This document shows positions 1 to 64,000 of a DNA stretch of 64,000 bases, piece after piece. The notes below the pieces were generated by a model that made no database searches, was not told the DNA's origin, and was given only the letters and a program-made list of their open reading frames with translations. The stretch lies in assembly GCA_041690395.1 (NCBI GenBank), contig JAWLHJ010000003.1, positions 1-64,000 on the forward strand, given 5' to 3'. Origin of the DNA: Longimicrobiales bacterium (GTDB taxonomy: Bacteria; Gemmatimonadota; Gemmatimonadetes; Longimicrobiales; Gaopeijiaceae). Every line of letters begins with the position of its first letter. Position 1 is the stretch's first letter. Position numbers and translations under genes: made by a program.

Positions 1-1
1 G

Positions 2-172
2 GGAGCGACGATCTGCATGGTGACGCACGATCCGCGCTACGCCGAGGTGGCCGACCGGGCCATCCACCTCTTCGACGGCCAGGTCGTCAGCGAGGACGAC
101 GTGCGGCGGGCGCACGAGCTCGAGGAGGCGGGGTTCGACATGCACCGCCCATCGGACTCGTCGAACGCCTGA
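2..172 (+). CDS. ABC transporter ATP-binding protein, LolD/MacB-type (C-terminal fragment, truncated by window edge)
   Basis: Frame 2 reads GATICMVTHDPRYAEVADRAIHLFDGQVV..., with the H-loop VTHD of MacB/LolD ATPases; stop TGA 170-172. Confidence 0.8.
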   Translation, partial: GATICMVTHDPRYAEVADRAIHLFDGQVVSEDDVRRAHELEEAGFDMHRPSDSSNA

Positions 173-196
173 GCACCGGCGGTTCCCCGGGCAGCG

Positions 197-241
197 GAGG
201 CCGGCTTCCTCGTCCGCGAGGGGGTCGGCCTCTCTTCCTTT
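197..241 (+). terminator. Putative intrinsic terminator
   Basis: Hairpin GAGGCCGGCTTCCTCG-tccg-CGAGGGGGTCGGCCTC followed by pyrimidine tail TCTTCCTTT. Confidence 0.5.
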
Positions 242-314
242 CGGGTGGCTGCCGGGTACTTTCGCGGGGGGCCCGTCCCCGCATCATCCACGAACGTGAA
301 GGGAGGTCGAGCGC

Positions 315-983
315 GTGATCAGGATCAAGAACGTCGAGAAGTCGTACAAGACGGGAGCGGGCGAGACGTTCGTCCTCCGCAGGATCTCGGCCGACATCGA
401 GACCGGGGAGTTCGTGACGATCATGGGGCCGTCGGGCGCCGGGAAGTCGACGCTGCTCTCCATTCTGGGCATGCTCGACGCCGACTGGCGCGGGGAGTAT
501 TACCTGTTCGGCGAGCCGGTGCACGCCATGAAGCCGCGCTCCCGGATCGAGCTCGGGAAGCGCTACGTCGGCTTCGTCTTCCAGCAGTACCACCTTCTGG
601 ACGACCTGACGGTGTACGAGAATCTCGAGATCCCGCTCTCCTACAGGAACGTGAAGCGCAAGGACCGACAGGCGATCGTCGCGGACACGCTCGACCGCTT
701 CCAGATCGTGGGCAAGAAGGACCTCTATCCGAGCCAGCTCTCGGGTGGCCAGCAACAGCTCGTGGCCGTGGCTCGCGCCGTGATCGCCGAGCCGACCGTC
801 ATCCTCGCGGACGAGCCCACCGGCAGCCTGCACTCGAGCCAGGGGCGTATGATCATGGATCTCCTGAAGGAGCTCAATGAGGAGGGCACCACGGTGATCC
901 AGGTGACGCACAACGAGGAGTACGCGAAGTACGGGAACCGGATCGTGGAGCTCAAAGACGGGTGGATCGTGGACGAATCGTGA
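315..983 (+). CDS. ABC transporter ATP-binding protein (LolD/MacB family)
   Basis: Walker A GPSGAGKS, signature LSGGQQQ, Walker B ILADEPTG, H-loop VTH; GGAGG RBS before the GTG start. Confidence 0.93.
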   Translation: MIRIKNVEKSYKTGAGETFVLRRISADIETGEFVTIMGPSGAGKSTLLSILGMLDADWRGEYYLFGEPVHAMKPRSRIELGKRYVGFVFQQYHLLDDLTVYENLEIPLSYRNVKRKDRQAIVADTLDRFQIVGKKDLYPSQLSGGQQQLVAVARAVIAEPTVILADEPTGSLHSSQGRMIMDLLKELNEEGTTVIQVTHNEEYAKYGNRIVELKDGWIVDES

Positions 984-2347
984 CTCCTGCTCCCCGCATA
1001 CTGGTCGCGGACGACCAGCAGGACGTGCTCGAGGCGCTCCGCATGCTGCTCAAGGCGGAGGGCTTCGAGATGACGGCGGCTTCGTCGCCGGCGGGCGTGG
1101 TGAAGGCCGTCCAACGGGGAGACTTCGACCTCGTGCTGATCGACCTGAACTATACCCGCGACACGACGTCCGGTAGGGAGGGCCTCGACCTCATCACCTC
1201 GGTGCGCGAGTTGGACCCGACCGTGCCCATCGTCGTCATGACCGCGTGGGGGAGCGTGGAGGGCGCCGTCGAGGCCATGCGCCGGGGGGCACGCGATTAC
1301 ATCGAGAAGCCGTGGGACAACGAGCGGATCCTCACTACGCTCCGGACCCATGTCGAGCTGGGCCGGGCGCTGCGCCGGAGCCAGCTGCTCGAGGGCGAGA
1401 ACATCCGCCTCAAGGGGGAGGGGGCCCCGGAGCTCATCGCGACGTCCAAGGCGATGCAGCCCGTGCTCGACGTCATCGACCGGGTTGGCCCGTCCGACGC
1501 GAACGTCCTGATCGTCGGCGAGCACGGCACCGGCAAGGAAGTGGTGGCGCGTTGGCTGCATGCGGTGTCCGAGCGAGCCAGGAAGCCGATGATCGCGGTG
1601 AACGCCGGAGGCTTCAGCGAGGGCGTGTTCGAGAGCGAGCTGTTCGGCCACGTACGTGGGGCGTTCACCGACGCGAAGGGCGACCGGGTGGGGTGCTTCG
1701 AGCTCGCGGAGGGCGGCACACTCTTCCTCGACGAGATCGCGAACGTGCCGCTCCAACAGCAGGCGAAGCTGCTCCGTGTGCTCGAGACGGGCGAGATCCA
1801 GCGGGTCGGGTCGTCGAAGGTGCGGAAGGTCGACGTGCGGGTCCTGTCGGCCACGAACGCCAACCTCGGAGAGGCCGTCGCGTCGGGCGATTTCCGGGAG
1901 GACCTTCTCTATCGACTCAACACGGTGGAGATCAGGATTCCGCCGCTCCGTGACCGGCGCGAGGACATCCTCCCGCTGGCTCGGCATTTCCTGGGCAAAC
2001 AGGCCAAGCGGTACGACCGCGACCTCGACGGGTTTTCTCCGTCCGCGGAGGAATCGCTCATGAGGCACTCGTGGCCCGGCAACGTCCGGGAGCTCCAGCA
2101 CTCGGTGGAGCGGTCGGTGCTCATGGCCCGTGGGTCCCGCATCGAGGCGTCGGACCTCGGGCTGCGGCGTCGTGACGAAGGGTCGGCGCCGATGGACGAG
2201 CTCACCCTGGACGAGGCCGAGCGAGTGCTCATCGAGAAGGCGCTCGAGCGGTATCAGGGAAACGTGAGCAAGGCCGCCGAAGCGCTGGGGCTGAGCCGCA
2301 GCGCGCTGTACCGGAGGCTCCAACGCCACGACATCGACGCGGGGTAG
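980..2347 (+). CDS. Sigma-54-dependent NtrC-family response regulator
   Basis: REC domain (ILVADD...LIDLN), AAA+ GEHGTGKE, GAFTDA variant of GAFTGA, LFLDEI, C-terminal Fis HTH. GTG at 980 overlaps the upstream stop. Confidence 0.93.
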   Translation: MTPAPRILVADDQQDVLEALRMLLKAEGFEMTAASSPAGVVKAVQRGDFDLVLIDLNYTRDTTSGREGLDLITSVRELDPTVPIVVMTAWGSVEGAVEAMRRGARDYIEKPWDNERILTTLRTHVELGRALRRSQLLEGENIRLKGEGAPELIATSKAMQPVLDVIDRVGPSDANVLIVGEHGTGKEVVARWLHAVSERARKPMIAVNAGGFSEGVFESELFGHVRGAFTDAKGDRVGCFELAEGGTLFLDEIANVPLQQQAKLLRVLETGEIQRVGSSKVRKVDVRVLSATNANLGEAVASGDFREDLLYRLNTVEIRIPPLRDRREDILPLARHFLGKQAKRYDRDLDGFSPSAEESLMRHSWPGNVRELQHSVERSVLMARGSRIEASDLGLRRRDEGSAPMDELTLDEAERVLIEKALERYQGNVSKAAEALGLSRSALYRRLQRHDIDAG

Positions 2348-2354
2348 CGGCGAC

Positions 2355-3698
2355 ATGAGCGGCATCTGGCGTCGGCTCGGGCATGACACCCGCGTGACGC
2401 TGCTCGCGCTGCTCACCGGGCTGCCGGGCGTCGCCCTGTCGCTGATCCTGCTCTGGTCCGGAGAGCTCGCCGTGGAACTCCGGTGGACGCTCACCACGGT
2501 CGTGGTCGGGGCCTGGACGGGGCTCGCGCTCGCGCTCCGGGAGCACGTGGTCCGGCCGCTGGGCACGCTCGCCAACATGCTCGCGGCCCTCCGCGAGGGC
2601 GACTTCTCGATCCGCGCCCGCGTGGTGGACGCCACCGACCCGCTCTCCCTCGTGTACCACGAGGTCAACGCCCTCGAGGAGCTCCTCAGGAACCAACGGC
2701 TCGGCGCCGTCGAGGCCACCGAGACGCTCCGCAAGGTGCTCGAGGAGATCGACGTCGCGGTCTTCGCCTTCGACCCCGAGGGTACGCTGCGCATCGTCAA
2801 CCGGGCGGGAGAGCGCCTCCTCGCCCAACCCGCGGACCGGCTCATCGGGCGTGCGGCCGTCGACCTGCGGCTCGACGACACACTCCAGGGCATCGCACCG
2901 CGGACGCTCGAGGTCTCCTTCCCGGGGGGCACGGGGCGGTGGGAGCTCCGGCGCAGCGTCGTCCGCCAGGAGGGCTCCCGCCTCCAACTGATCGCCCTGT
3001 CCGATCTGAGCCGTGCGCTGCGCGAGGAAGAGCGGCAGGCGTGGAAGCGCATCATCCGTGTGCTGTCCCACGAGATCAACAACTCCCTCACACCCATCAA
3101 GTCGATCTCGGGCAGCCTCAGGTCGCTGCTCGCCAAGAGCGACCTCCCGCCGGAGCTGGGTGACGACGCCGAGCGCGGGCTCTCCATCATCTCGAACCGG
3201 GCCGAATCTCTCGGGCGCTTCATGGCCTCGTACACGCGACTCGCCCGGCTCCCGAAGCCCGAGCTCGCCCCCGTCCGGGTCGCCGAGCTCGTGCGCGGGG
3301 TGGCCGATCTGGAGACGCGCCTCCTGGTCGAGGTGGTCTCCGGACCCGACCTCACGATCCACGCCGACCCGGACCAGCTCGAGCAAGCGCTGATCAACCT
3401 GGTCCGGAACGCGGTCGATGCGACGTTGGAGTCCGGCACCGGCGGTGGTGTCTCGATCCGTTGGCTGAGCCGTAACGGGAAGGTCCACGTGGTCGTCGAA
3501 GACGAGGGCCCGGGGCTCGCGGACACGGGCAATCTCTTCGTCCCGTTCTACACGACGAAGCCCGGGGGATCCGGCATCGGCCTCGTGCTGTCCCGCCAGA
3601 TCGTGGAGGCCCACGGCGGAACGCTGGTGCTCGAGGGCCGCGGCCGGCACGCGGGGGCCCAGGCCCGACTCGTGCTGCCCGTCGATCCGACGGAGTGA
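2355..3698 (+). CDS. Membrane sensor histidine kinase (PAS + HisKA + HATPase)
   Basis: Two N-terminal TM segments, H-box LSHEINNSL, N-box NLVRNA, G-boxes DEGPG and GSGIGL. Confidence 0.92.
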   Translation: MSGIWRRLGHDTRVTLLALLTGLPGVALSLILLWSGELAVELRWTLTTVVVGAWTGLALALREHVVRPLGTLANMLAALREGDFSIRARVVDATDPLSLVYHEVNALEELLRNQRLGAVEATETLRKVLEEIDVAVFAFDPEGTLRIVNRAGERLLAQPADRLIGRAAVDLRLDDTLQGIAPRTLEVSFPGGTGRWELRRSVVRQEGSRLQLIALSDLSRALREEERQAWKRIIRVLSHEINNSLTPIKSISGSLRSLLAKSDLPPELGDDAERGLSIISNRAESLGRFMASYTRLARLPKPELAPVRVAELVRGVADLETRLLVEVVSGPDLTIHADPDQLEQALINLVRNAVDATLESGTGGGVSIRWLSRNGKVHVVVEDEGPGLADTGNLFVPFYTTKPGGSGIGLVLSRQIVEAHGGTLVLEGRGRHAGAQARLVLPVDPTE

Positions 3699-3749
3699 GC
3701 TCGGTGGGCGGTCGGTCGCGCACGGCGGGCCGCCCGCCCCGCCCCTCAC

Positions 3750-3775
3750 GCAACCGTTCCTCCGAACCCTGTGTC
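3750..3775 (+). promoter_or_regulatory. Possible ECF-type (autoregulated) promoter
   Basis: GCAACC-N16-TGTC upstream of the ECF sigma gene resembles the AAC.../GTC ECF pattern. Inference only. Confidence 0.3.
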
Positions 3776-3825
3776 CCACGGGGTGAGAAGAGAGAACACG
3801 TCGATTCGCGAGGACTCCGCTTCCG

Positions 3826-4371
3826 TTGACAGAACTCGAATGGGCCGAGCAGGCCCGCAACGGTGACGAGCGCGCGTTCCGACGTCTCTACGATGCCAAC
3901 GTGGACCGGATCTACCGACTCATGTATCGGATGGCGGGCGAGGAGCATCTGGCGAAGGACTTCACGCAGGAGGCGTTCCTCCGTGCGTACCGGAAGCTCG
4001 ACCAGTTCAGGGGGGACGCGAAGTTCTCCACCTGGCTTCATTCGATTGCCGTGTCCGTGGCCCTGAACGGCATCCGCAAGGCCGATCGGCACCGCAAGCG
4101 CGAGCACGCGCTGGACGACGTGTCCGGAAGCCTGGCGGCCGCTCCATCGAAGCGCGCGGAGCCGGGGGTGCGGGAACGGATCGAGGCGGCCGTCGACGAG
4201 CTTCCGGACATCTACCGCACGGTCTTCCTGATGCACGATCTGGAGGGGTACGGCCACGGTGAGATCGCGACATCGCTGGGCGTGGCCGAGGGAACTTCGA
4301 AGGCACGTCTGTCACGCGCCAGGGCCAAGCTGCGCGAAGCGTTGGGCGATGCCATGCAGGAGTACGTATGA
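3826..4371 (+). CDS. ECF RNA polymerase sigma-70 factor
   Basis: Region 2 (AKDFTQEAFLRAY...FSTWLHSIA) and region 4 (EIATSLGVAEGTSKARLSRAR); TTG start after GAGGA. Confidence 0.92.
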   Translation: MTELEWAEQARNGDERAFRRLYDANVDRIYRLMYRMAGEEHLAKDFTQEAFLRAYRKLDQFRGDAKFSTWLHSIAVSVALNGIRKADRHRKREHALDDVSGSLAAAPSKRAEPGVRERIEAAVDELPDIYRTVFLMHDLEGYGHGEIATSLGVAEGTSKARLSRARAKLREALGDAMQEYV

Positions 4372-5129
4372 CGAACGATCGGCACGAGGACGGACGGGAT
4401 CCGGCTGAGCCAGGACCCGCCCCGGAATGGGTGGATGCGGTGCGCGACACGTACCACGCCCCTCCGGAGGCCCCGCGGGAGGACATGTGGGCGGCCATCC
4501 GGGCGGGCATGGCCGCGTCGGACGGCCCGGGAAGGGCCACGGACGAGGTCGTGGACCTCGCCCGCGAGCGTGCCCGTAGGGAGGCTGGGGGCGGATCGAC
4601 GTGGCCCCGGCTGCTCAGCTCGCCGGCCAGGTGGGCCGTGGCGGCTGCCGCGCTCCTGGTGCTCGGTATCGGCATCGGTCGGTGGTCGGCCACGACAGGC
4701 CTCGTGCCGCCGACCGGCACGACGAGCGGGCCGGCCGGAGGGACCGTCGCCGAGGCCCCGGCGCGCGATGCGTCGGGTCTCGAGCTCGCGGCCCGCATGC
4801 ACTTCGGCCGCACGGAGTCCCTCCTCGCGACGGTCCGCTCGGACGCGCGGACGGGACGGGTCGATGAGTCGGTGGGGCCGTGGGCCCGGACGCTCCTGTC
4901 GCAGACCCGGCTCCTCATGGACGCGCGGGGTGAGGCGCACGACGACGTGCAGCAGCTCCTGTCGGATCTGGAGCTCGTGCTGGTGCAGGTACTGGGCGCG
5001 ACCGAGGCCAGCGGGATGGACGAAGAACGGGCGCGCGAGGAGTTGGACCTGATGATCCGGAGCCTGGAGCGAGGGGAGATCCTGCCACGCATCCGCTCGG
5101 CGGCGCCGAGCACGATGGCTGGAGCGTGA
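4368..5129 (+). CDS. Putative single-pass anti-sigma factor
   Basis: Overlaps the sigma stop (ATGA); single TM WAVAAAALLVLGIGIG followed by a helical C-terminal domain. Confidence 0.65.
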   Translation: MTNDRHEDGRDPAEPGPAPEWVDAVRDTYHAPPEAPREDMWAAIRAGMAASDGPGRATDEVVDLARERARREAGGGSTWPRLLSSPARWAVAAAALLVLGIGIGRWSATTGLVPPTGTTSGPAGGTVAEAPARDASGLELAARMHFGRTESLLATVRSDARTGRVDESVGPWARTLLSQTRLLMDARGEAHDDVQQLLSDLELVLVQVLGATEASGMDEERAREELDLMIRSLERGEILPRIRSAAPSTMAGA

Positions 5130-5136
5130 ATCGAAT

Positions 5137-6597
5137 ATGAGAGACACAAAGGGAGGTCGAGCGATGGGTGGACGGGTGAGGACGAGCGTTCGGAGCGTGG
5201 CGGTCGCGATGGTCGTGATCGCCGGTGGCTTCGGTGCGGGTGAGATCGCGGGTCAGGATTCCGGGCCCAGGTGGGTGGGACCCGAGTCGGGGCTCGGCGA
5301 GGCGCGGTCGGCCGCGAGGATGGCCGGCCGGGAGGACGCGCTCGCGCCCGCACCTTGGCTTCAGGAAGACCCGGGAGCCCGGAGCTATCAACAGGCTCGC
5401 GACCTGCTGGCGCGCGGCCGGTACGACGCGGCGGCTCGAGCGTTCGCGGAGCTCCGCGAGGAGCACCCGCAGTCCGGGTACGTGCCCGACTCCTTCTACT
5501 GGGAGGCCTTCGCGCGGTCCCGGGACGGTGGCCCCGCGCAGCTGCGGAGGGCGGTGGATCTTCTTGCGCTCCAGGCCGAGCGTCATCCCGGCGCGGCCAC
5601 GCTCGAGGACGCCAGCGCGCTGCGGGTGAGGATCGAGGGAGAGCTGGCCCGCCGGGGCGACGCGCGAGCCGCTGCGGTCATCGCCCAGGAGGCGCAGGTT
5701 CCGTGCGGCCCGGGACACGAGACCCGGCTGGCCGCGTTGTCGGCGCTCATGAACATGAACGAGGACCAGGCGCTGCCCATCCTGCAGGACGTCCTGCGGC
5801 AGCGCGACGCCTGCAGCGCCGAGCTCCGCGCCAGGGCGGTGTTCCTCATCGCGCAGAAGCCCACCGGAGAATCGGTCGACATCCTGCTCGACCTCGCGCA
5901 CCGTGATCCCGACCCTGATCCGGAGGTCCGCGGCCAGGCCGTCTTCTGGCTCCACCAGGTCAGGACGCCGGAAGCGCTCGCGGCGCTCGAAGCGATCCTC
6001 GCGGAGAGCGACGACCCGGAGATCCAGGAGCAGGCCCTCTTCGGTATCGCGCAGCGGACCGGCGACGCGCGGGCCATGGAGGCGCTGCGCGGATATGCGT
6101 CGCGCTCGGACGTGCCGGAAGAGCTGCGAGGTAACGCGATCTTCTGGATCGGGCAGAACACGAGCGCGGGGGGCGCCGACTACCTCATCGGTCTGTACCC
6201 GGCGCTCGACGATCCGGAGCTGAAGGAGAACGCCCTGTTCGCCATCGCACAGAGCGGGTCGGACGCGGCGCGGACCTGGCTGCTGGAGCGCGCACGTGAT
6301 CCGTCGGAGGACATGGACGTGCGCATGAACGCCCTCTTCTGGGCGGGCCAGTCCGGAACGCTACCCGAGTCCGAGATCGATCTCCGCTCCCTGTTCGACA
6401 GCTTCGAGGACAGCGAGATGCGCGCCCAGGTGGTCTTCGTCGCGGCCCAGAGGGGATCGGAGTCGGATATCGACTTCCTCATGGACGTGGCCCGGAGCGC
6501 CGAAGACGCCGAGCTGCGCCAGAACGCGATCTTCTGGCTCGGCCAGAGTGACGATCCGCGGGTGCCCGAGTTCCTGATGTCACTGCTCCGCGGATGA
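5137..6597 (+). CDS. Exported TPR/BamD-like + HEAT-repeat protein
   Basis: Signal-like N-terminus, TPR-like YQQARDLLARGRYDAAARAF...YW, about 8 repeats of the type (N/Q)AxF(W/A)xxQ. The start may be 5164. Confidence 0.75.
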   Translation: MRDTKGGRAMGGRVRTSVRSVAVAMVVIAGGFGAGEIAGQDSGPRWVGPESGLGEARSAARMAGREDALAPAPWLQEDPGARSYQQARDLLARGRYDAAARAFAELREEHPQSGYVPDSFYWEAFARSRDGGPAQLRRAVDLLALQAERHPGAATLEDASALRVRIEGELARRGDARAAAVIAQEAQVPCGPGHETRLAALSALMNMNEDQALPILQDVLRQRDACSAELRARAVFLIAQKPTGESVDILLDLAHRDPDPDPEVRGQAVFWLHQVRTPEALAALEAILAESDDPEIQEQALFGIAQRTGDARAMEALRGYASRSDVPEELRGNAIFWIGQNTSAGGADYLIGLYPALDDPELKENALFAIAQSGSDAARTWLLERARDPSEDMDVRMNALFWAGQSGTLPESEIDLRSLFDSFEDSEMRAQVVFVAAQRGSESDIDFLMDVARSAEDAELRQNAIFWLGQSDDPRVPEFLMSLLRG

Positions 6598-7418
6598 GGC
6601 GGCCGTGGGGGAAGGGCGGGGTGGCGGGCGCGCTGGCGCTCGCCGCCCTGGCTCTCGGCTCGGGCCCGGTCGCGGGGCAGATCGTCGAGGCCGCGCGGTC
6701 GGTCGGGGACGGGAGCCTCACCTTCTCGTACCCGGTTCGGCCGGGAACCCGGATCTGCGGCGGGACGAGGGGCGGGATCTCCGTGACCGACGGCGTCCGG
6801 ATCTCACGTGATGAAGTCGGCGAGCGGGGCGAGCGGGACTGTCGTGAAGGCTCGGCGCTCCTCGAGGTCACGCTCACGGGAGGGCTTCCGACCGATGTCT
6901 CGCTGCTGGCGCCTGGGCGATCGTCGGCTCCGGGGAGCCGTGAGCTGGGCCGCGTCGCGGCGGAGGTGGCGGTCCGCTGGCTACTCGACGAGGTCGTCCG
7001 CGCGGACCCGCCCCTGGACCGGGAGGCCGTCGAGGGAGCGTTGGTGGCGGCGGTGATCGCGGACTCGGTCGTCGTGTGGCCGGACCTCCTCGAGATCGCG
7101 CGGGACCGTGACGCCCCTGCAAGGACGAGGAAGAGCGCGATCTTCTGGCTCGGGCAGGAGGCCGCCGACGTGGTGACCGAAGAGCTCGTGGCCACGGCCG
7201 GGGACGACTCGGAGGCCGCGGATATCCGGGAAGCCGCCGTGTTCGCCATCTCGCAGGGTGATCCCGCGGAGAGCGTTCCGGCCCTGATGACGCTCGCGCG
7301 CGAGGCGCCGGCGGCGGACACCCGGCGCTCGGCGCTCTTCTGGCTGGCCCAGTCCGACGACCCACGGGTGCCCGCGTTCTTCGGCGAGATCCTGAGAGGT
7401 GGTCCGGGAGACCTCTAG
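6594..7418 (+). CDS. Exported HEAT-repeat protein
   Basis: Signal peptide; repeats SAIFWLGQ, AAVFAISQ, SALFWLAQ; C-terminus paralogous to the upstream gene. Confidence 0.75.
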   Translation: MRRPWGKGGVAGALALAALALGSGPVAGQIVEAARSVGDGSLTFSYPVRPGTRICGGTRGGISVTDGVRISRDEVGERGERDCREGSALLEVTLTGGLPTDVSLLAPGRSSAPGSRELGRVAAEVAVRWLLDEVVRADPPLDREAVEGALVAAVIADSVVVWPDLLEIARDRDAPARTRKSAIFWLGQEAADVVTEELVATAGDDSEAADIREAAVFAISQGDPAESVPALMTLAREAPAADTRRSALFWLAQSDDPRVPAFFGEILRGGPGDL

Positions 7419-7538
7419 CGCCGCATGGTAGGGAGCGGGGCACCGCGTTCGCCGTGACATCGCGGGCGTTCGCACGTTACCTTCTGCGGTGGCACCCACA
7501 GACGTCGGCTCCTGAACCGCCTCCCGGGGACGATCTCC

Positions 7539-8441
7539 TTGCTGCAGCGGCCCATCAAAGTGTTGCTGGTCGAAGGCGACCAGTCCTATCACGACGAGCT
7601 CGCGTCCGAGCTCGCCGAGGTCGAGAACGCCGGGGTGAAGCTGGAGTGGGCCGGGGAGTTGAGCCAGGCGCTAGCGCGTCTCACGCGCGGTGGCCTCGAC
7701 GCGATCCTCCTGTCGCTCGATCTTCCGGACAGCGACGGGATGGTGACCTTCGACCGGGCCTACGCGTTCAGCCCGGACGTGCCGATCGTCGTGCTCACGG
7801 ACGAGCCGGACGAGGCCACCGCCACGGCCACCGTCCAGGCCGGAGCGCAGGACTATCTCGTGAAGAGCGAGATCACGACGGGCCTTCTCGTCCGCTCGTT
7901 GCGGCACGCGGTCGAGCGGCATCGGCTCTTTTCGGCGCTGCGTAGCCTCTCGCTCATCGACGACCTCACGGGCCTGTACAATCGGCGGGGATTCTCCGAC
8001 CTGGGGGAGCAGTACCTGAAGCTGGCTCGGCGGTCGGGACGGGGCGTGACGATGGTCTTCGTGGACCTCGATCGGTTCAAGACGATCAACGATTCGCTCG
8101 GCCACCACGTCGGCGACCGGGCACTCGTGAAGGTGGCCGACATTCTCCGGGCGACGTTCCGCCGCTCGGACATCATCGCCCGTCTCGGCGGGGACGAGTT
8201 CGGCGTGCTCGCGCTCGAGGCATCGGACGAGAGCTCGGAATCCCTGGTGGATCGATTGAGGGAGCGTGTGAAGGAGTTCAACAGTGCCAGTCCCGAGCCC
8301 TACCAGCTCGCGATCAGCGTGGGCATGGCCCGCCAGGAGGACGAGCCGAGCGTGAGGCTCGACGACCTGGTGGCCGCCGCGGACAGCGCCATGTACCGAG
8401 AGAAGCACGATAAGCGCGCGGCGACGTTGAGAGGACGATGA
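7539..8441 (+). CDS. REC-GGDEF diguanylate cyclase
   Basis: N-terminal receiver fold, DDLTGLYNRR, DLDRFKTIND, I-site RRSD, intact GGDEF. Confidence 0.9.
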   Translation: MLQRPIKVLLVEGDQSYHDELASELAEVENAGVKLEWAGELSQALARLTRGGLDAILLSLDLPDSDGMVTFDRAYAFSPDVPIVVLTDEPDEATATATVQAGAQDYLVKSEITTGLLVRSLRHAVERHRLFSALRSLSLIDDLTGLYNRRGFSDLGEQYLKLARRSGRGVTMVFVDLDRFKTINDSLGHHVGDRALVKVADILRATFRRSDIIARLGGDEFGVLALEASDESSESLVDRLRERVKEFNSASPEPYQLAISVGMARQEDEPSVRLDDLVAAADSAMYREKHDKRAATLRGR

Positions 8442-10567
8442 GCGATCGCGGCGCGGACATGAAGAAGAAGACCGGGACGCCGGGGGCGGCCGTGCACTGG
8501 CTCGTGCGCATCGCGGAGCGTGCGGGCTACGGCGACCGGGAGCGGCCCGACGTTCCGGCCGGGAACAAGGCCTCCGACGCCTGGAGCGACGTGGTAAGGG
8601 CCTACGGCCTCACGGACCGCGAGCTGGCGGAGCTGGTCGCTGAGTATTTCCGGCTGAACGTCGCGCAGCTCGACCGCGCCGATCCGAACGCCGCGTTGCT
8701 CATCCCCGAGACCATGGCGCGTAAGCACCACATCTACCCGATCGTGGAGGACGAGCGGCACTTCGTGGTCGCCACCTGCGACCCGACGGACGTGGAGGCT
8801 GAGCGCGCACTCGGTTTCAGCACGGGGCGGACGCCGCTCTTCGAGGTCGCCTCCCCCGGCGTCATCCAGGACGCGCTGGACCAGCGCTTCTCTCCGGAGA
8901 AGGCGGTGGACGCGCTCCTCGGAGGTCTGGGCGAGGACGTGAGCGAGGACGCTGTGCGCCTCGTGGAAGAGCTCGGCCCGGAGTCGATCAGCCAGGACGA
9001 GGTGACCGCGACGCCGGTCGTGAAGCTCACCAACCTGATCATCCGCGACGGCATCGCTCAGGGCGCCAGCGACATCCACATCGAGCCCGGGCGCAGGCTC
9101 GGCTCCGTCCGCTACCGCGTGGACGGGGTGCTCAGGAAGCACATGGACTTGCCGATGGCCGCGCTGAACCGCGTCATCTCCCGGATCAAGGTGCTCTCGA
9201 AGCTCGACATCGCGGACCGGCTACGCCCGCAGGACGGGAAGGCCCGGGTGCAGGTACGGGGTCGGGCGTACGATCTGCGCGTGTCGACCATTCCGGCCGG
9301 AGGGGCCGAGAAGTGCGTGATACGGGTTCTCGACTCGAGCGCCTCGCTCTCGTTGGAGGATCTCGAGATCCCGAGCAAGGAGCTCGAGCGGCTCCGCAGC
9401 CTGCTCGCTTACCGGGACGGCATCATGGTCGTCACGGGGCCCACGGGCTCCGGCAAGACCACGACGCTTTACGGGGCCCTCCGTGAGCTCGCCGACGGCA
9501 AGGTGAACATCATGACCGTCGAGGACCCCATCGAGTACGAGTTGCCCGGGGTTACGCAGACCCAGGTCCAGACGAAGCAGGGCATGACGTTCGCCGGCGC
9601 CCTCAGGGCGATGCTGCGACAGGATCCGGACGTGATCCTCGTCGGCGAGATCCGGGACAAGGAGACCGCCGTCACCGCGGCCCAGGCCGCCATGACCGGC
9701 CACCTGGTCCTCACGACGGTGCACGCGAACGACGCGGTGAGCACCGTGGCACGGCTGGCCGACCTGGGCCTCCAGTACAGCACGATCTCGCAGACGCTGC
9801 GCGGCACCGTAGCCCAGCGTCTCATCCGGCGTGTCTGCCCGGCGTGCGCCGAGCCCGTCCGCGGCCAGCTCACGCCCGACGAGAAGCGTCTCACGGAGCG
9901 GCACGGCATCGAGCCCGTCGTGCGCGCCGTGGGGTGTCCGGAGTGCGGCTTCACCGGATACCGGGGACGGTTGCCCGTGAACGAGGTGCTGATCGTCGGC
10001 CCCCGCTTCCAGCAGGCGATCGAGCAGCGGAAGGGGTGGTCCACGCTTCAGCGCGTGGCGATCCAGGGCGGCATGCGGACACTGCACGAGGTGGGGCTCG
10101 AGTGGGTCACGAAGTCCCGCACGACGCTCGTCGAGATCGAGCGTGTCCTGGGGCAGGGGCTCGACGACGTGCCGGAGGAGGCGGAGGCCGGGCCGCCACG
10201 CATGCTCCTCGTCGACGACGACGAGCAGGCGCGGTTGCTCGTCCGCACGCTGCTCGAAAAGGAGGGGTACGAGGTGTACGACGCCGAGGACGGCTACAAG
10301 GCGCTCGACATCCTCAAGAACGACCAGGACTTCCGGCTCGTGGTGCTGGATCTCCAGATGCCGGGGATGGACGGTCGGCAGGTTCTCGATCACATCCGGG
10401 GCTCGGTCGAGACCGCCGCCCTCCCGGTCCTGATCCGTACCGGGAAGGGGAGCGACCAGCTCGAGGCCGAGCTCCTCAATGCGGGGGCCGACGACTACGT
10501 CGACAAGTCCGTGGATGCGGACCGCTTCCTGGCGCGCGTCCAGGCGGTGTTGCGACGCGCCATCTGA
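8438..10567 (+). CDS. GspE/PilB-family secretion/pilus ATPase with C-terminal receiver domain
   Basis: ASDIHIEP, Walker A GPTGSGKT, TVEDPIEY, LRQDPDVILVGEIRD, TGHLVLTTVH, CPAC/CPEC Zn motif, then REC (LLVDDD...LDLQMPGMDG). Confidence 0.9.
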   Translation: MSDRGADMKKKTGTPGAAVHWLVRIAERAGYGDRERPDVPAGNKASDAWSDVVRAYGLTDRELAELVAEYFRLNVAQLDRADPNAALLIPETMARKHHIYPIVEDERHFVVATCDPTDVEAERALGFSTGRTPLFEVASPGVIQDALDQRFSPEKAVDALLGGLGEDVSEDAVRLVEELGPESISQDEVTATPVVKLTNLIIRDGIAQGASDIHIEPGRRLGSVRYRVDGVLRKHMDLPMAALNRVISRIKVLSKLDIADRLRPQDGKARVQVRGRAYDLRVSTIPAGGAEKCVIRVLDSSASLSLEDLEIPSKELERLRSLLAYRDGIMVVTGPTGSGKTTTLYGALRELADGKVNIMTVEDPIEYELPGVTQTQVQTKQGMTFAGALRAMLRQDPDVILVGEIRDKETAVTAAQAAMTGHLVLTTVHANDAVSTVARLADLGLQYSTISQTLRGTVAQRLIRRVCPACAEPVRGQLTPDEKRLTERHGIEPVVRAVGCPECGFTGYRGRLPVNEVLIVGPRFQQAIEQRKGWSTLQRVAIQGGMRTLHEVGLEWVTKSRTTLVEIERVLGQGLDDVPEEAEAGPPRMLLVDDDEQARLLVRTLLEKEGYEVYDAEDGYKALDILKNDQDFRLVVLDLQMPGMDGRQVLDHIRGSVETAALPVLIRTGKGSDQLEAELLNAGADDYVDKSVDADRFLARVQAVLRRAI

Positions 10568-10692
10568 GGGGTGCGGGACCGCCCCATAGCGGGTGGCGCC
10601 GGGAGGTTGATCGCGCGTCGCGTCTTCGTGACCTTAGCGTCTGCGTATCGTGACATTCACCCGGCGGTCCAGCCCCCACACGCGGACGACCC

Positions 10693-11766
10693 ATGGCCTC
10701 GCGACACACCCACGCCCTCCTGGCGCGCTCGGCGCCCCTCGTTCTCTCCACGCTCTTCTTCCTGCTTCCGCCAGCGGCCGAGGCCCAGCAGGGCCAGTAC
10801 CCGCAGGTGGATCTCGGCGGCCGCGCCCAGGTGCAGTATGCCCACTCGTCGATCGACGGCGCGGAGAACGACTTCTTCGCGCGACGGGTCCGACTACGGG
10901 CCGACGTGGCCGTCAACGAGTGGATCACCGGGCGGGTCCAGCCGGACTTCGCGGGTGGTGGCGCCGCCTTGCAGGACGCGTACGTCGAGCTCGCCTTCTC
11001 CGAGGGACTGCGCCTGACGATCGGGCAGTTCAAGCGGCCGTTCGACCTCTTCGACCTCGCGAGCTCCACCGATCTCTCGATCATCGAGCGGGACGGGCGG
11101 ATCGAGGGACTCGGCGGGTGCCCGGGCGTGGGAAGTGTATGCACACATCAGCGGCTGATGGAGTCGCTCCTCTTCGCCGGAAGGGACCAGGGCGTGATGC
11201 TCGAGGGCGAAGCCGGCCGCATCGGTTATTCGGCCATGCTCGCCAACGGTGAGGGCCCCAACACGAGCGACATCAACGACTCCAAGTCGTTCTCGAGCCG
11301 GGTATCGGTGATGGCCTCCGAGGATCTCACGATCGCCGGTAAGCTGGCGGTGCACGACTACCTCGAGACCCCGACCGAGACGAGCCAGGCGATGGCTTTC
11401 GGTGTGGACGCGGAGTGGGGCACCTGGCGTGACGGCTTCCATGCCCAGCTCTCCCTCGTCTCCGGTGAGAACTGGCGTTCGCTCGACGGCCTCGGCGACC
11501 CGGCGACGTTCCATGCTTTCGAGGGGTGGGCGTCCTTCTATCAGCCGCTCGACGGGGCCAGGGTCGTCGGAGTGGAGCCGCTGTTCCGGATCGGATATGC
11601 CGACGCGAACACCGACGGCGTCGACGACGCCGGACTCCTCTTCACGCCCGGGCTCATGTTCTACTTCGGCGGCCGCAACAAGTTCGGCGCCAACGTCGAT
11701 GTCTACAGCCCCGAAGCCGGCAGCTCGGAATACTCCCTGAAGCTGCAGACCTACCTGTACTTCTGA
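10693..11766 (+). CDS. Outer-membrane porin (OprO/OprP-like)
   Basis: Signal peptide, RRVRL motif, QDAYV, GQFKRPF, C-terminal aromatic YLYF beta-barrel signature. Confidence 0.75.
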   Translation: MASRHTHALLARSAPLVLSTLFFLLPPAAEAQQGQYPQVDLGGRAQVQYAHSSIDGAENDFFARRVRLRADVAVNEWITGRVQPDFAGGGAALQDAYVELAFSEGLRLTIGQFKRPFDLFDLASSTDLSIIERDGRIEGLGGCPGVGSVCTHQRLMESLLFAGRDQGVMLEGEAGRIGYSAMLANGEGPNTSDINDSKSFSSRVSVMASEDLTIAGKLAVHDYLETPTETSQAMAFGVDAEWGTWRDGFHAQLSLVSGENWRSLDGLGDPATFHAFEGWASFYQPLDGARVVGVEPLFRIGYADANTDGVDDAGLLFTPGLMFYFGGRNKFGANVDVYSPEAGSSEYSLKLQTYLYF

Positions 11767-11826
11767 CGATACGTGTCGCCCGGTGGAACCCCCGTCGGGT
11801 GGCGTGGCGTAGTACCGTCGAGCCGG

Positions 11827-11860
11827 TCGTGGTGGGTGCCCGCACGGGCACCCGCCGCGA
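11827..11860 (+). terminator. Hairpin after the porin gene (terminator-like, no U-tract)
   Basis: TCGTGGTGGGTGCCCG-ca-CGGGCACCCGCCGCGA inverted repeat with G-U pairs. Confidence 0.4.
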
Positions 11861-11889
11861 TTGACACGCCCACCCGCCCGGGGCAGCTT
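11861..11889 (+). promoter_or_regulatory. Putative sigma-70 promoter of secDF
   Basis: TTGACA-N17-CAGCTT. Confidence 0.45.
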
Positions 11890-11972
11890 TACGGGCTGTG
11901 ATCTCCGGGGCGGTGTACGCCGCCCACGACGGCCCTCAGAGGGCCCGCTTCTTCGTCGAACCCACGGTTCCC

Positions 11973-13616
11973 ATGTTCAAGACGGTCAGGGGTCGAATCA
12001 TCGCCATCCTCGTCATTCTGGCGGTATCGGGATGGCAGCTGTACTCCAGGGGGCTCAAGCTCGGCCTCGATCTCCAGGGCGGCATGCACCTCGTGCTCGA
12101 GGTGGACGATCCGGACGAGACCATGACGGACGAGGCCAAGTCCGACATGATCGACCGGATCGACCGCATCATTCGCACGCGGATCGACGAGCTGGGAGTC
12201 GAGGAGCCGCTCATCCAGAAGGTCGGGAACGACCGGCTCATCGTCGAGCTCGCCGGCATGAGCGACGAGGAGCGCGCCAAGGACATCGTCCGGCGGAACG
12301 CCTTCCTCGAGTTCAAGCTGGTGCTCCCCGCCGCGGAGATGGAGCAGGCCCTGCCGCGCATCGACCGGGCCATCGTGACGGCGCTCGGTGTCGATTCGAT
12401 CCGCGCCATGGGGCGGGACGTCCGGCAGGAGGGCCCCGACATCGAGCAGCTCCTCTTCGGTGGAGACACCGCCCAGGCCGGCGATTCGGCGCAGGCCGCG
12501 GACACGGCTCAGGCGACCGCGGCCGCGCAGGCCGCCGACTCGGCCCAGGCGGAAGCGGACGCGCTCCGACCATTCTCGTCATTGCTGAGCTTCGGTGACA
12601 TCGAGGGGACCTTCCTGGTCGCGTCGGAGGACATCCCGGTCGTCGATCACTTCCTGGCGCTGCCCGAGGTCGAGCGAGCGCTTCCGCGCAACCAGTCCCT
12701 CCAGTGGGGATCGGACATCGTCGCGAGGGGCGCCCGCACCTACCAGCGGCTCTACGTGCTGGAGTCCGAGGCCTTCCTGACCGGGGCCGAGCTCGAGAAC
12801 GCCACCGCCGGACGCGACCCGCAGTTCAACCAGTCGCAGGTGCAGTTCGAGCTTTCACGGGCGGGTGGCCGTCAGTTCCAGCGCTTCAGCGGCGCGAACG
12901 TCGGGAACTACCTCGCGATCGTGCTCGACGGGCAGGTGATGAGCGCCCCCGTCATCCGCGACCGCATCGGCGCGCGGGGCCAGATCGACATGGGCGCCAA
13001 CACGCCGATGGAGGAGGCGCGCGACCTCGCGCTCGTGCTGCGGGCCGGCGCGTTGCCCGCGCAGGTGAACATCATCGAGGAGCGCACGGTCGGTCCGTCG
13101 CTCGGCCAGGACTCCATCGACCAGGGACAGCTGGCCGGGATCGTCGGCATCCTGTTCGTGATCGGGATCATGATGGTCTACTACAGGGTCGCCGGGGTGC
13201 TCGCGGTCGGCGCGCTGTCCGTCTACGTCGTGCTGGTGCTCGGCGGGCTGGCAGGGATGGGGGCAACGCTCACACTTCCCGGGATCGCGGGCCTGATCCT
13301 GTCCATCGGTATGGCCGTGGACGCGAACGTCCTGATCTTCGAGCGCATCCGCGAGGAGCTCGACGCCGGACGCGCGACCCGCACAGCCGTGGACGAGGGC
13401 TTCGGGCACGCCCTGTCGGCCATCGTCGACGCAAACATCACCACGCTCATCACGGCGCTGATCCTGTTCCAGTTCGGCACGGGACCGGTGCGCGGATTCG
13501 CCGTGACGCTCTCGATCGGTATCGTGGCGTCGTTCTTCTCCGCGCTCTACGTGACGCGCACCCTGTTCCTGCTGTATCTGTCCGGCAAGAAGGCGTCGGA
13601 TCCGATCAGCATCTGA
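11973..13616 (+). CDS. secD: Protein translocase subunit SecD
   Basis: LGLDLQGG, RIDELGVEEP, AIVLDG, LRAGALPA, VGPSLG, GMAVDANVLIFERIREE. Confidence 0.97.
   Translation: MFKTVRGRIIAILVILAVSGWQLYSRGLKLGLDLQGGMHLVLEVDDPDETMTDEAKSDMIDRIDRIIRTRIDELGVEEPLIQKVGNDRLIVELAGMSDEERAKDIVRRNAFLEFKLVLPAAEMEQALPRIDRAIVTALGVDSIRAMGRDVRQEGPDIEQLLFGGDTAQAGDSAQAADTAQATAAAQAADSAQAEADALRPFSSLLSFGDIEGTFLVASEDIPVVDHFLALPEVERALPRNQSLQWGSDIVARGARTYQRLYVLESEAFLTGAELENATAGRDPQFNQSQVQFELSRAGGRQFQRFSGANVGNYLAIVLDGQVMSAPVIRDRIGARGQIDMGANTPMEEARDLALVLRAGALPAQVNIIEERTVGPSLGQDSIDQGQLAGIVGILFVIGIMMVYYRVAGVLAVGALSVYVVLVLGGLAGMGATLTLPGIAGLILSIGMAVDANVLIFERIREELDAGRATRTAVDEGFGHALSAIVDANITTLITALILFQFGTGPVRGFAVTLSIGIVASFFSALYVTRTLFLLYLSGKKASDPISI
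12465..12554 (+). repeat. In-frame degenerate 18-bp (6-aa) tandem repeat x5 within secD
   Basis: DTAQAG-DSAQAA-DTAQAT-AAAQAA-DSAQAE. Confidence 0.7.
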
Positions 13617-13626
13617 CGAGACACCC

Positions 13627-14583
13627 ATGAGAATCTTCGCCGACGCGTCTTTCAAGTTCATCGAGATCCGTAAGAAGGCTTACGTCTTCTCGGCGATCGT
13701 GGTGCTGGCCGGAGTGGCCGGCATGGTCGTCAACTTCGCGAGCATCGGGAGCTGGCAGAACTACGGGGTCGACTTCACCGGCGGCTCGCTGGTGCAGCTG
13801 CGCTTCGACGGTGAAGTGACGGCCGGCGACCTGCGGGCGGCCCTGGGCGGCGCCGAGGCACCACCGATCACCCGCTTCGGTGAGGATCACGAATTCGTGA
13901 TCCGGGCGCCCATCGCCGAGGATGCGTCGATCGAGGAGGTGGCCGGTGACATCGAGACCCAGGTGCGCGCCGCGCTGCCGAACGAGCCGTTCGAGGTCGT
14001 GCGCACCGAGCTGGTCGGTGCCAAGGTCGGGAACGAGCTGCAGCAGAAGGCCGCGCTCGCCATCCTGTTCTCCTTCGTGACGACGCTGATCTACCTGGCG
14101 TTCCGCTTCGAGCTCCGCTTCGGCTCGGCGGCCGTGATCGCGACCATGCACGACATCCTCGTGACGCTGGGCTTCCTGGCGCTCTTCCGCGTCGAGATCT
14201 CCCTGACGACGGTGGCCGCGCTACTCACCATCGTGGGTTACTCCCTGAACGACACCATCGTGGTGTTCGACCGGATCCGCGAGAACCTCGGCAAGAAGGG
14301 TGCGCGGAAACGCGACCCGATCGACGTCGTGAACGAGTCGATCAACGAGACGCTGCCCCGGACGTTCCTCACCTCGGGAACCACCCTGGCCGTGCTCTTC
14401 TGCCTGCTGCTGCTCGGCGGGCCGGTCATCCGGGACTTCACCCTGGTGCTGATCCTGGGTGTGGTCGTCGGGACGTACTCCTCGGTCTTCGTGGCGTCCC
14501 CTGCGCTCATCGAGATCCAGCAGCGGTGGGGGATGGGCAAGGCGGCCAGCGAGAAGAAACGACCCCAGCCCGCGACGGTGTGA
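13627..14583 (+). CDS. secF: Protein translocase subunit SecF
   Basis: GVDFTGG, IVGYSLNDTIVVFDRIRE, GTYSS. Confidence 0.97.
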   Translation: MRIFADASFKFIEIRKKAYVFSAIVVLAGVAGMVVNFASIGSWQNYGVDFTGGSLVQLRFDGEVTAGDLRAALGGAEAPPITRFGEDHEFVIRAPIAEDASIEEVAGDIETQVRAALPNEPFEVVRTELVGAKVGNELQQKAALAILFSFVTTLIYLAFRFELRFGSAAVIATMHDILVTLGFLALFRVEISLTTVAALLTIVGYSLNDTIVVFDRIRENLGKKGARKRDPIDVVNESINETLPRTFLTSGTTLAVLFCLLLLGGPVIRDFTLVLILGVVVGTYSSVFVASPALIEIQQRWGMGKAASEKKRPQPATV

Positions 14584-15370
14584 CCCGTTACTTCGACACC
14601 CACTGTCATTTGACCGACGCCGCCTTCCGGGAAGACCGGGAGGCGGTGTTTCGTAGGGCCGCGGAAGCCGGCGTTCAGCGCATGGTGACCATCGCCTCGA
14701 ACGTGGCCGACGCCGAGGCGGCCGTCGCGCTGGCAACGGGGCGCGAAGGGCTCTGGAGCACGGCGGGCGTCCACCCGCACGAAGCCGGAGGGGCGGCGTC
14801 GGACGCCGTCGACCGTGTCCACGCGGTCGCCTCGAGCGCTCCGGACGTCGTGGTGGCGATCGGGGAGACCGGGCTGGACTATCACTACGACAACGCGCCG
14901 CGGGACGTCCAGCGGCGGCTGTTCGCCGACCATCTCGCGCTGGGCGCGGAGCTGGGCTTGCCGGTCGTCGTCCACGCCCGCGAGGCCGACGACGACGTGG
15001 CCGCCGCGCTCCGGGACATGCCGGCGGGCACCGTGGGTGTCCTCCACTGCTTCACCGGCGGCGACCGCGCCTTCGAGCAGGCGATGCGGGCCGGCTGGTA
15101 CGTGTCGTTTTCCGGCATCGCCTCGTTCAAGAGCTTCGGGGCGGCCGACCTGCTGCGCGAGGTTCCCTCGGACCGTCTCCTGATCGAGACCGACGCGCCG
15201 TATCTCTCGCCCGTGCCGCTCCGGGGCAGGCGCAACGAGCCGGCCCACGTGCCGCACGTGGCCCGGGCCGTCGCCGAGCATCTCGGGCGTGACCCGGAGG
15301 AGGTGGCGGATACGACCTGGCGCAACGCCTGTCGGTTCTACGGACTTCCGGACACGGGCGAGGCGGGCGC

Positions 15371-15374
<4 letters not shown>
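14580..15374 (+). CDS. tatD: TatD-family DNase/hydrolase
   Basis: DTHCH, GVHPH, AIGETGLDY, VLHCF, LIETDAPY; GTG start overlaps the secF stop. Confidence 0.93.
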
Positions 15375-17205
<1,831 letters not shown>

Positions 17206-17209
<4 letters not shown>

Positions 17210-18198
17210 GCGGCGGCGGGGCGCCCGCGCCGCGCTTCCTCGCGCTCGTGGGGGCCACGACGTCGGGCAAGACCGAGCTCTCGGAGGCGCTGGCCCGCCA
17301 TCTCGACGTCGAGATCGTCTCGGTGGACTCGCGTCAGGTGTACCGGGGGATGGACATCGGCACCGACAAGGTCTCGGCAGAAGCCCGCCGCCGGATTCCC
17401 CACCACGGCCTTGACCTGATCGATCCCGACGAGCGGTACTCGGCCGGTCGGTTCGCGCGCGACGCGCGACGGTGGATCGGGGAGATCGAGGGGCGGGGAC
17501 GCGTTCCGCTGCTGGTGGGCGGGACGGGCTTCTTCCTGAAGGCCCTCACCGAGCCGATCTTCCAGGAGCCGGTGCTGGACGAAGACCGCCTCGGCCGTCT
17601 CAGGCGCTGGCTCGGAGAGCGACCGCGGGAGCGACTCGAGGCATGGGTTCGGCTCCTCGACCCGGAGCGGGCCGACCTGGCGATCGAGGGCGGACCGCAG
17701 CGGATGAGCCGCAGCCTGGAGGTGCCGCTCCTCACCGGCCGGCCGCTCTCCTGGTGGCACGTGGAGGCCCCGATGGAGGCCGAGCCTGTGCCGGGGGTGG
17801 TCGTCCTCCTCCGCGTACCGCGCGAGGAGCTCGACACTCGAATCGCCGAGCGGGTCGAACGGATGTTGGAACGCGGCCTGGTGAGCGAGGTAAGGGGGCT
17901 GCTCGACGCCGGCTACGGCGCGGATGCGCCGGGAATGAGTGCCACCGGGTACCGGGAGATCATCGATCATCTCTCCGGTGAGGCGTCGTTGGAGGAGGCG
18001 GCCGAGGCGATCCGGGTTTCAACGCGCCGCTACGCCCGCAGACAGATCACGTGGTTCCGCCATCAGCTCCCCGAGGACGCGGTGCGCATCGACGCGACCG
18101 TGCCCCTGGCCGAGCGGGTACGGCGCACACTCGAGATATGGTCGGCCCGCTCGACGGGAGCTTCCGCCGAGCCGACCGACAAGGGAGAGGGAGCATGA
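17206..18198 (+). CDS. miaA: tRNA dimethylallyltransferase
   Basis: GATTSGKT, DSRQVYRGMDIGTDK, VGGTGFF, TRRYARRQITWF. Confidence 0.95.
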
Positions 18199-19331
18199 AG
18201 GTCGGAATCACCTGCTATCCCACATACGGAGGTTCGGGCGCGGTGGCGACCGAGTTGGGCCTCCTTCTCGCGGAGCGGGGTCACGAGGTCCACTTCGTGA
18301 CGTACGACCAGCCGTTCCGCCTCGGTGGCTACCGGGAGCGCGTGTACTTCCACGAAGTCGAAATGGCGGGTTATCCGCTCTTCGAGCACCCCCCGTACTC
18401 TCTCGCGTTGGCCGTCGCGCTCCATGACGCCGCCCGCAAGTACGAGCTGGACCTCGTGCACATGCACTACGCGATCCCCCACGCCGCGTCCGCGTTCCTC
18501 GCTCGCGAGATGCTCAAAGGGGAGCGGGACCTCCGCATCGTCACGACGCTGCACGGCACGGACATCACGCTCGTGGGGCTCCACCCGTCGTTCCAGGCCA
18601 TCACGCAGTTCTCGATCCTGCAGTCCGACGGTCTTTCGGCGGTATCGGATTACCTCAAGCGCGAGACCGTTCGCGACTTCGCCGTGCCCGCCGAGCGCAT
18701 CGAGGTCATCCCGAACTTCGTCGACACGGACCTGTTCAGGCCCGGGCGTGAGCCCTGCCACAGGGCGAGCCTCGCGCCGGGGGGCGAGCAGATCGTCATG
18801 CACGTCTCGAACTTCCGGGCCGTGAAGCGCGTCGAGGACGTCGTCGAGGTCTTCAGCCGGATCCGCGCGAAGGTCCCGACTCGGTTGGTGTTCGTGGGTG
18901 ACGGGCCCGAGCGGCCGAGGGCGGCCCAGCGCGCGGACGATCTCGGCGTGCGTGACCATGTGCTGTTCCTCGGGAAGCACGCTTCCGTGGACGAGCTGCT
19001 GCCCTGTGCCGATCTCTTCCTGCTTCCGTCCGAGAGCGAGTCCTTCGGTCTCGCGGCGCTGGAGGCGATGGCGTCCGGGGCTCCGGTCGTCGCGTCGAAC
19101 GCGGGCGGCTTGACGGAGGTGATCGAGCACGGGGTCAGCGGGTACCTCTTCCCGGTCGGAGCGGTCGAGGAGATGGCCGAGGCGGGGACTCGCCTCCTCA
19201 CGGACACGGGTCTCCGTGAGCGGGTCACGACGGCGGCCCGTGACCGTGCCATCGACCGTTTCTCGGCCGACCGCGTCGTGTCGCGGTACGAGGACCTCTA
19301 TCGGCGGGTCATCGAGGGAGGATCTCGTTGA
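18195..19331 (+). CDS. bshA: N-acetyl-alpha-D-glucosaminyl L-malate synthase (bacillithiol biosynthesis, GT4)
   Basis: MKVGITCYPTYGGSGAVATELG, HMHYAIPHA, TTLHGTDITLVG, HVSNFRAVKR, ESFGLAALEAM. Confidence 0.9.
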   Translation: MKVGITCYPTYGGSGAVATELGLLLAERGHEVHFVTYDQPFRLGGYRERVYFHEVEMAGYPLFEHPPYSLALAVALHDAARKYELDLVHMHYAIPHAASAFLAREMLKGERDLRIVTTLHGTDITLVGLHPSFQAITQFSILQSDGLSAVSDYLKRETVRDFAVPAERIEVIPNFVDTDLFRPGREPCHRASLAPGGEQIVMHVSNFRAVKRVEDVVEVFSRIRAKVPTRLVFVGDGPERPRAAQRADDLGVRDHVLFLGKHASVDELLPCADLFLLPSESESFGLAALEAMASGAPVVASNAGGLTEVIEHGVSGYLFPVGAVEEMAEAGTRLLTDTGLRERVTTAARDRAIDRFSADRVVSRYEDLYRRVIEGGSR

Positions 19332-20110
19332 GTCCCTGGGAGGCGTTGGTGCTCGGCGTCGTCCAGGGCGCTACGGAGTTCCTGCCCGTGTCCAGCTCCG
19401 GGCATCTCGTCATCGTCCAGGCGCTCCTGGGCGTTCGCATTCCGGGCGTGTTCTTCGAGATCGCGGTGCACGTCGCCACCCTGATCTCGGTGCTGGTCGT
19501 GTACCGGAGGCGTGTGACCGGGCTCGCGACCGGCGTCGTGGCGGGGGACCGGGACGCCGTGCGCTATGTGCTCCTGATCGCCGTCGCGACGGTGCCTGCC
19601 GGGCTTCTGGGGGTGTTCGCCAAGGATCCGATCGAGGCGCTCTTCGACGTGCCGGCCGCGCCGGGCATCGCGCTTCTCGTGACAGGGGCGTTTCTCTGGA
19701 CGAGCCGTTGGGCGCTCCCGAGGGCTACGAACGACCGCTTCGGCTGGGGCGTCGCCCTGCTGATCGGGATGGCCCAGGCGTGCGCGCTGGTTCCGGGGAT
19801 CTCCCGGGCGGGCGCCACGGTCGTCGCGGCGCTCTGGCTCGGAACGCAGGCCCGGGAGGCCGCGGCGTTCTCCTTCCTCATGTCGATCCCCGTGATCGCC
19901 GGAGCGGCAGTGCTCCAGGTCCCCGAGCTCCAGGGTGGGCTCGGCATCGGCGTGGCTCCGCTCATCGTCGGCGCGGTGGCGGCGGCCGTCACCGGCGTGC
20001 TGGCGATCCGGACCTTCGTCGCGGTCCTGGCCAGGGAGTCGTTCCACTACTTCGCCCCGTACTGCTGGGCCGTGGGTTCGGGCTTCCTGGTCTTCCTCTG
20101 GCTCACGTGA
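19328..20110 (+). CDS. uppP: Undecaprenyl-diphosphatase
   Basis: QGATEFLPVSSSGHL, PGISRAGAT, FSFLMSIP. Confidence 0.93.
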   Translation: MSPWEALVLGVVQGATEFLPVSSSGHLVIVQALLGVRIPGVFFEIAVHVATLISVLVVYRRRVTGLATGVVAGDRDAVRYVLLIAVATVPAGLLGVFAKDPIEALFDVPAAPGIALLVTGAFLWTSRWALPRATNDRFGWGVALLIGMAQACALVPGISRAGATVVAALWLGTQAREAAAFSFLMSIPVIAGAAVLQVPELQGGLGIGVAPLIVGAVAAAVTGVLAIRTFVAVLARESFHYFAPYCWAVGSGFLVFLWLT

Positions 20111-20889
20111 GCGCGAGGGTGAGCACCTCGCTGGTCGCCGAGTGGGAGGGACAGCCGGTCCCGTTCTGGCGGGATCTCTGGAGCGTGCCGGCGCTCGAGG
20201 TGCACGACCGTATCGGCTCCACCAACGACCGCGCCCGCGAGCTGGCCGACGACGGATGGGGCGCCTATACCACGGTCATCGCGGACGAACAGACGAGTGG
20301 CCGCGGACGGAGCGGAGCGCCGTGGCTGTCCGAGCCCGGCGCCGGGCTCCTGATCTCCGTCCTGCTCCCGGCCGCGCCGGCGACCCACCTGTCGCTCCTG
20401 GTGGGGTTGGCCGCGGCCGAGGCCATCGAGCGGGTCTGCCCGGGACTCCGGCCACGCATCGAGTGGCCGAACGACGTCACGCTCTCGGACCGGAAGGTCG
20501 CCGGGATCCTCTGCGAAGGGGCGGGGCGGCTGGTGGTCGCGGGGCTCGGCATCAACACGCGCGAGCCCGTGGGCGGCTTCCCGGCGGAGCTGGCCGAGCG
20601 GGCCACCTCGCTCGAGCGGGCCGCGCGCGGACGGCCCGACCGCGCTACCCTCGCCGGCGCGCTCCTGGCCGCGCTCCGCGGACGGCTGGCGGGCACGGGC
20701 CCCCGCCTGAGTCTCGACGAGCGCTTGGCGCTCTCCGAGCGCGACGCCCTGGAAGGGCGGGAGGTCGAGACCGCGCAGCACGGGCGGGGGCGCGCCGTCG
20801 GCATCGCGGAGGACGGCGCTCTCGTCCTGGAGCGCCCCGACGGAACGCGGGTACACGTCCGGGCCGGGCACGTGAGGCCGGCCGGATGA
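20107..20889 (+). CDS. birA: Biotin--[acetyl-CoA-carboxylase] ligase (no HTH)
   Basis: STND, QTSGRGRSG, WPNDV, KVAGILCE, GLGIN. Start is 20107 or 20119. Confidence 0.88.
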   Translation: MSARVSTSLVAEWEGQPVPFWRDLWSVPALEVHDRIGSTNDRARELADDGWGAYTTVIADEQTSGRGRSGAPWLSEPGAGLLISVLLPAAPATHLSLLVGLAAAEAIERVCPGLRPRIEWPNDVTLSDRKVAGILCEGAGRLVVAGLGINTREPVGGFPAELAERATSLERAARGRPDRATLAGALLAALRGRLAGTGPRLSLDERLALSERDALEGREVETAQHGRGRAVGIAEDGALVLERPDGTRVHVRAGHVRPAG

Positions 20890-20920
20890 TCGGGCGAACC
20901 ACAGGATCTGGAGAACGCAC

Positions 20921-21712
20921 GTGAGACTCGTCGTCGACGTAGGCAACACCGAAACCGTCGTAGGGCTGATCTCGGGGACGACCGACCTGGTCGCCCACTG
21001 GCGGGTCAGCTCCGGCGTGCCGCGGACCTCCGACGAGATGCGGGCACTCGTGCGGGCCTTCCTGGCCGGCGACGGCATCGACGAGAGCGGCATCGAGAGC
21101 GGGGTGATCGGCTCGGTCGTGCCGTCGGTCAACCAGGTGTGGGCCGGAACCCTGGCGCGCATCGTCCAGGGTGCCGTGCACGAGGTCGGTCCCTCGTCCG
21201 GGCTCCCGATCCGCCTCGACGTCGAGGAGCCGCTCACGGTGGGCGCGGACCGCATCGTGAACACGCTGGCGGCCATGGAGCTCTACCACCACGACACGAT
21301 CGTGGTGGATCTCGGCACGGCGACCACCTTCGACTGTATCACCGCCGACGGGGTCTTCATCGGCGGCGTCATCTCACCGGGTCTGGCCGCCGGGCTGGAT
21401 TGGCTCTCGGCCCGGACGGCGAAGCTGCCCCGGGTCGAGCTCAAGCCGCCCGAGCGTGTGATCGGGCGCCGGACCGAGACGTGCATCCAGAGCGGTGTGT
21501 TCTACCAGGCAGTCGGGGGCGTGGACGGCATCGTGCGCGGGATCAAGCGGGAGTGGGGCAAGCCCGACGCCCGCGTGGTCGCGACGGGAGGCTTCGCGAC
21601 GCCCATCGGCCCGCACCTCGAGACGCTCGACTCCGTCGAGCCGTTCCTCACGCTGTTCGGGCTCGCCATGGCGGGCGCGTATCTGGACCGCAACCTGTCC
21701 TCGTCCCCGTGA
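20921..21712 (+). CDS. coaX: Type III pantothenate kinase
   Basis: VDVGNT, VGADR, VDLGTATTFD, GGVISPG, ATGG. Confidence 0.94.
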   Translation: MRLVVDVGNTETVVGLISGTTDLVAHWRVSSGVPRTSDEMRALVRAFLAGDGIDESGIESGVIGSVVPSVNQVWAGTLARIVQGAVHEVGPSSGLPIRLDVEEPLTVGADRIVNTLAAMELYHHDTIVVDLGTATTFDCITADGVFIGGVISPGLAAGLDWLSARTAKLPRVELKPPERVIGRRTETCIQSGVFYQAVGGVDGIVRGIKREWGKPDARVVATGGFATPIGPHLETLDSVEPFLTLFGLAMAGAYLDRNLSSSP

Positions 21713-21809
21713 CCGGGGCTACATTCCCGCATCCTTCGGCGGCGAGACGAACGCGGCCGTCCGGAACTCGGCGCAACGATCCTACGAGTCAACATCCGAG
21801 CAGCGACGC

Positions 21810-22886
21810 ATGACCCTCTCCCCGGTATTCCGATCGTCCGAGGCAGTGCGCCTCTTGGCGGACGAAGGCGTATGGACGCGACTCGCGCCCGACATGGAGG
21901 CCCAGGCCTCGGCCGTTCGCGTGGTCTACGACGACCTCCGTTCCGTGCTGGGGCCGGATTTCCGTACCGATCCGCCCCATGTCCCCTCTGCCGAGGAGGT
22001 GTCGACGCCCGACGGGCTGCGCTTCCTCCAGGAATACTTCTTCCTGATCCTCTTCCGCTCGATCTTTCGCGCGCTCGAGGTCCCGGAGGACAGGCTCGGC
22101 CTCTACACCGAGCTCAACTTCTGCATCAAGGGGACCATTACCGCGGCGGACAACATCTTCGACGGGCAGGAGAAGAGCCTCCTTCCGCTCAGGCCGCACG
22201 CCGGGCCGCGCTTCATGTCGATCCTGCAGCTCATGGCCTTCGAGCGGCTCCAACGGCGCACCCTCGACCGGGCCGAAGCCGCGGGAACGGTGCGGCGCGA
22301 GCACACGGTCGCCATCCAGCAGGCGCTGATCGACCGGATGGCGGCGATCGGTGCGCTCGAAGGATCCGAGGAAGGCGGCGTGTCCGAGATCCCGGAGCCC
22401 GATGTGATGGTCGAGAAGGTGCATCGTGTGCGAGGAGGCGCGCTCTTCGCCCTCGCGTTCGCCGCCCCTGACGTACTGGAGCAGGGGGGAAGCCAGGAGC
22501 GGTTGCGGGCGGCCGAGCGAGCCGTCGCCCAGCTCGGCACCGCATTCCAGATCGTGGACGACCTGACCGACTTCGAGTTCGACATCGGTCGTCGGAGCCA
22601 CAACCTGCTCACGTCGCAGATCCACCACGAAGGCAGCGAGGGGGAGCGGGCCGCCCTGAAGGCCGCGCTCGACACGGGCGTGCTCGAGCCGGAGGCCGTC
22701 GAGTCCGTCTTCCGTGGCTCGGCCCGCGCCGTCCTGGAGCGTGCCTATGCCGAGGCACGCGCCTCCTTCGCCACGCTCGACGAGCTCGGGCACTGGTTCC
22801 CCCCGGCGCTCGCCGACGAGGTCGTGCACGCGATCGTCGGCCTCGAAGGGGTCGCCAGGATGGAAGCGATCTCGGAGAGCCGCTGA
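21810..22886 (+). CDS. Class 1 isoprenoid synthase (trans-prenyltransferase/terpene synthase fold) family protein
   Basis: Helical protein with Asp-rich motifs ADNIFD and LGTAFQIVDDLTD (SARM-like). Confidence 0.55.
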   Translation: MTLSPVFRSSEAVRLLADEGVWTRLAPDMEAQASAVRVVYDDLRSVLGPDFRTDPPHVPSAEEVSTPDGLRFLQEYFFLILFRSIFRALEVPEDRLGLYTELNFCIKGTITAADNIFDGQEKSLLPLRPHAGPRFMSILQLMAFERLQRRTLDRAEAAGTVRREHTVAIQQALIDRMAAIGALEGSEEGGVSEIPEPDVMVEKVHRVRGGALFALAFAAPDVLEQGGSQERLRAAERAVAQLGTAFQIVDDLTDFEFDIGRRSHNLLTSQIHHEGSEGERAALKAALDTGVLEPEAVESVFRGSARAVLERAYAEARASFATLDELGHWFPPALADEVVHAIVGLEGVARMEAISESR

Positions 22887-22960
22887 CGCTTCCGCGGTAG
22901 CTCCGTTGGTTCTCCGTTCGCGCGCCCGCGTGTAACTGCAGCCGGAAGTCCTTCCGGCGC

Positions 22961-22988
22961 TTGACATCCCACGGTGAGCCGCCAGATT
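22961..22988 (+). promoter_or_regulatory. Putative sigma-70 promoter of groESL
   Basis: TTGACA-N16-CAGATT immediately upstream of CIRCE. Confidence 0.55.
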
Positions 22989-22998
22989 AACCGGGACG

Positions 22999-23025
22999 TT
23001 AGCACTCACCTCATGCGAGTGCTAA
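22999..23025 (+). promoter_or_regulatory. CIRCE element (HrcA operator)
   Basis: Perfect consensus TTAGCACTC-acctcatgc-GAGTGCTAA upstream of groES. Confidence 0.97.
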
Positions 23026-23077
23026 CACCTGGTGATCACTCTCATGGTCACGGCCCTAGCAAGCGTAAGGAGGCCTG

Positions 23078-23386
23078 ATGGCTAAAAAGAAAGGCGCACC
23101 CAAGGTCAAGCCGTTGGCGGACCGAGTCGTTGTGGCTCCCGCCAAGGAAGGCGAGGAGATGCGCGGCGGGATCTACATCCCCGACACCGCGAAGGAGAAG
23201 CCCTCCCAGGGTGAGATCGTCGCGGTCGGGCCCGGACGGCTGTCGGACGACGGCACCCGGCTCGAGCTCGACGTGAAGGTCGGAGACAAGGTTCTGTACG
23301 GGAAGTACAGCGGCACGGACGTGACGCTGGACGGTGAGGAGTATCTGATTCTTCGTGAATCGGACGTCCTCGCGGTCATTTCGTAA
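23078..23386 (+). CDS. groES: Co-chaperonin GroES
   Basis: [43 protein letters not shown]. Confidence 0.98.
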
Positions 23387-23411
23387 GCGCAAATCGACGA
23401 ATAGGAGATAA

Positions 23412-25052
<1,641 letters not shown>

Positions 25053-25081
25053 GCGCCCACGCTCCCCTTCCGGAGCAAACT

Positions 25082-25118
25082 CGAACGGGCTCGGTCGCTT
25101 GGCGGCCGGGCCCGTTCG
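25082..25118 (+). terminator. Hairpin downstream of groEL
   Basis: CGAACGGGCTCGGTCGC-ttg-GCGGCCGGGCCCGTTCG. Confidence 0.55.
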
Positions 25119-25135
25119 TGCATTCCGGGCGTTGG

Positions 25136-25342
25136 GGTGGGGCCCGGCGGCCCCCCGCGCGCTCCCTCGTGCGCTGCGCCACGTCTGGTCGCTGGTTGGG
25201 CTGGGGTCGTCGTGATCTGCATGTTCGTCGCTTCTTCGGCTCGGGGTCGTCGAGAGGCTCGAAGTCGGTCGGGCGGGCCCTCGCGTTCGGGGGCGCTGGC
25301 TTCGCTTCTCCGGGAGCGCGCGGGGGGCCGCCGGGCTCCACC
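25136..25342. repeat. Structured repeat element, copy A (157-nt core closed by a 25-bp perfect terminal inverted repeat, extendable to 31 bp)
   Basis: 25142-25166 is the exact reverse complement of 25312-25336; core 25161-25317 is homologous to the reverse complement of 25685-25841. Confidence 0.85.
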
Positions 25343-25553
25343 GTGACGGTCGGATCACCGCTCGGGTGGGGTCCACCGTCGTTCGGCCGGGTCGTTTGGT
25401 CCGCCGCGGGGAGCAGGGGCGTTCGTGCCTCCCTTGGTGGGCCGCGGGGGGCGGGTGGTTGTCCGACCCGTGCGGTCGCGGGGGGGCGGGTGGTGGTTCT
25501 TTGCTGCATCTGGGTCGCTCGCGCGCCGAGCTTCGCCGGCGACGCTCGCGGGG

Positions 25554-25645
25554 GGCGCCTTGATTCGGCGGGACGCGGGCCTGGTCGGCGCCTTGATTTG
25601 GAGGGACGCGGGCCTGGTGGGCGCCTTGATTTGGAGGGACGAGGG
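25554..25645. repeat. 33-bp direct tandem repeat, about 2.7 copies
   Basis: GGCGCCTTGATT(C/T)GG(C/A)GGGACGCGGGCCTGGT(C/G) units start at 25554, 25587 and 25620. Confidence 0.9.
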
Positions 25646-25668
25646 TTCAGGGGAGCGGGTAGGTGGGA

Positions 25669-25857
25669 GGGGGCGTAGACGGGTGCTCCCGGAGTAGCGG
25701 AGCCAGCGCCGTCGAACGCGAGGGCCCGAGAGACGGGCCCCGGGCCTCCCGACGACCGCGAGCCGAAGACCCGACGAGCGCCCAGAACACGACGAACGCA
25801 GCCCAACGAGCGACCGGACGTGGCGCAGCGCCCGAGGGAGCGCCCGTCTACGCCCCC
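25669..25857. repeat. Structured repeat element, copy B (inverted relative to copy A, own 22-bp terminal stem)
   Basis: 25669-25690 pairs with 25836-25857 (one G-T); core matches copy A at 131/157 positions without gaps (manual count). Confidence 0.85.
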
Positions 25858-25944
25858 GCACAACCGCACGCCCACAGTTGCCCATCGTCCCGGAGAGCCG
25901 CACGTTCCCTCCCTTCGGCCCGAGATCCATACGTGGAGGACCAT

Positions 25945-27744
25945 ATGAGGGGAAGCACCACGCGCGGCGCGTCAGGCTCGGCGAGCCCACGCTCCGTCCT
26001 GTCGCTCGCTCTGATCACCGCGCTCTCCGCCTGCGGCCCCCAGGGGGGTCCGGGCGACGTCGTGTGCGGCGTTACCGACGATCGTGGCCAGGTGGCGCGG
26101 TGCGATGCGGGGGTGGTGGCGGTGGCGCATCCTCTGGCGGCGGCAGCCGGGGCGGAGATGCTGGCGCAGGGTGGCAACGCGGTGGACGCGGCGGTCGCGG
26201 CGGGGTTCGCGCTGGCGGTGGTCGAGCCGAGCATGAGTGGGCTCGGTGGGCGCGCACAGATCCTCATCCGCACGCCCGACGGCAACCATCACGGGATCGA
26301 CGCCACGACGCAGGCTCCCTCCACGTACGATCCGGACACGGCGCCCCAGGCGTCCTACGGGTATCCGACGGTGGGCGTGCCGGGTGTTCCCGCGGGGCTT
26401 CTGGGTGCGCTCGAGGAGTACGGGAGCCTGCCGCGCGCCACGGTCATGGCACCGGCCATCCGGTACGCGTCGGAGGGCTTCGAGTTGCTGCCGGGCGAGG
26501 CGGAACGGCAGGCCGGGTCGGCGGACATGCTGCGGGAATTCGAGGGTTCCAGCCGATACTTCCTGAAGTCGGACGGCACGCCGCGACAGGCTGGTGAGCA
26601 CTGGGTCCAGGAGGACCTCGCGGCCACGTTGCGCGCCATCTCCGACGGGGGCCTGGACGCTTTCTATCGCGGCACCATCGCCGAGGCCATGGCGGCGGAC
26701 CTGCAGGCCAACGGGGCGGCGGTCACGCTCGAGTCGCTCGCGGAGTACAGGGCGGAGCCGTCCGAGATCGTCAGGGACGACTATCGCGGCCACGACCTGG
26801 TCGGCCTCTGGATTCCGTCGTTCGGCGCGATCACCATCCACGCTCTCAACCTGCTCGAGACGCTTCCGGTCGCGGAGCTGGACGAGGCTGAATGGACGGC
26901 CGCCGTCGCGGAGGCCATCCACGTGGCGTACCTGGAACGCCCGAACCAGAGCACGCTCGAGGACGCGGACCGTCTGGTTTCGGACGAGTACGCCTCTGAG
27001 CGGGCGTCGCTGATGCGTTTGCCCGAGGACATCGTGGGTGGGGCCACGGCCCACCGGCGGTCTCCGAGCAACGACGTCGCCCGCCACGCGCTCACCGTGG
27101 AGGCCTCGGCCGGGCAGGCCGCGCTGCCCCCGGCGTGGCTCGAGGAGGTCGGACACACGACGCACCTCACCACCGCCGATGCCGATGGTATGGTCGTGGC
27201 CCTCACACAGACCAATGGCCCCAGCATGGGGTCGCGGGTCGCCTCTCCGGGGCTGGGCTTCCTGTATGCCGCGACCCTGGGCGGCTACCTGGGCCGAATG
27301 GAGCCGGGCGAGCGAGCTCGTTCCCATATCTCGCCGTTCATGGTGGAGCGCGACGGCCGACCCTTCCTGGCGATGGGCGCGGCGGGCGGCGGACGCATTC
27401 CGACGGCGATCATCGCGGCGGTGAGCCGTGTGATCGACCAGGGGATGTCGCTCCCCGACGCTCTGGCCGCCCCTCGCGTCGTGCCGGCGTTCGGCAGTCA
27501 GGCGGACGAGGGCGACCCCGAGGCTCCCCGTGAGATCGACGTGGAGATCGGAACGGGACTGGGCTTCGACGACGCCGTCATCGAGAGGCTGAGGGCGATG
27601 GGGTACGAAGTCGACGCCACCGACCGCGAGGGAGCGTTCGGGCGCATCCACGCGGCGCGTTGGCACGAGGACACGGGCGTGTGGGAGGCCGTCGCCGATC
27701 CGGACTGGGAAGGGGCCGCGGCGGTGCCGGGAGGCGGCCAGTGA
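25945..27744 (+). CDS. Gamma-glutamyltransferase family (Ntn hydrolase) lipoprotein
   Basis: Lipobox LSAC, GGNAVDAAVA, EPSMSGLGG, VGVPG, nucleophile HTTHL, GAAGG; GGAGG RBS. Confidence 0.88.
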   Translation: MRGSTTRGASGSASPRSVLSLALITALSACGPQGGPGDVVCGVTDDRGQVARCDAGVVAVAHPLAAAAGAEMLAQGGNAVDAAVAAGFALAVVEPSMSGLGGRAQILIRTPDGNHHGIDATTQAPSTYDPDTAPQASYGYPTVGVPGVPAGLLGALEEYGSLPRATVMAPAIRYASEGFELLPGEAERQAGSADMLREFEGSSRYFLKSDGTPRQAGEHWVQEDLAATLRAISDGGLDAFYRGTIAEAMAADLQANGAAVTLESLAEYRAEPSEIVRDDYRGHDLVGLWIPSFGAITIHALNLLETLPVAELDEAEWTAAVAEAIHVAYLERPNQSTLEDADRLVSDEYASERASLMRLPEDIVGGATAHRRSPSNDVARHALTVEASAGQAALPPAWLEEVGHTTHLTTADADGMVVALTQTNGPSMGSRVASPGLGFLYAATLGGYLGRMEPGERARSHISPFMVERDGRPFLAMGAAGGGRIPTAIIAAVSRVIDQGMSLPDALAAPRVVPAFGSQADEGDPEAPREIDVEIGTGLGFDDAVIERLRAMGYEVDATDREGAFGRIHAARWHEDTGVWEAVADPDWEGAAAVPGGGQ

Positions 27745-29369
27745 TGGCGTCCGCAACCCCGAGGGCGGTCGCGCGTGCGTTCGCGGTCGCGCTCGCCGTG
27801 ATCGTGGCGGCCGGGTCGAGCGGAGCGGCTGTCCAGGCCCAGGAGCCGGCGGCTTCCGCCATGGGTCCCTATGACACCTTGATCCGCGGGGGGCGTGTCC
27901 TCGACGGGAGCGGGAATCCGTGGTTCAGGGCGGACGTCGGCATCGTGGGAGATCGCATCGTGGCGGTCGGCGACCTGACCGGAGCCTCGGCGGGCCAGGT
28001 GATCGATGCCACCGGCCTGTATGTGGCGCCGGGCTTCATCGATACGCATTCCCATTCCGGTGGCGGCCTCGCCCGGCCGGAGCTGAGTCACGCCCGTCCG
28101 TTGCTGGCTCAGGGCATCACCACCGTGTTCGTGAACCCCGACGGGGGCGGCTCCGTCGACATCGCCGAGCAGCGTACGGAGCTGCTGGCCGACGGACTCG
28201 GCGTGAACGTCGCCCAGTTCGTGCCCCACGGCTCGGTGCGGAGCGCGGTCCTCGGCATGGACGACCGGCTCGCGTCGGCCGACGAGCTCGAGCGGATGAA
28301 GGCGCTGGTCCGGCGCGGAATGGAAGAGGGTGCCTGGGGACTCTCGAGCGGCCCGTTCTACGCGCCCGGCAGCTACTCCGACACCCGGGAGCTGGTCGAG
28401 CTGGGTCGCGTCGCCGCCGAACATGGCGGCGCGTACCAGAGCCACGTGCGGGACGAGTCGACCTACACGGTCGGCGTGATGGCTGCGGTCGAGGAGGTGG
28501 TCACCGTCGCGCGGGAGGCCGGCATGCCCGGCGTGTGGTCGCACGCGAAGGCCCTCGGGCCCGACGTCTGGGGCTATTCGCTGGCGCTCGTCCGCCGCCT
28601 CGAGCGGGCCCGGGAAGAGGGCATCGAGGTCTACATGGACCAGTACCCGTACACGGCCTCCGCCACCGGCCTCACCGCGGCTTTGCTGCCACGTTGGGCC
28701 CAGGCCGGCGGCTCGGATTCGCTGCGGGCTCGCCTCGACCGGCCGGCGGACCTGGCGCGCATTCGCGTCGCGATGGTGGAGAACCTGGCGCGACGGGGCG
28801 GTGCGGACCGGATCCAGTTCCGGCGCTTCGCGGCCGACCCCTCCATCGAAGGGCGCACGCTCGCCGATGTGGCCCGGGAGGACGGCACGGATGCGATCGA
28901 GGCGGCCATCGCGCTCTTCCGCCGGGGCTCCCCGAGCATCGTCTCCCACAACATGGACGAGCGCGACGTGGCCCTCATCATGGCCCACCCGATGAGCATG
29001 ACGGCTTCGGACGGCGATCTGGTGCCGATGGATGAAGGCGTGCCGCACCCGCGCTCCTACGGCGCGTTCACGCGTAAGCTCGAGACGTATGCCGTGGAGC
29101 AGGGCACCGTGACGCTCGAAGCCGCGATCCGGAGCATGACGTCGCTGCCGGCGCGCGTGTACCGCATGCCGGACCGCGGCGAGATCCGCGAAGGGGCCGT
29201 CGCGGACGTGGTCGTCTTCGACCTGGCCCGCGTCCACACGCCCGCCACCTTCACGGACCCACACCATCTCTCGGAAGGCATGGTGCACGTCCTGGTGAAC
29301 GGCCAGGCGGCCATCGCCGACGAGGCGTTCACCGGCGTCCTGGCCGGCGAGGTGCTCAGGAAACGCTGA
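27744..29369 (+). CDS. N-acyl-D-amino-acid deacylase-like amidohydrolase (exported)
   Basis: Signal peptide, PGFIDTHSH, SHVRDE, SHAK, YPYTAS, SDG, HPRSYG, ADVVVFD. Confidence 0.88.
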   Translation: MASATPRAVARAFAVALAVIVAAGSSGAAVQAQEPAASAMGPYDTLIRGGRVLDGSGNPWFRADVGIVGDRIVAVGDLTGASAGQVIDATGLYVAPGFIDTHSHSGGGLARPELSHARPLLAQGITTVFVNPDGGGSVDIAEQRTELLADGLGVNVAQFVPHGSVRSAVLGMDDRLASADELERMKALVRRGMEEGAWGLSSGPFYAPGSYSDTRELVELGRVAAEHGGAYQSHVRDESTYTVGVMAAVEEVVTVAREAGMPGVWSHAKALGPDVWGYSLALVRRLERAREEGIEVYMDQYPYTASATGLTAALLPRWAQAGGSDSLRARLDRPADLARIRVAMVENLARRGGADRIQFRRFAADPSIEGRTLADVAREDGTDAIEAAIALFRRGSPSIVSHNMDERDVALIMAHPMSMTASDGDLVPMDEGVPHPRSYGAFTRKLETYAVEQGTVTLEAAIRSMTSLPARVYRMPDRGEIREGAVADVVVFDLARVHTPATFTDPHHLSEGMVHVLVNGQAAIADEAFTGVLAGEVLRKR

Positions 29370-29402
29370 CCCGCGGGGGCGCCGCGGCCCGGGCGGCGAG
29401 AC

Positions 29403-30326
29403 TCAACCCAGCGGCACCACGTGCACCTCGTTCGCGTTGAACAGGGGCACGAGAACACGATTCCGCATGCGGTCGTATCCGATGTCCGCTGGGGCATCGA
29501 CGTCGTTGACGACCTGTGATACGGAGCCGTCGCCGCGCACCCTGTAGACGGCCTGGTCACCCCAGCTCGACATGAGGAAGCCGCCGTCGTCCATCATCTC
29601 GATGCCGTCGATCTGGCGCTCGGATGCCGGCATGACGTCCGTGCGATTCCCCTCCGCGTCGAGCCTGAACACCTCGCCCGACATGAAGGTCACGACGAAG
29701 ATTCCGCGGCTGCCGACGGCCACCCCGTTCGGCGCGCCGAGGCCTTCCTCGCGAATGAGCACGGTGATCCGCCCGTCGTCGGCCAGCCGATACACCGCGT
29801 CCGATCCGGTGGAGGCGAACGACGCGTCGAGGCCGCTGTCGGTGAAGAAGACGGAGCTCCCGTCGGGCGCCGCGGCGACATCGTTCAGGAACGACGCCGT
29901 GGACGGGCACGCTTCGCCCGCAGGCGCACCGGTGGCGCGGTCGAACATCCTGATACAGTCGATGTCGGCGACGTAGAGTATCCCCCCCTGGACCGCCATC
30001 CCCTTGGGGGCGTGGAGCGTGACGTCGTCCGACGCGCCGTCGATCCAGCGCAGCTCGAGGACGTCGCCCTCCGGCGAGAGCCGGGAGATGAAGCCGTTGT
30101 CGTCCTCGTCGAGGGGCCCGCCGTCGATGTTGGACACCAGGTAGACGTCGGCTTCAGGGTCGTGCAAGACGGACTCCGGTGTGGCGAAGCCCACGCCCGA
30201 GACGCTGAAAGCCTCGGTCTCGGTGCTGTCCTCGGGTGGCGCGTCGCCTCCACCGCCGCACACGGCGAGGGCAGGGGGCAGAAGAAAGGCGGCGAGCGTC
30301 CGGATCGGATGGATTCGCTGGATCAT
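29403..30326 (-). CDS. SMP-30/gluconolactonase-like beta-propeller, exported
   Basis: TPESV, GFISRL, APKGM, FLNDV, APNG, DG, APADI blade motifs; signal/lipoprotein-like N-terminus. Confidence 0.75.
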   Translation of the reverse strand: MIQRIHPIRTLAAFLLPPALAVCGGGGDAPPEDSTETEAFSVSGVGFATPESVLHDPEADVYLVSNIDGGPLDEDDNGFISRLSPEGDVLELRWIDGASDDVTLHAPKGMAVQGGILYVADIDCIRMFDRATGAPAGEACPSTASFLNDVAAAPDGSSVFFTDSGLDASFASTGSDAVYRLADDGRITVLIREEGLGAPNGVAVGSRGIFVVTFMSGEVFRLDAEGNRTDVMPASERQIDGIEMMDDGGFLMSSWGDQAVYRVRGDGSVSQVVNDVDAPADIGYDRMRNRVLVPLFNANEVHVVPLG

Positions 30327-30376
30327 GGATGTCTCCTCTGGTTCGACGGGGACGCGCCCGATCTCTGGGTGGCGCC

Positions 30377-32710
30377 TCAGCCGCCCGGGCGGTACACCTG
30401 CTCGGCGTGCTCCTCGATGTCCTCGGGATAGAAGTGCACCGGCCGCAGATCGCCGTCCGCGTAGAGCTGCTCCTGATCGTCGAAGTGGGGCGAATCGGGG
30501 TCTCCACTCTCGCCACCCGCCGTCACGGCCAGCGCCTCGACGCGGTCGCCGAACTCGACGACGGCGACGAAGCTGTTCCCGCTCGTTCCGTAGCGGCGCA
30601 CCGTGCCTGGATACGTCCGCGCGCCGAACGAAGCGAGGGATCCCCAGCGCGACGAAGTGAAGCCGACGGGAATGCTGGGCCCCTCGTCGTCGAAGGGCTG
30701 TACGATGTCGCCGGTCAGCCTCTGGAAACGGTTGATCTCGCCCCAGGGGGTGCGCCAGGAGCCGAAGTCATCCTCCAGGGTCTCCATCGCGGCCTGGAGC
30801 GCGCCGAGGCGCTGCTCGGCGGACGCGCGGGTCTCCGCGTACTCCGTCGTGCCCATCCCGGCGGCCTCGGCGTCTTCTCCGACGCGGTCGAGCAACTCCT
30901 CCGCCCAGTAGATCGCCAGGGCCGTGGGCACCGATTCGACGCCCCAGCGGAAGTCCCAGCCCCGGAGCTCGGCGATCGGCTCGGCGAGGGCCTCGACGAG
31001 CGGGCTCGACGTCGGGAGCGCGTCGTAGGAGCTCACCAGCGGCGGCACCAGAGCCGCGAAGGCGGTGAGATACGAGTCGTAGGCGGCGTCGCGCAGCCCC
31101 TCCAGCGTGAAGTCCGTCCGGCCCGGGAGGACCCGAAGCGCGTTCAGGCCGCGGGCGTTCTCCCCGTACCGGTCGACGTAGGGCGCGAAGTCGTCACGGT
31201 TCGGGCTGTAGGGCCCGGCGGCCGAGTACGGCCAGTTGTTCGTGTTCTGGATCCACCCGTTCGGCGGGTTGATGACGTTCGGGCTCTCGTCGAAGGCGAG
31301 CGGCGCACCCCAGTCCGCTGCGGGATCGGACCCGTCGACGGGCTCGGACCAATCGAAGGCGGTATCCCGCGTCGGGATGAAGTTGCTGTGGAAGTAGGCG
31401 ATGTTGCCCTCGGAGTCCGCGAACACGGTGTTGTTCGAGGAGTTCGCGTAGAGCTCCATCACCTCCAGGTACTCGTCGAGACCCGCGGCCTTGGTGCGGA
31501 GATACGACTGCTGGAGGGCCTCCAGCGGCTTCTCCATGAGCCCGACGGAGATCCAGCGGCCGTCCTCCTCGCGGACGATGGGCCCGTGGTGTGTCCGGTA
31601 GACCGTAAACGTGCGCTCGGCCATGTCTCCGCCGGTACGGTAGCGTACGGTGACCTCGCGCTGCTCGACCGGCCGTCGCTCGTCGCCGTAGACGTACAGG
31701 AGCGAGTCCCCGTCCGGCACGACGCGCTCCATGAATTCGTCGATGTTGTCCACGCCGCTCGAAGTGTGCATCCACCCCGCCGTCTCGTTGAAGCCCTGGT
31801 AGACGAAGAACTGCCCCCAGGTGACGGCCCCGTACGTGTTCAGTCCCTCGTCGCTCGTCATGTGCAGCTCGGAGCGGAAGTAGAACGACGTGTGCGGGTT
31901 GATGAGCAGGAGCGCGTTCCCGTCGACCGTGTTCGACGGGGCGATCGCGAATCCGTTGGAGCCCGACGGCTCGACCCTGGGGTCGTCCTCGCGAGACGGC
32001 GTCCATGATGCCTCGGTCACGCCTCCGTCGGCGGCCGTGCCCGCCATGGCCATGACCGGCCCGGGCGTCGCGGCAGGCGCATCAGGGGACTCGTCCGGGG
32101 CAGGGGCGGAGGCCATGGACGGCCGGGCGGCTGCTCCGGAACCGTCGACCGCCGCGGTCGCCGACGCGGTCATGCGTTCCACCGGGTCGGTCGCGTAGAA
32201 GTCGGCCAGGTCGGAGAGGCTCACACGCTCGATGTCGCCTCCGATGCTTCCCTCGCTGAACGTGAGCGCCATCCAGGGCTCGAAGCGGGTCAGGACCCGC
32301 GGCGTCACCTCGGGATGGGTATGTAGATAGTAGTTGAGGCCGTCGGCCCAGGCGTCCATCAGCTCGCGCAGCCAGTCCGGGCTCGTCCGGTAGAGCTCCT
32401 GCATCTCGGCCGGATCGATGAACAGCCGCATGCGGAGGTCACGCCAGATCTCGTCCTCGCCTTCGGCCTCCGCGAGACGGCCCATGGAATTGAGGAAGTT
32501 CACCTCGATCCGGTTGAAGTCGTCCTCGGCCTGGGCGTAGATCATGCCGAAGACGGCGTCGGCGTCCGTCCTTCCTCGAACGTGCGCGATCCCCCATTCG
32601 TCCCGCGTAATCGTCACGTTGTCGGCGCGGGCCTCCCAGCGGGCCTCTTCCAGACCGGGAGAGGTGCACGCTGCGAGCGCGATGGCGAAGATGATGGCGA
32701 GCTTCTTCAT
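30377..32710 (-). CDS. Penicillin acylase (Ntn hydrolase) family lipoprotein
   Basis: Lipobox LAAC, ITRDEWGIAH, YAQAED, beta-chain nucleophile GSNGFAI, LLINPH, HHGP; A/P-rich spacer peptide. Confidence 0.9.
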   Translation of the reverse strand: MKKLAIIFAIALAACTSPGLEEARWEARADNVTITRDEWGIAHVRGRTDADAVFGMIYAQAEDDFNRIEVNFLNSMGRLAEAEGEDEIWRDLRMRLFIDPAEMQELYRTSPDWLRELMDAWADGLNYYLHTHPEVTPRVLTRFEPWMALTFSEGSIGGDIERVSLSDLADFYATDPVERMTASATAAVDGSGAAARPSMASAPAPDESPDAPAATPGPVMAMAGTAADGGVTEASWTPSREDDPRVEPSGSNGFAIAPSNTVDGNALLLINPHTSFYFRSELHMTSDEGLNTYGAVTWGQFFVYQGFNETAGWMHTSSGVDNIDEFMERVVPDGDSLLYVYGDERRPVEQREVTVRYRTGGDMAERTFTVYRTHHGPIVREEDGRWISVGLMEKPLEALQQSYLRTKAAGLDEYLEVMELYANSSNNTVFADSEGNIAYFHSNFIPTRDTAFDWSEPVDGSDPAADWGAPLAFDESPNVINPPNGWIQNTNNWPYSAAGPYSPNRDDFAPYVDRYGENARGLNALRVLPGRTDFTLEGLRDAAYDSYLTAFAALVPPLVSSYDALPTSSPLVEALAEPIAELRGWDFRWGVESVPTALAIYWAEELLDRVGEDAEAAGMGTTEYAETRASAEQRLGALQAAMETLEDDFGSWRTPWGEINRFQRLTGDIVQPFDDEGPSIPVGFTSSRWGSLASFGARTYPGTVRRYGTSGNSFVAVVEFGDRVEALAVTAGGESGDPDSPHFDDQEQLYADGDLRPVHFYPEDIEEHAEQVYRPGG

Positions 32711-32885
32711 GAGGGACACATCCCGTCATGGTGAATGGAATTCACGACGGGGGCATCTTAAGGCTACGCCCCCGGCGCGGGCTACCCTCGGACCACCCCG
32801 GGCGCGTCACGGACTGTCGAAGCAGGTGCACCTTCTGTAAGGTTGTCCGACACGATTCCGGGCCCAGCCATAGGACAGAGTACGT

Positions 32886-33713
32886 ATGAATCGATGGAAG
32901 CTCGCGCCGGCCGCCCTCGGGCTGTTCCTGGCCGTCGCATGCGGCGGCGGGAGCTCGTTGCCGGTGCCCGAGCCTCGCTCCGAGGCCGACGCGCTCACAC
33001 AGGACGTCGACCGACTGCTCGACCTCCTGGACGTGGAGGGCGTGCTGGCCGCCCGGGACAGGGCGTTCACGCGACAGGTGGCCATCATGATCGGCGACCC
33101 TTCCGACCCCGAGCTCGAGCGGCTGGTCGACGCCGTGCTGACGTCGTTCACGTACGACTCGCTGCGTGCCGACGTGGCCGAGTACATGGTCTCCGAGGGA
33201 AGCCCCGAGGCCGTAGCGCGCGCGCTCCAGTGGATGGAGGGCGGTGCGACGGCCGCGGTGCGGCGCATCGGCGAGGAGTATCAGCCGGAGCAGACGCTGC
33301 AGGAGTACGCCAACGAGATGACCGACGAGCCTCCGTCGGAGGCGAGGATCCAGCTCATCGGCGCCTGGGCCGAAGCCCGCGGCGAAGGGCCGTTTTTCGT
33401 GCTCATGCAGGAGGCGATCCGCGAGGCCGCGTACCGCGTGCACGCCGCCTTCCGCCCCGGAGGCCCGGACTTCGAGCCCCTCTCGGGTGACGAGCTCCAG
33501 GTCGCCCAGATCAACAGCCACGGGGCCGCCGTCATACGACTGCTGCACGGCTACGCGCCGGCTCCCGATCAACTGATCCGACGGGCCACCGCCGAGTTCG
33601 CGTCGGAGGAGGGCCAGTGGCTGTCCGAGACCTACGCGCTGGCCGTCGCCCGGGCGATCCGCGCCGCCGGTGAGCGCACGGTCGCGCACCTAGAGGGCTT
33701 CGGGGACGCGTGA
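32886..33713 (+). CDS. Hypothetical lipoprotein (helical)
   Basis: Lipobox AVAC; coding-like codon usage; stop overlaps the next start. Confidence 0.65.
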   Translation: MNRWKLAPAALGLFLAVACGGGSSLPVPEPRSEADALTQDVDRLLDLLDVEGVLAARDRAFTRQVAIMIGDPSDPELERLVDAVLTSFTYDSLRADVAEYMVSEGSPEAVARALQWMEGGATAAVRRIGEEYQPEQTLQEYANEMTDEPPSEARIQLIGAWAEARGEGPFFVLMQEAIREAAYRVHAAFRPGGPDFEPLSGDELQVAQINSHGAAVIRLLHGYAPAPDQLIRRATAEFASEEGQWLSETYALAVARAIRAAGERTVAHLEGFGDA

Positions 33714-35947
33714 GCTCCGACCGTGTGGCGGTGGTTCAGGCGAACCTCGACCGCTTTCTGGCGACCGCTCCCGAGCCCGCGCGGCGGCTGGGACCGGAGG
33801 AACCCCTTCGGGATGGTGTGACGCTGACCGCCCGCAAGGCGCTGGCGCTCTACGAGGACCAGCTGCTGAGCCGCATGGCCGACGTCGAGGCCAGACGGCT
33901 GAAAGCCTCCGGTCGCAGCTTCTACACGATTTCGTCGGCGGGACACGAGCAGAACGCCGTCCTCGGCGCTTTGCTCCGCACGACCGACCCGTGCTTCCTG
34001 CACTACCGCTCGGGAGGGCTGATGATGGCCCGTGGGCGAAAGCTGCCGGAAGTCGACATGGCGTTCGACACCATGCTGTCGGTGTGCGCGAGCGAGGACG
34101 ACCCGGTCGGGCAGGGGCGGCACAAGGTGTGGGGGAGCCGCGCGCTCTGGGTCCCGCCGCAGACCAGCACCATCGCCTCGCACCTGCCCAAGGCCGTCGG
34201 CGCGGCGTTCACGGTGGGGCGGGCGCGCCGACTGGGCGTGGATCCAGGCGTGCCCGAGGACTCGATCGTGTGCTGCACGTTTGGAGACGCGTCGGCGAAC
34301 CACGCCACGGCGCTCACCGGTTTCCAGGCGGCGCGGTACGGGAGCCGACGCGGCAACCCGATGCCGATCCTCTTCGTGTGCGAGGACAACGGGCTCGGGA
34401 TCAGCACCGACACGCCCCGCCGCTGGATCCGGGAGAGCTTCGAGGGGCGCTCCCACATGCGGTACCTGGAGGCCGACGGGGAGGTCGACGACGTGTGGCG
34501 CGCCGTCGAGGAGGCGATCGACGTCTGCCGGGAGACCCGGACTCCCACGTTCCTCAGGTTGGTCACCGTGCGCCTGTGGGGGCACGCGGGGAGCGACATC
34601 GAGTCGGCCTACCGGTCACGGGACGCCATCGAGGCGACCGAGGCGCTCGACCCGCTGCTCCGGAACGCCCGGCGCCTCATCGAGCTGGGGGCCGCGACGC
34701 CCGGGGATCTGAGAGTTCGCGTCGCGGCGGCGGTGACCCGCATGCGTGCGGCCGCCGAGGAGGCGGCCGGAAGGGGACACCTCGATAGCGCGGAGCGGGT
34801 GATGGCTCCGCTCGCACCGTACGACGAGGCGCGTGTGCGGCGCTCGGCCGAGGTGCAAGTGCCCGAGGCGAGACGTCGCGCCTTCTGGGACAATGAGCTC
34901 CCGGAGGAGCTGAACGCGCCGGTGAAGCGAACCATGGCCGCGCACATCTCCTCGGCGCTCGCCGACGAGATGCTCAAGCGGCCCGAGGTGCTGGTCTTCG
35001 GGGAGGACGTGGGTCGGAAGGGTGGGGTGTACTACGTCACGGCCGGGCTGCAGAAGCGGTTCGGGCAGACCCGAGTGTTCGACACCCACCTCGACGAGAC
35101 GTCGATCCTGGGTCTTGCTCAGGGCGCCGGTCTCCTAGGGCTTCTGCCCGTGCCCGAGATCCAGTACCTGGCGTACGTCCACAACGCGCTCGACCAGCTC
35201 AGGGGTGAGGCGGCCTCGCTCCAGTTCTTCAGCAACGGGCAGTTCCAGAACCCCATGGTCGTGCGGATCGCGGGGCTGGCGTACCAGCGTGGCTTCGGCG
35301 GTCATTTCCACAACGACAACTCGATCGGCGCGCTCCGGGACATTCCGGGGCTGATCCTGGCGGTCCCGAGCCGGGGAGACGACGCCGTGCGCATGCTGCG
35401 CGGATGCCTGGCCGCGGCGCGGGAGTGCGGGCGGGTCGTCGCGTTCCTCGAGCCCATCGCTCTCTATCACCAGCGGGATCTGCTGGAAGAGGGAGACGAG
35501 GCGTGGCTGTTCGACTATCCCGCTCCCGGCGAGGCGCTGCTGCCGGGCGACGTGGAGACGTATGGAGAGGGGCCGCTGCTCATCGTCTCGTACGCCAACG
35601 GGCTTCACATGAGCCTGCGCGCCCGGGCGACGCTCGAGCGCGAGCATGGCATCGATGCGCGGGTGATGGACCTCCGCTGGCTGAGCCCGCTCCCGTTCGA
35701 GGCGATCCGGCGTGCCGCCGCGTCGGCCCGGTCCGTGCTCGTGGTCGACGAATGTCGCCGAACCGGGGGAGGGATCGCCGAAGCGGTGATCGCGGACCTG
35801 GCGGAGAGTGGATACGGGGGCGTGCTGCGGTCGGTGCGTGCGCCGGACTCGTTCGTTCCGCTGGGCCCTTCGGCGGATACGGTGCTCGTGCAGCCGGCGC
35901 AGATCGTCGAGGCCGCCCGGAAGGTCATGGAAGGCGTGGTCGCTTGA
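33710..35947 (+). CDS. Fused alpha/beta 2-oxoacid dehydrogenase E1-like TPP enzyme
   Basis: LHYRS, TPP motif GDA...CEDN, GHAGSD, FGEDVG, EIQY, FLEPIALY, DLRWLSPL. Confidence 0.88.
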   Translation: MSSDRVAVVQANLDRFLATAPEPARRLGPEEPLRDGVTLTARKALALYEDQLLSRMADVEARRLKASGRSFYTISSAGHEQNAVLGALLRTTDPCFLHYRSGGLMMARGRKLPEVDMAFDTMLSVCASEDDPVGQGRHKVWGSRALWVPPQTSTIASHLPKAVGAAFTVGRARRLGVDPGVPEDSIVCCTFGDASANHATALTGFQAARYGSRRGNPMPILFVCEDNGLGISTDTPRRWIRESFEGRSHMRYLEADGEVDDVWRAVEEAIDVCRETRTPTFLRLVTVRLWGHAGSDIESAYRSRDAIEATEALDPLLRNARRLIELGAATPGDLRVRVAAAVTRMRAAAEEAAGRGHLDSAERVMAPLAPYDEARVRRSAEVQVPEARRRAFWDNELPEELNAPVKRTMAAHISSALADEMLKRPEVLVFGEDVGRKGGVYYVTAGLQKRFGQTRVFDTHLDETSILGLAQGAGLLGLLPVPEIQYLAYVHNALDQLRGEAASLQFFSNGQFQNPMVVRIAGLAYQRGFGGHFHNDNSIGALRDIPGLILAVPSRGDDAVRMLRGCLAAARECGRVVAFLEPIALYHQRDLLEEGDEAWLFDYPAPGEALLPGDVETYGEGPLLIVSYANGLHMSLRARATLEREHGIDARVMDLRWLSPLPFEAIRRAAASARSVLVVDECRRTGGGIAEAVIADLAESGYGGVLRSVRAPDSFVPLGPSADTVLVQPAQIVEAARKVMEGVVA

Positions 35948-37212
35948 CACGGGCTGGGCGTTTCGCCGTGCTCCTGGCCGGGCTCGCTCTCCTGGGCGGC
36001 GCCCGGGCCGCCCCCGCTCCGGGTCAGACCCCCGCGCCTCCCTCGGCCGGCGGTGAGCCAGGGTCGGAGCTCCGCGTCTGGCTGATCACGATCGGACCCG
36101 GCGACGCCATCTGGGAGCGCTTCGGGCACAACGCGATCCGTCTGCTCGACACGAGTACCGGCTACGACGCGTCGTACAACTGGGGCATCTTCGATTTCCA
36201 GCAGGAGGATTTCATTCCGCGTTTCCTGCGCGGCGAGATGCTGTACATGATGGCGCCCTTCGCCAGCGAGCCCATGATCGACATGTACCGGGCGGCGGGA
36301 CGGGAGGTGATCGCCCAGGAGCTGGCGCTGACGCCCGCACAGAAGCTCGAGTTGCGCGACTTCGCGGAGCGGAACGCGCTGCCCGGAAACCGTGAGTACT
36401 TCTACGACTACTTCCTGGACAACTGCTCGACGCGGGTTCGCGACCTGCTGGACCGGGTACTGGGTGGCGCCCTTTTCGCGCGCTTCGGCACGGAGCCGAC
36501 GGGGACGTCTTACCGCTATCATACGCGCCGCCTCACCCAGCCCGACCGGCCACTGTACACGGGTATGGACATCCTGCTGGGCAGCCCCGGTGATCAGCCG
36601 ATCACCGTGTGGGCCGAGATGTTCCTGCCCATGACGGTCCGTGACGCCATCCGCGACTTCAGCGTGGACGACGGCGAGGGCGGCACCCGACCCCTCGTGC
36701 TGTCCGAAGAGCTCCTGGCCGAGGCGCGGGTCGCCGACGAGCCCGAACGGGCGCCGACCTGGTGGTACTGGTATCTGCTCGCCGGGCTGCTCGGCGGGGG
36801 GGCGTTCGCGTTCCTCGGGCGTCGGGCCGCGGGCGGCTCGGCACGGGCCCGCTGGGCGTTCGCCGGATTCGGGGGACTCTGGGGCGCCCTGGCGGGCATC
36901 GCCGGTCTCATCCTGGTCGCGGTCCTCTTCACGGACCACCAGTTCATGACGTGGAACGAGAACCTCTTCCTGCTCTCGCCCCTGTCGCTCGCTCTGGCTC
37001 CCCTCGTGCCCCTGGCCGCGATGCGTCCCTCGGTGCGGACGTGGGCCGTGCGCGTGGCGGGAGCCGTGGTGGCGCTCGCGGTGATCGGCCTGGTGATCGG
37101 CCTGCTGCCCTTCGCCGTCCAGCGGAACGCGTTCGAGATCGCCCTCTTCCTCCCGCTCCACGTCGGGCTGTGGCTGGGAGTCAGCGCACTGGGTTCTTCA
37201 GCGACCGGTTGA
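35944..37212 (+). CDS. DUF4105 / Lnb-like membrane protein (putative lipoprotein N-acyltransferase)
   Basis: FGHNAIR, YNWGIFDF, YFYDYFLDNCSTRVRD, then 4-5 C-terminal TMs; TTG start overlaps the upstream stop. Confidence 0.7.
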   Translation: MTRAGRFAVLLAGLALLGGARAAPAPGQTPAPPSAGGEPGSELRVWLITIGPGDAIWERFGHNAIRLLDTSTGYDASYNWGIFDFQQEDFIPRFLRGEMLYMMAPFASEPMIDMYRAAGREVIAQELALTPAQKLELRDFAERNALPGNREYFYDYFLDNCSTRVRDLLDRVLGGALFARFGTEPTGTSYRYHTRRLTQPDRPLYTGMDILLGSPGDQPITVWAEMFLPMTVRDAIRDFSVDDGEGGTRPLVLSEELLAEARVADEPERAPTWWYWYLLAGLLGGGAFAFLGRRAAGGSARARWAFAGFGGLWGALAGIAGLILVAVLFTDHQFMTWNENLFLLSPLSLALAPLVPLAAMRPSVRTWAVRVAGAVVALAVIGLVIGLLPFAVQRNAFEIALFLPLHVGLWLGVSALGSSATG

Positions 37213-37971
37213 GGGTGCGGGCCGATACGCCGTCCGGACGAGCCAGAGGACGTCGACGGCGAAGGAGTACGCGAGCAGCGTGAGCGCGAGACCGCATGCG
37301 CCGGCCACCAGCGACGGGGGGACCACCGGCGCGAGGGCCACGAGAAGGGCCGCCACCTGCACGACGCAGATCGCCTTGCGGCGGAAGCTCGGAGGCAGAT
37401 CTCCCGTCAGCGGCGTCCAGAGCCACCCGGCCAGGACGAACAGGTAGCGAACGAGTCCGATCCAGACGACCCAGAAGCCGAGCGGGGTGCTGGTCCACAC
37501 GAGCGCGGCGAGCACGAGGATCAGGAACGCGTCGAGCTCCATGTCGAAGCGGGCGCCGAAACGGGTCTCCGAGGCCGTCCGCCGCGCCACCGCGCCGTCC
37601 ACACCATCGAGTGCGAGCGCCACGAGTGCGAGCGCCACCGCGAGCCATGCGAGGGACCCTAGCGCGCTTCCGGGGGTCACCAGCAGAGCGGCGACGGGTA
37701 GCACCAGCGTGGCGCGCAACAAGGTGACGCGATTCGCCCAGCCGAGCCCGGGTGGCGGCAAGCGTCGGGGAGCGCCGGCAACGACGAGGGCGCTCAGCGC
37801 TGCGTATCCGAGAAGCACCGTCCACACGTACACGTCCGGGAGGTCGTGCCAGCGGGCGATGGCCACGGCGGCGGCGGCCGCAGGGACGGCCGCGACGGCG
37901 AGGTCACGGAAGCGGAATGGCCCGTCGGGACGCGTGGGAGCGGAGTGAGCGGATGGGGGCGGGGTACTCAA
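37198..37971 (-). CDS. CDP-alcohol phosphatidyltransferase family protein
   Basis: ANRVTLLR and signature DGVDGAVARR...FGARFDMELD; multi-TM. Start uncertain (TTG 37971). Confidence 0.88.
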   Translation of the reverse strand: MSTPPPSAHSAPTRPDGPFRFRDLAVAAVPAAAAAVAIARWHDLPDVYVWTVLLGYAALSALVVAGAPRRLPPPGLGWANRVTLLRATLVLPVAALLVTPGSALGSLAWLAVALALVALALDGVDGAVARRTASETRFGARFDMELDAFLILVLAALVWTSTPLGFWVVWIGLVRYLFVLAGWLWTPLTGDLPPSFRRKAICVVQVAALLVALAPVVPPSLVAGACGLALTLLAYSFAVDVLWLVRTAYRPAPSTGR

Positions 37972-37996
37972 GGCCTGCGACGATGATTCGAGGACG

Positions 37997-38989
37997 ATGA
38001 CGGAAACGATCCATACCCGGCAATTCTGGATACGGTCGCCCGGGCAGGGCGCGGTCGAGGACCGAGCCATCGCGCCGCCGGGTGCGGGGGAGCTCCTCGT
38101 GGAAGCCTCCTACTCCGGCATCAGCCGCGGCACGGAGGCCCTCGTGTTCAACGGGGCCGTGCCCGAGTCCCAACACGATGCCATGCGTGCGCCCTTCCAG
38201 GAGGGCTCGTTCCCCGGGCCCGTGAAATACGGCTACAGCAGCGTCGGGAGGGTCGCGCGCGCGGCCGACGCCCCCGAGCTCGAGGGACGCTCCGTCTTCT
38301 GCCTGTTTCCGCACCAGGACCGCTACGTCGTCCCGGTGGACGCCGTCGTGCCGTTGCCCGAGGGACTCCCGGAGGGGCGCGCGGTGCTCGGCGCGAACAT
38401 GGAGACGGCGCTCAACGTGGTATGGGACGCGGGGGTCGGACCGGGCGACCGTGCGCTGGTCGTCGGCGGCGGCGTGGTCGGCCTGCTCGTCGCCTGGATC
38501 GCCCGGGGGATCCCGGGGAGCGATGTCCTGATCGTCGACGTGGATCCGTCGCGGGCGGAGGTGGCCGAGGCGCTGGGCGTCTCCTTCGCCGGCTCCGTGC
38601 CCGCGGGCTTCGACGCCGACGTGGTCGTGCACGCCAGCGGCTCGCCGGAAGGAGCCGCCGCGGCTCTTGGCGGGGCGGGTGTCGAGGGGCGGGTCGTCGA
38701 GGCGAGCTGGTTCGGCGACCGGAGCGTGGGCCTGCCGCTCGGCGAGGCGTTCCACGCCCGCAGGATCACGCTTCGGAGCAGCCAGGTCGGGCGGATTCCG
38801 CCGGAGCGGGCGCCGCGCTGGACCCACCGCCGCCGGATCGAGAAGGCATTGGAGCTGCTGCGCGCTCCGGTGCTCGACCGGCTCGTGACCGGAGAGAGCC
38901 CGTTCGACGAGCTTCCAGACACCCTCCGTCGGCTCAGCGACGACCCGGCGGGAGCCCTCTGCCACCGCATCCGATATCGCCCGGGCTGA
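37997..38989 (+). CDS. MDR-superfamily (zinc-binding alcohol dehydrogenase-like) oxidoreductase
   Basis: SGISRGTE, KYGYSSVG, PHQ, NMETALN, Rossmann GGGVVG, SSQVG. Confidence 0.85.
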   Translation: MTETIHTRQFWIRSPGQGAVEDRAIAPPGAGELLVEASYSGISRGTEALVFNGAVPESQHDAMRAPFQEGSFPGPVKYGYSSVGRVARAADAPELEGRSVFCLFPHQDRYVVPVDAVVPLPEGLPEGRAVLGANMETALNVVWDAGVGPGDRALVVGGGVVGLLVAWIARGIPGSDVLIVDVDPSRAEVAEALGVSFAGSVPAGFDADVVVHASGSPEGAAAALGGAGVEGRVVEASWFGDRSVGLPLGEAFHARRITLRSSQVGRIPPERAPRWTHRRRIEKALELLRAPVLDRLVTGESPFDELPDTLRRLSDDPAGALCHRIRYRPG

Positions 38990-39030
38990 GTGTCCGGGAC
39001 CTGTTTACCCTCCCCACTCGAGGAAGACCA

Positions 39031-39429
39031 GTGTATAGCCTGACAGTCCGAGACCACTTCATGATCGCCCACAGCTTCGCGGGCGAGATCTTCGGCCCGG
39101 CCCAGCGCCTCCACGGCGCCACCTATGTCGTGGACGCGTCCTTCCGACGCGGCGATCTCGACGCGGACGGCCTCGTGGTCGACATCGGGAGGGCCCGGGA
39201 GGTGCTGCGCGAAATCCTCAGCGAGCTCGATTACCGCAACCTCGACGAGGTCGAAGCGTTCGAGGGCGAGAACACGACCACCGAGTTCCTGGCTCGCGAG
39301 GTCTTCGACCGGATCGCGAGAGCCCTGCGGGATGGAGCGATGGGCCCGGGTGGGCGTGGCGTCCAGACCGTGGAGGTGACCCTCAAGGAGTCGCACATCG
39401 CCTGGGCGAGCTACGAGGGCGCGGTGTGA
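39031..39429 (+). CDS. 6-pyruvoyl-tetrahydropterin synthase / QueD-like T-fold protein (atypical)
   Basis: RDHFMIAHSF, FGPAQRLHGATY, LDYRNLD, NTTTEFLA, ESHIAWA; GAGGAAG before the GTG start. Confidence 0.88.
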   Translation: MYSLTVRDHFMIAHSFAGEIFGPAQRLHGATYVVDASFRRGDLDADGLVVDIGRAREVLREILSELDYRNLDEVEAFEGENTTTEFLAREVFDRIARALRDGAMGPGGRGVQTVEVTLKESHIAWASYEGAV

Positions 39430-40526
39430 CCTCACGGCGTATCCACTTCGTGGTCCCCGGAGCCCTCGACCAGCGGACCGGCGGGTATCTCTACGACGCC
39501 CGCATGGTGGCCGAGATGAGGGCCGTCGGTCGGGATGTCGTCGTGCACGAGCTCGACGGAGCCTTTCCGGCCGCGGACGAGGTGGCGCGTGGAAGCATGG
39601 GGGCGGCGCTGGAGCGGGTCGGCGACGACGAGCTGGTCGTCGTGGACGGCCTCGCCGGCGGCGGACTCCCGGAGGAGCTGGGCCGCCACGCTCGCCGCGT
39701 CCGGCTGGTGGGGCTCGTCCACCACCCGCTCGCCGACGAAACGGGGCTGTCCGAGGCGGAGGCGGCCCGCCTGGCGGCGTCCGAGCGGTCGGCCCTGGCG
39801 GTGTGCCGCGGGGTCGTGGTCACCAGCCGCTTCACCGCCCGGAGACTCGGCGCCTACGGGGTGGCGGCGCGGCGCATCCGGGTGGCCGTCCCGGGGACCC
39901 GTCCCGCTGCGCCCGCGTCGGGCCCCGAGGCCGGAGCCCCGCCGCGGCTTCTGTGCGTGGGCTCCCTGACGCGGAGGAAGGGACATCTGGTCCTGGTCGA
40001 GGCGCTGGCCACGGTCGCGGAGCTGGATTGGAACTGCTCGCTGGCGGGCAGCGAGACGCTCGACCCGGATCATGCGCGTGAGGTGCATCGCGCCGTCACC
40101 GAACACGGGTTGGAGGACCGGGTGTCCTTCCTCGGAGAGCTCGACGAGCCCTCCCTCGACGACGCCTACGCGGGGGCGAGTCTGTTCGTCCTGGCGTCGT
40201 ACTACGAGGGGTACGGCATGGCCCTCACTGAAGCGATCGCACGGGGGCTGCCGGTGCTCAGCACTACGGGCGGAGCGATCCCGTACACGGTGCCCGCGGA
40301 GGCGGGCGTGCTCGTCGAGCCTGGCGACCCGGGGGCACTCGCCCGAGCGCTCCGCGGCCTTCTGGTCGAGCCGGATGGCACGCTAGCCACGCTTCGGGAG
40401 GGGGCCCTCCGTGTGGCGGCCGACCTCCCCGACTGGCTGGCCGCCGGGGCTACATTCCTCTCGGCGGTCGAGGAGGCCGGCCACGGAGTCCCTCTCGCCG
40501 TTTCCGGGACGGGCACGCCGTCATGA
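39426..40526 (+). CDS. Glycosyltransferase family 4
   Basis: TGGYLYD, HHPL, RRKG, EX7E motif YEGYGMALTE. Confidence 0.9.
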   Translation: MTSRRIHFVVPGALDQRTGGYLYDARMVAEMRAVGRDVVVHELDGAFPAADEVARGSMGAALERVGDDELVVVDGLAGGGLPEELGRHARRVRLVGLVHHPLADETGLSEAEAARLAASERSALAVCRGVVVTSRFTARRLGAYGVAARRIRVAVPGTRPAAPASGPEAGAPPRLLCVGSLTRRKGHLVLVEALATVAELDWNCSLAGSETLDPDHAREVHRAVTEHGLEDRVSFLGELDEPSLDDAYAGASLFVLASYYEGYGMALTEAIARGLPVLSTTGGAIPYTVPAEAGVLVEPGDPGALARALRGLLVEPDGTLATLREGALRVAADLPDWLAAGATFLSAVEEAGHGVPLAVSGTGTPS

Positions 40527-41353
40527 GCGACGCTCCCGAACGCCGAGACGCGTTTTCCGCCGGCTGGCTCGCGCTGCGGGAGCCCGTCGACCACCGGACG
40601 CGCGCGGAAGCGTTGCTCGCGCCTCTGGCGACGGAGTGGCGGAGGCGGGGGTGGAGACGCGTAGTCGACCTGGGCTCCGGGACCGGATCGAACGCCCGCT
40701 ACCTGGCGCCACGCCTGCCGGGTCCCCAGCGGTGGGTGCTCGTCGACCACGACGCGGACCTGCTCGAGGGGGCCACCGTTCCGTCGTCGGTCGACGACGT
40801 GCGGCGGATCGTGGGCGATCTCGCCGCGGAGGGGCTCGAGGCCGTCCATGAAGCCGATCTGGTCACCGGTTCCGCTCTCCTGGATCTCGTGTCCGGGGCG
40901 TGGCTGGAGCAGCTTGTCGACGCCTGCCTGTCCGCGGGGGCGGGTGCGCTGTTCACCACCATCTACGACGGCACGGTGCATTGGAGCGACGAGCGCCCGG
41001 ACGACGCACGGGTGAAGGAGTTGGTGAACGCTCATCAGGCCCGAGACAAGGGCCTCGGTGGCGCACTCGGCCCGAGGGCGGCTCGCGCGGCTCGTGACCG
41101 GTTCGAGGTCGCGGGCTACCGGACCTGGCTGACGCCGAGCCCGTGGAGCCTCGGTACGGGCGACGCACAGTTGGCGCGCCTGCTAGTCGAAGGTTGGGTC
41201 GATGCGGCGGTCGAGCAGAGCCCCGCCGACGCGGATCGACTCAGGGCGTGGGGCCGTGCGAGGTGCGCGGACGTGGACGGTGGAGTCGCCCGGGTCGTCG
41301 TGGGACATCTGGACCTGCTCGCCCTCCCTCCGGCGGAGCACGAGGACCGGTGA
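40523..41353 (+). CDS. Class I SAM-dependent methyltransferase-like protein
   Basis: WLALREPVD, VDLGSGTGSN, SALLDLVS, NAHQ, GHLDL. Confidence 0.82.
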   Translation: MSDAPERRDAFSAGWLALREPVDHRTRAEALLAPLATEWRRRGWRRVVDLGSGTGSNARYLAPRLPGPQRWVLVDHDADLLEGATVPSSVDDVRRIVGDLAAEGLEAVHEADLVTGSALLDLVSGAWLEQLVDACLSAGAGALFTTIYDGTVHWSDERPDDARVKELVNAHQARDKGLGGALGPRAARAARDRFEVAGYRTWLTPSPWSLGTGDAQLARLLVEGWVDAAVEQSPADADRLRAWGRARCADVDGGVARVVVGHLDLLALPPAEHEDR

Positions 41354-42342
41354 AGCGCCGGGCGCGCCGCTGGCTCCGGGGCCTCGCGGGACCCATCATT
41401 CTCCTGGGTGTCGCCCTGACGGTCGACGTCCGAGCGGTGTCGGAGCGCCTCGCCGCCCTCGAGGCGCCCTGGGTGCTAGCCGCGCTTGCGGTCGGCGTCG
41501 GGCAGACGCTCCTCTCCGCCTGGCGCTGGAGGTACACCGCCGGCCGCCTCGGACTCACGATCCCATTTGCGCTGGCGCTCCGCGAGTACTACCGCGCGAT
41601 CTTCCTGAATCAGGTGCTGCCCGGCGGCGTCCTGGGCGACGCCGACCGCGCCTGGCGCCATTCGGGACGAGCTCCCGAGGCGCGCGGGCCGGCGGTTCGA
41701 GCGGTGGTCCTGGAGCGGCTCTCGGGCCAGGTGGTGATGGCCGCGGTGGCGTCGATCTCCTTCGGCTTCATCGCGCTGCGCGCCGGAACCGGGGCCCTCG
41801 GTTGGTGGGTCGCGTCGCTGGGCGTGGCCGCCGTTGCCGGCGTCGCCGTGGCGGTATCGGTCCGAGCGCCGCGCAGCTCCTCGCCCGCTTCGGTGACGGC
41901 CGCCCTCAGACGTGACGCCCGGGCCGCGCTCTTCTCCGGTGAGGCCGTGTACGTCCAACTCGCGACCTCGACGGTCATCATCGCATCGTACGTCGCGGCC
42001 TACCTGCTCGCGGCGCGGGCGGTGGGCGTCGAGACGCCCCTCGTCGCGGTGGCGCCTCTGGTCGCACCGGTCCTGCTGGCGATGCTGCTTCCCGTCTCGG
42101 TCGGGGGGTGGGGCGTGCGTGAGTCCGCCGCGGCCGCGATCTGGAGCGTCGCGGGCCTGGGCGCCTCGGACGGCGTGGCGATCTCCGTCGCGTACGGCCT
42201 GATTGTGCTCGTCGGCACGGTGCCGGGAGGCTACGCGCTCCTGTTCGGTGGAACACCCGTCGCGGCCGAAGCGGTCGAGGGGCTGCCGGAGCCCGCCCGT
42301 AGGTCCAGGTCGAAGAGGATGTCGGCGCCCAGCGCGAAGTGA
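41350..42342 (+). CDS. Lysylphosphatidylglycerol synthase TM-domain (UPF0104, flippase-like) protein
   Basis: AWRW, FLNQVLPGGVLGD, VVLERLSG, LPVSVGGWGVRE; multi-TM. Confidence 0.85.
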   Translation: MKRRARRWLRGLAGPIILLGVALTVDVRAVSERLAALEAPWVLAALAVGVGQTLLSAWRWRYTAGRLGLTIPFALALREYYRAIFLNQVLPGGVLGDADRAWRHSGRAPEARGPAVRAVVLERLSGQVVMAAVASISFGFIALRAGTGALGWWVASLGVAAVAGVAVAVSVRAPRSSSPASVTAALRRDARAALFSGEAVYVQLATSTVIIASYVAAYLLAARAVGVETPLVAVAPLVAPVLLAMLLPVSVGGWGVRESAAAAIWSVAGLGASDGVAISVAYGLIVLVGTVPGGYALLFGGTPVAAEAVEGLPEPARRSRSKRMSAPSAK

Positions 42343-43136
42343 CGGCAAGCGGGCCGGAGCGCGGCGTCGAGCTCGTCGATGACCGGCAGGCTCAGCCCCT
42401 GGCGCCCGGATCCGATGATCATGGGCGCGACCGTGACGTGCAGCCGATCGAGCGCGCCGGCCTCCAGGAAGCGGGATACGGTGATGCCACCGCCTTCGAC
42501 AAGGATCCGCCGGTAGCCACGCCCGCGCAGCAGCGCAATGAGGGCTCCAGGAGGTACGGACCCGGCGCGCCCACGCTCTGGCGGCGCGATGACCTCCACG
42601 TGGCCGGGTAGACCCGCCTCCGGCGTACCGTCCCGGATCCAGAGCGTGGGCGCGTCGGCGTCGGTGAAGAGCGGCCCTTCCGGCGGGACGCGCCCGTTCG
42701 GATCGAGCACGATCCTGGTCGGATGCTCTCCTTCGACGAGGCGCACCGTCAGGCGCGGGGCGTCGGAGACGGCAGTCCCCGCGCCGACGATCACGGCGTC
42801 GACGAGGGCGCGCAGGCGGTGGAGTCTCACGATGTCCTCCGGGCCGGTCACGTAGTGGGACCGACCGGACTCCGTGGCCACCCGTCCGTCGAGGCTCTGC
42901 CCGATCTGGCCCACGACGTAGTCCGGGCGCGCCGCCAGCGGCAGATAGAGGTCCAGGATCGCTCGGGCCTCCGGGCCAGGAGGAGGCTGGGTGTGCCACC
43001 CCCCTTCGTCGTCGAGCACGAGGAGGTGGCCGGAGGCGTCGCGCACGCGCGCGGGCGGCGCCGACCCGTCCGACACGGCGCCGGCCACCGCGCGCACCAG
43101 CGACCAGGCCGCGGCCGCGTCGAGTGAGGCGTTCAC
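42231..43136 (-). CDS. RibD C-terminal (pyrimidine reductase/DHFR-like) domain protein, no deaminase domain
   Basis: GQSLDGRVAT, HRLRALVDAVIVGAGT, PRLTVR, LVEGGG, APMIIG. Confidence 0.88.
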   Translation of the reverse strand: MNASLDAAAAWSLVRAVAGAVSDGSAPPARVRDASGHLLVLDDEGGWHTQPPPGPEARAILDLYLPLAARPDYVVGQIGQSLDGRVATESGRSHYVTGPEDIVRLHRLRALVDAVIVGAGTAVSDAPRLTVRLVEGEHPTRIVLDPNGRVPPEGPLFTDADAPTLWIRDGTPEAGLPGHVEVIAPPERGRAGSVPPGALIALLRGRGYRRILVEGGGITVSRFLEAGALDRLHVTVAPMIIGSGRQGLSLPVIDELDAALRPACRHFALGADILFDLDLRAGSGSPSTASAATGVPPNRSA

Positions 43137-43954
43137 GACCGGTCCGTCAGGCGATCCAGCGGGAAACGGGCCGCGTCGGCGAGCACGCGCGCGAGGTACG
43201 CGCCGTATCCTTCGACGAGGCGGGCGCCCATCTCCTTCGTGGCCAGGTGCGCGTTGCCGGTCACGCCGTCGGGGTTGAGATCCTGCGCGGTCCAAGCGAA
43301 CGCGGCGGCTCCCTCGGGCAGCAGGACGTCGAGGGTCTCCTCGAGCTTCGCGCCGAGCGACGGGAAGTCCCGAACGGTCTCCTTCCGCACCAGATCGGGA
43401 CGGAGGTGCATCATCATGGCCGTCTCGACCGCACCGCCGTGGAGCCCGTGACGCCATTCGGCTTCCGGCAGCTCGACGCCGTCCGGCCGGGGAAACCGGA
43501 AGACGTGGGCCTTCACCACCAGGAGCCCGTGATCCGTCCGCGCCCGGAGCGCGGCCCCGTCGACGACATGCTTGTTGCCCCCGTGCGCGTTCAGGATCAC
43601 CAGCCGGTGGATCCCCTCGGCCGCGACCGCGGCGGCCAGCGAGCCGAGTACGCGCCCGAGGGTCTCCGCGTCCAGCGACAGGGTGCCCCCGAGCCCCACG
43701 TGCTCCTCGCTCGAGCCGAGGGAGAGGTGCGGCAGGACGACGACGGGCACCTTGGCCGCCGTGGACTCCAGGGCCCGCTCCAGGATGCCTGCCGCGATCA
43801 GGAGGTCGGTCGACACCGGGAGGTGCGGCCCGTGCTGCTCGATCGCGCCGAGGGGCAGGACGGCGACCGGATCGTGTCCGGCGGCGGCCGCGAGCTCCGG
43901 GCGGGTCGCGGTCTCCCAGGAGAGCGGGAAGACGGGGGCGGGCGCTCGGGTCAT
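43133..43954 (-). CDS. Creatininase-family amidohydrolase (FAPy deformylase-like)
   Basis: LPLGAIEQHGPHLPVSTD, SEEH, NAHGGN, HGGAVET. Confidence 0.9.
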   Translation of the reverse strand: MTRAPAPVFPLSWETATRPELAAAAGHDPVAVLPLGAIEQHGPHLPVSTDLLIAAGILERALESTAAKVPVVVLPHLSLGSSEEHVGLGGTLSLDAETLGRVLGSLAAAVAAEGIHRLVILNAHGGNKHVVDGAALRARTDHGLLVVKAHVFRFPRPDGVELPEAEWRHGLHGGAVETAMMMHLRPDLVRKETVRDFPSLGAKLEETLDVLLPEGAAAFAWTAQDLNPDGVTGNAHLATKEMGARLVEGYGAYLARVLADAARFPLDRLTDRS

Positions 43955-44700
43955 GGGACGGACTCCTCGATCAAGCGGGCGTACAGGTCGCCGAACGGGA
44001 GATCGTCCGCGCCTCCTTGGAGCCACGCGCGCGCCTCACCGGCGGTGAGCCATCCGTCGAAGACGAAGTTGCGGTCCTCTCCGGCCACGGCATTGTACTC
44101 GTAACGCCCCAGCGTCTCCAGCCGTGCGACGCACGCCTCGGCCACCTCGAGCCCTCCCCGGACGAACTCCACCGAGAGCGCCGACACGGCCCGGCTGAGG
44201 CCCTCGAGCGCTTCGGCCTCGTAGCCCTCGATGTCCAGCTTGCAGAAATCCGGGAGGCCGAAACGGTCCACGAGCGCGTCCAGCGTCGTCATGGGGACCT
44301 CGATCTCGTCCTCCCAGCGCACGCCCTCGAACCCCGGATTGCGCTCGGGCATCCGGTCGCGCCACAGCCGTGAGACCGTCGATACGGTGGGGGTGCGCCG
44401 ACTCACCGCCAGGCGGGCGGTCCCCTCCTTCGGGCCGACGGCCTCCTCGACGATCTCGACGCCCGAGCGGCGCCCCACCAGCCGGCGGAGCCACGTGGCG
44501 ACCCGCGGCTGCGGCTCGAGCGCGATCACCCGGGCTCCGAGGGCCGAGAACGCCGCGGTTCGGTCGCCCAGGTGGGCGCCGACGTCGAACACGAGGGAGC
44601 CCCGGCCGACGAACGGCCGGTACAGGCGGCGGAGGGCCGGCTGTCTCCCCGGGCGCCAGTAGACGAGGAGGGAGCGCAGGAGCCCGAAGATCTCACCCAC
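43951..44700 (-). CDS. FkbM-family methyltransferase
   Basis: FDVGAHLG, ALEPQP, TTLDAL, KLDIEGYE. Confidence 0.88.
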   Translation of the reverse strand: MGEIFGLLRSLLVYWRPGRQPALRRLYRPFVGRGSLVFDVGAHLGDRTAAFSALGARVIALEPQPRVATWLRRLVGRRSGVEIVEEAVGPKEGTARLAVSRRTPTVSTVSRLWRDRMPERNPGFEGVRWEDEIEVPMTTLDALVDRFGLPDFCKLDIEGYEAEALEGLSRAVSALSVEFVRGGLEVAEACVARLETLGRYEYNAVAGEDRNFVFDGWLTAGEARAWLQGGADDLPFGDLYARLIEESVP

Positions 44701-46393
44701 CGGGACCGGCCTGCGCGAGGTCCTTGGGTCCGCTGAAGGTCGGCACGAACCAGGGCCGGAAGCGGTCCATGCGAGGGGCATCTCCCTCTGGGTCCGGGAA
44801 CGCCCCGGGCACGAAGCCCCACTCGAGGAACGGCGCCACGAGGTCCGGGTCACCGCTGACGACGTGCACGGGGACGGTCCGTGGCGCGCCGTCCCCGGTC
44901 ACCAGCGGCGCGGGCTGGTGATCGCCGAGAATGATCAGCAGCATGTCCTCGCCGACGTAGCGCTCGGCGTAGGACGTCGCCGAGTGCACGGCGTAGTCGA
45001 TGGACAGCGCGAAGTGCTCCCGCACGCGGTCGGCGTTCCGCCAGAGGTCCTCGGGGCGCTCACCGGCATCGCGCCAGGGCTCGAACACGGCGCCGTTTCC
45101 GATGCCTTCCCAGTCTTCGAGCACCGGCAGGATGGGGGTCCACGGCGCGTGGCTGCTGATCAGCCCCAGCTCCGCGAAGAGCGGACGCTCGTCGTCGCGC
45201 CCGCGGATGGTGTGCTCGAGGAACGACCAGGTGAACTGGTCCGGCATGGTCACCCAGTTCAGCGGGGGGCCGGCATACCCGATGGCCTCGAAGTCGTAGA
45301 TCTCGTCGTAGCCGAACCGCTCACCCTCGGGCCAGGCGAGCGTGATGGCCGGCATCAATGCCGCCGTGCGGTATCCCGCGGCGCGGAAGTCGTCGACGAG
45401 CGTCTGGCGGCGGCTCGCGAGCAGGAGGTCGTAGCGCATCTGGTTGTGGAGCCAGAGGCCGCTCAGCACGGAGCCGTGGCCGAGCCAGGACTGCCCGCCC
45501 TGGCTCGGCGCCACCATGCTGCCGCTCGCGAGCGTCAGTCCCGCTTCGGCCATGCGACGCTCCATCTCCTCGAGTCGCGGCCGCAGGACGGATGCGTAGC
45601 GGGGATCGTCCAACACCACGCTCCCGTACGACTCGACGAACGCGAGCACGACGTCCCGGCCGCCGAGTCGGTCGAACAGGCCCGGGAGCTCCGCGTAGCT
45701 GTCGGTCGTCGCCGAGAGCTCGGCCTCGAAGGCCTCTCGCTCCTCATTGAGCGCCGACAGGAAGCGGGATTGCTCCAGCACGAGACGGACCCCCGGGAAC
45801 CCGAGGCCGCCCGCTCCGCCCGCGGCACGCGCTCCGAACATCATCATACCGGTCACCACGACCGCGATCACGGCATTCCGCCGGCTCCATAGAATGGGGC
45901 GGACGCCGCGCGGCGGGGCCAGCAGGTGGCCGAGGACCGCCACGGTGGCGAGGACGGCGCTCACTGCGAGCACCCCGGCGAGAGCCGCCGCCACCCCTCC
46001 CAACGTTCCCGTCAGGAGGTTGAAGACGGCGCTCAGGAGCTGGACGTCGAGATACAGGTTGAGCGGGCGGGACAGGCTCATGCGGGTCGAGGCGTCGCCG
46101 AGACCGATCAGCCCGGTCGCAACGACCAGCGTGGCGGCGAGCAGGGCGGCCGCCAGGCTCCACCAGGCACGGGGAAGCGCGGCGAACACGAGGGCGAGGA
46201 GCCAGGCCTCGACCGCGATCCAATGGAACGGAACCATGCCGGGGGCGCCCCATTGCGGGGCGAGCAGCACGGCATTGACAACCAGAAACGCCAGGACGAG
46301 GCTCAGGAGTCTTCCGGACGCGGTCGACGGCCACGAGGCCAGCGCCTTCGCGACGGAGGCCGGTCTCCCGACGGTCGCCGAATCGGAGCTCAT
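44693..46393 (-). CDS. Membrane-anchored alkaline-phosphatase-superfamily (sulfatase/LtaS/OpgB-like) protein
   Basis: About 5 N-terminal TMs, then FVESYG, GQSWLGH, SSHAPW, GDHQP. Confidence 0.72.
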   Translation of the reverse strand: MSSDSATVGRPASVAKALASWPSTASGRLLSLVLAFLVVNAVLLAPQWGAPGMVPFHWIAVEAWLLALVFAALPRAWWSLAAALLAATLVVATGLIGLGDASTRMSLSRPLNLYLDVQLLSAVFNLLTGTLGGVAAALAGVLAVSAVLATVAVLGHLLAPPRGVRPILWSRRNAVIAVVVTGMMMFGARAAGGAGGLGFPGVRLVLEQSRFLSALNEEREAFEAELSATTDSYAELPGLFDRLGGRDVVLAFVESYGSVVLDDPRYASVLRPRLEEMERRMAEAGLTLASGSMVAPSQGGQSWLGHGSVLSGLWLHNQMRYDLLLASRRQTLVDDFRAAGYRTAALMPAITLAWPEGERFGYDEIYDFEAIGYAGPPLNWVTMPDQFTWSFLEHTIRGRDDERPLFAELGLISSHAPWTPILPVLEDWEGIGNGAVFEPWRDAGERPEDLWRNADRVREHFALSIDYAVHSATSYAERYVGEDMLLIILGDHQPAPLVTGDGAPRTVPVHVVSGDPDLVAPFLEWGFVPGAFPDPEGDAPRMDRFRPWFVPTFSGPKDLAQAGPGG

Positions 46394-46429
46394 GGTCGTT
46401 CGTGCCGGTCCACGGAGTTCGAGGTCATC

Positions 46430-48127
46430 ATGTCGTTTCGTCTGCCCGCCGCACTGATCGCCCTCGTCACGGGAATCCTCGTCGCGCTGTGGATATCGCG
46501 GGCCCCGACGCTACCGCCCGGAGACCGCGGGGCCAACCCCGAGGTCACAGAGGGAACTCCCGGCGCCACCGCACCCGGCTCCTCGGCGCCCCCGGCTCCC
46601 GCGGGACCCGCCACCGGCTCCGCGGAACTGCCGACCTGGGAGGTCGCACCCGGGTCGATCGAAGACGATCTCACCCGGATCGCCCGGGACCTCGCCCGCT
46701 CCGAGTACCGCCCGCCGGACGCCGCCGTTCCCCCGGCGCTCCTGGGTCTGGACTTCGACGGCTACCGCCGGATCCGCTTCCGACCCGAGCAGGCGATCTG
46801 GCGGGGCGTCACGGACTACGAGCTGCAGCTCTTTCACCTGGGCACTTCTCTGTACGACCAGCCGGTGAGCGTGCACCTGGTGGAGGACGACTCCGTCCGG
46901 CGCCTCGAGTACGACCCGGCCCTGTTCGCCTTCGAGGGGGCCGCGACGTCGCTGGCCGACCTGGCCCCCGGCGCCGTGCCCGGCTTCGCCGGCTTCCGCG
47001 TCCACTACCCGCTCAACGATCCCGACACCCACGACGAGGTCGCGGCGTTCCTGGGCGCCTCGTATTTCCGAGTGCTCGGCTCGGGGCAGGAGTACGGGCT
47101 TTCGGCCCGCGGCCTGGCGGTCGACCCCGCGGTCGAGGGTCCGGAGGAGTTTCCCGACTTCCGCGCGTTCTGGATCGAGCGGCCCGACGCGGCGGGGAGT
47201 CCAATCGTGATCCACGCGCTCCTCGACGGTCCGTCCGTTTCGGGGGCGTTCCGCTTCGAGCTCGGTCCCGGGGACCCGACCGAGGTGCTCGTCGACGCGC
47301 GCCTGTTCGCTCGACGCGACGTCCGGAAGCTCGGGGTGGCGCCGCTGAGCAGCATGTTCCTGCACGCTCCCGGGCACGGCCCGTCGCACGACGACTTCCG
47401 TCCCCGCGTCCACGACTCCGACGGCCTCCAGACCAAGACGGGGAAGGGGGAGTGGATCTGGCGTCCGCTCGGCAATGGACCCGGGCTCCACGTCACGTCG
47501 CTCAGGGACGAGGCCCCGGCAGGCTTCGGACTCCTCCAGCGCGCACGGGACTTCGAGGACTACCTCGACCTCGAGGCGCGGTACCATCGCCGCCCGGGAT
47601 ACTGGATCGAGGTGCTAGGCGGCGATTGGGGGGCGGGAGGCGTCGAGCTGCTGGAGATTCCCTCCGCGTCGGAGTTCAACGACAACGTCGCTGCGTACTG
47701 GGTGCCCGACCGGCCGTTCCGCGCAGGTGACGAGCGGCGCTTCCGTTATCGCCTGGTGACGGTGGGGGGCGTACCGCCCGAGATGGACGTGGCACGCGTC
47801 GTGCGTACGGTGGTGTCTTGGGATGCGCTCCCCGGTGAGGCGAATCCGCCGCCACGAAGCCGGCGCCGTTTCGTCGTCGACTTCCGGGGAGGGCGGCTTT
47901 CCGATCCCGAGGTGGTAGACGACCTTCGGGTGGATCTTTCGGTGTCACGCGGAGCCGTGGAGGAGGTCATGATCGTGCCTCTCCCGGGTAACAGTGGCCG
48001 GAGGGTGACGTTCGCCCTCGATCCCCAGGGAGATGCACCGGCCGACATGCGCCTCAACCTCGTCGCGGGCGATGAGCCCGTGAGCGAGACGTGGAGCTAC
48101 GTGTGGTACCCAGGAAGAATCGACTGA
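46430..48127 (+). CDS. opgG: Periplasmic glucan biosynthesis protein OpgG/OpgD (MdoG family)
   Basis: YRRIRF, FLGASYFR, YGLSARGLA, EEFPDF, APLSSMF, VHDSDGL, FGLLQRAR, SETWSY. Confidence 0.9.
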   Translation: MSFRLPAALIALVTGILVALWISRAPTLPPGDRGANPEVTEGTPGATAPGSSAPPAPAGPATGSAELPTWEVAPGSIEDDLTRIARDLARSEYRPPDAAVPPALLGLDFDGYRRIRFRPEQAIWRGVTDYELQLFHLGTSLYDQPVSVHLVEDDSVRRLEYDPALFAFEGAATSLADLAPGAVPGFAGFRVHYPLNDPDTHDEVAAFLGASYFRVLGSGQEYGLSARGLAVDPAVEGPEEFPDFRAFWIERPDAAGSPIVIHALLDGPSVSGAFRFELGPGDPTEVLVDARLFARRDVRKLGVAPLSSMFLHAPGHGPSHDDFRPRVHDSDGLQTKTGKGEWIWRPLGNGPGLHVTSLRDEAPAGFGLLQRARDFEDYLDLEARYHRRPGYWIEVLGGDWGAGGVELLEIPSASEFNDNVAAYWVPDRPFRAGDERRFRYRLVTVGGVPPEMDVARVVRTVVSWDALPGEANPPPRSRRRFVVDFRGGRLSDPEVVDDLRVDLSVSRGAVEEVMIVPLPGNSGRRVTFALDPQGDAPADMRLNLVAGDEPVSETWSYVWYPGRID

Positions 48128-48128
48128 C

Positions 48129-51071
48129 TTGATCGCTACGGCTCAATTACCTATCCGAAGCTCGCCCCCTGCCGCGCGGCTCGATACGCCGTGGCTCGGG
48201 CTGCGCCGTGCCCTGTTTTTCGCTCTCGTCCTCGCCACCACGGTGTACGGCGTGTCGATGATGGCCGCGTTGGTGTCGGGTGGAGGCACGACCCGGCTCG
48301 AGCTGCTGATCCTCGTTTTGTTCGCGCCCACGTTCGCGTGGATCTCCGTCGCATTCTGGAATGCCGTGGTGGGGTTCATCCTCCGGGCGTTCGGACGCGA
48401 CCCGCTGACGCTCGAGCGCATCGACGCCCCGGGTGGCCCGGCCCGGTTGGCGCCGCTCAGTTCGAGAACGGCGCTGGTCGTGCCGGCCCGGAACGAAGAC
48501 GCCTACGCGGTCGTTCGGCGAATCGAGGCGATGTTGGGGTCCCTCGAGAGGGCAGGTCATGCCGGCGCCTTCGACGTGCACCTCCTGAGCGACACCGACG
48601 ATCCGGAGCGGATCCCGGCGGAAGATGGGGCGTGGGCGGGTCTGGCCGGGCGCTACTCGGGCGCGGCCGGGCTCCATTACCGACGCCGAGCGCACAACGA
48701 AGGTCGGAAAGCCGGCAACATCGCGGAGTTCCTCGGCCGCGCGGGCGCGGGGTACGAGTACATGGTGGTGTTGGACGCCGACTCCGTCATGTCGGCCGAC
48801 ACCCTCGTCCGGCTCGTGCGTACGATGGACGCGAACCCGACGGCCGGCCTGGTGCAGACGGTTCCGCTTCCGGGCCCGCAGACGACGCGCTTCGGGCGCT
48901 TCGTCGAGCTTGCCGCCGGCCTGTACGGACCGATGCTCGCGGCCGGGCAGAGCTTCTGGCAAGGCGACGCCGCCAACTACTGGGGGCACAACGCGATCGT
49001 GCGTGTCGAGCCCTTCGTGCGGCACTGTCGGCTGCCGGTGCTGTCCGGCTCGCCGCCCCTCGGCGGTGAGATCCTGTCGCACGACTTCGTGGAGGCCGCA
49101 TTGCTGCGTCGGGCCGGTTGGGGGGTATACCTCCTGGCCGGGGCCGGAGGGAGCTGGGAGGACGTCCCCGCGAACCTGATCGACTACGCGCGGCGGGACC
49201 GCCGTTGGTCCCAGGGAAGCCTGCAACACCTGAAGCTGCTCGCGCTCGGGGGCCTTCACCCCATCAGCCGGCTGCACTTCCTGCTGGGCGCCATGGGATA
49301 TGTGTCGTCCCTCCTGTGGCTCCTGCTTCTGTTGGCGAGCACGGCGTACGTGGCCGGCGTCGCGCCGCTCGCGGATCCCGTGCTGGACGGGGTCGCGGGC
49401 ATGGGCTCGTGGACCCTCCTCCAGCCTTTACCCTCGCTGCTGGCGGTGACGGCGGCGATCCTCTTTCTGCCCAAGGGACTCGGGTTGCTGCTCGCGCTCC
49501 GGCAGCGGGAGCGGTACGGGGGGGCGGCGCGGTTGATCGGTGCCGGTGTCGCGGAAGCAGGCTTCGCGGTCGTGGTGGCGCCGATCATGATGATGTTCCA
49601 CGCGAAGTTCGTGTTGGAAGTCATGGTAGGACATTCGGTTGCCTGGACGACGCAGCTCCGTGACGGCACGTCGGTGCCGTGGGGCGATGCGACCCGGGCG
49701 GTCGGATGGATCGGCGCCGGGGGACTCCTCTGGGCCGCGGGAACGTGGTCCCTGAGTCCTCTGTTCTTCGCGTGGATGGCCCCGATTTTCATCGGGCTGC
49801 TCGCCGCGATTCCTCTCGTCCGATGGACCTCTCGTCCGTCGGTCGGTGTTTTCGACTCCGGTCCGATGCAAGACCGGGTTCCATTTTCTCCGGTATCCGG
49901 GACCGCCGTAGAGCGGGGAGGTTCGGTGAACGATATGTACGAGGCAGAGCGTGGGCTCTTCGAGCTGAGACGGCGTCGGGCGCTGCTCGTCACGCACGCG
50001 GCGAACGGCGACGGTACGGCGGGGGGCGACGCGCTGGTCGCGTCCGCCGAAGGATTGGGTGACGAGACCTTGGCGTCCCTGCGCCGCCTCGCCGATGGGC
50101 CGCTCCACCTGGTCGTCACGCCGCACCGGGCCCGTGCCCTCGGCATCCAACTCAGCCCCGGCCCGCTGGCGTTGCGGCTCCCGGCCGACGCCGGTCCGGG
50201 TGACGTGCTCCACCTGTGCAGCGAGCGCGGATCGACTCCGCCACGCGGTATGACCGTTCGACCGGCCACGGCGGCCGAGGCGCAGGGTCTGGCGTTGGCC
50301 CGGCTCGCCCAGCTCCTCCCGGCTGTGGTGGCGGGAAGTGTCTCGTCGACCCCGCGTGCGGAGCTGACGGAGGTACTGGCCGCCCGCCGGATCCTGCAGG
50401 TCGACTCGAAGCGCATCCGTGCCGCGCTCGAAGCGCCGAGGATCTCCGTCTCGCAGGTCAGTGAAGCCCCGGTTCCGCTGCAGGATGCCGAGGACGCCCG
50501 CTTCGTCCTGTTCCGGGAGGATCATGCTCTCCTGGAGCACGTCGCGATCATGATCGGGCGTCGCGAAGCGTGGCCGGACCCGGTGCCGGTGCGGCTGCAC
50601 TCGGCGTGCCTCACGGGCGACCTGTTCGGGAGCCTGAAATGCGACTGCGGCGAGCAGCTTCGCGGGAGCCTTCGGCACTTCCAGGAGCAGGGGGGCGGCG
50701 TGCTGCTCTATCTCCAGCAGGAAGGGAGGGGCATCGGGCTCGGAAACAAGCTGCGGGCCTACTCGCTCCAGGACGGAGGACTCGACACGGTGGACGCGGA
50801 CTGCACGCTCGGCTTCGGACCGGACGAGCGGACCTACGACGCCGCTCTCGACATGCTCCACCAACTCGGGATCGAGCGCGTGCAGCTGCTCACGAACAAC
50901 CCGGACAAGCTGAGGGCCGTGGAGCGGGGCGGGATCCAGGTCATGGATCGCATGCCCCTCCACGGGACGCTCAACCGGTACAATCTCCCGTACGTGAAGG
51001 CGAAGGTGCAGCGCGCCGGCCACTGGCTGGGCGACATGCTCTCCGGCGTGTCGGGGAACGGAAGTAGTTGA
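48129..51071 (+). CDS. opgH: Glucans biosynthesis glucosyltransferase OpgH (MdoH) fused in frame to a RibA-type GTP cyclohydrolase II with a degenerate RibB-like linker domain
   Basis: OpgH motifs RKAGNI, VLDADS, YWGHNAI, LSHDFVEA, RDRRWSQG plus TMs; no stop before RibA motifs RLHSACLTGDLFGSLKCDCG, EGRGIG, TNNPDK. Confidence 0.88.
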   Translation: MIATAQLPIRSSPPAARLDTPWLGLRRALFFALVLATTVYGVSMMAALVSGGGTTRLELLILVLFAPTFAWISVAFWNAVVGFILRAFGRDPLTLERIDAPGGPARLAPLSSRTALVVPARNEDAYAVVRRIEAMLGSLERAGHAGAFDVHLLSDTDDPERIPAEDGAWAGLAGRYSGAAGLHYRRRAHNEGRKAGNIAEFLGRAGAGYEYMVVLDADSVMSADTLVRLVRTMDANPTAGLVQTVPLPGPQTTRFGRFVELAAGLYGPMLAAGQSFWQGDAANYWGHNAIVRVEPFVRHCRLPVLSGSPPLGGEILSHDFVEAALLRRAGWGVYLLAGAGGSWEDVPANLIDYARRDRRWSQGSLQHLKLLALGGLHPISRLHFLLGAMGYVSSLLWLLLLLASTAYVAGVAPLADPVLDGVAGMGSWTLLQPLPSLLAVTAAILFLPKGLGLLLALRQRERYGGAARLIGAGVAEAGFAVVVAPIMMMFHAKFVLEVMVGHSVAWTTQLRDGTSVPWGDATRAVGWIGAGGLLWAAGTWSLSPLFFAWMAPIFIGLLAAIPLVRWTSRPSVGVFDSGPMQDRVPFSPVSGTAVERGGSVNDMYEAERGLFELRRRRALLVTHAANGDGTAGGDALVASAEGLGDETLASLRRLADGPLHLVVTPHRARALGIQLSPGPLALRLPADAGPGDVLHLCSERGSTPPRGMTVRPATAAEAQGLALARLAQLLPAVVAGSVSSTPRAELTEVLAARRILQVDSKRIRAALEAPRISVSQVSEAPVPLQDAEDARFVLFREDHALLEHVAIMIGRREAWPDPVPVRLHSACLTGDLFGSLKCDCGEQLRGSLRHFQEQGGGVLLYLQQEGRGIGLGNKLRAYSLQDGGLDTVDADCTLGFGPDERTYDAALDMLHQLGIERVQLLTNNPDKLRAVERGGIQVMDRMPLHGTLNRYNLPYVKAKVQRAGHWLGDMLSGVSGNGSS
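49935..51071 (+). CDS. ribA: GTP cyclohydrolase II moiety (possible independent internal start)
   Basis: In-frame GTG 49926 / ATG 49935 preceded by GGGGAGG; Zn-binding C-X10-C-X-C and catalytic motifs intact. Confidence 0.7.
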   Translation: MYEAERGLFELRRRRALLVTHAANGDGTAGGDALVASAEGLGDETLASLRRLADGPLHLVVTPHRARALGIQLSPGPLALRLPADAGPGDVLHLCSERGSTPPRGMTVRPATAAEAQGLALARLAQLLPAVVAGSVSSTPRAELTEVLAARRILQVDSKRIRAALEAPRISVSQVSEAPVPLQDAEDARFVLFREDHALLEHVAIMIGRREAWPDPVPVRLHSACLTGDLFGSLKCDCGEQLRGSLRHFQEQGGGVLLYLQQEGRGIGLGNKLRAYSLQDGGLDTVDADCTLGFGPDERTYDAALDMLHQLGIERVQLLTNNPDKLRAVERGGIQVMDRMPLHGTLNRYNLPYVKAKVQRAGHWLGDMLSGVSGNGSS

Positions 51072-51090
51072 CCTGAGGCGGTTCCTGGCT

Positions 51091-51573
51091 GTGGCGGCCC
51101 TGGCGATGGCCGCCTGCTCCGGTCCGCCTGAGGTCGAGCGCGATCCCGCTCCGCTCCTGCAGACCTCGGCGGTGCGGTACACGTTCGAGCGGCACGACTT
51201 CGGCTATTCGACGACGATTCCGTTCACCTACAGGAACGAGACCGACGTCGACGTGCTCGTGGACCACTGTGACGGCGACGTCCGCCCGCTCCTCCAGATC
51301 CGCCGCGGCGACCGGTGGGTCGACCAGTGGCACCCGTTCATGGACGGCTGCTCGAGCCCACCCCTCCGTATCGCCCCCGGCGAGGTCTACTCCGACACGT
51401 TACGCGTGATCGGGGCCCCGCCGGGATCGAACGTCACGCCGGCCTTCGTGTTCGAAGACGTGGAAGGCGTGTATCGTTTGTATTGGTTCCAGGCGCGCCT
51501 TTCCGACTCGGACTCGGTCGCCACCGCACTGCCGTGGCGCGTCTCGAACCCGTTCGTGATCGAGCTCCCTTGA
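51091..51573 (+). CDS. Hypothetical lipoprotein
   Basis: Lipobox-like MAAC; beta-rich with a Cys pair. Start uncertain. Confidence 0.6.
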   Translation: MAALAMAACSGPPEVERDPAPLLQTSAVRYTFERHDFGYSTTIPFTYRNETDVDVLVDHCDGDVRPLLQIRRGDRWVDQWHPFMDGCSSPPLRIAPGEVYSDTLRVIGAPPGSNVTPAFVFEDVEGVYRLYWFQARLSDSDSVATALPWRVSNPFVIELP

Positions 51574-51588
51574 CGACATCGGCCGCCC

Positions 51589-51786
51589 ATGCCTCCCAGC
51601 AGATTCGTCTCCTCGGACCGCCTCATGCGGATGACGGTCTTCTTGACGTCCGCCGTCGTCATCCTGGTCGGGCTCGACGTCGGGCTTCGTGCGCTCGGCT
51701 CCGGTCCCGCAGCGCGCCTGGTGCTCGTCGTAGCGTGGCTGGTGCTGCTCCCGGTGCTCGGATGGCGCGTCTGGAAGGGCCATTGA
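51589..51786 (+). CDS. Small hypothetical 2-TM membrane protein
   Basis: 65 aa with two hydrophobic segments. Confidence 0.5.
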   Translation: MPPSRFVSSDRLMRMTVFLTSAVVILVGLDVGLRALGSGPAARLVLVVAWLVLLPVLGWRVWKGH

Positions 51787-51811
51787 CCCCTCGGGCTCGC
51801 ACGAGCAGGTT
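51783..51811 (+). promoter_or_regulatory. Putative sigma-70 promoter of thrS
   Basis: TTGACC-N17-CAGGTT. Confidence 0.4.
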
Positions 51812-51885
51812 CCGGAGACCGCCCACATCCCACGCCAGGCGCGGCCCCGATAGTCCCGGGCGCCGCGCTTTTTCAACCCTGAGCC

Positions 51886-53811
51886 ATGTCGAGCGAACAG
51901 ATCCGCATCACCCTTCCGAACGGGGACATCCTCGAGCTGCCCAAGGGATCGACGGCCGGTGAGGTCGCGGCCGCGATCGGGCCCGGTCTCGCGCGGGCCG
52001 CCCTGGCGGCAGTCGTGGACGGCACCACCATCGGTCTCATGGAGCCCATCGAGCAGGACGCGAGCATCCGGATCCTGACGGAGAAGGACCCGGAAGCGCT
52101 TCCGGTCCTGAGGCACTCCGCGGCGCACGTGCTCGCCACCGCCGTGCGGGAGCTCCGTCCCGGCGCGGGGATCGGCTTCGGTCCCGCCATCGATGAAGGG
52201 TTCTACTACGACTTCGACGTGGACGAGCCGTTCACCCCCGACGACCTCGAGGCGTTCGAGAAGCAGATGGCCGACGTGGTCGCTGCGGATCAGCCGTTCG
52301 AGCGCCGGAAGGTGGACAAGGCGGAGGCGCGCCGGCTCTTCGCGGACGACCCGCTCAAGCTGGAGCGGCTCGAGGAGTTCGACGACGACGAGGTGATCAC
52401 GGTATACGAGAACGGGCCCTTTCTCGACCTGTGCAAGGGACCGCACGTGCCGAGCACCGGCCGGCTCAAGCATTTCAAGCTCCTCTCCGGAGCCGGGGCG
52501 TACTGGCGGGGTGACGAGAAGCGTCAGATGCTGCAGCGGATCTACGGGACCGCTTTCCCGAGGAAGGAGGATCTCGAGCAGCACCTGACGCGCATCGAGG
52601 AAGCGAGGAAGCGCGATCACCGCCGGGTCGGGAAGGACCTCGACCTGTTCCTGTTCCACCCCTGGGCGCCGGGCGCGCCATTCTGGACCGACCGCGGCAC
52701 CCGGGTCTTCCGGACGCTGAGCGACTGGATGTCCGGCGTGTTGAGCGAGAACGGATACGAGCAGGTGAAGACGCCGCTGCTCTACAACAAGGCGCTGTGG
52801 GAGCAGTCGGGGCACTGGGGGAAGTACCGCGAGAACATGTTCATGGTGATGGACAAGGAATCGGGAGAGCACGACTTCTCGCTCAAGCCGATGAACTGCC
52901 CGTCCCACTACCTCCTGTACGCGTCCCGCAATCGCTCGTACCGTGAGCTCCCCGTCCGCTTCGCGACACAGGACGTCCTCCACCGGAACGAGATCACCGG
53001 AGCGCTCAGCGGTCTCACGCGGGTGCGGCAGTTCCAGCAGGACGACGCCCACATCTTCCTCAAGGAAGACCAGATCGAGGACGAGGTCCGACGGCTGGTC
53101 GAGCTCATCGACTACTTCTATCGGACGCTCGGCCTGGAGTACACGACGAAGTTCGCCACCCGTCCGGAGCAGCGGATCGGTGAGGACGCCATGTGGGACC
53201 GCGCGGAGGGTGCGCTCCGGGACGCGCTCGAGGCGCTCGATCGTCCGTACGAGTTGAAGGAGGGCGACGGAGCCTTCTACGGCCCGAAGATCGACTTCGA
53301 CGTGGTCGACGCGATCGGTCGTGAGTGGCAGCTCGGCACGATCCAGCTCGACTACGCGAACCCGGAGCGATTCGACCTCACGTACGTGGGCGAGGACAAC
53401 AGCGAGCACCGTCCGGTGATCATCCACCGGGCCATCTTCGGATCGTTCGAGCGCTTCATCGCGATCCTGATCGAGCACTACGCCGGGGCGCTCCCGACGT
53501 GGCTCTCGCCCGAGCAGGTGCGGGTGCTGCCGGTGTCGGAGCAGTGGACCGAGAGCGCGCGCGAGCTGGTGCACGATCTGCGTGTGGCGGGCGTGCGCGC
53601 CGAGCTCGCGGACCGAGAGACGCTCCCGTACCGGATCCGCGAGGCCGAGAAGATGAAGATCCCGTATATGGGCGTCGTGGGCGAGCGCGAGGCCGAGGCC
53701 GGCACCGTGGCCGTGCGCAAGCGCGGAACGGGGAAGAAGCAGGAAGTGATGCCGCGGGCGGACTTCGTGGAACGGGTGGCCCGGGAGACGCGCGACAAGG
53801 AGCTCGACTGA
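51886..53811 (+). CDS. thrS: Threonine--tRNA ligase
   Basis: TGS domain, RHSAAH, DLCKGPHV, KPMNCP, GLTRVRQFQQDDAH, FYGPKID, IHRAIFGSFERF. Confidence 0.98.
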   Translation: MSSEQIRITLPNGDILELPKGSTAGEVAAAIGPGLARAALAAVVDGTTIGLMEPIEQDASIRILTEKDPEALPVLRHSAAHVLATAVRELRPGAGIGFGPAIDEGFYYDFDVDEPFTPDDLEAFEKQMADVVAADQPFERRKVDKAEARRLFADDPLKLERLEEFDDDEVITVYENGPFLDLCKGPHVPSTGRLKHFKLLSGAGAYWRGDEKRQMLQRIYGTAFPRKEDLEQHLTRIEEARKRDHRRVGKDLDLFLFHPWAPGAPFWTDRGTRVFRTLSDWMSGVLSENGYEQVKTPLLYNKALWEQSGHWGKYRENMFMVMDKESGEHDFSLKPMNCPSHYLLYASRNRSYRELPVRFATQDVLHRNEITGALSGLTRVRQFQQDDAHIFLKEDQIEDEVRRLVELIDYFYRTLGLEYTTKFATRPEQRIGEDAMWDRAEGALRDALEALDRPYELKEGDGAFYGPKIDFDVVDAIGREWQLGTIQLDYANPERFDLTYVGEDNSEHRPVIIHRAIFGSFERFIAILIEHYAGALPTWLSPEQVRVLPVSEQWTESARELVHDLRVAGVRAELADRETLPYRIREAEKMKIPYMGVVGEREAEAGTVAVRKRGTGKKQEVMPRADFVERVARETRDKELD

Positions 53812-53838
53812 CCAGGGCTCCGAGACGCGCCATCGCCG

Positions 53839-53867
53839 TTGACCGCGCGCCCTCATTGCCTCATCTT
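53839..53867 (+). promoter_or_regulatory. Putative sigma-70 promoter of infC-rpmI-rplT
   Basis: TTGACC-N17-CATCTT. Confidence 0.45.
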
Positions 53868-53874
53868 GTCCGCA

Positions 53875-54023
53875 CGACAATCAGGAAGTGGGCCGGAGAC
53901 GACGCCGGTCCCACCCTCGGGCTCCACGAGAGCCGACTCGAGGGTCGCTTCGTCAGGGGAAAGCCGGAGGCTCACCCCTTGACGGCGTTCGCGACCCGGG
54001 TCTCTCTGAGCTCGGGTCTTTTT
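53875..54023 (+). promoter_or_regulatory. Structured leader/attenuator upstream of infC (L20-leader-like)
   Basis: GAAGTGGG-CCGG..CCGG-TCCCACC stem, CGTCAGGGG/CCCCTTGACG stem, terminator GACCCGGGT..GCTCGGGTC-TTTTT, and competing antiterminator GGGTCGC/GCGACCC. Confidence 0.55.
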
Positions 54024-54085
54024 CGTTTCGTGATCGGTCGTCGCTGGGACGACCGACACAGGCCACGTTCGGAGGTATAGAGGAA

Positions 54086-54607
54086 ATCAACGACAAGCGA
54101 GTCCGCGTGAACGAGCAGATCCGGATCAGCCCCGTCCGGCTGATCCAGGACGATGGCGAGCAGATCGGCATCGTGTCCCTCGACGAGGCCCGCGAGCGGG
54201 CGGCCGAGCGAGGCATGGACCTGGTCGAAGTCGCGGCAGAGGCCCGCCCGCCCGTGGTCAAGATGATGGACTACGGGAAGTTCAAGTACGAAGCCCAACG
54301 GGCTGCCCGAGATGCGCGGAAGAAGCAGCACACGATCCAGGTCAAGGAAGTGAAGTTCCGGCCCGGGATCGAGGACCATGACTACGAGTTCAAGGTCCGC
54401 CACGCACGTCGTTTCCTCGACGAGGGGAACAAGGTCAAGCTGACCATGATGTTCAGGGGTCGGCAGGTGACCCATCCGGAGTTGGGGCTCGAAGTCCTCG
54501 CCCGGGTGATGGAGGACATTCAGGATCTCGGCAAAGCGGAATCGCAGCCGAGCATGGAGGGCCGGGTCATGTCGATGATGGTCGGCCCGCTCAAGGTACC
54601 GAAGTAA
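54086..54607 (+). CDS. infC: Translation initiation factor IF-3 (non-canonical start ATC 54086, or ATA 54077)
   Basis: RVNEQIR, DLVEV, MDYGKFKYE, KEVKFRP, FRGRQ; SD GGAGGT at 54071 with no in-frame ATG/GTG at a suitable distance. Confidence 0.95.
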   Translation: MNDKRVRVNEQIRISPVRLIQDDGEQIGIVSLDEARERAAERGMDLVEVAAEARPPVVKMMDYGKFKYEAQRAARDARKKQHTIQVKEVKFRPGIEDHDYEFKVRHARRFLDEGNKVKLTMMFRGRQVTHPELGLEVLARVMEDIQDLGKAESQPSMEGRVMSMMVGPLKVPK

Positions 54608-54654
54608 TCACCGGGTCCTGAGGGCTCGGCCCACAGGAAGAACGGAGAAATTAG

Positions 54655-54855
54655 ATGCCCAAGATGAAGACCCACCGCGGTGCGGCGAAGCGCGTCAAGA
54701 AGACGGGCTCCGGCAAGTTCAAGCGCATGCGGGCGAACAAGAGCCACATCCTCACGAAGAAGACGCGGAAGCGTAAGCGCCGTCTTCGTAAGCCGGATAT
54801 GGTGTCCAAGTCCGACGCCAAGAAGTTGAACAAGATTCTCCCCTACGGCGCGTAA
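54655..54855 (+). CDS. rpmI: 50S ribosomal protein L35
   Basis: [13 protein letters not shown]...HILTKK. Confidence 0.97.
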
Positions 54856-54867
54856 GGAGGCCGAGAG

Positions 54868-55236
54868 ATGCCAAGAGCAACCTCCGCATCCGCGCGGAAC
54901 AAGCGTAAGAAAAAGATCTTCAAGGCCGCCAAAGGTTACTTCGGCGGCCGGAAGAACCTGTATCGCACCGCGAAGGACGCGGTCGAGAAGGGGTGGCAGC
55001 ACGCGTATCGGGACCGCAAGAAGAAGAAGCGGAACTTCCGGCGGCTCTGGATCGCGCGCATCAACGCCGCGGCCCGTGAGCACGACCTCTCCTACTCGCG
55101 CTTCATCAACGGCCTGAAGGAGGCCGGGATCGAGCTCGACAGGAAGGCGCTCGCCGACCTGGCCGTCCGCAACCCCGAGGCGTTCGGTACCCTCGTGGGT
55201 CACGCGAAGGACAGCCTGGCCGCCAAGAGCAGCTGA
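54868..55236 (+). CDS. rplT: 50S ribosomal protein L20
   Basis: [39 protein letters not shown]. Confidence 0.98.
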
Positions 55237-55288
55237 CCCGGGCCGACCGACCGAGGATGCGCGAGCATCCCGGAATCGCGGCAGGATC

Positions 55289-55334
55289 GATGGAGGGTCT
55301 CGTGGCTACGGCCGCGGGACCCTCCGTCCGTTTC
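55289..55334 (+). terminator. Intrinsic terminator after rplT
   Basis: GATGGAGGGTCTCGTGGC-tacg-GCCGCGGGACCCTCCGTC followed by CGTTTC. Confidence 0.65.
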
Positions 55335-55346
55335 AGGACCGTCCGA

Positions 55347-55374
55347 TTGCATCCGGACCCGCGCTTGATAGCTT
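55347..55374 (+). promoter_or_regulatory. Putative promoter of pheST
   Basis: TTGCAT-N16-TAGCTT with extended -10 TGn. Confidence 0.4.
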
Positions 55375-55420
55375 ACGGACCGCCCCGCGAAAGGGGACCC
55401 TTCCGACATCCTCCGAGACC

Positions 55421-56443
55421 ATGACGCAGCCAGACCTGATCGACGCCCTACGCGCCCTCGAGCGCGAAGCCCTGGAACGGATTTCGGTCGCGGACGACTC
55501 GGACGGCCTCGAGCAGGTCCGTGTCGCCTATCTCGGACGGAAGGAGGGACGCGTCTCGGAGATCCTCCGCGGGCTCGGCTCGATGCCGCCCGAAAAGAGG
55601 CCCCAGGTCGGTCAGGAGGCGAATCGCGTCAAGGACGCCCTGGCCGAGGCGCTCGAGCGCCGTGAGGCCGAGGTCGCCGTCGCCGAAGGGGGCGGCCTCG
55701 GCGACCTGTCGCTCCCGGCGCGCGAGCCGTGGCGCGGCGGCCTGCACCCCATCACGCAGGCCGTGGACGAGATCTGGCGGATCTTCCGGGGGCTCGGCTT
55801 CACGCGGGCACGAGGCCCCGAGGCGGACAGCGAGTGGTACAACTTCGAGGCGCTCAACACGCCCCTCGACCACCCGGCCGCGGACGAGCAGGACACGCTC
55901 TACCTGGTCGACTCGGTACTCCTGCGGAGCCATACGTCCCCGGTGCAGATGCGCACCATGGAGCGGCACGAGCCCCCGATCCGCATCCTCGCTCCGGGGT
56001 GGGTGTACCGCCGCGACACATACGACGCCACCCATACCCCCGCCTTCATGCAGATCGAGGGGTTGGTCATCGACGAGGGCGTCTCGTTCGTCGACTTCAA
56101 GGCGACGCTGGCCGAGTTCGCCCGCCGGTATTGGGGCCCCGACACGCAGGTGCGCTTCCGTCCGTCCTTCTTCCCGTTCACCGAGCCGAGCGCGGAGGTC
56201 GACGTCAAGCGCGTCATCACCCACCCCGACGGCAGCCGTGAGGAGACCGACTGGCTCGAGATCATGGGGGCCGGGATGGTCGATCCCGCAGTGATCGAGA
56301 ACGCCGGGCACGACCCGGAGCGCTACACCGGATGGGCCTTCGGCATGGGGCCGGGGCGGATCGCCATGCTCAAGCATGGGGTCAAGGATCTCCGCACGTT
56401 CTTCGAGAACGACGTCCGTTTCCTCTCCCAGTTCGCGTCATGA
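55421..56443 (+). CDS. pheS: Phenylalanine--tRNA ligase alpha subunit
   Basis: LHPIT, NFEALN, LLRSHTSPVQ, FRPSFFPFTEPS, GWAFGMG. Confidence 0.97.
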   Translation: MTQPDLIDALRALEREALERISVADDSDGLEQVRVAYLGRKEGRVSEILRGLGSMPPEKRPQVGQEANRVKDALAEALERREAEVAVAEGGGLGDLSLPAREPWRGGLHPITQAVDEIWRIFRGLGFTRARGPEADSEWYNFEALNTPLDHPAADEQDTLYLVDSVLLRSHTSPVQMRTMERHEPPIRILAPGWVYRRDTYDATHTPAFMQIEGLVIDEGVSFVDFKATLAEFARRYWGPDTQVRFRPSFFPFTEPSAEVDVKRVITHPDGSREETDWLEIMGAGMVDPAVIENAGHDPERYTGWAFGMGPGRIAMLKHGVKDLRTFFENDVRFLSQFAS

Positions 56444-58848
56444 AGGCTTCATACCGTTGGTTGCTCGATCTCGTCCCGGGACTCTCCATGGCGCCCGCGG
56501 CGCTCACGGAGCACCTGGCGCTCCGCGGGGCACCCGTGGAGGACACGGTCTCGCCGGGGGCGTCGCTCGGCGACGTCGTGATCGGGAAGGTCCTGGAAGC
56601 CGGGCCGCACCCCAACGCCGACCGGCTGTCGCTTTGCACCGTGGACGGTGGCGCAGGCTCCGTGCAGGTCGTGTGCGGCGCGCCCAACGTGAAGGCGGGC
56701 GCCTGGTATCCGTTCGCGCCGGTCGGGTCCGTGTTGCCCGGTGACTTCAAGATCAAGAAGGCCAAGATCCGGGGTGAGGTGTCGGAGGGCATGCTCTGTT
56801 CCGCCAAGGAGTTGCGGCTGGGAGCCGACCACGCCGGTATCATGGAGCTGCACGGCGATTTCGAGCCGGGGGAAGCGTTCGTCACCGCGCTCGGGCTCGA
56901 CGACGTCACGTTCGACGTCGAGATCACGGCCAACCGCGGAGATCTGCTCTCGCACGTCGGATTGGCGCGGGAGCTGGCCTCGGCCGGAGACGGACGCGTG
57001 GAGCTGCCGGGGCTTCCTTCGGTGGAAGCGGGAGCGCTCGAGTATCTGAGAGATGCCGAGGTGGCCGAGTCGGGAGGAGTCTCGGTCTCGATCGAGGATC
57101 CGGACCTCTGCCCGCGCTATCTGGGCGCGGTCATCCGGGGCGTGAAGGTCGGTCCGTCCCCCGAGTGGCTCCAGCGGCGCCTGCGCGGCGCCGGAGCGCG
57201 GCCGATCAACAACGTGGTCGACGCGACCAACTACATCATGCTCGAGCTGGGCCAGCCGCTGCACGCCTTCGATCTCGGGAAGCTCCGAGGGGACCGGATC
57301 GTGGTCCGTCGGGCCCGGAAGGACGAGACCGCCTTCGTCACGCTCGATGACGAGGAGCGGACCATCACGTCCGACATGCTCATGATCTGTGACGCCGAGC
57401 GACCCGTGGCGATCGCCGGGGTCATGGGCGGCCTCCACTCCGAGGTGGACGACGCGACCACCGACGTGCTGCTCGAGTGCGCCTGGTTCGACCCGAAGTC
57501 GGTGCGAGCCACGCGTCGGGCGCTCGTCATGTCGACGGACGCGTCCTACCGCTTCGAGCGGGGCGTCGATCCAGAAGGTCTGGAGTTCGCGCTCGAACGC
57601 TGCGCCCGCCTCATCGTCGCGATCGCCGGGGGAGAGATCGCCGAGCCGGTGCTGGACTGCGCGGCGCGCGAGCACGAGCCGGCGGTGGTTCCGCTCCGTC
57701 TCGCGCGCATCGAGCACGTACTCGGCGTTCCGTTCACGGCCGCCCGCGTGCGAGAGCTCCTCGATCCGCTCGGGTTCCTGCTGGTCGGAGAGGACGAAGA
57801 GATCCTGCGCTGGCGGATTCCCGGCTTCCGGGCGCTCGATGTCACCCGCGAGATCGACCTCATCGAGGAGGTCGCCCGTACCCATGGCTACGACGCGTTC
57901 CCGGCCGAGCTCGGGCCCTATCGCCCGGGAACCGTGCCCGACCACCCACTTTTCGAGCTCGAAGAGCGACTGAGGGGGGCCCTCGTAGCGCGAGGTCTGT
58001 TCGAGACGCAGACCCCGGCCTTCGTGCCCGCGGGAGAGGGGGACGTCGAAGTGTCGAACCCGCTCGCAACGACCGAGCCCTTCATGCGGAGCGCGCTCCT
58101 GCCGTCCCTCCTGCGGCGCGTCTCGTACAACCTGGCGCGCGGCAACCGCGACGTACGGTTCTTCGAGCTCGGGACGTCGTTCCGGAAGGCCGGACCCGGT
58201 GAGCCGCCCGTCGAGGAGACGCACCTGGCCGTGGCGCTCACCGGCCGCCGCCGTCCGGTGCACTGGTCGTACGAGGCCGAGCCGCTCGACGTGTTCGACC
58301 TGAAGGGGCTCGTCCAGGAGGCCGCGCGCCAGGCCTACGGCCCCGACGCCGTGGTCTCGGTCGACGACGAGGGCGGGGCACCGTACGATCCGTTATCGGG
58401 ATTCGTGGTGCGGCACGGCGACGGGCGGGTTCTCGGCCGAAGCGGGCGGGTCCGGGACGACGCCGTCGACGTCCCGGCGTGGGCGGGCGACATCTGGGGA
58501 TTCGAGCTGACGCTGCCGGCCGAGCCGGACCCCGTGCCCGTTCGGACACATGTTCCGCTCCCGCAGTTCCCGGCCGTGGAGCGCGACCTCGCCGTTCTGG
58601 TGCCCCACGCGGTGCCCGCCGGCGACGTCCTCGAGGCCGCTCGGGCCGCGGCCGGATCGCATCTGGAGGAAGCGTCCATGTTCGACATCTACGAAGGTGA
58701 GGGCGTCCCCGAGGGTAAGCGGTCGATCGCGTTCCGCTTCCGCTTCCGGGATCCGGCACGGACGCTCACCGACGAGCAGGTCGACGAAGCGGTCGAAGCC
58801 GTCCTGAAGACGCTGAAGGAAACGTTCGATGTCCAGTTCCGGGGGTAG
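56440..58848 (+). CDS. pheT: Phenylalanine--tRNA ligase beta subunit
   Basis: HPNADRL, VCGAPN, NRGDLLS, INNVVDATNY, RFERGVD, DLIEEVAR, FPAVERD. Confidence 0.97.
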   Translation: MKASYRWLLDLVPGLSMAPAALTEHLALRGAPVEDTVSPGASLGDVVIGKVLEAGPHPNADRLSLCTVDGGAGSVQVVCGAPNVKAGAWYPFAPVGSVLPGDFKIKKAKIRGEVSEGMLCSAKELRLGADHAGIMELHGDFEPGEAFVTALGLDDVTFDVEITANRGDLLSHVGLARELASAGDGRVELPGLPSVEAGALEYLRDAEVAESGGVSVSIEDPDLCPRYLGAVIRGVKVGPSPEWLQRRLRGAGARPINNVVDATNYIMLELGQPLHAFDLGKLRGDRIVVRRARKDETAFVTLDDEERTITSDMLMICDAERPVAIAGVMGGLHSEVDDATTDVLLECAWFDPKSVRATRRALVMSTDASYRFERGVDPEGLEFALERCARLIVAIAGGEIAEPVLDCAAREHEPAVVPLRLARIEHVLGVPFTAARVRELLDPLGFLLVGEDEEILRWRIPGFRALDVTREIDLIEEVARTHGYDAFPAELGPYRPGTVPDHPLFELEERLRGALVARGLFETQTPAFVPAGEGDVEVSNPLATTEPFMRSALLPSLLRRVSYNLARGNRDVRFFELGTSFRKAGPGEPPVEETHLAVALTGRRRPVHWSYEAEPLDVFDLKGLVQEAARQAYGPDAVVSVDDEGGAPYDPLSGFVVRHGDGRVLGRSGRVRDDAVDVPAWAGDIWGFELTLPAEPDPVPVRTHVPLPQFPAVERDLAVLVPHAVPAGDVLEAARAAAGSHLEEASMFDIYEGEGVPEGKRSIAFRFRFRDPARTLTDEQVDEAVEAVLKTLKETFDVQFRG

Positions 58849-59140
58849 CCCGGGCCGGCCCGAGCTCGCCGGCCTCCAGGAGCTGGAGCGGTCGGTCGCC
58901 AAGGCCGCGGACCGCCTGGGTGAGCTTTCGCGCCGCGTCGAGGAGGCGGAGGCACGGAGCCGTCAGCTCCAGGAGTTGGTCGGGCGTTTCACCGGGAACG
59001 CCGACGAGGCCGGGCAGCTCCTGACGAGGCTCGGGCGGCTCGACGAAGAGAACGCCGACCTGAAAGCCCGCCTCGAGGAGGGCCGGGCCGGAGTCGACCG
59101 CATCCTCGCCCGCATTCGCTTCATGGAGGACCAGCGATGA
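58829..59140 (+). CDS. Coiled-coil protein (ZapB-like)
   Basis: Heptad-rich 103-aa ORF between pheT and zapA. Confidence 0.6.
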   Translation: MSSSGGSPGRPELAGLQELERSVAKAADRLGELSRRVEEAEARSRQLQELVGRFTGNADEAGQLLTRLGRLDEENADLKARLEEGRAGVDRILARIRFMEDQR

Positions 59141-59445
59141 ACGTAGAAAAGCGATCGGTCACCGTCCGCATCGCGGGAGAGGAGCACACGATCCGCGCGA
59201 CGGCCGAGCCCGGCTACACGCGTCGCTGCGCGAAGCACGTCGACGAGCGTATCCACGAGATCCGGCGCCAGGCCGGCCTCATCGAGGGACACAAGGCCGC
59301 GATTCTGGCGGCCCTCTCCATAGCGGATGAGTGTTTCCAGGCCCAGGACGAGCTCGAGCGGCTGAGAACGGAACTCTCGGAGCGGACGCGTCGCATGACC
59401 GAGCGTCTCGAGCGCGAGCTCGCGGGAGAGCCCACCGGGTCCTGA
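59137..59445 (+). CDS. zapA: Cell division protein ZapA
   Basis: VTVRIAGEEHTIR, AKHVDERI, AILAALSIADE. Confidence 0.85.
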   Translation: MNVEKRSVTVRIAGEEHTIRATAEPGYTRRCAKHVDERIHEIRRQAGLIEGHKAAILAALSIADECFQAQDELERLRTELSERTRRMTERLERELAGEPTGS

Positions 59446-59669
59446 CCGGATCCCGACGCGGGTCGGCGTTTCTCGTGTCCCGGCGCCGGGAATGCTCCGA
59501 TCCGCCCCAATCGGCGGCCGAACCCGGTCGCCAGCTTGCGCGTCGGATCGACCGGAACCTATTGTCAAACCGTTACCTGGGATGATGCGCCCTTCCTCCG
59601 GGAAAGAAGCGTCGTCCCCGAGTCGCTCACCTTCGATGTGCTTCGTGCCGTCGATTTCGGAGTCGATAT

Positions 59670-61244
59670 ATGATCACCCCGCCCGTGATGGTGGCGGCGG
59701 CGGTGGGGATCGTTCTTGGTCTTGTCGTGGGGTTCGTCATCGCGAGCGGTCGCGAGCGGAACCTCCGTGCGCTCGAGAAGCGCAACGCCCAGGACGAAGC
59801 CTCCCGCATCCTTTCCCAAGCCCGTGACGACGCGACCAAAGCCCGGAAGGACGGGGAGCTCGAAGGCAGGGAGACGAGTATCCGCCTCCGCGAGGCGTGG
59901 GAGCAGGAGGAGGCCCGTCGCCGTGAGGACATTGAGCGTGCAGAGCGCCGCGTCGACGAGCGTGCGCAAGGACTCGATCGCCAGCTGGAGCGGCTCACCG
60001 ACCGGGAGAGCCAGATCGACGAGCGCGCCGAGGCGCTCGAAGGACGCGAGAAGGCACTCGCGGAACGCGTCACGCTCGTCGAGGCCCGTGAGCGCGACGC
60101 CGAGGCGAAGCTCCAGCACGTGGCCGGACTCACGGAGGCGGAGGCCCGCAAGGAGCTCCTGGAGGATCTGACCGAGGCCGCCAAGGCCGAGGCCGCCAAC
60201 ACGATCCGGGAGATCAAGGAACGGGCCCAACGCGAAGCCGAGCGCGAGGGCCGCAAGATCGTCGCGCTCGCCATCCAGCGGATGGCCGCCGACCTCACGG
60301 CCGAGACCACCGTCTCCGTCGTCCAGCTCCCGTCCGACGAGATGAAGGGCCGGATCATCGGCCGCGAGGGCCGGAACATCAGGGCCTTCGAGCAAGCGAC
60401 GGGGGTGGACGTCATCATCGACGACACCCCCGAAGCCGTCGTTCTCTCCGCCTTCGATCCGGTCCGGCGCGAGGTCGCCCGCATCGCCCTCGACCGACTG
60501 GTCGAGGACGGGCGCATCCACCCGGGCCGCATCGAGGAGATGGTCGAGAAGGCGCAGAAGGAGGTCGAGAGCGGGATGGTCGAGGCCGCCGAGGAGGTCC
60601 TGTACGAGCTCGGCGTCCACAACATCCATCCGGAGATCGTGAAGACGCTCGGGCGCCTGCGATTCCGGACATCCTATGGACAGAACCAGCTCCAGCACGC
60701 CCGCGAGGTGGCCCTCCTGGCCGCGAACATGGCCGCCGAGATGGGCCTCGACGTACAGGGCACCAAGCGCGCCGCGATCCTGCACGACGTCGGCAAGGGG
60801 ATGACCCACGAGCACGAGGGGACGCACGTGGAGCTCGGCTACCGCCTGTGCAAGAAGCACGGCGAGACCGAGCTGGTGCTCAACGCCATCAAGGCCCATC
60901 ACGACGAGGAGCCGCACTTCTTCGCCGAGACCTTCCTCGTGACCGCCGCGGACGCGATCAGCGGATCCCGCCCCGGCGCCCGCCGCGAGATGTTCGAGGG
61001 ATACGTGAAGCGGCTGGAGAAGCTCGAGGAGCTGGCCATGGAGGAGCCCGGAGTCGAGCGGTGCTTCGCCATCCAGGCCGGACGGGAGCTCCGGGTCATG
61101 GTCGAGCCCGGCCAGGTGAGCGACGGACAGATCGCGCAGATCTCGGAAGCGGTCGCGCGGCGGATCGAGAGCGAGCTCCAGTACCCCGGCCAGATCAAGG
61201 TCGTGGTGGTCCGGGAGACGAGGGCGGTCGACTTCGCGCGCTAG
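59670..61244 (+). CDS. rny: Ribonuclease Y
   Basis: N-terminal TM, coiled coil, KH MKGRIIGREGRNIR, HD domain LHDVGK, ADAISGSRPGAR. Confidence 0.97.
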   Translation: MITPPVMVAAAVGIVLGLVVGFVIASGRERNLRALEKRNAQDEASRILSQARDDATKARKDGELEGRETSIRLREAWEQEEARRREDIERAERRVDERAQGLDRQLERLTDRESQIDERAEALEGREKALAERVTLVEARERDAEAKLQHVAGLTEAEARKELLEDLTEAAKAEAANTIREIKERAQREAEREGRKIVALAIQRMAADLTAETTVSVVQLPSDEMKGRIIGREGRNIRAFEQATGVDVIIDDTPEAVVLSAFDPVRREVARIALDRLVEDGRIHPGRIEEMVEKAQKEVESGMVEAAEEVLYELGVHNIHPEIVKTLGRLRFRTSYGQNQLQHAREVALLAANMAAEMGLDVQGTKRAAILHDVGKGMTHEHEGTHVELGYRLCKKHGETELVLNAIKAHHDEEPHFFAETFLVTAADAISGSRPGARREMFEGYVKRLEKLEELAMEEPGVERCFAIQAGRELRVMVEPGQVSDGQIAQISEAVARRIESELQYPGQIKVVVVRETRAVDFAR

Positions 61245-61325
61245 CGTCGCGACATTGTCGGGCGTCCGCGCTCGGGGCCGCCAGGGTACCCGGGCGAGCG
61301 GAATCCCCTTGCCCGAGGCAGGCGA

Positions 61326-62222
61326 ATGAGCGCTCAGATCATTTCCGGCACCGAGATCGCGAAGGAGATCCGCGGTGAGCTGAAGGAACGCGTGGCCGCG
61401 CTCGTCGCGGAGCACGGCGTCACCCCCGGACTGGCCACCGTGCTCGTCGGCGACGATCCCGCGTCGCAGATGTACGTCGGGATGAAGAACCGCGTCGCCG
61501 GGGAGATGGGAATCCACTCCCGGCAGCACACGCTTCCCGCCGGCACGTCGCAGGAAGAGCTGCTCGGCCTCGTCACGGGCCTGAACGCGGATCCGCAGAT
61601 CCACGGGATCCTCGTCCAGCTCCCGCTCCCCGGTCACATCGACGAGGGCGCGGTGATCGAGACGATCGACCCCGCCAAGGACGTCGACGGCTTCCATCCG
61701 ATGAGCGTCGGGCGCCTCGCGACCGATTCGGGCACGTTCTTCCCGCCGTGCACGCCGGCCGGTGTCGTGGAAATGCTGCTCCGCAGCGGGCACGACCCGT
61801 CGGGGAAGCACGTGGTCGTCGTGGGTCGCTCCAACATCGTCGGGCGCCCGTTGGCGTCGCTGCTGCTCCGGAAGGCGCGCGGGGGCAACGCGACCGTGAC
61901 CGTCTGCCACTCCCGGACCGCCGACCTGGCGGCCGAGACGCGCCGCGCGGACATCCTCGTCGTGGCCATGGGACGGCCCGAGATGATCACCGCCGACATG
62001 GTGCGTCCCGGCGCCGTCGTCATCGACGTGGGCACAAACCGCGTGGACGACCCGGAGTCGGAGCGAGGCTACCGGGTGTGCGGCGACGTCGTCTTCGACG
62101 AGGTGAAAGAGGTCGCGGGCGCCATTTCGCCGGTGCCCGGCGGGGTCGGTCCGATGACCATCACGATGCTCCTGTCCAACACCGTCGAGTCGGCGGCGCG
62201 GGCGGCGAAGCCCCGGGGCTAG
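61326..62222 (+). CDS. folD: Bifunctional methylenetetrahydrofolate dehydrogenase/cyclohydrolase
   Basis: [42 protein letters not shown]. Confidence 0.97.
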
Positions 62223-62226
62223 AAGG

Positions 62227-63615
62227 GTGTCGGACGACCTCAGCCTGGACCTTTTCGACGACGCCGGGAGCGATCCGGAGCCGGCTGCGCCGGCGCCGGC
62301 TCCGGCTCCCGGGTCCGACGAGCCAGCGGGCCAGCGAGCGGGGACGGGTGCACCCGCGCCCCCATCCCCGTCCGAACCCGCGGCCGAGCCCTCAGCGGAG
62401 CCGGAAGGGCCGCGCGTCTGGTCCGTCTCCCAGGTGAATCGTGCGGTGCGCGGCCTGCTGGAAGGGAACGTCGAGCCGCTCTGGGTCGGCGGCGAGATCG
62501 GGAGCTGGACACGCTCGCGCGCCGGACATTGTTACTTCACGCTGAAGGACGATCGCGCCCAGATCCGCTCGGTCATGTTCCAGCGCGAGGCGCAGACCCT
62601 TCCGACCGACCCCGACGAGGGGATGCAGGTGCGGGCCCTCGGGCAGCTCACGCTCTACGAGGCCCGCGGCGAGTACCAGCTCGTCGTTCGCCGGCTGGAG
62701 GCGGAGGGCACGGAGGGGCTCTGGCGGCTCGCCTTCGAGAAGCTACGGGGTCGCCTCGAGTCGGAAGGGCTCCTCGATCCGGCCCGCAAGCGGCGCCTTC
62801 CGGCGTATCCGGCGTGCGTCGGCGTAGTGACGTCGCCGACGGGTGCCGCGCTGCGCGACATCGTGTCGGTCCTCAGGAGGCGGGCGCCCTGGACGCGGGT
62901 CGTGGTGAGCGGGACACGGGTGCAGGGGGACGGTGCTTCCGTGGAGATCGCCGAGGCCCTCGACAAGCTGGTGGCCAGCGGGCTCTGCGACGTGATCCTG
63001 GTCTCGCGAGGCGGCGGCTCGATCGAAGACCTGTGGGCCTTCAACGAGGAGCCCGTGGCGCGGGCCGTGGCCGCGTGCCCTGTGCCCGTGGTGTCGGCCG
63101 TGGGCCACGAGGTCGACGTCACCATCTGCGATCTCGTGGCCGACCTGAGGGCTCCCACGCCGTCCGCGGGCGCCGAAGCGGTGGTGCCGGACGCGGCCGT
63201 CGTGCTCGATACGCTGCGGACCACGCCGGAGCGGCTCGCGCGGGGCCTCCGGGGCGTGGCGACCCGCCGCCGTGAGAGGATCGAGCACCGCCTCGAGCGC
63301 CTCGGACGCGCCGTCGAGCGGCGGTTGGCCCCGGCCCGGCAATCCGTGGACCTGGCCACGGCCCGACTCGAGCGCGCGATGCGCTCGTGCATCGAAGGGC
63401 GGCGGCGCGCCCTGCGGGGGAGCGCGGGCCGGCTGCAGGCGCTTTCGCCGCTCGCGACGCTCCAGCGGGGGTACGCCGTGGCCCGCGCACCGGACGGGGG
63501 CGTGCTGCGCTCCGTGGACGACTTCGAGGCCGGCCGGCCGTTCCTGGTGCGCGTAACCGATGGGACGGTGAGGGCGGAGACCCTGGACATCACGAGGACA
63601 GCAGAACATGAGTGA
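62227..63615 (+). CDS. xseA: Exodeoxyribonuclease VII large subunit
   Basis: GHCYFTLKD, VTSPTGAA, RGGGSIEDLWAFN, AVGHEVD, RAPTPSA; P/A-rich N-terminal extension. Confidence 0.96.
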   Translation: MSDDLSLDLFDDAGSDPEPAAPAPAPAPGSDEPAGQRAGTGAPAPPSPSEPAAEPSAEPEGPRVWSVSQVNRAVRGLLEGNVEPLWVGGEIGSWTRSRAGHCYFTLKDDRAQIRSVMFQREAQTLPTDPDEGMQVRALGQLTLYEARGEYQLVVRRLEAEGTEGLWRLAFEKLRGRLESEGLLDPARKRRLPAYPACVGVVTSPTGAALRDIVSVLRRRAPWTRVVVSGTRVQGDGASVEIAEALDKLVASGLCDVILVSRGGGSIEDLWAFNEEPVARAVAACPVPVVSAVGHEVDVTICDLVADLRAPTPSAGAEAVVPDAAVVLDTLRTTPERLARGLRGVATRRRERIEHRLERLGRAVERRLAPARQSVDLATARLERAMRSCIEGRRRALRGSAGRLQALSPLATLQRGYAVARAPDGGVLRSVDDFEAGRPFLVRVTDGTVRAETLDITRTAEHE

Positions 63616-63865
63616 AGACGGACGCGGGAAGGACGAGGCCGCCGGCGACGAGGAGCTCGGTCTCGAGCAGCGCATCCGCCGGCTGGAGGAGATCCTGACC
63701 CGTATGGAATCGGACGATGTATCGCTCGAGGAGGCGCTCGAGCTGTTCGAGGAAGGCGTCGGGCACGTCCGGCGGGCCGAGACGATCCTGTCCGAGACCG
63801 AGTTGCGCGTGGAGGAGCTGCTCTCGAAGGGGAAGACCGAGGCCATGGAGCTCGAGGACTCGTGA
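63608..63865 (+). CDS. xseB: Exodeoxyribonuclease VII small subunit
   Basis: LEEILTRME...SLEEALELFEEG. Confidence 0.92.
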   Translation: MSEDGRGKDEAAGDEELGLEQRIRRLEEILTRMESDDVSLEEALELFEEGVGHVRRAETILSETELRVEELLSKGKTEAMELEDS

Positions 63866-64000
63866 CCGAGGTGGCGGCCTTCGATCTCGCGGGCTATCTG
63901 GACCAGGAGCGCGGCGTCGTGGAGGAGGCCCTCGACCGTGCCGTGGCGGCCGTGGAGCCCCACGTCGACGCCGAGGTGGGTGCCGCCATCCGGCACGGCG
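63862..64000 (+). CDS. ispA: Polyprenyl (farnesyl/geranyl) diphosphate synthase, N-terminal fragment
   Basis: GTG overlaps the xseB stop; VTEVAAFDLAGYLDQERGVVEEALDR...AAIRHG; conserved xseAB-ispA order. Truncated by window end. Confidence 0.6.
   Translation, partial: MTEVAAFDLAGYLDQERGVVEEALDRAVAAVEPHVDAEVGAAIRHG

Follow-up and report, generated by a model that had tools for sequence, protein, structure and literature searches.

A PTPS-IV gene cluster joined to periplasmic glucan synthesis genes in a Longimicrobiales bacterium, with a putative route for a GTP-derived substituent

An FGPAQ signature in a PTPS and a neighboring PF00925 gene, encoding GTP cyclohydrolase II (GCH II), mark the PTPS-IV group, according to passages of PMC5445326. 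The SCO6650 region of Streptomyces coelicolor (PDB ID: 3D7J) has both, and a section of PMC13151069 attributes to this organism a spare RibA with a non-flavin function. In Escherichia coli, the substituents of osmoregulated periplasmic glucans (OPGs) are drawn from phospholipids by OpgB (phosphoglycerol) and OpgE (phosphoethanolamine), as part of PMC3818809 describes. Cyanobacteria make pteridine glycosides such as BH4-glucoside and cyanopterin, the latter a methylated pterin glycoside according to a portion of PMC3546692. Chlamydia enters the pterins with GCH II in a RibA plus TrpF route, and an excerpt of PMC4161248 states that dihydroneopterin phosphate is reached there from the RibA product by another enzyme.

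We analyzed a gene cluster in a window of 64,000 nucleotides (positions 1 to 64,000 of contig JAWLHJ010000003.1, GenBank assembly GCA_041690395.1) from a Longimicrobiales bacterium. In an alignment, the window PTPS had the FGPAQ signature and neither a CxxxHGH nor an ExxHGH motif, and it combined close homology to SCO6650 with a GCH II (PF00925) neighbor. The core is therefore the known orphan PTPS-IV/SCO6650 cluster, as the original prediction had recognized, and this is not its first sighting. Unlike the SCO6650 region, the window added opgG, opgH, and an OpgH::RibA fusion, and its RibA kept Tyr105, unlike the GCH II paralogue SCO6655, which is reported to have Met at that position and to stop at the formyl product. 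In common with the OPG system of E. coli, the window encoded OpgG and OpgH homologues with catalytic residues and a membrane-anchored transferase of the alkaline phosphatase fold; unlike that system, the transferase was no OpgB orthologue, the set included a predicted lipid synthase and a flippase-like gene of its own, and was tied to a GTP-opening pathway, and OpgH was shorter and carried a cyclohydrolase. The transferase resembled LtaS, GacH, EptA, and BcsG in its predicted fold (Z = 19–21), its N-terminal transmembrane (TM) helices, and its Glu/Ser/His/Asp-His site, but showed 10–14% identity with them and no match between its profile and the PDB sequences. The chemistry proposed here (pterin, sugar, and O-methyl group) is like that of the cyanobacterial glycosides, and the GCH II entry is like that of Chlamydia; in contrast to the present proposal, both lead to soluble products and involve neither a lipid nor a glucan, and the window cluster lacked the TrpF-type isomerase of the Chlamydia route. 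In the open-access literature, which was the field of our search (subscription journals lay outside it), no paper named the PTPS-IV product or a link to opgH.

Organization of the gene cluster and its accessory RibA

The open frames of all 12 genes were intact, and Pfam and NCBIfam profile searches confirmed the families first named for them. The genes were tightly packed, with intergenic spacing of -112 to +41 bp and overlaps of 4 or 8 bp at six junctions. They lay in four strand blocks (-, +, -, +), the two head-to-head junctions being only 25 and 36 bp; hence the predicted contiguous set was packed and intact but was not one operon. The first block (- strand) consisted of the CDP-alcohol phosphotransferase gene at 37198–37971 (PF01066, E = 2e-15), most likely starting at TTG 37971 rather than at the ORF edge, 38070. 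The product of approximately 257 amino acids had about six predicted TM segments and the full DxxDGxxAR...GxxxDxxxD motif. There was no cytidylyltransferase among the 12 cluster genes, which bears only indirectly on whether the donor is CDP-diacylglycerol or a CDP-polyol.

The second block (+ strand) began with an MDR dehydrogenase at 37997–38989 (Pfam), whose predicted model was closest to polyol and sugar-acid dehydrogenases and which had Ser at the position of the catalytic-zinc Cys. It was followed by the PTPS-IV gene at 39031–39429 (COG0720 subfamily, PF01242; E = 2.9e-48 with PDB 3D7J) and a GT4 glycosyltransferase at 39426–40526 (Pfam). The GT4 had no close solved relative, and none of its 58 PDB matches was named as a pteridine glucosyltransferase (BGluT/PgtA). 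A class I SAM-dependent methyltransferase at 40523–41353, assigned by a weak PF13649 match and by atlas clusters of class I methyltransferases, and a UPF0104/LPG_synthase_TM flippase-like membrane protein at 41350–42342 (PF03706, E = 8e-37) completed the block. The third block (- strand) comprised a stand-alone RibD reductase domain without the deaminase at 42231–43136 (PF01872 only), a creatininase-family amidohydrolase at 43133–43954 (PF02633, E = 9e-63), an FkbM-family methyltransferase at 43951–44700 (TIGR01444, above cut-off), and a sulfatase-like gene at 44693–46393.

The fourth block (+ strand) held opgG and the opgH::ribA fusion. OpgG (46430–48127; MdoG family, beta-1,2-glucan-acting; PF04349, E = 5e-168) matched E. 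coli OpgG with E = 2e-107 and kept the Asp at the D361N site; the catalytic acid of OpgG is treated in a part of PMC10514313. The OpgH part of the fusion (48129–49853) contained the DADS, SHDF, and RDRRW motifs and scored above the MdoH family cut-off (NF003958, 672 bits; cut-off, 419). From these sequences, OpgH and OpgG are predicted to make a periplasmic glucan. The remainder encoded, in the same frame as OpgH, an N-terminally extended GCH II (RibA2, 49926–51071). Each cluster gene was single in the genome except for RibA and RibD, which had housekeeping copies. This gene arrangement is not due to chance, because the same gene set was found in kin and in other phyla.

The original prediction had set the locus apart from a normal rib operon, and the genome bore this out. 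The cluster encoded neither riboflavin synthase nor lumazine synthase; each occurred once in another part of the genome (C3:480.5–482.9 kb), approximately 430 kb away, beside a second RibA, and the riboflavin operon contained a second RibD. This ruled out that the window ribA is the sole riboflavin GCH II; it is an accessory copy, and a normal riboflavin operon exists elsewhere. In an alignment to PDB 2BZ0, RibA2 kept the three zinc Cys residues, Tyr105, and Arg128, for which we assume their functional roles in GCH II. Tyr105 was Tyr in 45 of 45 loci, so the pairing of creatininase with a Tyr-to-Met RibA was not seen. The position of E. coli Glu53 was Ala in the window and in all 100 OpgH::RibA fusions described below, and 44 of the 45 loci had either Ala or Ser there; we found nothing in the open-access literature on the effect of replacing Glu53.

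The sulfatase-like transferase and a proposed pathway

The sulfatase-like protein had been described as LtaS/OpgB-like. Its AlphaFold model (pLDDT 79, from 11 sequences) predicted an N-terminal TM domain and an alkaline-phosphatase-fold domain, and the best fold matches were LtaP, LtaS, GacH, MCR-1, and EptC (Z = 20–21, rmsd 3.5–4.2, 270–283 aligned residues). True sulfatases gave Z values of 18.6 or less, a modest margin, and the model aligned with full-length MCR-1 over 428 residues. The lipid A modifiers EptA and MCR-1 scored as high as BcsG or GacH. E254, S302, D385, H415, D491, and H492 were conserved in 61–65 of the 65 rows of the transferase alignment (six duplicates and two short rows were left out), and we presume, by motif rather than by residue-level superposition, that they match the LtaS active site. 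These results suggested a membrane-anchored protein of the LtaS/EptA/BcsG type, with the predicted fold of an LtaS/EptA-type head-group transferase and its active-site residues kept. Although the predicted fold belongs to the OpgB class, the protein is not an OpgB orthologue: there was no NCBIfam match for the transferase, and NF003000 found no OpgB in the genome. A genome search with PF00884 missed the window's own transferase gene and therefore says little about other transferases.

We propose, with about an even chance of being right, that the periplasmic glucan receives, by way of a phospholipid, a group that derives from GTP and is probably of the pterin type. We infer every chemical step, the order of the steps, and the acceptor as follows. 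RibA2 would open GTP to give 2,5-diamino-6-ribosylamino-pyrimidinone 5'-phosphate, with the creatininase as a deformylating helper in an ArfB-like role, and the deaminase-free RibD would reduce the RibA2 product and keep its 2-amino group, so that pterin-like rather than flavin chemistry would result. The MDR dehydrogenase would oxidize a ribityl hydroxyl; if this occurred at C2', the ring could close to form dihydroneopterin phosphate. PTPS-IV would then rework the side chain, and GT4 and the methyltransferases would add sugar and methyl groups to give something like cyanopterin, although an unclosed pyrimidine may be the cargo. The CDP-alcohol transferase would link a phosphatidyl moiety to the alcohol derived from GTP, forming phosphatidyl-X; UPF0104 would move phosphatidyl-X across the membrane; and the LtaS/EptA-type enzyme would hand phospho-X to the glucan via Ser302, in the way that OpgB transfers glycerol and OpgE ethanolamine head groups.

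A more specific form of this proposal is put forward only tentatively. In it, a phosphatidyl-(glycosyl, methyl)-pterin, made by a route bypassing GTP cyclohydrolase I, would possibly serve in several phyla as the donor of a redox-active, UV-absorbing pterin for the glucans of two unrelated synthases, with cytochrome b561 reducing it. The relay of lipid synthase, flippase, LtaS-type transferase, and glycan is a known design, and its cargo would be new: no earlier phospholipid head group or glycan substituent would have come from a nucleobase, and the orphan PTPS-IV pathway would gain a product. The route itself would be the third one leading from GTP to pterins. We found no report of such an envelope decoration in the open-access literature. 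The glucan link tells where to look, as periplasmic glucans are abundant and easily extracted and a pterin is fluorescent after oxidation; cultured hosts with the full set exist (Vreelandella).

Distribution of the core and its linkage to glycan synthases

A GTDB scan found at least 591 PTPS-IV relatives, of which the best 80, including two duplicating kin, were kept; the 56 of these loci with full 10-kb flanks were searched by tblastn. The MDR, GT4, and methyltransferase genes were each present in 56 of 56 loci, RibD in 53, the CDP-transferase in 49, the sulfatase-like gene in 37, and FkbM and RibA2 in 36 each. Creatininase was found in 35 loci, 28 of which also held RibA2, and UPF0104 in 25, including 12 of the 15 loci with OpgH in the flank; OpgG and OpgH were each found in 15. 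These counts are lower bounds because the flanks cut several clusters. The orphan pathway is real and widespread. A Haloarcula locus contained the CDP-transferase, MDR, PTPS, methyltransferase, and GT4 genes, but RibA was replaced there by GTP cyclohydrolase IIa, to which it is unrelated. This indicated that the pathway always starts from a product of GTP with an opened ring (HVO_1284 is listed as arfA in part of PMC8305020). The closest relatives carry the label Gemmatimonadota. Streptomyces plasmids held two lone PTPS-IV genes without the cluster.

A linkage to opgGH that was unique to this genome would have refuted the original prediction; instead, the linkage recurred both among kin and in further phyla. 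In a kinship-based sample of 61 genomes, which are not independent, RibA2 was found in 19 and OpgH in 17, all of the latter within the 19; these counts overstate the association because linked genes are co-inherited. A head-to-head module of transferase (-) and opgG-opgH (+) was found in four Vreelandella, Halomonas, Wenzhouxiangella, Thioalkalivibrio, an acidobacterium, and two other gammaproteobacterial records. In the tree of OpgH (48 rows after removal of two truncated ones; all trees were made with FastTree only), a 27-row clade (SH 99) consisted solely of linked rows, five linked rows lay elsewhere, and the starred branches forced at least five changes. Outside this clade, OpgH adjoined cluster genes in 4 of 17 sampled genomes, compared with a chance expectation of approximately 0.1 by our own estimate. 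When the search was reversed and started from OpgH, cluster genes were present in all 11 metagenome loci with an identity of at least 62% and in none of 69 more distant loci (0 of 28 with at least 14 kb); the cluster may just be missing from the genomes of the distant loci. The transferase tree divided into a clade of 39 rows holding all 27 opg-labeled rows and a clade of 26 rows without any, several of which lay beside the GH2-GT2 cassette described below. One row labeled unlinked in this tree (L106) proved to be linked. The transferase gene also stayed beside a synthase gene at three loci apart from PTPS-IV (L147, L276, and L277); in Chromohalobacter, Salinicola, and Marinobacter, the transferase genes apart from the cluster had no opg or cluster gene beside them.

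In Gemmatimonadota without OpgH, a protein with a GH2-like TIM barrel and a GT2 domain was encoded behind ribA2 together with an ABC exporter, two further glycosyltransferase-like genes, a PIG-L deacetylase, and a methyltransferase-like gene. Part of PMC10237404 proposes a layout of GH plus GT2 for cyclic beta-glucan synthases, and by analogy the GH2-GT2 protein may make a glucan. The cassette occurred in G009 (twice), G111, G112, and G113, all of which lacked OpgH, and was absent from ten Gemmatimonadota with opgGH clusters. Among 50 PTPS-IV genomes, 28 had OpgH, 15 had GH2-GT2, none had both, and seven had neither, including two Wenzhouxiangella-group genomes that keep the transferase; the 28/15 split is confounded by phylum, as all 15 GH2-GT2 genomes are Acidobacteriota and OpgH is a frequent gene in Proteobacteria. 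In 80 genomes evenly drawn from an acidobacterial order, with its centre left out, PTPS-IV was found in 14, of which 12 had at least one of the two synthases, one of these 12 having both, and two had neither. OpgH occurred in 5 of these 14 (four within 13 kb) versus 0 of 28 negatives tested (of 66), and GH2-GT2 in 8 of 14 versus 8 of 66 negatives. In seven loci, the cassette was next to the cluster, and in two it lay beside a transferase gene standing alone; the 20 kb retrieved from G113 contained no cluster gene, and the kin genome G018 carried the cassette without PTPS-IV or RibA2. Thus, an unrelated GH2-GT2/ABC glycan cassette often fills the opgGH slot where opgGH is absent. A cyclic beta-1,2-glucan synthase as a stand-in for missing OpgH was rejected, since PF10091 was present in 19 of 44 genomes, including this one, with no consistent pattern. 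No other glycan synthase was seen among the ORFs listed (55 of 109) in the flanks of 14 loci without opgGH; this set did not contain the GH2-GT2 cassette either, which lay beyond the flanks or was removed by the ORF filter.

The glucan link is therefore not local to this genome, and the comparative evidence is good that a periplasmic glycan is a destination, as predicted from sequence, in Gram-negative carriers. The original prediction is partly supported, since neither a sole GCH II nor a linkage confined to this genome was found, but OPG would be just one of at least two glycan backbones, and versions of the cluster without glucan genes exist. In view of these versions, the pathway may instead end in a membrane lipid derived from GTP, or in a glycoside of a pterin or pyrimidine that is free (in the periplasm). 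The transferase would then release this product or pass it to lipid A or another lipid, and the glucan genes would cluster with the pathway merely through a shared response to envelope or osmotic stress. Microbacterium and other actinobacterial loci and the haloarchaeal loci that we saw had the CDP-transferase and no glucan synthase, in cells without a periplasm, and the seven genomes with neither synthase point the same way. Versions without lipid genes also exist: two Rhodobacterales plasmid loci and a Methylosinus locus had neither the CDP-transferase nor the transferase in 22–28 kb. Genes for cytochrome b561 and YceI recurred beside the cluster (17 and 13 fetched loci, respectively, some from the same genome) and would suit a redox-active membrane product, and the high scores of EptA and MCR-1 would suit a lipid acceptor. 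However, this explanation does not account for two unrelated glucan synthases in the same slot, for the transferase gene beside the synthase away from PTPS-IV, or for the 100 OpgH::RibA fusions, and we regard it as doubtful.

The lipid relay of our preferred reading, transfer through a phospholipid onto the glucan, is supported by the predicted transferase fold, its conserved active site, and two database proteins that fuse the CDP-transferase to RibA; the lipid-free versions speak against it as a general feature. In G072 and G081, opgH lay inside the cluster and the genome had no transferase match, a pattern that fits a link not running through the lipid relay. If two separate modules merely shared the island, the transferase would add an ordinary head group such as glycerol or ethanolamine phosphate, and could stand in for the OpgB not recognized in this genome, and the GTP genes would feed F420, folate, or riboflavin; a passage of PMC5041015 indeed places PTPS-IV in F420 synthesis, as an unpublished result. 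An F420 role was set aside because the F420 ligase, the sole cof gene searched, had no match in the 98%-complete genome, with positive controls in three archaea. Folate supply is disfavored as the main role because folE and a second PTPS exist elsewhere, on C6, as do the entry enzymes of riboflavin. In addition, the transferase family occurred in 44 of the 50 PTPS-IV genomes and adjoined the CDP-transferase in 36 of the 37 full-flank loci having it, and the CDP-transferase::RibA fusions connect lipid formation with the opening of GTP. Two unrelated modules are thus unlikely.

Fusion of OpgH to GTP cyclohydrolase II

The fusion frame (48129–51071) encoded 980 amino acids without a stop, consisting of OpgH and GCH II (PF00925, residues 778–943). 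OpgH and RibA2 formed one frame in 10 of 12 genomes, including the window, in which opgH lies just upstream of ribA2; in G001 and G031, there was a stop between them. In a protein-database search, in which 7,991 best candidates were scored and the best 120 of at least 407 matches were examined, GT2 and GCH II domains occurred together in 100 of the 120, all OpgH::RibA fusions. The DADS and RDxRW motifs were present in 100 of the 100, Tyr105 in 99, and Arg128 in 98. The fusion in the 10 kin and the 100 homologues ruled out an assembly artefact or chance read-through.

Within the fusion, a Shine-Dalgarno-like GGGAGG with a GTG (49915–49928, + strand) could provide a second start for free RibA2. 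The junction, GGGAGG or GGAAGG with GTG, was kept in all six fused genus members examined, and a Met stood just ahead of the RibA2 start motif in 82 of the 84 fusions in which the motif was found. This conservation suggested that free RibA2 may also be made, and the kept internal start together with the absence of fusion in two of the 12 kin suggested that the fusion may only couple expression. It seems hardly probable that the GTP-derived group is instead linked to the glucan already in the cytoplasm, where the glycosylated product, or a lipid carrying it, would prime the chain made by OpgH and the transferase would act later or elsewhere. In favor of this reading, OpgH is itself the fusion partner of RibA2, glucosides can serve OpgH as primers, and opgH lies in the clusters of the transferase-less G072 and G081 and beside the Methylosinus core with no opgG, CDP-transferase, or transferase nearby. 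Against it, the gene fixed beside opgG-opgH in the main clade is the transferase, the window OpgH has ordinary motifs and a score above the MdoH cut-off, and GT4 enzymes yield alpha-glycosides, a poor fit for a beta-glucan primer. In a metatranscriptome run, we found contigs of relatives, which may derive from RNA or from DNA; one of them extended across the opgH-ribA junction at approximately 88% identity.

Junctions and flanks of the cluster

Two gene pairs in the window were arranged head to head, at 37971/37997 and 46393/46430, with only 25 and 36 bp, respectively, between their starts, which is insufficient room for two separate promoters. On one flank, a plus-strand gene with Lnb-like lipoprotein N-acyltransferase domains (window about 36000-37212) overlapped the end of the CDP-transferase gene with its own 3' end; this gene adjoined the cluster in the same genus only. 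On the other flank (window 51091-58848), a 160-aa ORF belonging to no family was followed by putative thrS, infC, rplT, pheS, and pheT, the names being read from translations.

Variants of the cluster and the GH2-GT2 cassette

Among the loci fetched from other genomes, a cytochrome b561 gene was found within or adjoining the cluster in 17 and a YceI gene in 13, some of these loci sharing a genome (example sites of these recurring genes: L039:4833-5447 and L129:203-826); neither is among the 12 cluster genes of the window. Cluster versions without the lipid genes were located on two Rhodobacterales plasmids (L173 and L174), both of which carried a PfkB/ribokinase-family gene and one an inositol monophosphatase-family gene. 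On two Streptomyces plasmids (L131 and L176), a lone PTPS-IV gene was present with none of the other cluster genes, its neighbors being cupin, MBL-fold, and regulator genes, and this setting is a second context for PTPS-IV.

The six-gene GH2-GT2 cassette, which often occupies the cluster slot where opgGH is missing, was found at L266:1938-10748, with further copies at L267, L268, L269, and L272-L278. It consisted of a GT2 fused to a GH2-like TIM barrel, an ABC exporter, a glycosyltransferase-like gene without a Pfam match, a GT4, a PIG-L deacetylase, and a methyltransferase-like gene, and is a candidate for an undescribed system of glycan synthesis and export. PTPS-IV did not always accompany it. 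The related Gemmatimonadota genome G009 contained two full copies of the cluster, at C15:941-960 kb and C5:12-32 kb (L037, L041, L268, and L269), both with the cassette, the orientation of which differed between the copies. Near one of them were two copies of a 429-aa ORF, which may be a mobile element.

Gene fusions and a probable second glucan synthase

Among the best 120 of 407 matches in the OpgH::RibA search, RibA was fused to a CDP-alcohol transferase in two proteins from unrelated records (P0106 and P0107). Proteins of 650-790 aa combining PF00925 with PF01227 (GTP cyclohydrolase II and I domains) were also observed among these 120 (P0105, P0110-P0112, and P0114-P0120). At seven loci (L077, L084, L087, L096, L099, L120, and L128), a single stop-free frame of approximately 640-770 codons spanned GT4 and the methyltransferase, suggesting possible fusions.

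Elsewhere in the genome of the window, a PF10091 match (G000:C3:550048-550650) lay within a 2,826-aa frame. Because this frame likely encodes a cyclic beta-1,2-glucan synthase, the organism may make two periplasmic glucans.

Follow-up and report, generated by a model that had tools for sequence, protein, structure and literature searches.

A single stop-free frame of 980 aa, running from TTG to TGA on the forward strand (48129..51071), was found to join the predicted periplasmic glucan synthase OpgH to a GTP cyclohydrolase II, RibA2, within a window of 64,000 nucleotides (the whole stretch of Longimicrobiales DNA that was analysed). The frame is confirmed to be real and old, being neither an assembly error nor a recent stop loss, and its RibA2 moiety is a second GTP cyclohydrolase II, not a riboflavin copy, which belongs to an adjoining PTPS-IV cluster. 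Fused or not, opgGH is linked to this cluster across several phyla.

Translation and profile matches bore out the original prediction of an OpgH core, a linker, a degenerate RibB-like segment and an intact RibA domain in one frame. The OpgH (MdoH) moiety (residues 1-568, 48129..49832) contains a GT2 core with DADS, SHDFVE and RDRRW motifs, and membrane helices; the OpgH domain covers residues 22-573 and scored 672 bits with NF003958 (cut-off 419), while a second MdoH model, NF003962, gave 551 bits (cut-off 328). A 34-codon linker (49833..49934), running SRPSVG...GSVND, leads into RibA2 (residues 603-980, 49935..51071), in which GTP_cyclohydro2 (PF00925) occupies residues 778-943 with 180.6 against 23.3 bits; the RibA model NF001591 scored 219.6 bits (cut-off 148). 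The PRK08815-type model NF006456 shares the architecture of degenerate RibB plus RibA over residues 604-967 and, although its 324.6 bits fall below the family cut-off of 464, was the best RibA model; RibA2 differs from that type in its fusion to a membrane glucosyltransferase and in two invariant changes relative to the E. coli enzyme, E53-to-A and N118-to-D. The opgG gene (MdoG, PF04349, 46430..48127, same strand) leaves a gap of 1 nt before the TTG of the fusion. Between 46000 and 52000, no sigma-70-like promoter was found and terminator-like hits were not above chance (4 against 2.5 expected).

Both active sites of the fusion are intact by residue conservation. Among 99 fused relatives, OpgH residues D216/D218, S317-E322 and R356-W360 were kept in 99/99, save for V321 in 98, and these GT2 motifs align to BcsA. 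The OpgH part would make beta-1,2-glucan from UDP-glucose. In RibA2, C827, C838, C840 and Y878 were invariant in all 99 and R901 was present in 98 with one gap, aligning to E. coli C54, C65, C67, Y105 and R128; the three cysteines are the zinc ligands of GTP cyclohydrolase II, and Y878 and R901 the equivalents of its Tyr105 and Arg128. Segment 603-770 is RibB-like yet degenerate: its profile matched the RibB domain of this genome at 4.9e-10, the DEDRENEGD acidic catalytic loop of RibB was absent from it, and PF00926 (RibB) was matched by 7 of 60 members with a best E of 0.004. Hydropathy gave six clear hydrophobic segments in the OpgH part, for which eight helices are expected, and the junction follows the last of them (546-564). 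In E. coli OpgH, the part from residue 702 onwards lies in the cytoplasm (PMC3723540), and homology thus supports the cytoplasmic placement of the RibA part that the original prediction had called for. A complex prediction with OpgH and RibA2 as separate chains scored 0.00 and was not taken as evidence.

A search for proteins with both MdoH and GTP_cyclohydro2 domains, as had been proposed, recovered the 99 full-length relatives (the names given being Gemmatimonadota and Longimicrobiales), and the fused lineages included some of only about 55% identity. The junction was spanned with 0 gaps by contigs from three further sequencing runs, which belong to three studies (X3, X2 and X13); one of them came from an RNA library, which is not evidence of transcription. 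The carriers of the fusion form a group of soil and sediment bacteria. In databases the fused proteins are annotated merely as MdoH or membrane glycosyltransferase, leaving the fusion invisible there. Whether a stop normally lies in the linker of relatives received a mixed answer: opgH directly precedes ribA2 in 38 genomes, and the two were fused in 29 and split in 9. Two of the split genomes, G317 and G331, are nearly identical to the fused G252, and in 15 further relatives ribA2 lies elsewhere within the same cluster as opgGH. The tether is therefore dispensable. An open-frame survey had listed G199 and G322 as fused and given long frames in G184 and G187; direct translation showed stops in these, which kept them out of the fused count. 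In all the counts given here, related genomes are not independent of one another. The fusion may have arisen once or several times: on quick trees, from which near-identical Halomonas rows were mostly left out, parsimony required 6 changes for OpgH and 8 for RibA2, but AU tests did not reject a single fused clade (p 0.158, 0.376 and 0.122). The fusion probably arose through a lost opgH stop from an order in which the transferase gene described below points away from opgG, opgH and ribA2, and has probably been maintained since then under weak selection.

The linker represents the remains of an ordinary OpgH tail, since unfused subfamily relatives end 26-101 aa past residue 568 and the fused linkers, of which 28 could be measured, span 34-77 codons. 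The tail had been described as shortened, which holds only against the 704-position model; beside the unfused subfamily relatives its length is ordinary. The fused linkers took 12 lengths (102-231 nt), all multiples of three, and shuffled linkers remained stop-free in only 31%. Across six same-genus genomes, linker change was equal at the three codon positions (0.31/0.33/0.36), against 0.26/0.17/0.45 and 0.20/0.10/0.43 in flanking coding DNA. Thus the reading frame of the linker was kept and its sequence was not. The region 49915..49937 also holds the internal RibA2 start much as first described, with an SD-like GGGGAGG/GGAGGT (GGGGAGG at 49915-49921) and in-frame GTG 49926 and ATG 49935. This internal Met was kept in 96 of the 99 fused proteins, and median SD energy was -6.45 at 28 fused loci and -5.8 at 21 free ribA starts (p 0.56), against -3.7 at 562 other internal Met codons. 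Pairing resembling that of free ribA starts makes it likely that fusion and free RibA are both produced.

These features could also be read as a real fusion that is no more than tolerated operon compaction, in which translation of ribA2 would begin mostly at its own start, leaving the read-through product without a role and the tether unselected. The preserved Met and SD of ribA2, a linker sequence that evolves like non-coding DNA, the 9 of 38 genomes with split genes (close sisters of a fused one among them) and the separation of opgH and ribA2 in most phyla all fit such a history. It does not readily explain, however, why the 12 linker lengths remained multiples of three in lineages of as little as about 55% identity, fused clades showing few frame breaks; a rough event count put in-frame length changes at about 8 and frame breaks at 1, for which the chance is about 0.001 if the count is fair. 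Furthermore, a parallel fusion of OpgH to a SAM methyltransferase lacked an internal Met in the 18 junctions examined. Tolerated compaction is considered unlikely, though far from negligible. The covalent tether itself is likely to be of importance; split forms exist.

The company kept by opgGH-ribA2 was overlooked in the original prediction, which had suggested a Rosetta-stone link between GTP ring-opening and the glucan synthase. The link leads to the cluster, a widespread orphan PTPS-IV cluster of 11 genes directly upstream. On the reverse strand lie a 'sulfatase'-like membrane protein (44693..46393), an FkbM-family methyltransferase (43951..44700), a creatininase-fold amidohydrolase that is a candidate formamidase or deaminase (43133..43954), a RibD C-terminal-type pyrimidine reductase (42231..43136) and a CDP-alcohol phosphatidyltransferase (37198..38070, the longest ORF, its true start probably further in). 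On the forward strand are an LPG_synthase_TM (flippase-like) membrane protein (41350..42342), a class I SAM methyltransferase (40523..41353), a GT4 glycosyltransferase (39426..40526), PTPS-IV itself (39031..39429; FGPAQ motif, a homologue of SCO6650, PDB 3D7J, E 2e-49) and a zinc-binding alcohol dehydrogenase (37997..38989). PF00925 and PF01872 are conserved neighbours of PTPS-IV in the accessible part of PMC5445326, and the gene orders gave the same neighbours here. RibA2 remained in the company of PTPS-IV, GT4 and lipid genes despite many rearrangements. It is the likely entry enzyme of the cluster.

The tie to opgGH extends beyond the fusion. Cluster genes were found at 67 of 69 OpgH loci from a species-genome scan, and at 63 of the 69, across three phyla, the transferase gene was present with opgG directly beside it. 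In Halomonadaceae, Acidobacteriota and some Rhodobacterales, opgGH likewise lies inside the PTPS-IV cluster, usually next to the 'sulfatase', with opgH and ribA2 being separate genes in most phyla. In an evenly drawn sample of Pseudomonadota and Acidobacteriota transferase genomes, opgG or opgH lay within about 10 kb in 13 of 24, and the other 11 had no opg gene nearby.

The 'sulfatase'-like protein was modelled with a pLDDT of 90 (41 for the single-sequence fold) as a membrane domain plus an alkaline-phosphatase-fold domain, with best fold matches to GacH, LtaP/LtaS, EptC, MCR and BcsG (Z 17.5-19) and true sulfatases close behind (Z 16-17). Sequence searches against PDB and NCBIfam gave no match, and none of 72 members matched NCBIfam. 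With LtaS, GacH, EptA and BcsG it shares the N-terminal membrane domain, the extracytoplasmic alkaline-phosphatase fold and the order E, S/T, H, DH (E254, S302, H415 and D491-H492 invariant), differing in its 8-15% identity and in Ser at the presumed nucleophile position. On this model it is a putative transferase of a phospholipid head group to an acceptor.

From the fusion and its conservation, from active sites kept intact, from gene order and from the predicted transferase fold, we infer a pathway in which a GTP-derived group is loaded onto a lipid, flipped and transferred onto periplasmic glucan; this is our leading reading, held at a little under an even chance. RibA2, anchored by the OpgH tail to the membrane's inner face, would open GTP to the aminopyrimidine DARPP, and free chains from the internal start could pair with tethered ones, RibA acting as a dimer. 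The RibD_C protein, creatininase, zinc dehydrogenase, PTPS-IV and methyltransferases would turn DARPP into a pyrimidine- or pterin-type compound, to be glycosylated by GT4; the CDP-alcohol phosphotransferase would form a phosphatidyl derivative and the LPG_synthase_TM protein would flip it. Finally, the LtaS/OpgB-like enzyme would pass the phospho-head group onto the glucan that OpgH/OpgG produce, the counterpart of the phosphoglycerol and phosphoethanolamine transfers carried out by OpgB and OpgE, an OPG substitution that is established (PMC10514313). The product, the lipid and the modified glucan are predicted compounds. As regards the tether as a channel, the RibA2 step would come several steps ahead of any membrane step, and channelling through OpgH makes little chemical sense.

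Variants of the arrangement were found elsewhere. The OpgH-SAM methyltransferase fusion occurred in 98 clusters (the names given being Rhodobacteraceae), and free homologues of its methyltransferase were present in six Longimicrobiales cluster loci. Here too the C-terminal tail of OpgH carries a soluble enzyme of the cluster, inside the same lipid/transferase module, the fusion differing in its passenger, in the junctions without internal Met, in its annotation only as MdoH and, at one annotated locus, in an importer in place of the GTP enzymes. RibA was also fused to the CDP-alcohol transferase in P0107 and P0108. An NMT1/THI5-type ABC importer accompanied CDP-alcohol transferase, flippase, transferase and GT4 at 5 of the 24 sampled loci; PTPS-IV was not found in those 5 genomes (positive control 3/3), and the closest solved relative of the importer, 3IX1 (E 4e-8), binds an aminopyrimidine. 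In Rhodobacterales importer genomes, a similar RibA lay away from the cluster.

The acceptor could instead be a lipid, LPS or protein, or the product might act in the envelope as a redox-active compound that cytochrome b561 recycles, with opgGH co-travelling for envelope, osmotic or desiccation stress and OpgH serving only as a convenient membrane anchor. Cyclic glucan synthase was considered as a stand-in for OpgH, yet its domain was found in only 2 of 26 family genomes with a RibA2 match and no OpgH match; as the cluster is kept in 24 of 26 with no OpgH or Cgs found, glucan cannot be the sole acceptor. An opg gene was present at only 2 of 10 plasmid loci viewed, a cytochrome b561 gene recurred at 37 of 129 loci searched (some duplicates) and at 8 of the 10 plasmid loci, general-stress genes (NepR/sigma, CsbD, OsmC) flanked some plasmid copies, and enzymes of lipid A and teichoic acid are among the members of the transferase's fold family. 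Against another acceptor, the adjacency of opgG and transferase at 63 of 69 loci is tighter than co-regulation needs, and two unrelated lineages carry OpgH fused to an enzyme of the cluster. We regard another acceptor as doubtful. Transfer to glucan, in a bolder and speculative form that we rate as improbable, would have the cluster make a glycosylated, possibly redox-active GTP-derived heterocycle as a phospholipid head group grafted onto periplasmic glucans, with the OpgH tail as an enzyme scaffold in the two lineages, cheaters importing the heterocycle via the NMT1/THI5 transporter and the decorated glucan, maintained in its reduced state by cytochrome b561, acting as a redox buffer of the periplasm.

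A role for the fused RibA as a spare riboflavin enzyme, supplying flavin synthesis or secretion, is very improbable. It keeps the canonical residues, a similar RibA lies outside the cluster in Rhodobacterales importer genomes, and RibD_C and creatininase-type formamidases serve riboflavin synthesis elsewhere (PMC9478397, in the part available); however, a complete and separate housekeeping ribD-ribE-ribBA-ribH operon (C3:481-484 kb) is present, which speaks against a riboflavin role for RibA2, ribE and ribH were not among the cluster genes, and RibA2 holds to PTPS-IV, GT4 and lipid genes. Misassembly, or a stop codon lost from opgH only very recently, both raised in the original prediction, draws only on the high G+C that makes long open frames common and is negligible beside 99 fused relatives, fused frames in 29 genomes and gap-free contigs from three runs.

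The E. coli OPG system, in the accessible portions of PMC10514313 and PMC3723540, shares the opgG-opgH order, the GT2 motifs, a C-terminus that is predicted by homology to be cytoplasmic here as well, and a neighbouring membrane transferase of the same alkaline-phosphatase fold class. Unlike E. coli OpgH, the OpgH described here carries a C-terminal GTP cyclohydrolase. The transferase forms a family apart from OpgB/OpgE and is accompanied by a CDP-alcohol transferase and a flippase-like gene of its own, suggesting a dedicated donor lipid. The orphan SCO6650-SCO6655 cluster of Streptomyces coelicolor (PDB 3D7J), in the parts of PMC5445326 and PMC5041015 available, shares the FGPAQ PTPS-IV, GTP cyclohydrolase II, RibD_C, creatininase, dehydrogenase and glycosyltransferase. 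The cluster in the window differs in its association with opgGH and an LtaS-like transferase and in the fusion of RibA to OpgH. SCO6655 has Met at the position of E. coli Y105 and stops at a formylated product, whereas RibA2 keeps the Tyr. No paper on an OpgH-RibA fusion or on a link between the PTPS-IV cluster and OPGs was among the matches listed from the openly accessible literature.

More than a decade after the PTPS-IV cluster was first recognised, it has, to our knowledge, no known product. The fusion directs the search for that product to membrane lipids and periplasmic glucans, and culturable carriers make the orphan pathway testable, Halomonas/Vreelandella for the synthesis form and Dinoroseobacter or Paracoccus for the import form. 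The pathway could add new substituent chemistry to OPGs and, if true, would introduce both an OPG substituent and a bacterial lipid of a new class.

The OpgH–RibA2 frame (window 48129-51071, forward strand) is one uninterrupted ORF of 980 aa beginning 1 nt from the end of opgG. Translation and domain matches bore out the original prediction of an in-frame OpgH–RibA ORF, and the SD-like GGGGAGG, GTG 49926 and ATG 49935 that it had named were all found in the sequence. MdoH matched residues 22-573 above its curated cut-off, and residues 604-967 matched RibA carrying a degenerate RibB-like front domain. An assembly error or a recent loss of the opgH stop, the alternative first offered, does not hold, as the junction is crossed gap-free by contigs of three other sequencing runs (X3, window 49306-50600; X2, 49805-49990; X13, 49638-50600) and a search for proteins with both MdoH and GTP_cyclohydro2 domains, limited to 539-1715 aa, gave 99 full-length proteins among the 120 matches listed, named, where named, as Gemmatimonadota or Longimicrobiales. 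Among 41 related genomes, the fused frame was present in five of the six others of the genus and in several of the family. Matches at E 1e-62 in 401 genomes of the order fell in one family (77/256; 0/71 and 0/73 in the others), and an OpgH profile search of a phylum sample found 4/47 in the fusion's family and 0/253 elsewhere. The fusion is almost certainly real, old and lineage-specific; among the papers that literature searches listed, none described it or a link between OPG synthesis and PTPS-IV. Downstream lies a 160-aa lipoprotein-like ORF (51091-51573, forward strand; LAALAMAAC-type signal), conserved within the genus, for which Pfam and NCBIfam searches gave no match.

Judged by their residues, both halves look active. 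Apart from one gapped row, all 99 fusions keep the OpgH motifs unchanged, and likewise the zinc cysteines, Tyr and Arg of RibA, which align with E. coli C54, C65, C67, Y105 and R128. Two departures from E. coli GTP cyclohydrolase II, E53 to A (RibA2 residue 224; window 50601-50603) and N118 to D (residue 289; 50799-50801), are invariant in 60/60 RibA2 sequences and could change the product. The OpgH half has its last hydrophobic helix at 546-564, ahead of the junction, residue 574 falls at position 718 of an 855-position model, and the E. coli OpgH C-terminus is given as cytoplasmic from residue 702 (PMC3723540); the RibA half would therefore face the cytoplasm.

The linker, between OpgH residue 568 and the RibA2 Met, is the former OpgH tail, since its 34-77 codons fit the tails of unfused relatives, which end 26-101 aa beyond residue 568. 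The 28 measurable fused linkers fall into 12 lengths. Compared across six genomes of one genus, the linkers vary to the same extent at each codon position, which the flanks do not. The frame appears to be kept and the sequence free: shuffled linkers remain open in just 31% of trials and the two other frames contain stops in 19/28 and 13/28, with the caveat that a fused row has no stop by its very definition and that related genomes do not count independently. Of the 99 fusions, 96 retain the RibA Met. At that site the pairing with the genome's 16S anti-SD matches that of 21 free ribA2 starts and exceeds that of 562 further internal Met codons, so that fusion and free RibA2 are both likely to be made. 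Where opgH lies immediately 5' of ribA2 (38 genomes), 29 are fused and nine split; the split genomes G317 and G331 are almost identical to the fused G252, and another split form, in a low-G+C genus, retains the full OpgH tail motif as in Halomonas. A single origin with later losses or several origins are possible, and the covalent tether is dispensable. A tolerated read-through, its product of no account, is an unlikely explanation, and the fusion is probably kept under weak selection.

RibA2 goes with the neighbouring cluster, not with riboflavin synthesis; a separate, complete ribD-ribE-ribBA-ribH operon lies elsewhere in the source genome. The eleven genes directly upstream of the fusion comprise opgG itself and ten others, encoding a CDP-alcohol phosphatidyltransferase, Zn-dehydrogenase, PTPS, GT4, methyltransferase, LPG_synthase_TM, RibD_C, creatininase, FkbM and a sulfatase-like membrane protein (44693..46393, reverse strand). 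The PTPS carries FGPAQ, the PTPS-IV signature, and matches SCO6650; PF00925 and PF01872 are named as PTPS-IV neighbours (PMC5445326), and PMC5041015 cites for PTPS-IV an unpublished F420 role. Relatives without opgGH have ribA2 directly opposite the sulfatase-like gene, and in 15 others ribA2 has relocated inside the cluster while opgGH still adjoins that gene. Two genome bins each hold two cluster copies (G009: L067, L068; G332: L160, L161). In many Longimicrobiales clusters (L044, L056, L064, L066) a cytochrome b561 gene occupies the gap between the sulfatase-like gene and FkbM; the window's cluster is without it, and a homologue lies on contig C2. Four Acidobacteriota loci (L197, L198, L199, L200) hold opgGH, PTPS-IV and RibD_C, but the 20 kb covered contain no ribA2 and no creatininase; this suggests that the housekeeping RibA can supply the pathway there.

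A species-genome scan gave 69 OpgH loci, picked by OpgH similarity (Gemmatimonadota, Acidobacteriota, Woeseiaceae, many Halomonadaceae), with cluster genes at 67 and the sulfatase-like gene at 63. In evenly drawn samples the latter occurred in 14/400 Pseudomonadota and 10/200 Acidobacteriota genomes, and 13 of these 24 have opgG or opgH no more than about 10 kb away. Its modelled protein (72-row alignment, pLDDT 90) best matched GacH, LtaP/LtaS, EptC, MCR and BcsG (Z 17.5-19), sulfatases following closely (Z 16-17); E254, S302, H415 and D491-H492 are invariant. OPG in E. coli receives lipid-derived head groups via OpgB and OpgE (PMC10514313, PMC3818809). The leading, still tentative explanation is that a GTP-derived group would be carried on a lipid and transferred onto the periplasmic glucan. 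A non-glucan acceptor or a redox role for the cluster product is rather improbable. Against the glucan reading, RibA2 occurs without OpgH in 26 family genomes, only two with a cyclic glucan synthase domain, and opg genes are absent nearby in 11/24 sampled and 8/10 plasmid loci; at most, glucan would be one acceptor among others. A frame of 2826 aa that includes a glycoamylase domain (G000:C3:550048-550650) fits a cyclic beta-1,2-glucan synthase, and by this likeness the source genome may make two periplasmic glucan kinds.

In Rhodobacterales the lipid module (CDP-alcohol transferase, sulfatase-like transferase, flippase-like gene, GT4, cytochrome b561) has an NMT1/THI5-type ABC importer replacing the GTP enzymes (L173:12039-20517, L176, L178-L180, L182, L192-L196; no PTPS-IV). 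This form was seen in 7/10 plasmid loci and 5/24 sampled genomes, in none of which five did a search run with a control find PTPS-IV. The closest solved relative of the binding protein binds an aminopyrimidine, which, with the importer swap, suggests that the module uses a small GTP-derived heterocycle, made or imported. A Qingshengfaniella plasmid (L181:7804-15718) pairs the lipid module with a sugar-type ABC importer, and the part covered lacks GT4; it looks as though an already glycosylated compound were taken up. Dinoroseobacter pDSHI05 carries opgGH within an importer-type module, and a Roseicitreum antarcticum plasmid carries, within the module, an OpgH with a C-terminal SAM methyltransferase (L177:5258-7888, reverse strand), one of 98 such protein clusters (P0122-P0219), Rhodobacteraceae where named and annotated as MdoH only; free homologues of its methyltransferase occur at six Longimicrobiales cluster loci. 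RibA is also found fused to GTP cyclohydrolase I (P0106, P0111-P0113, P0116-P0121), CDP-alcohol phosphatidyltransferase (P0107-P0108), an L,D-transpeptidase domain (P0110) and GT4 (P0114). The link of OPG synthesis to the PTPS-IV cluster reaches beyond the fusion, which is a marker for a cross-phylum tie between OPG synthesis and an orphan PTPS-IV pathway.
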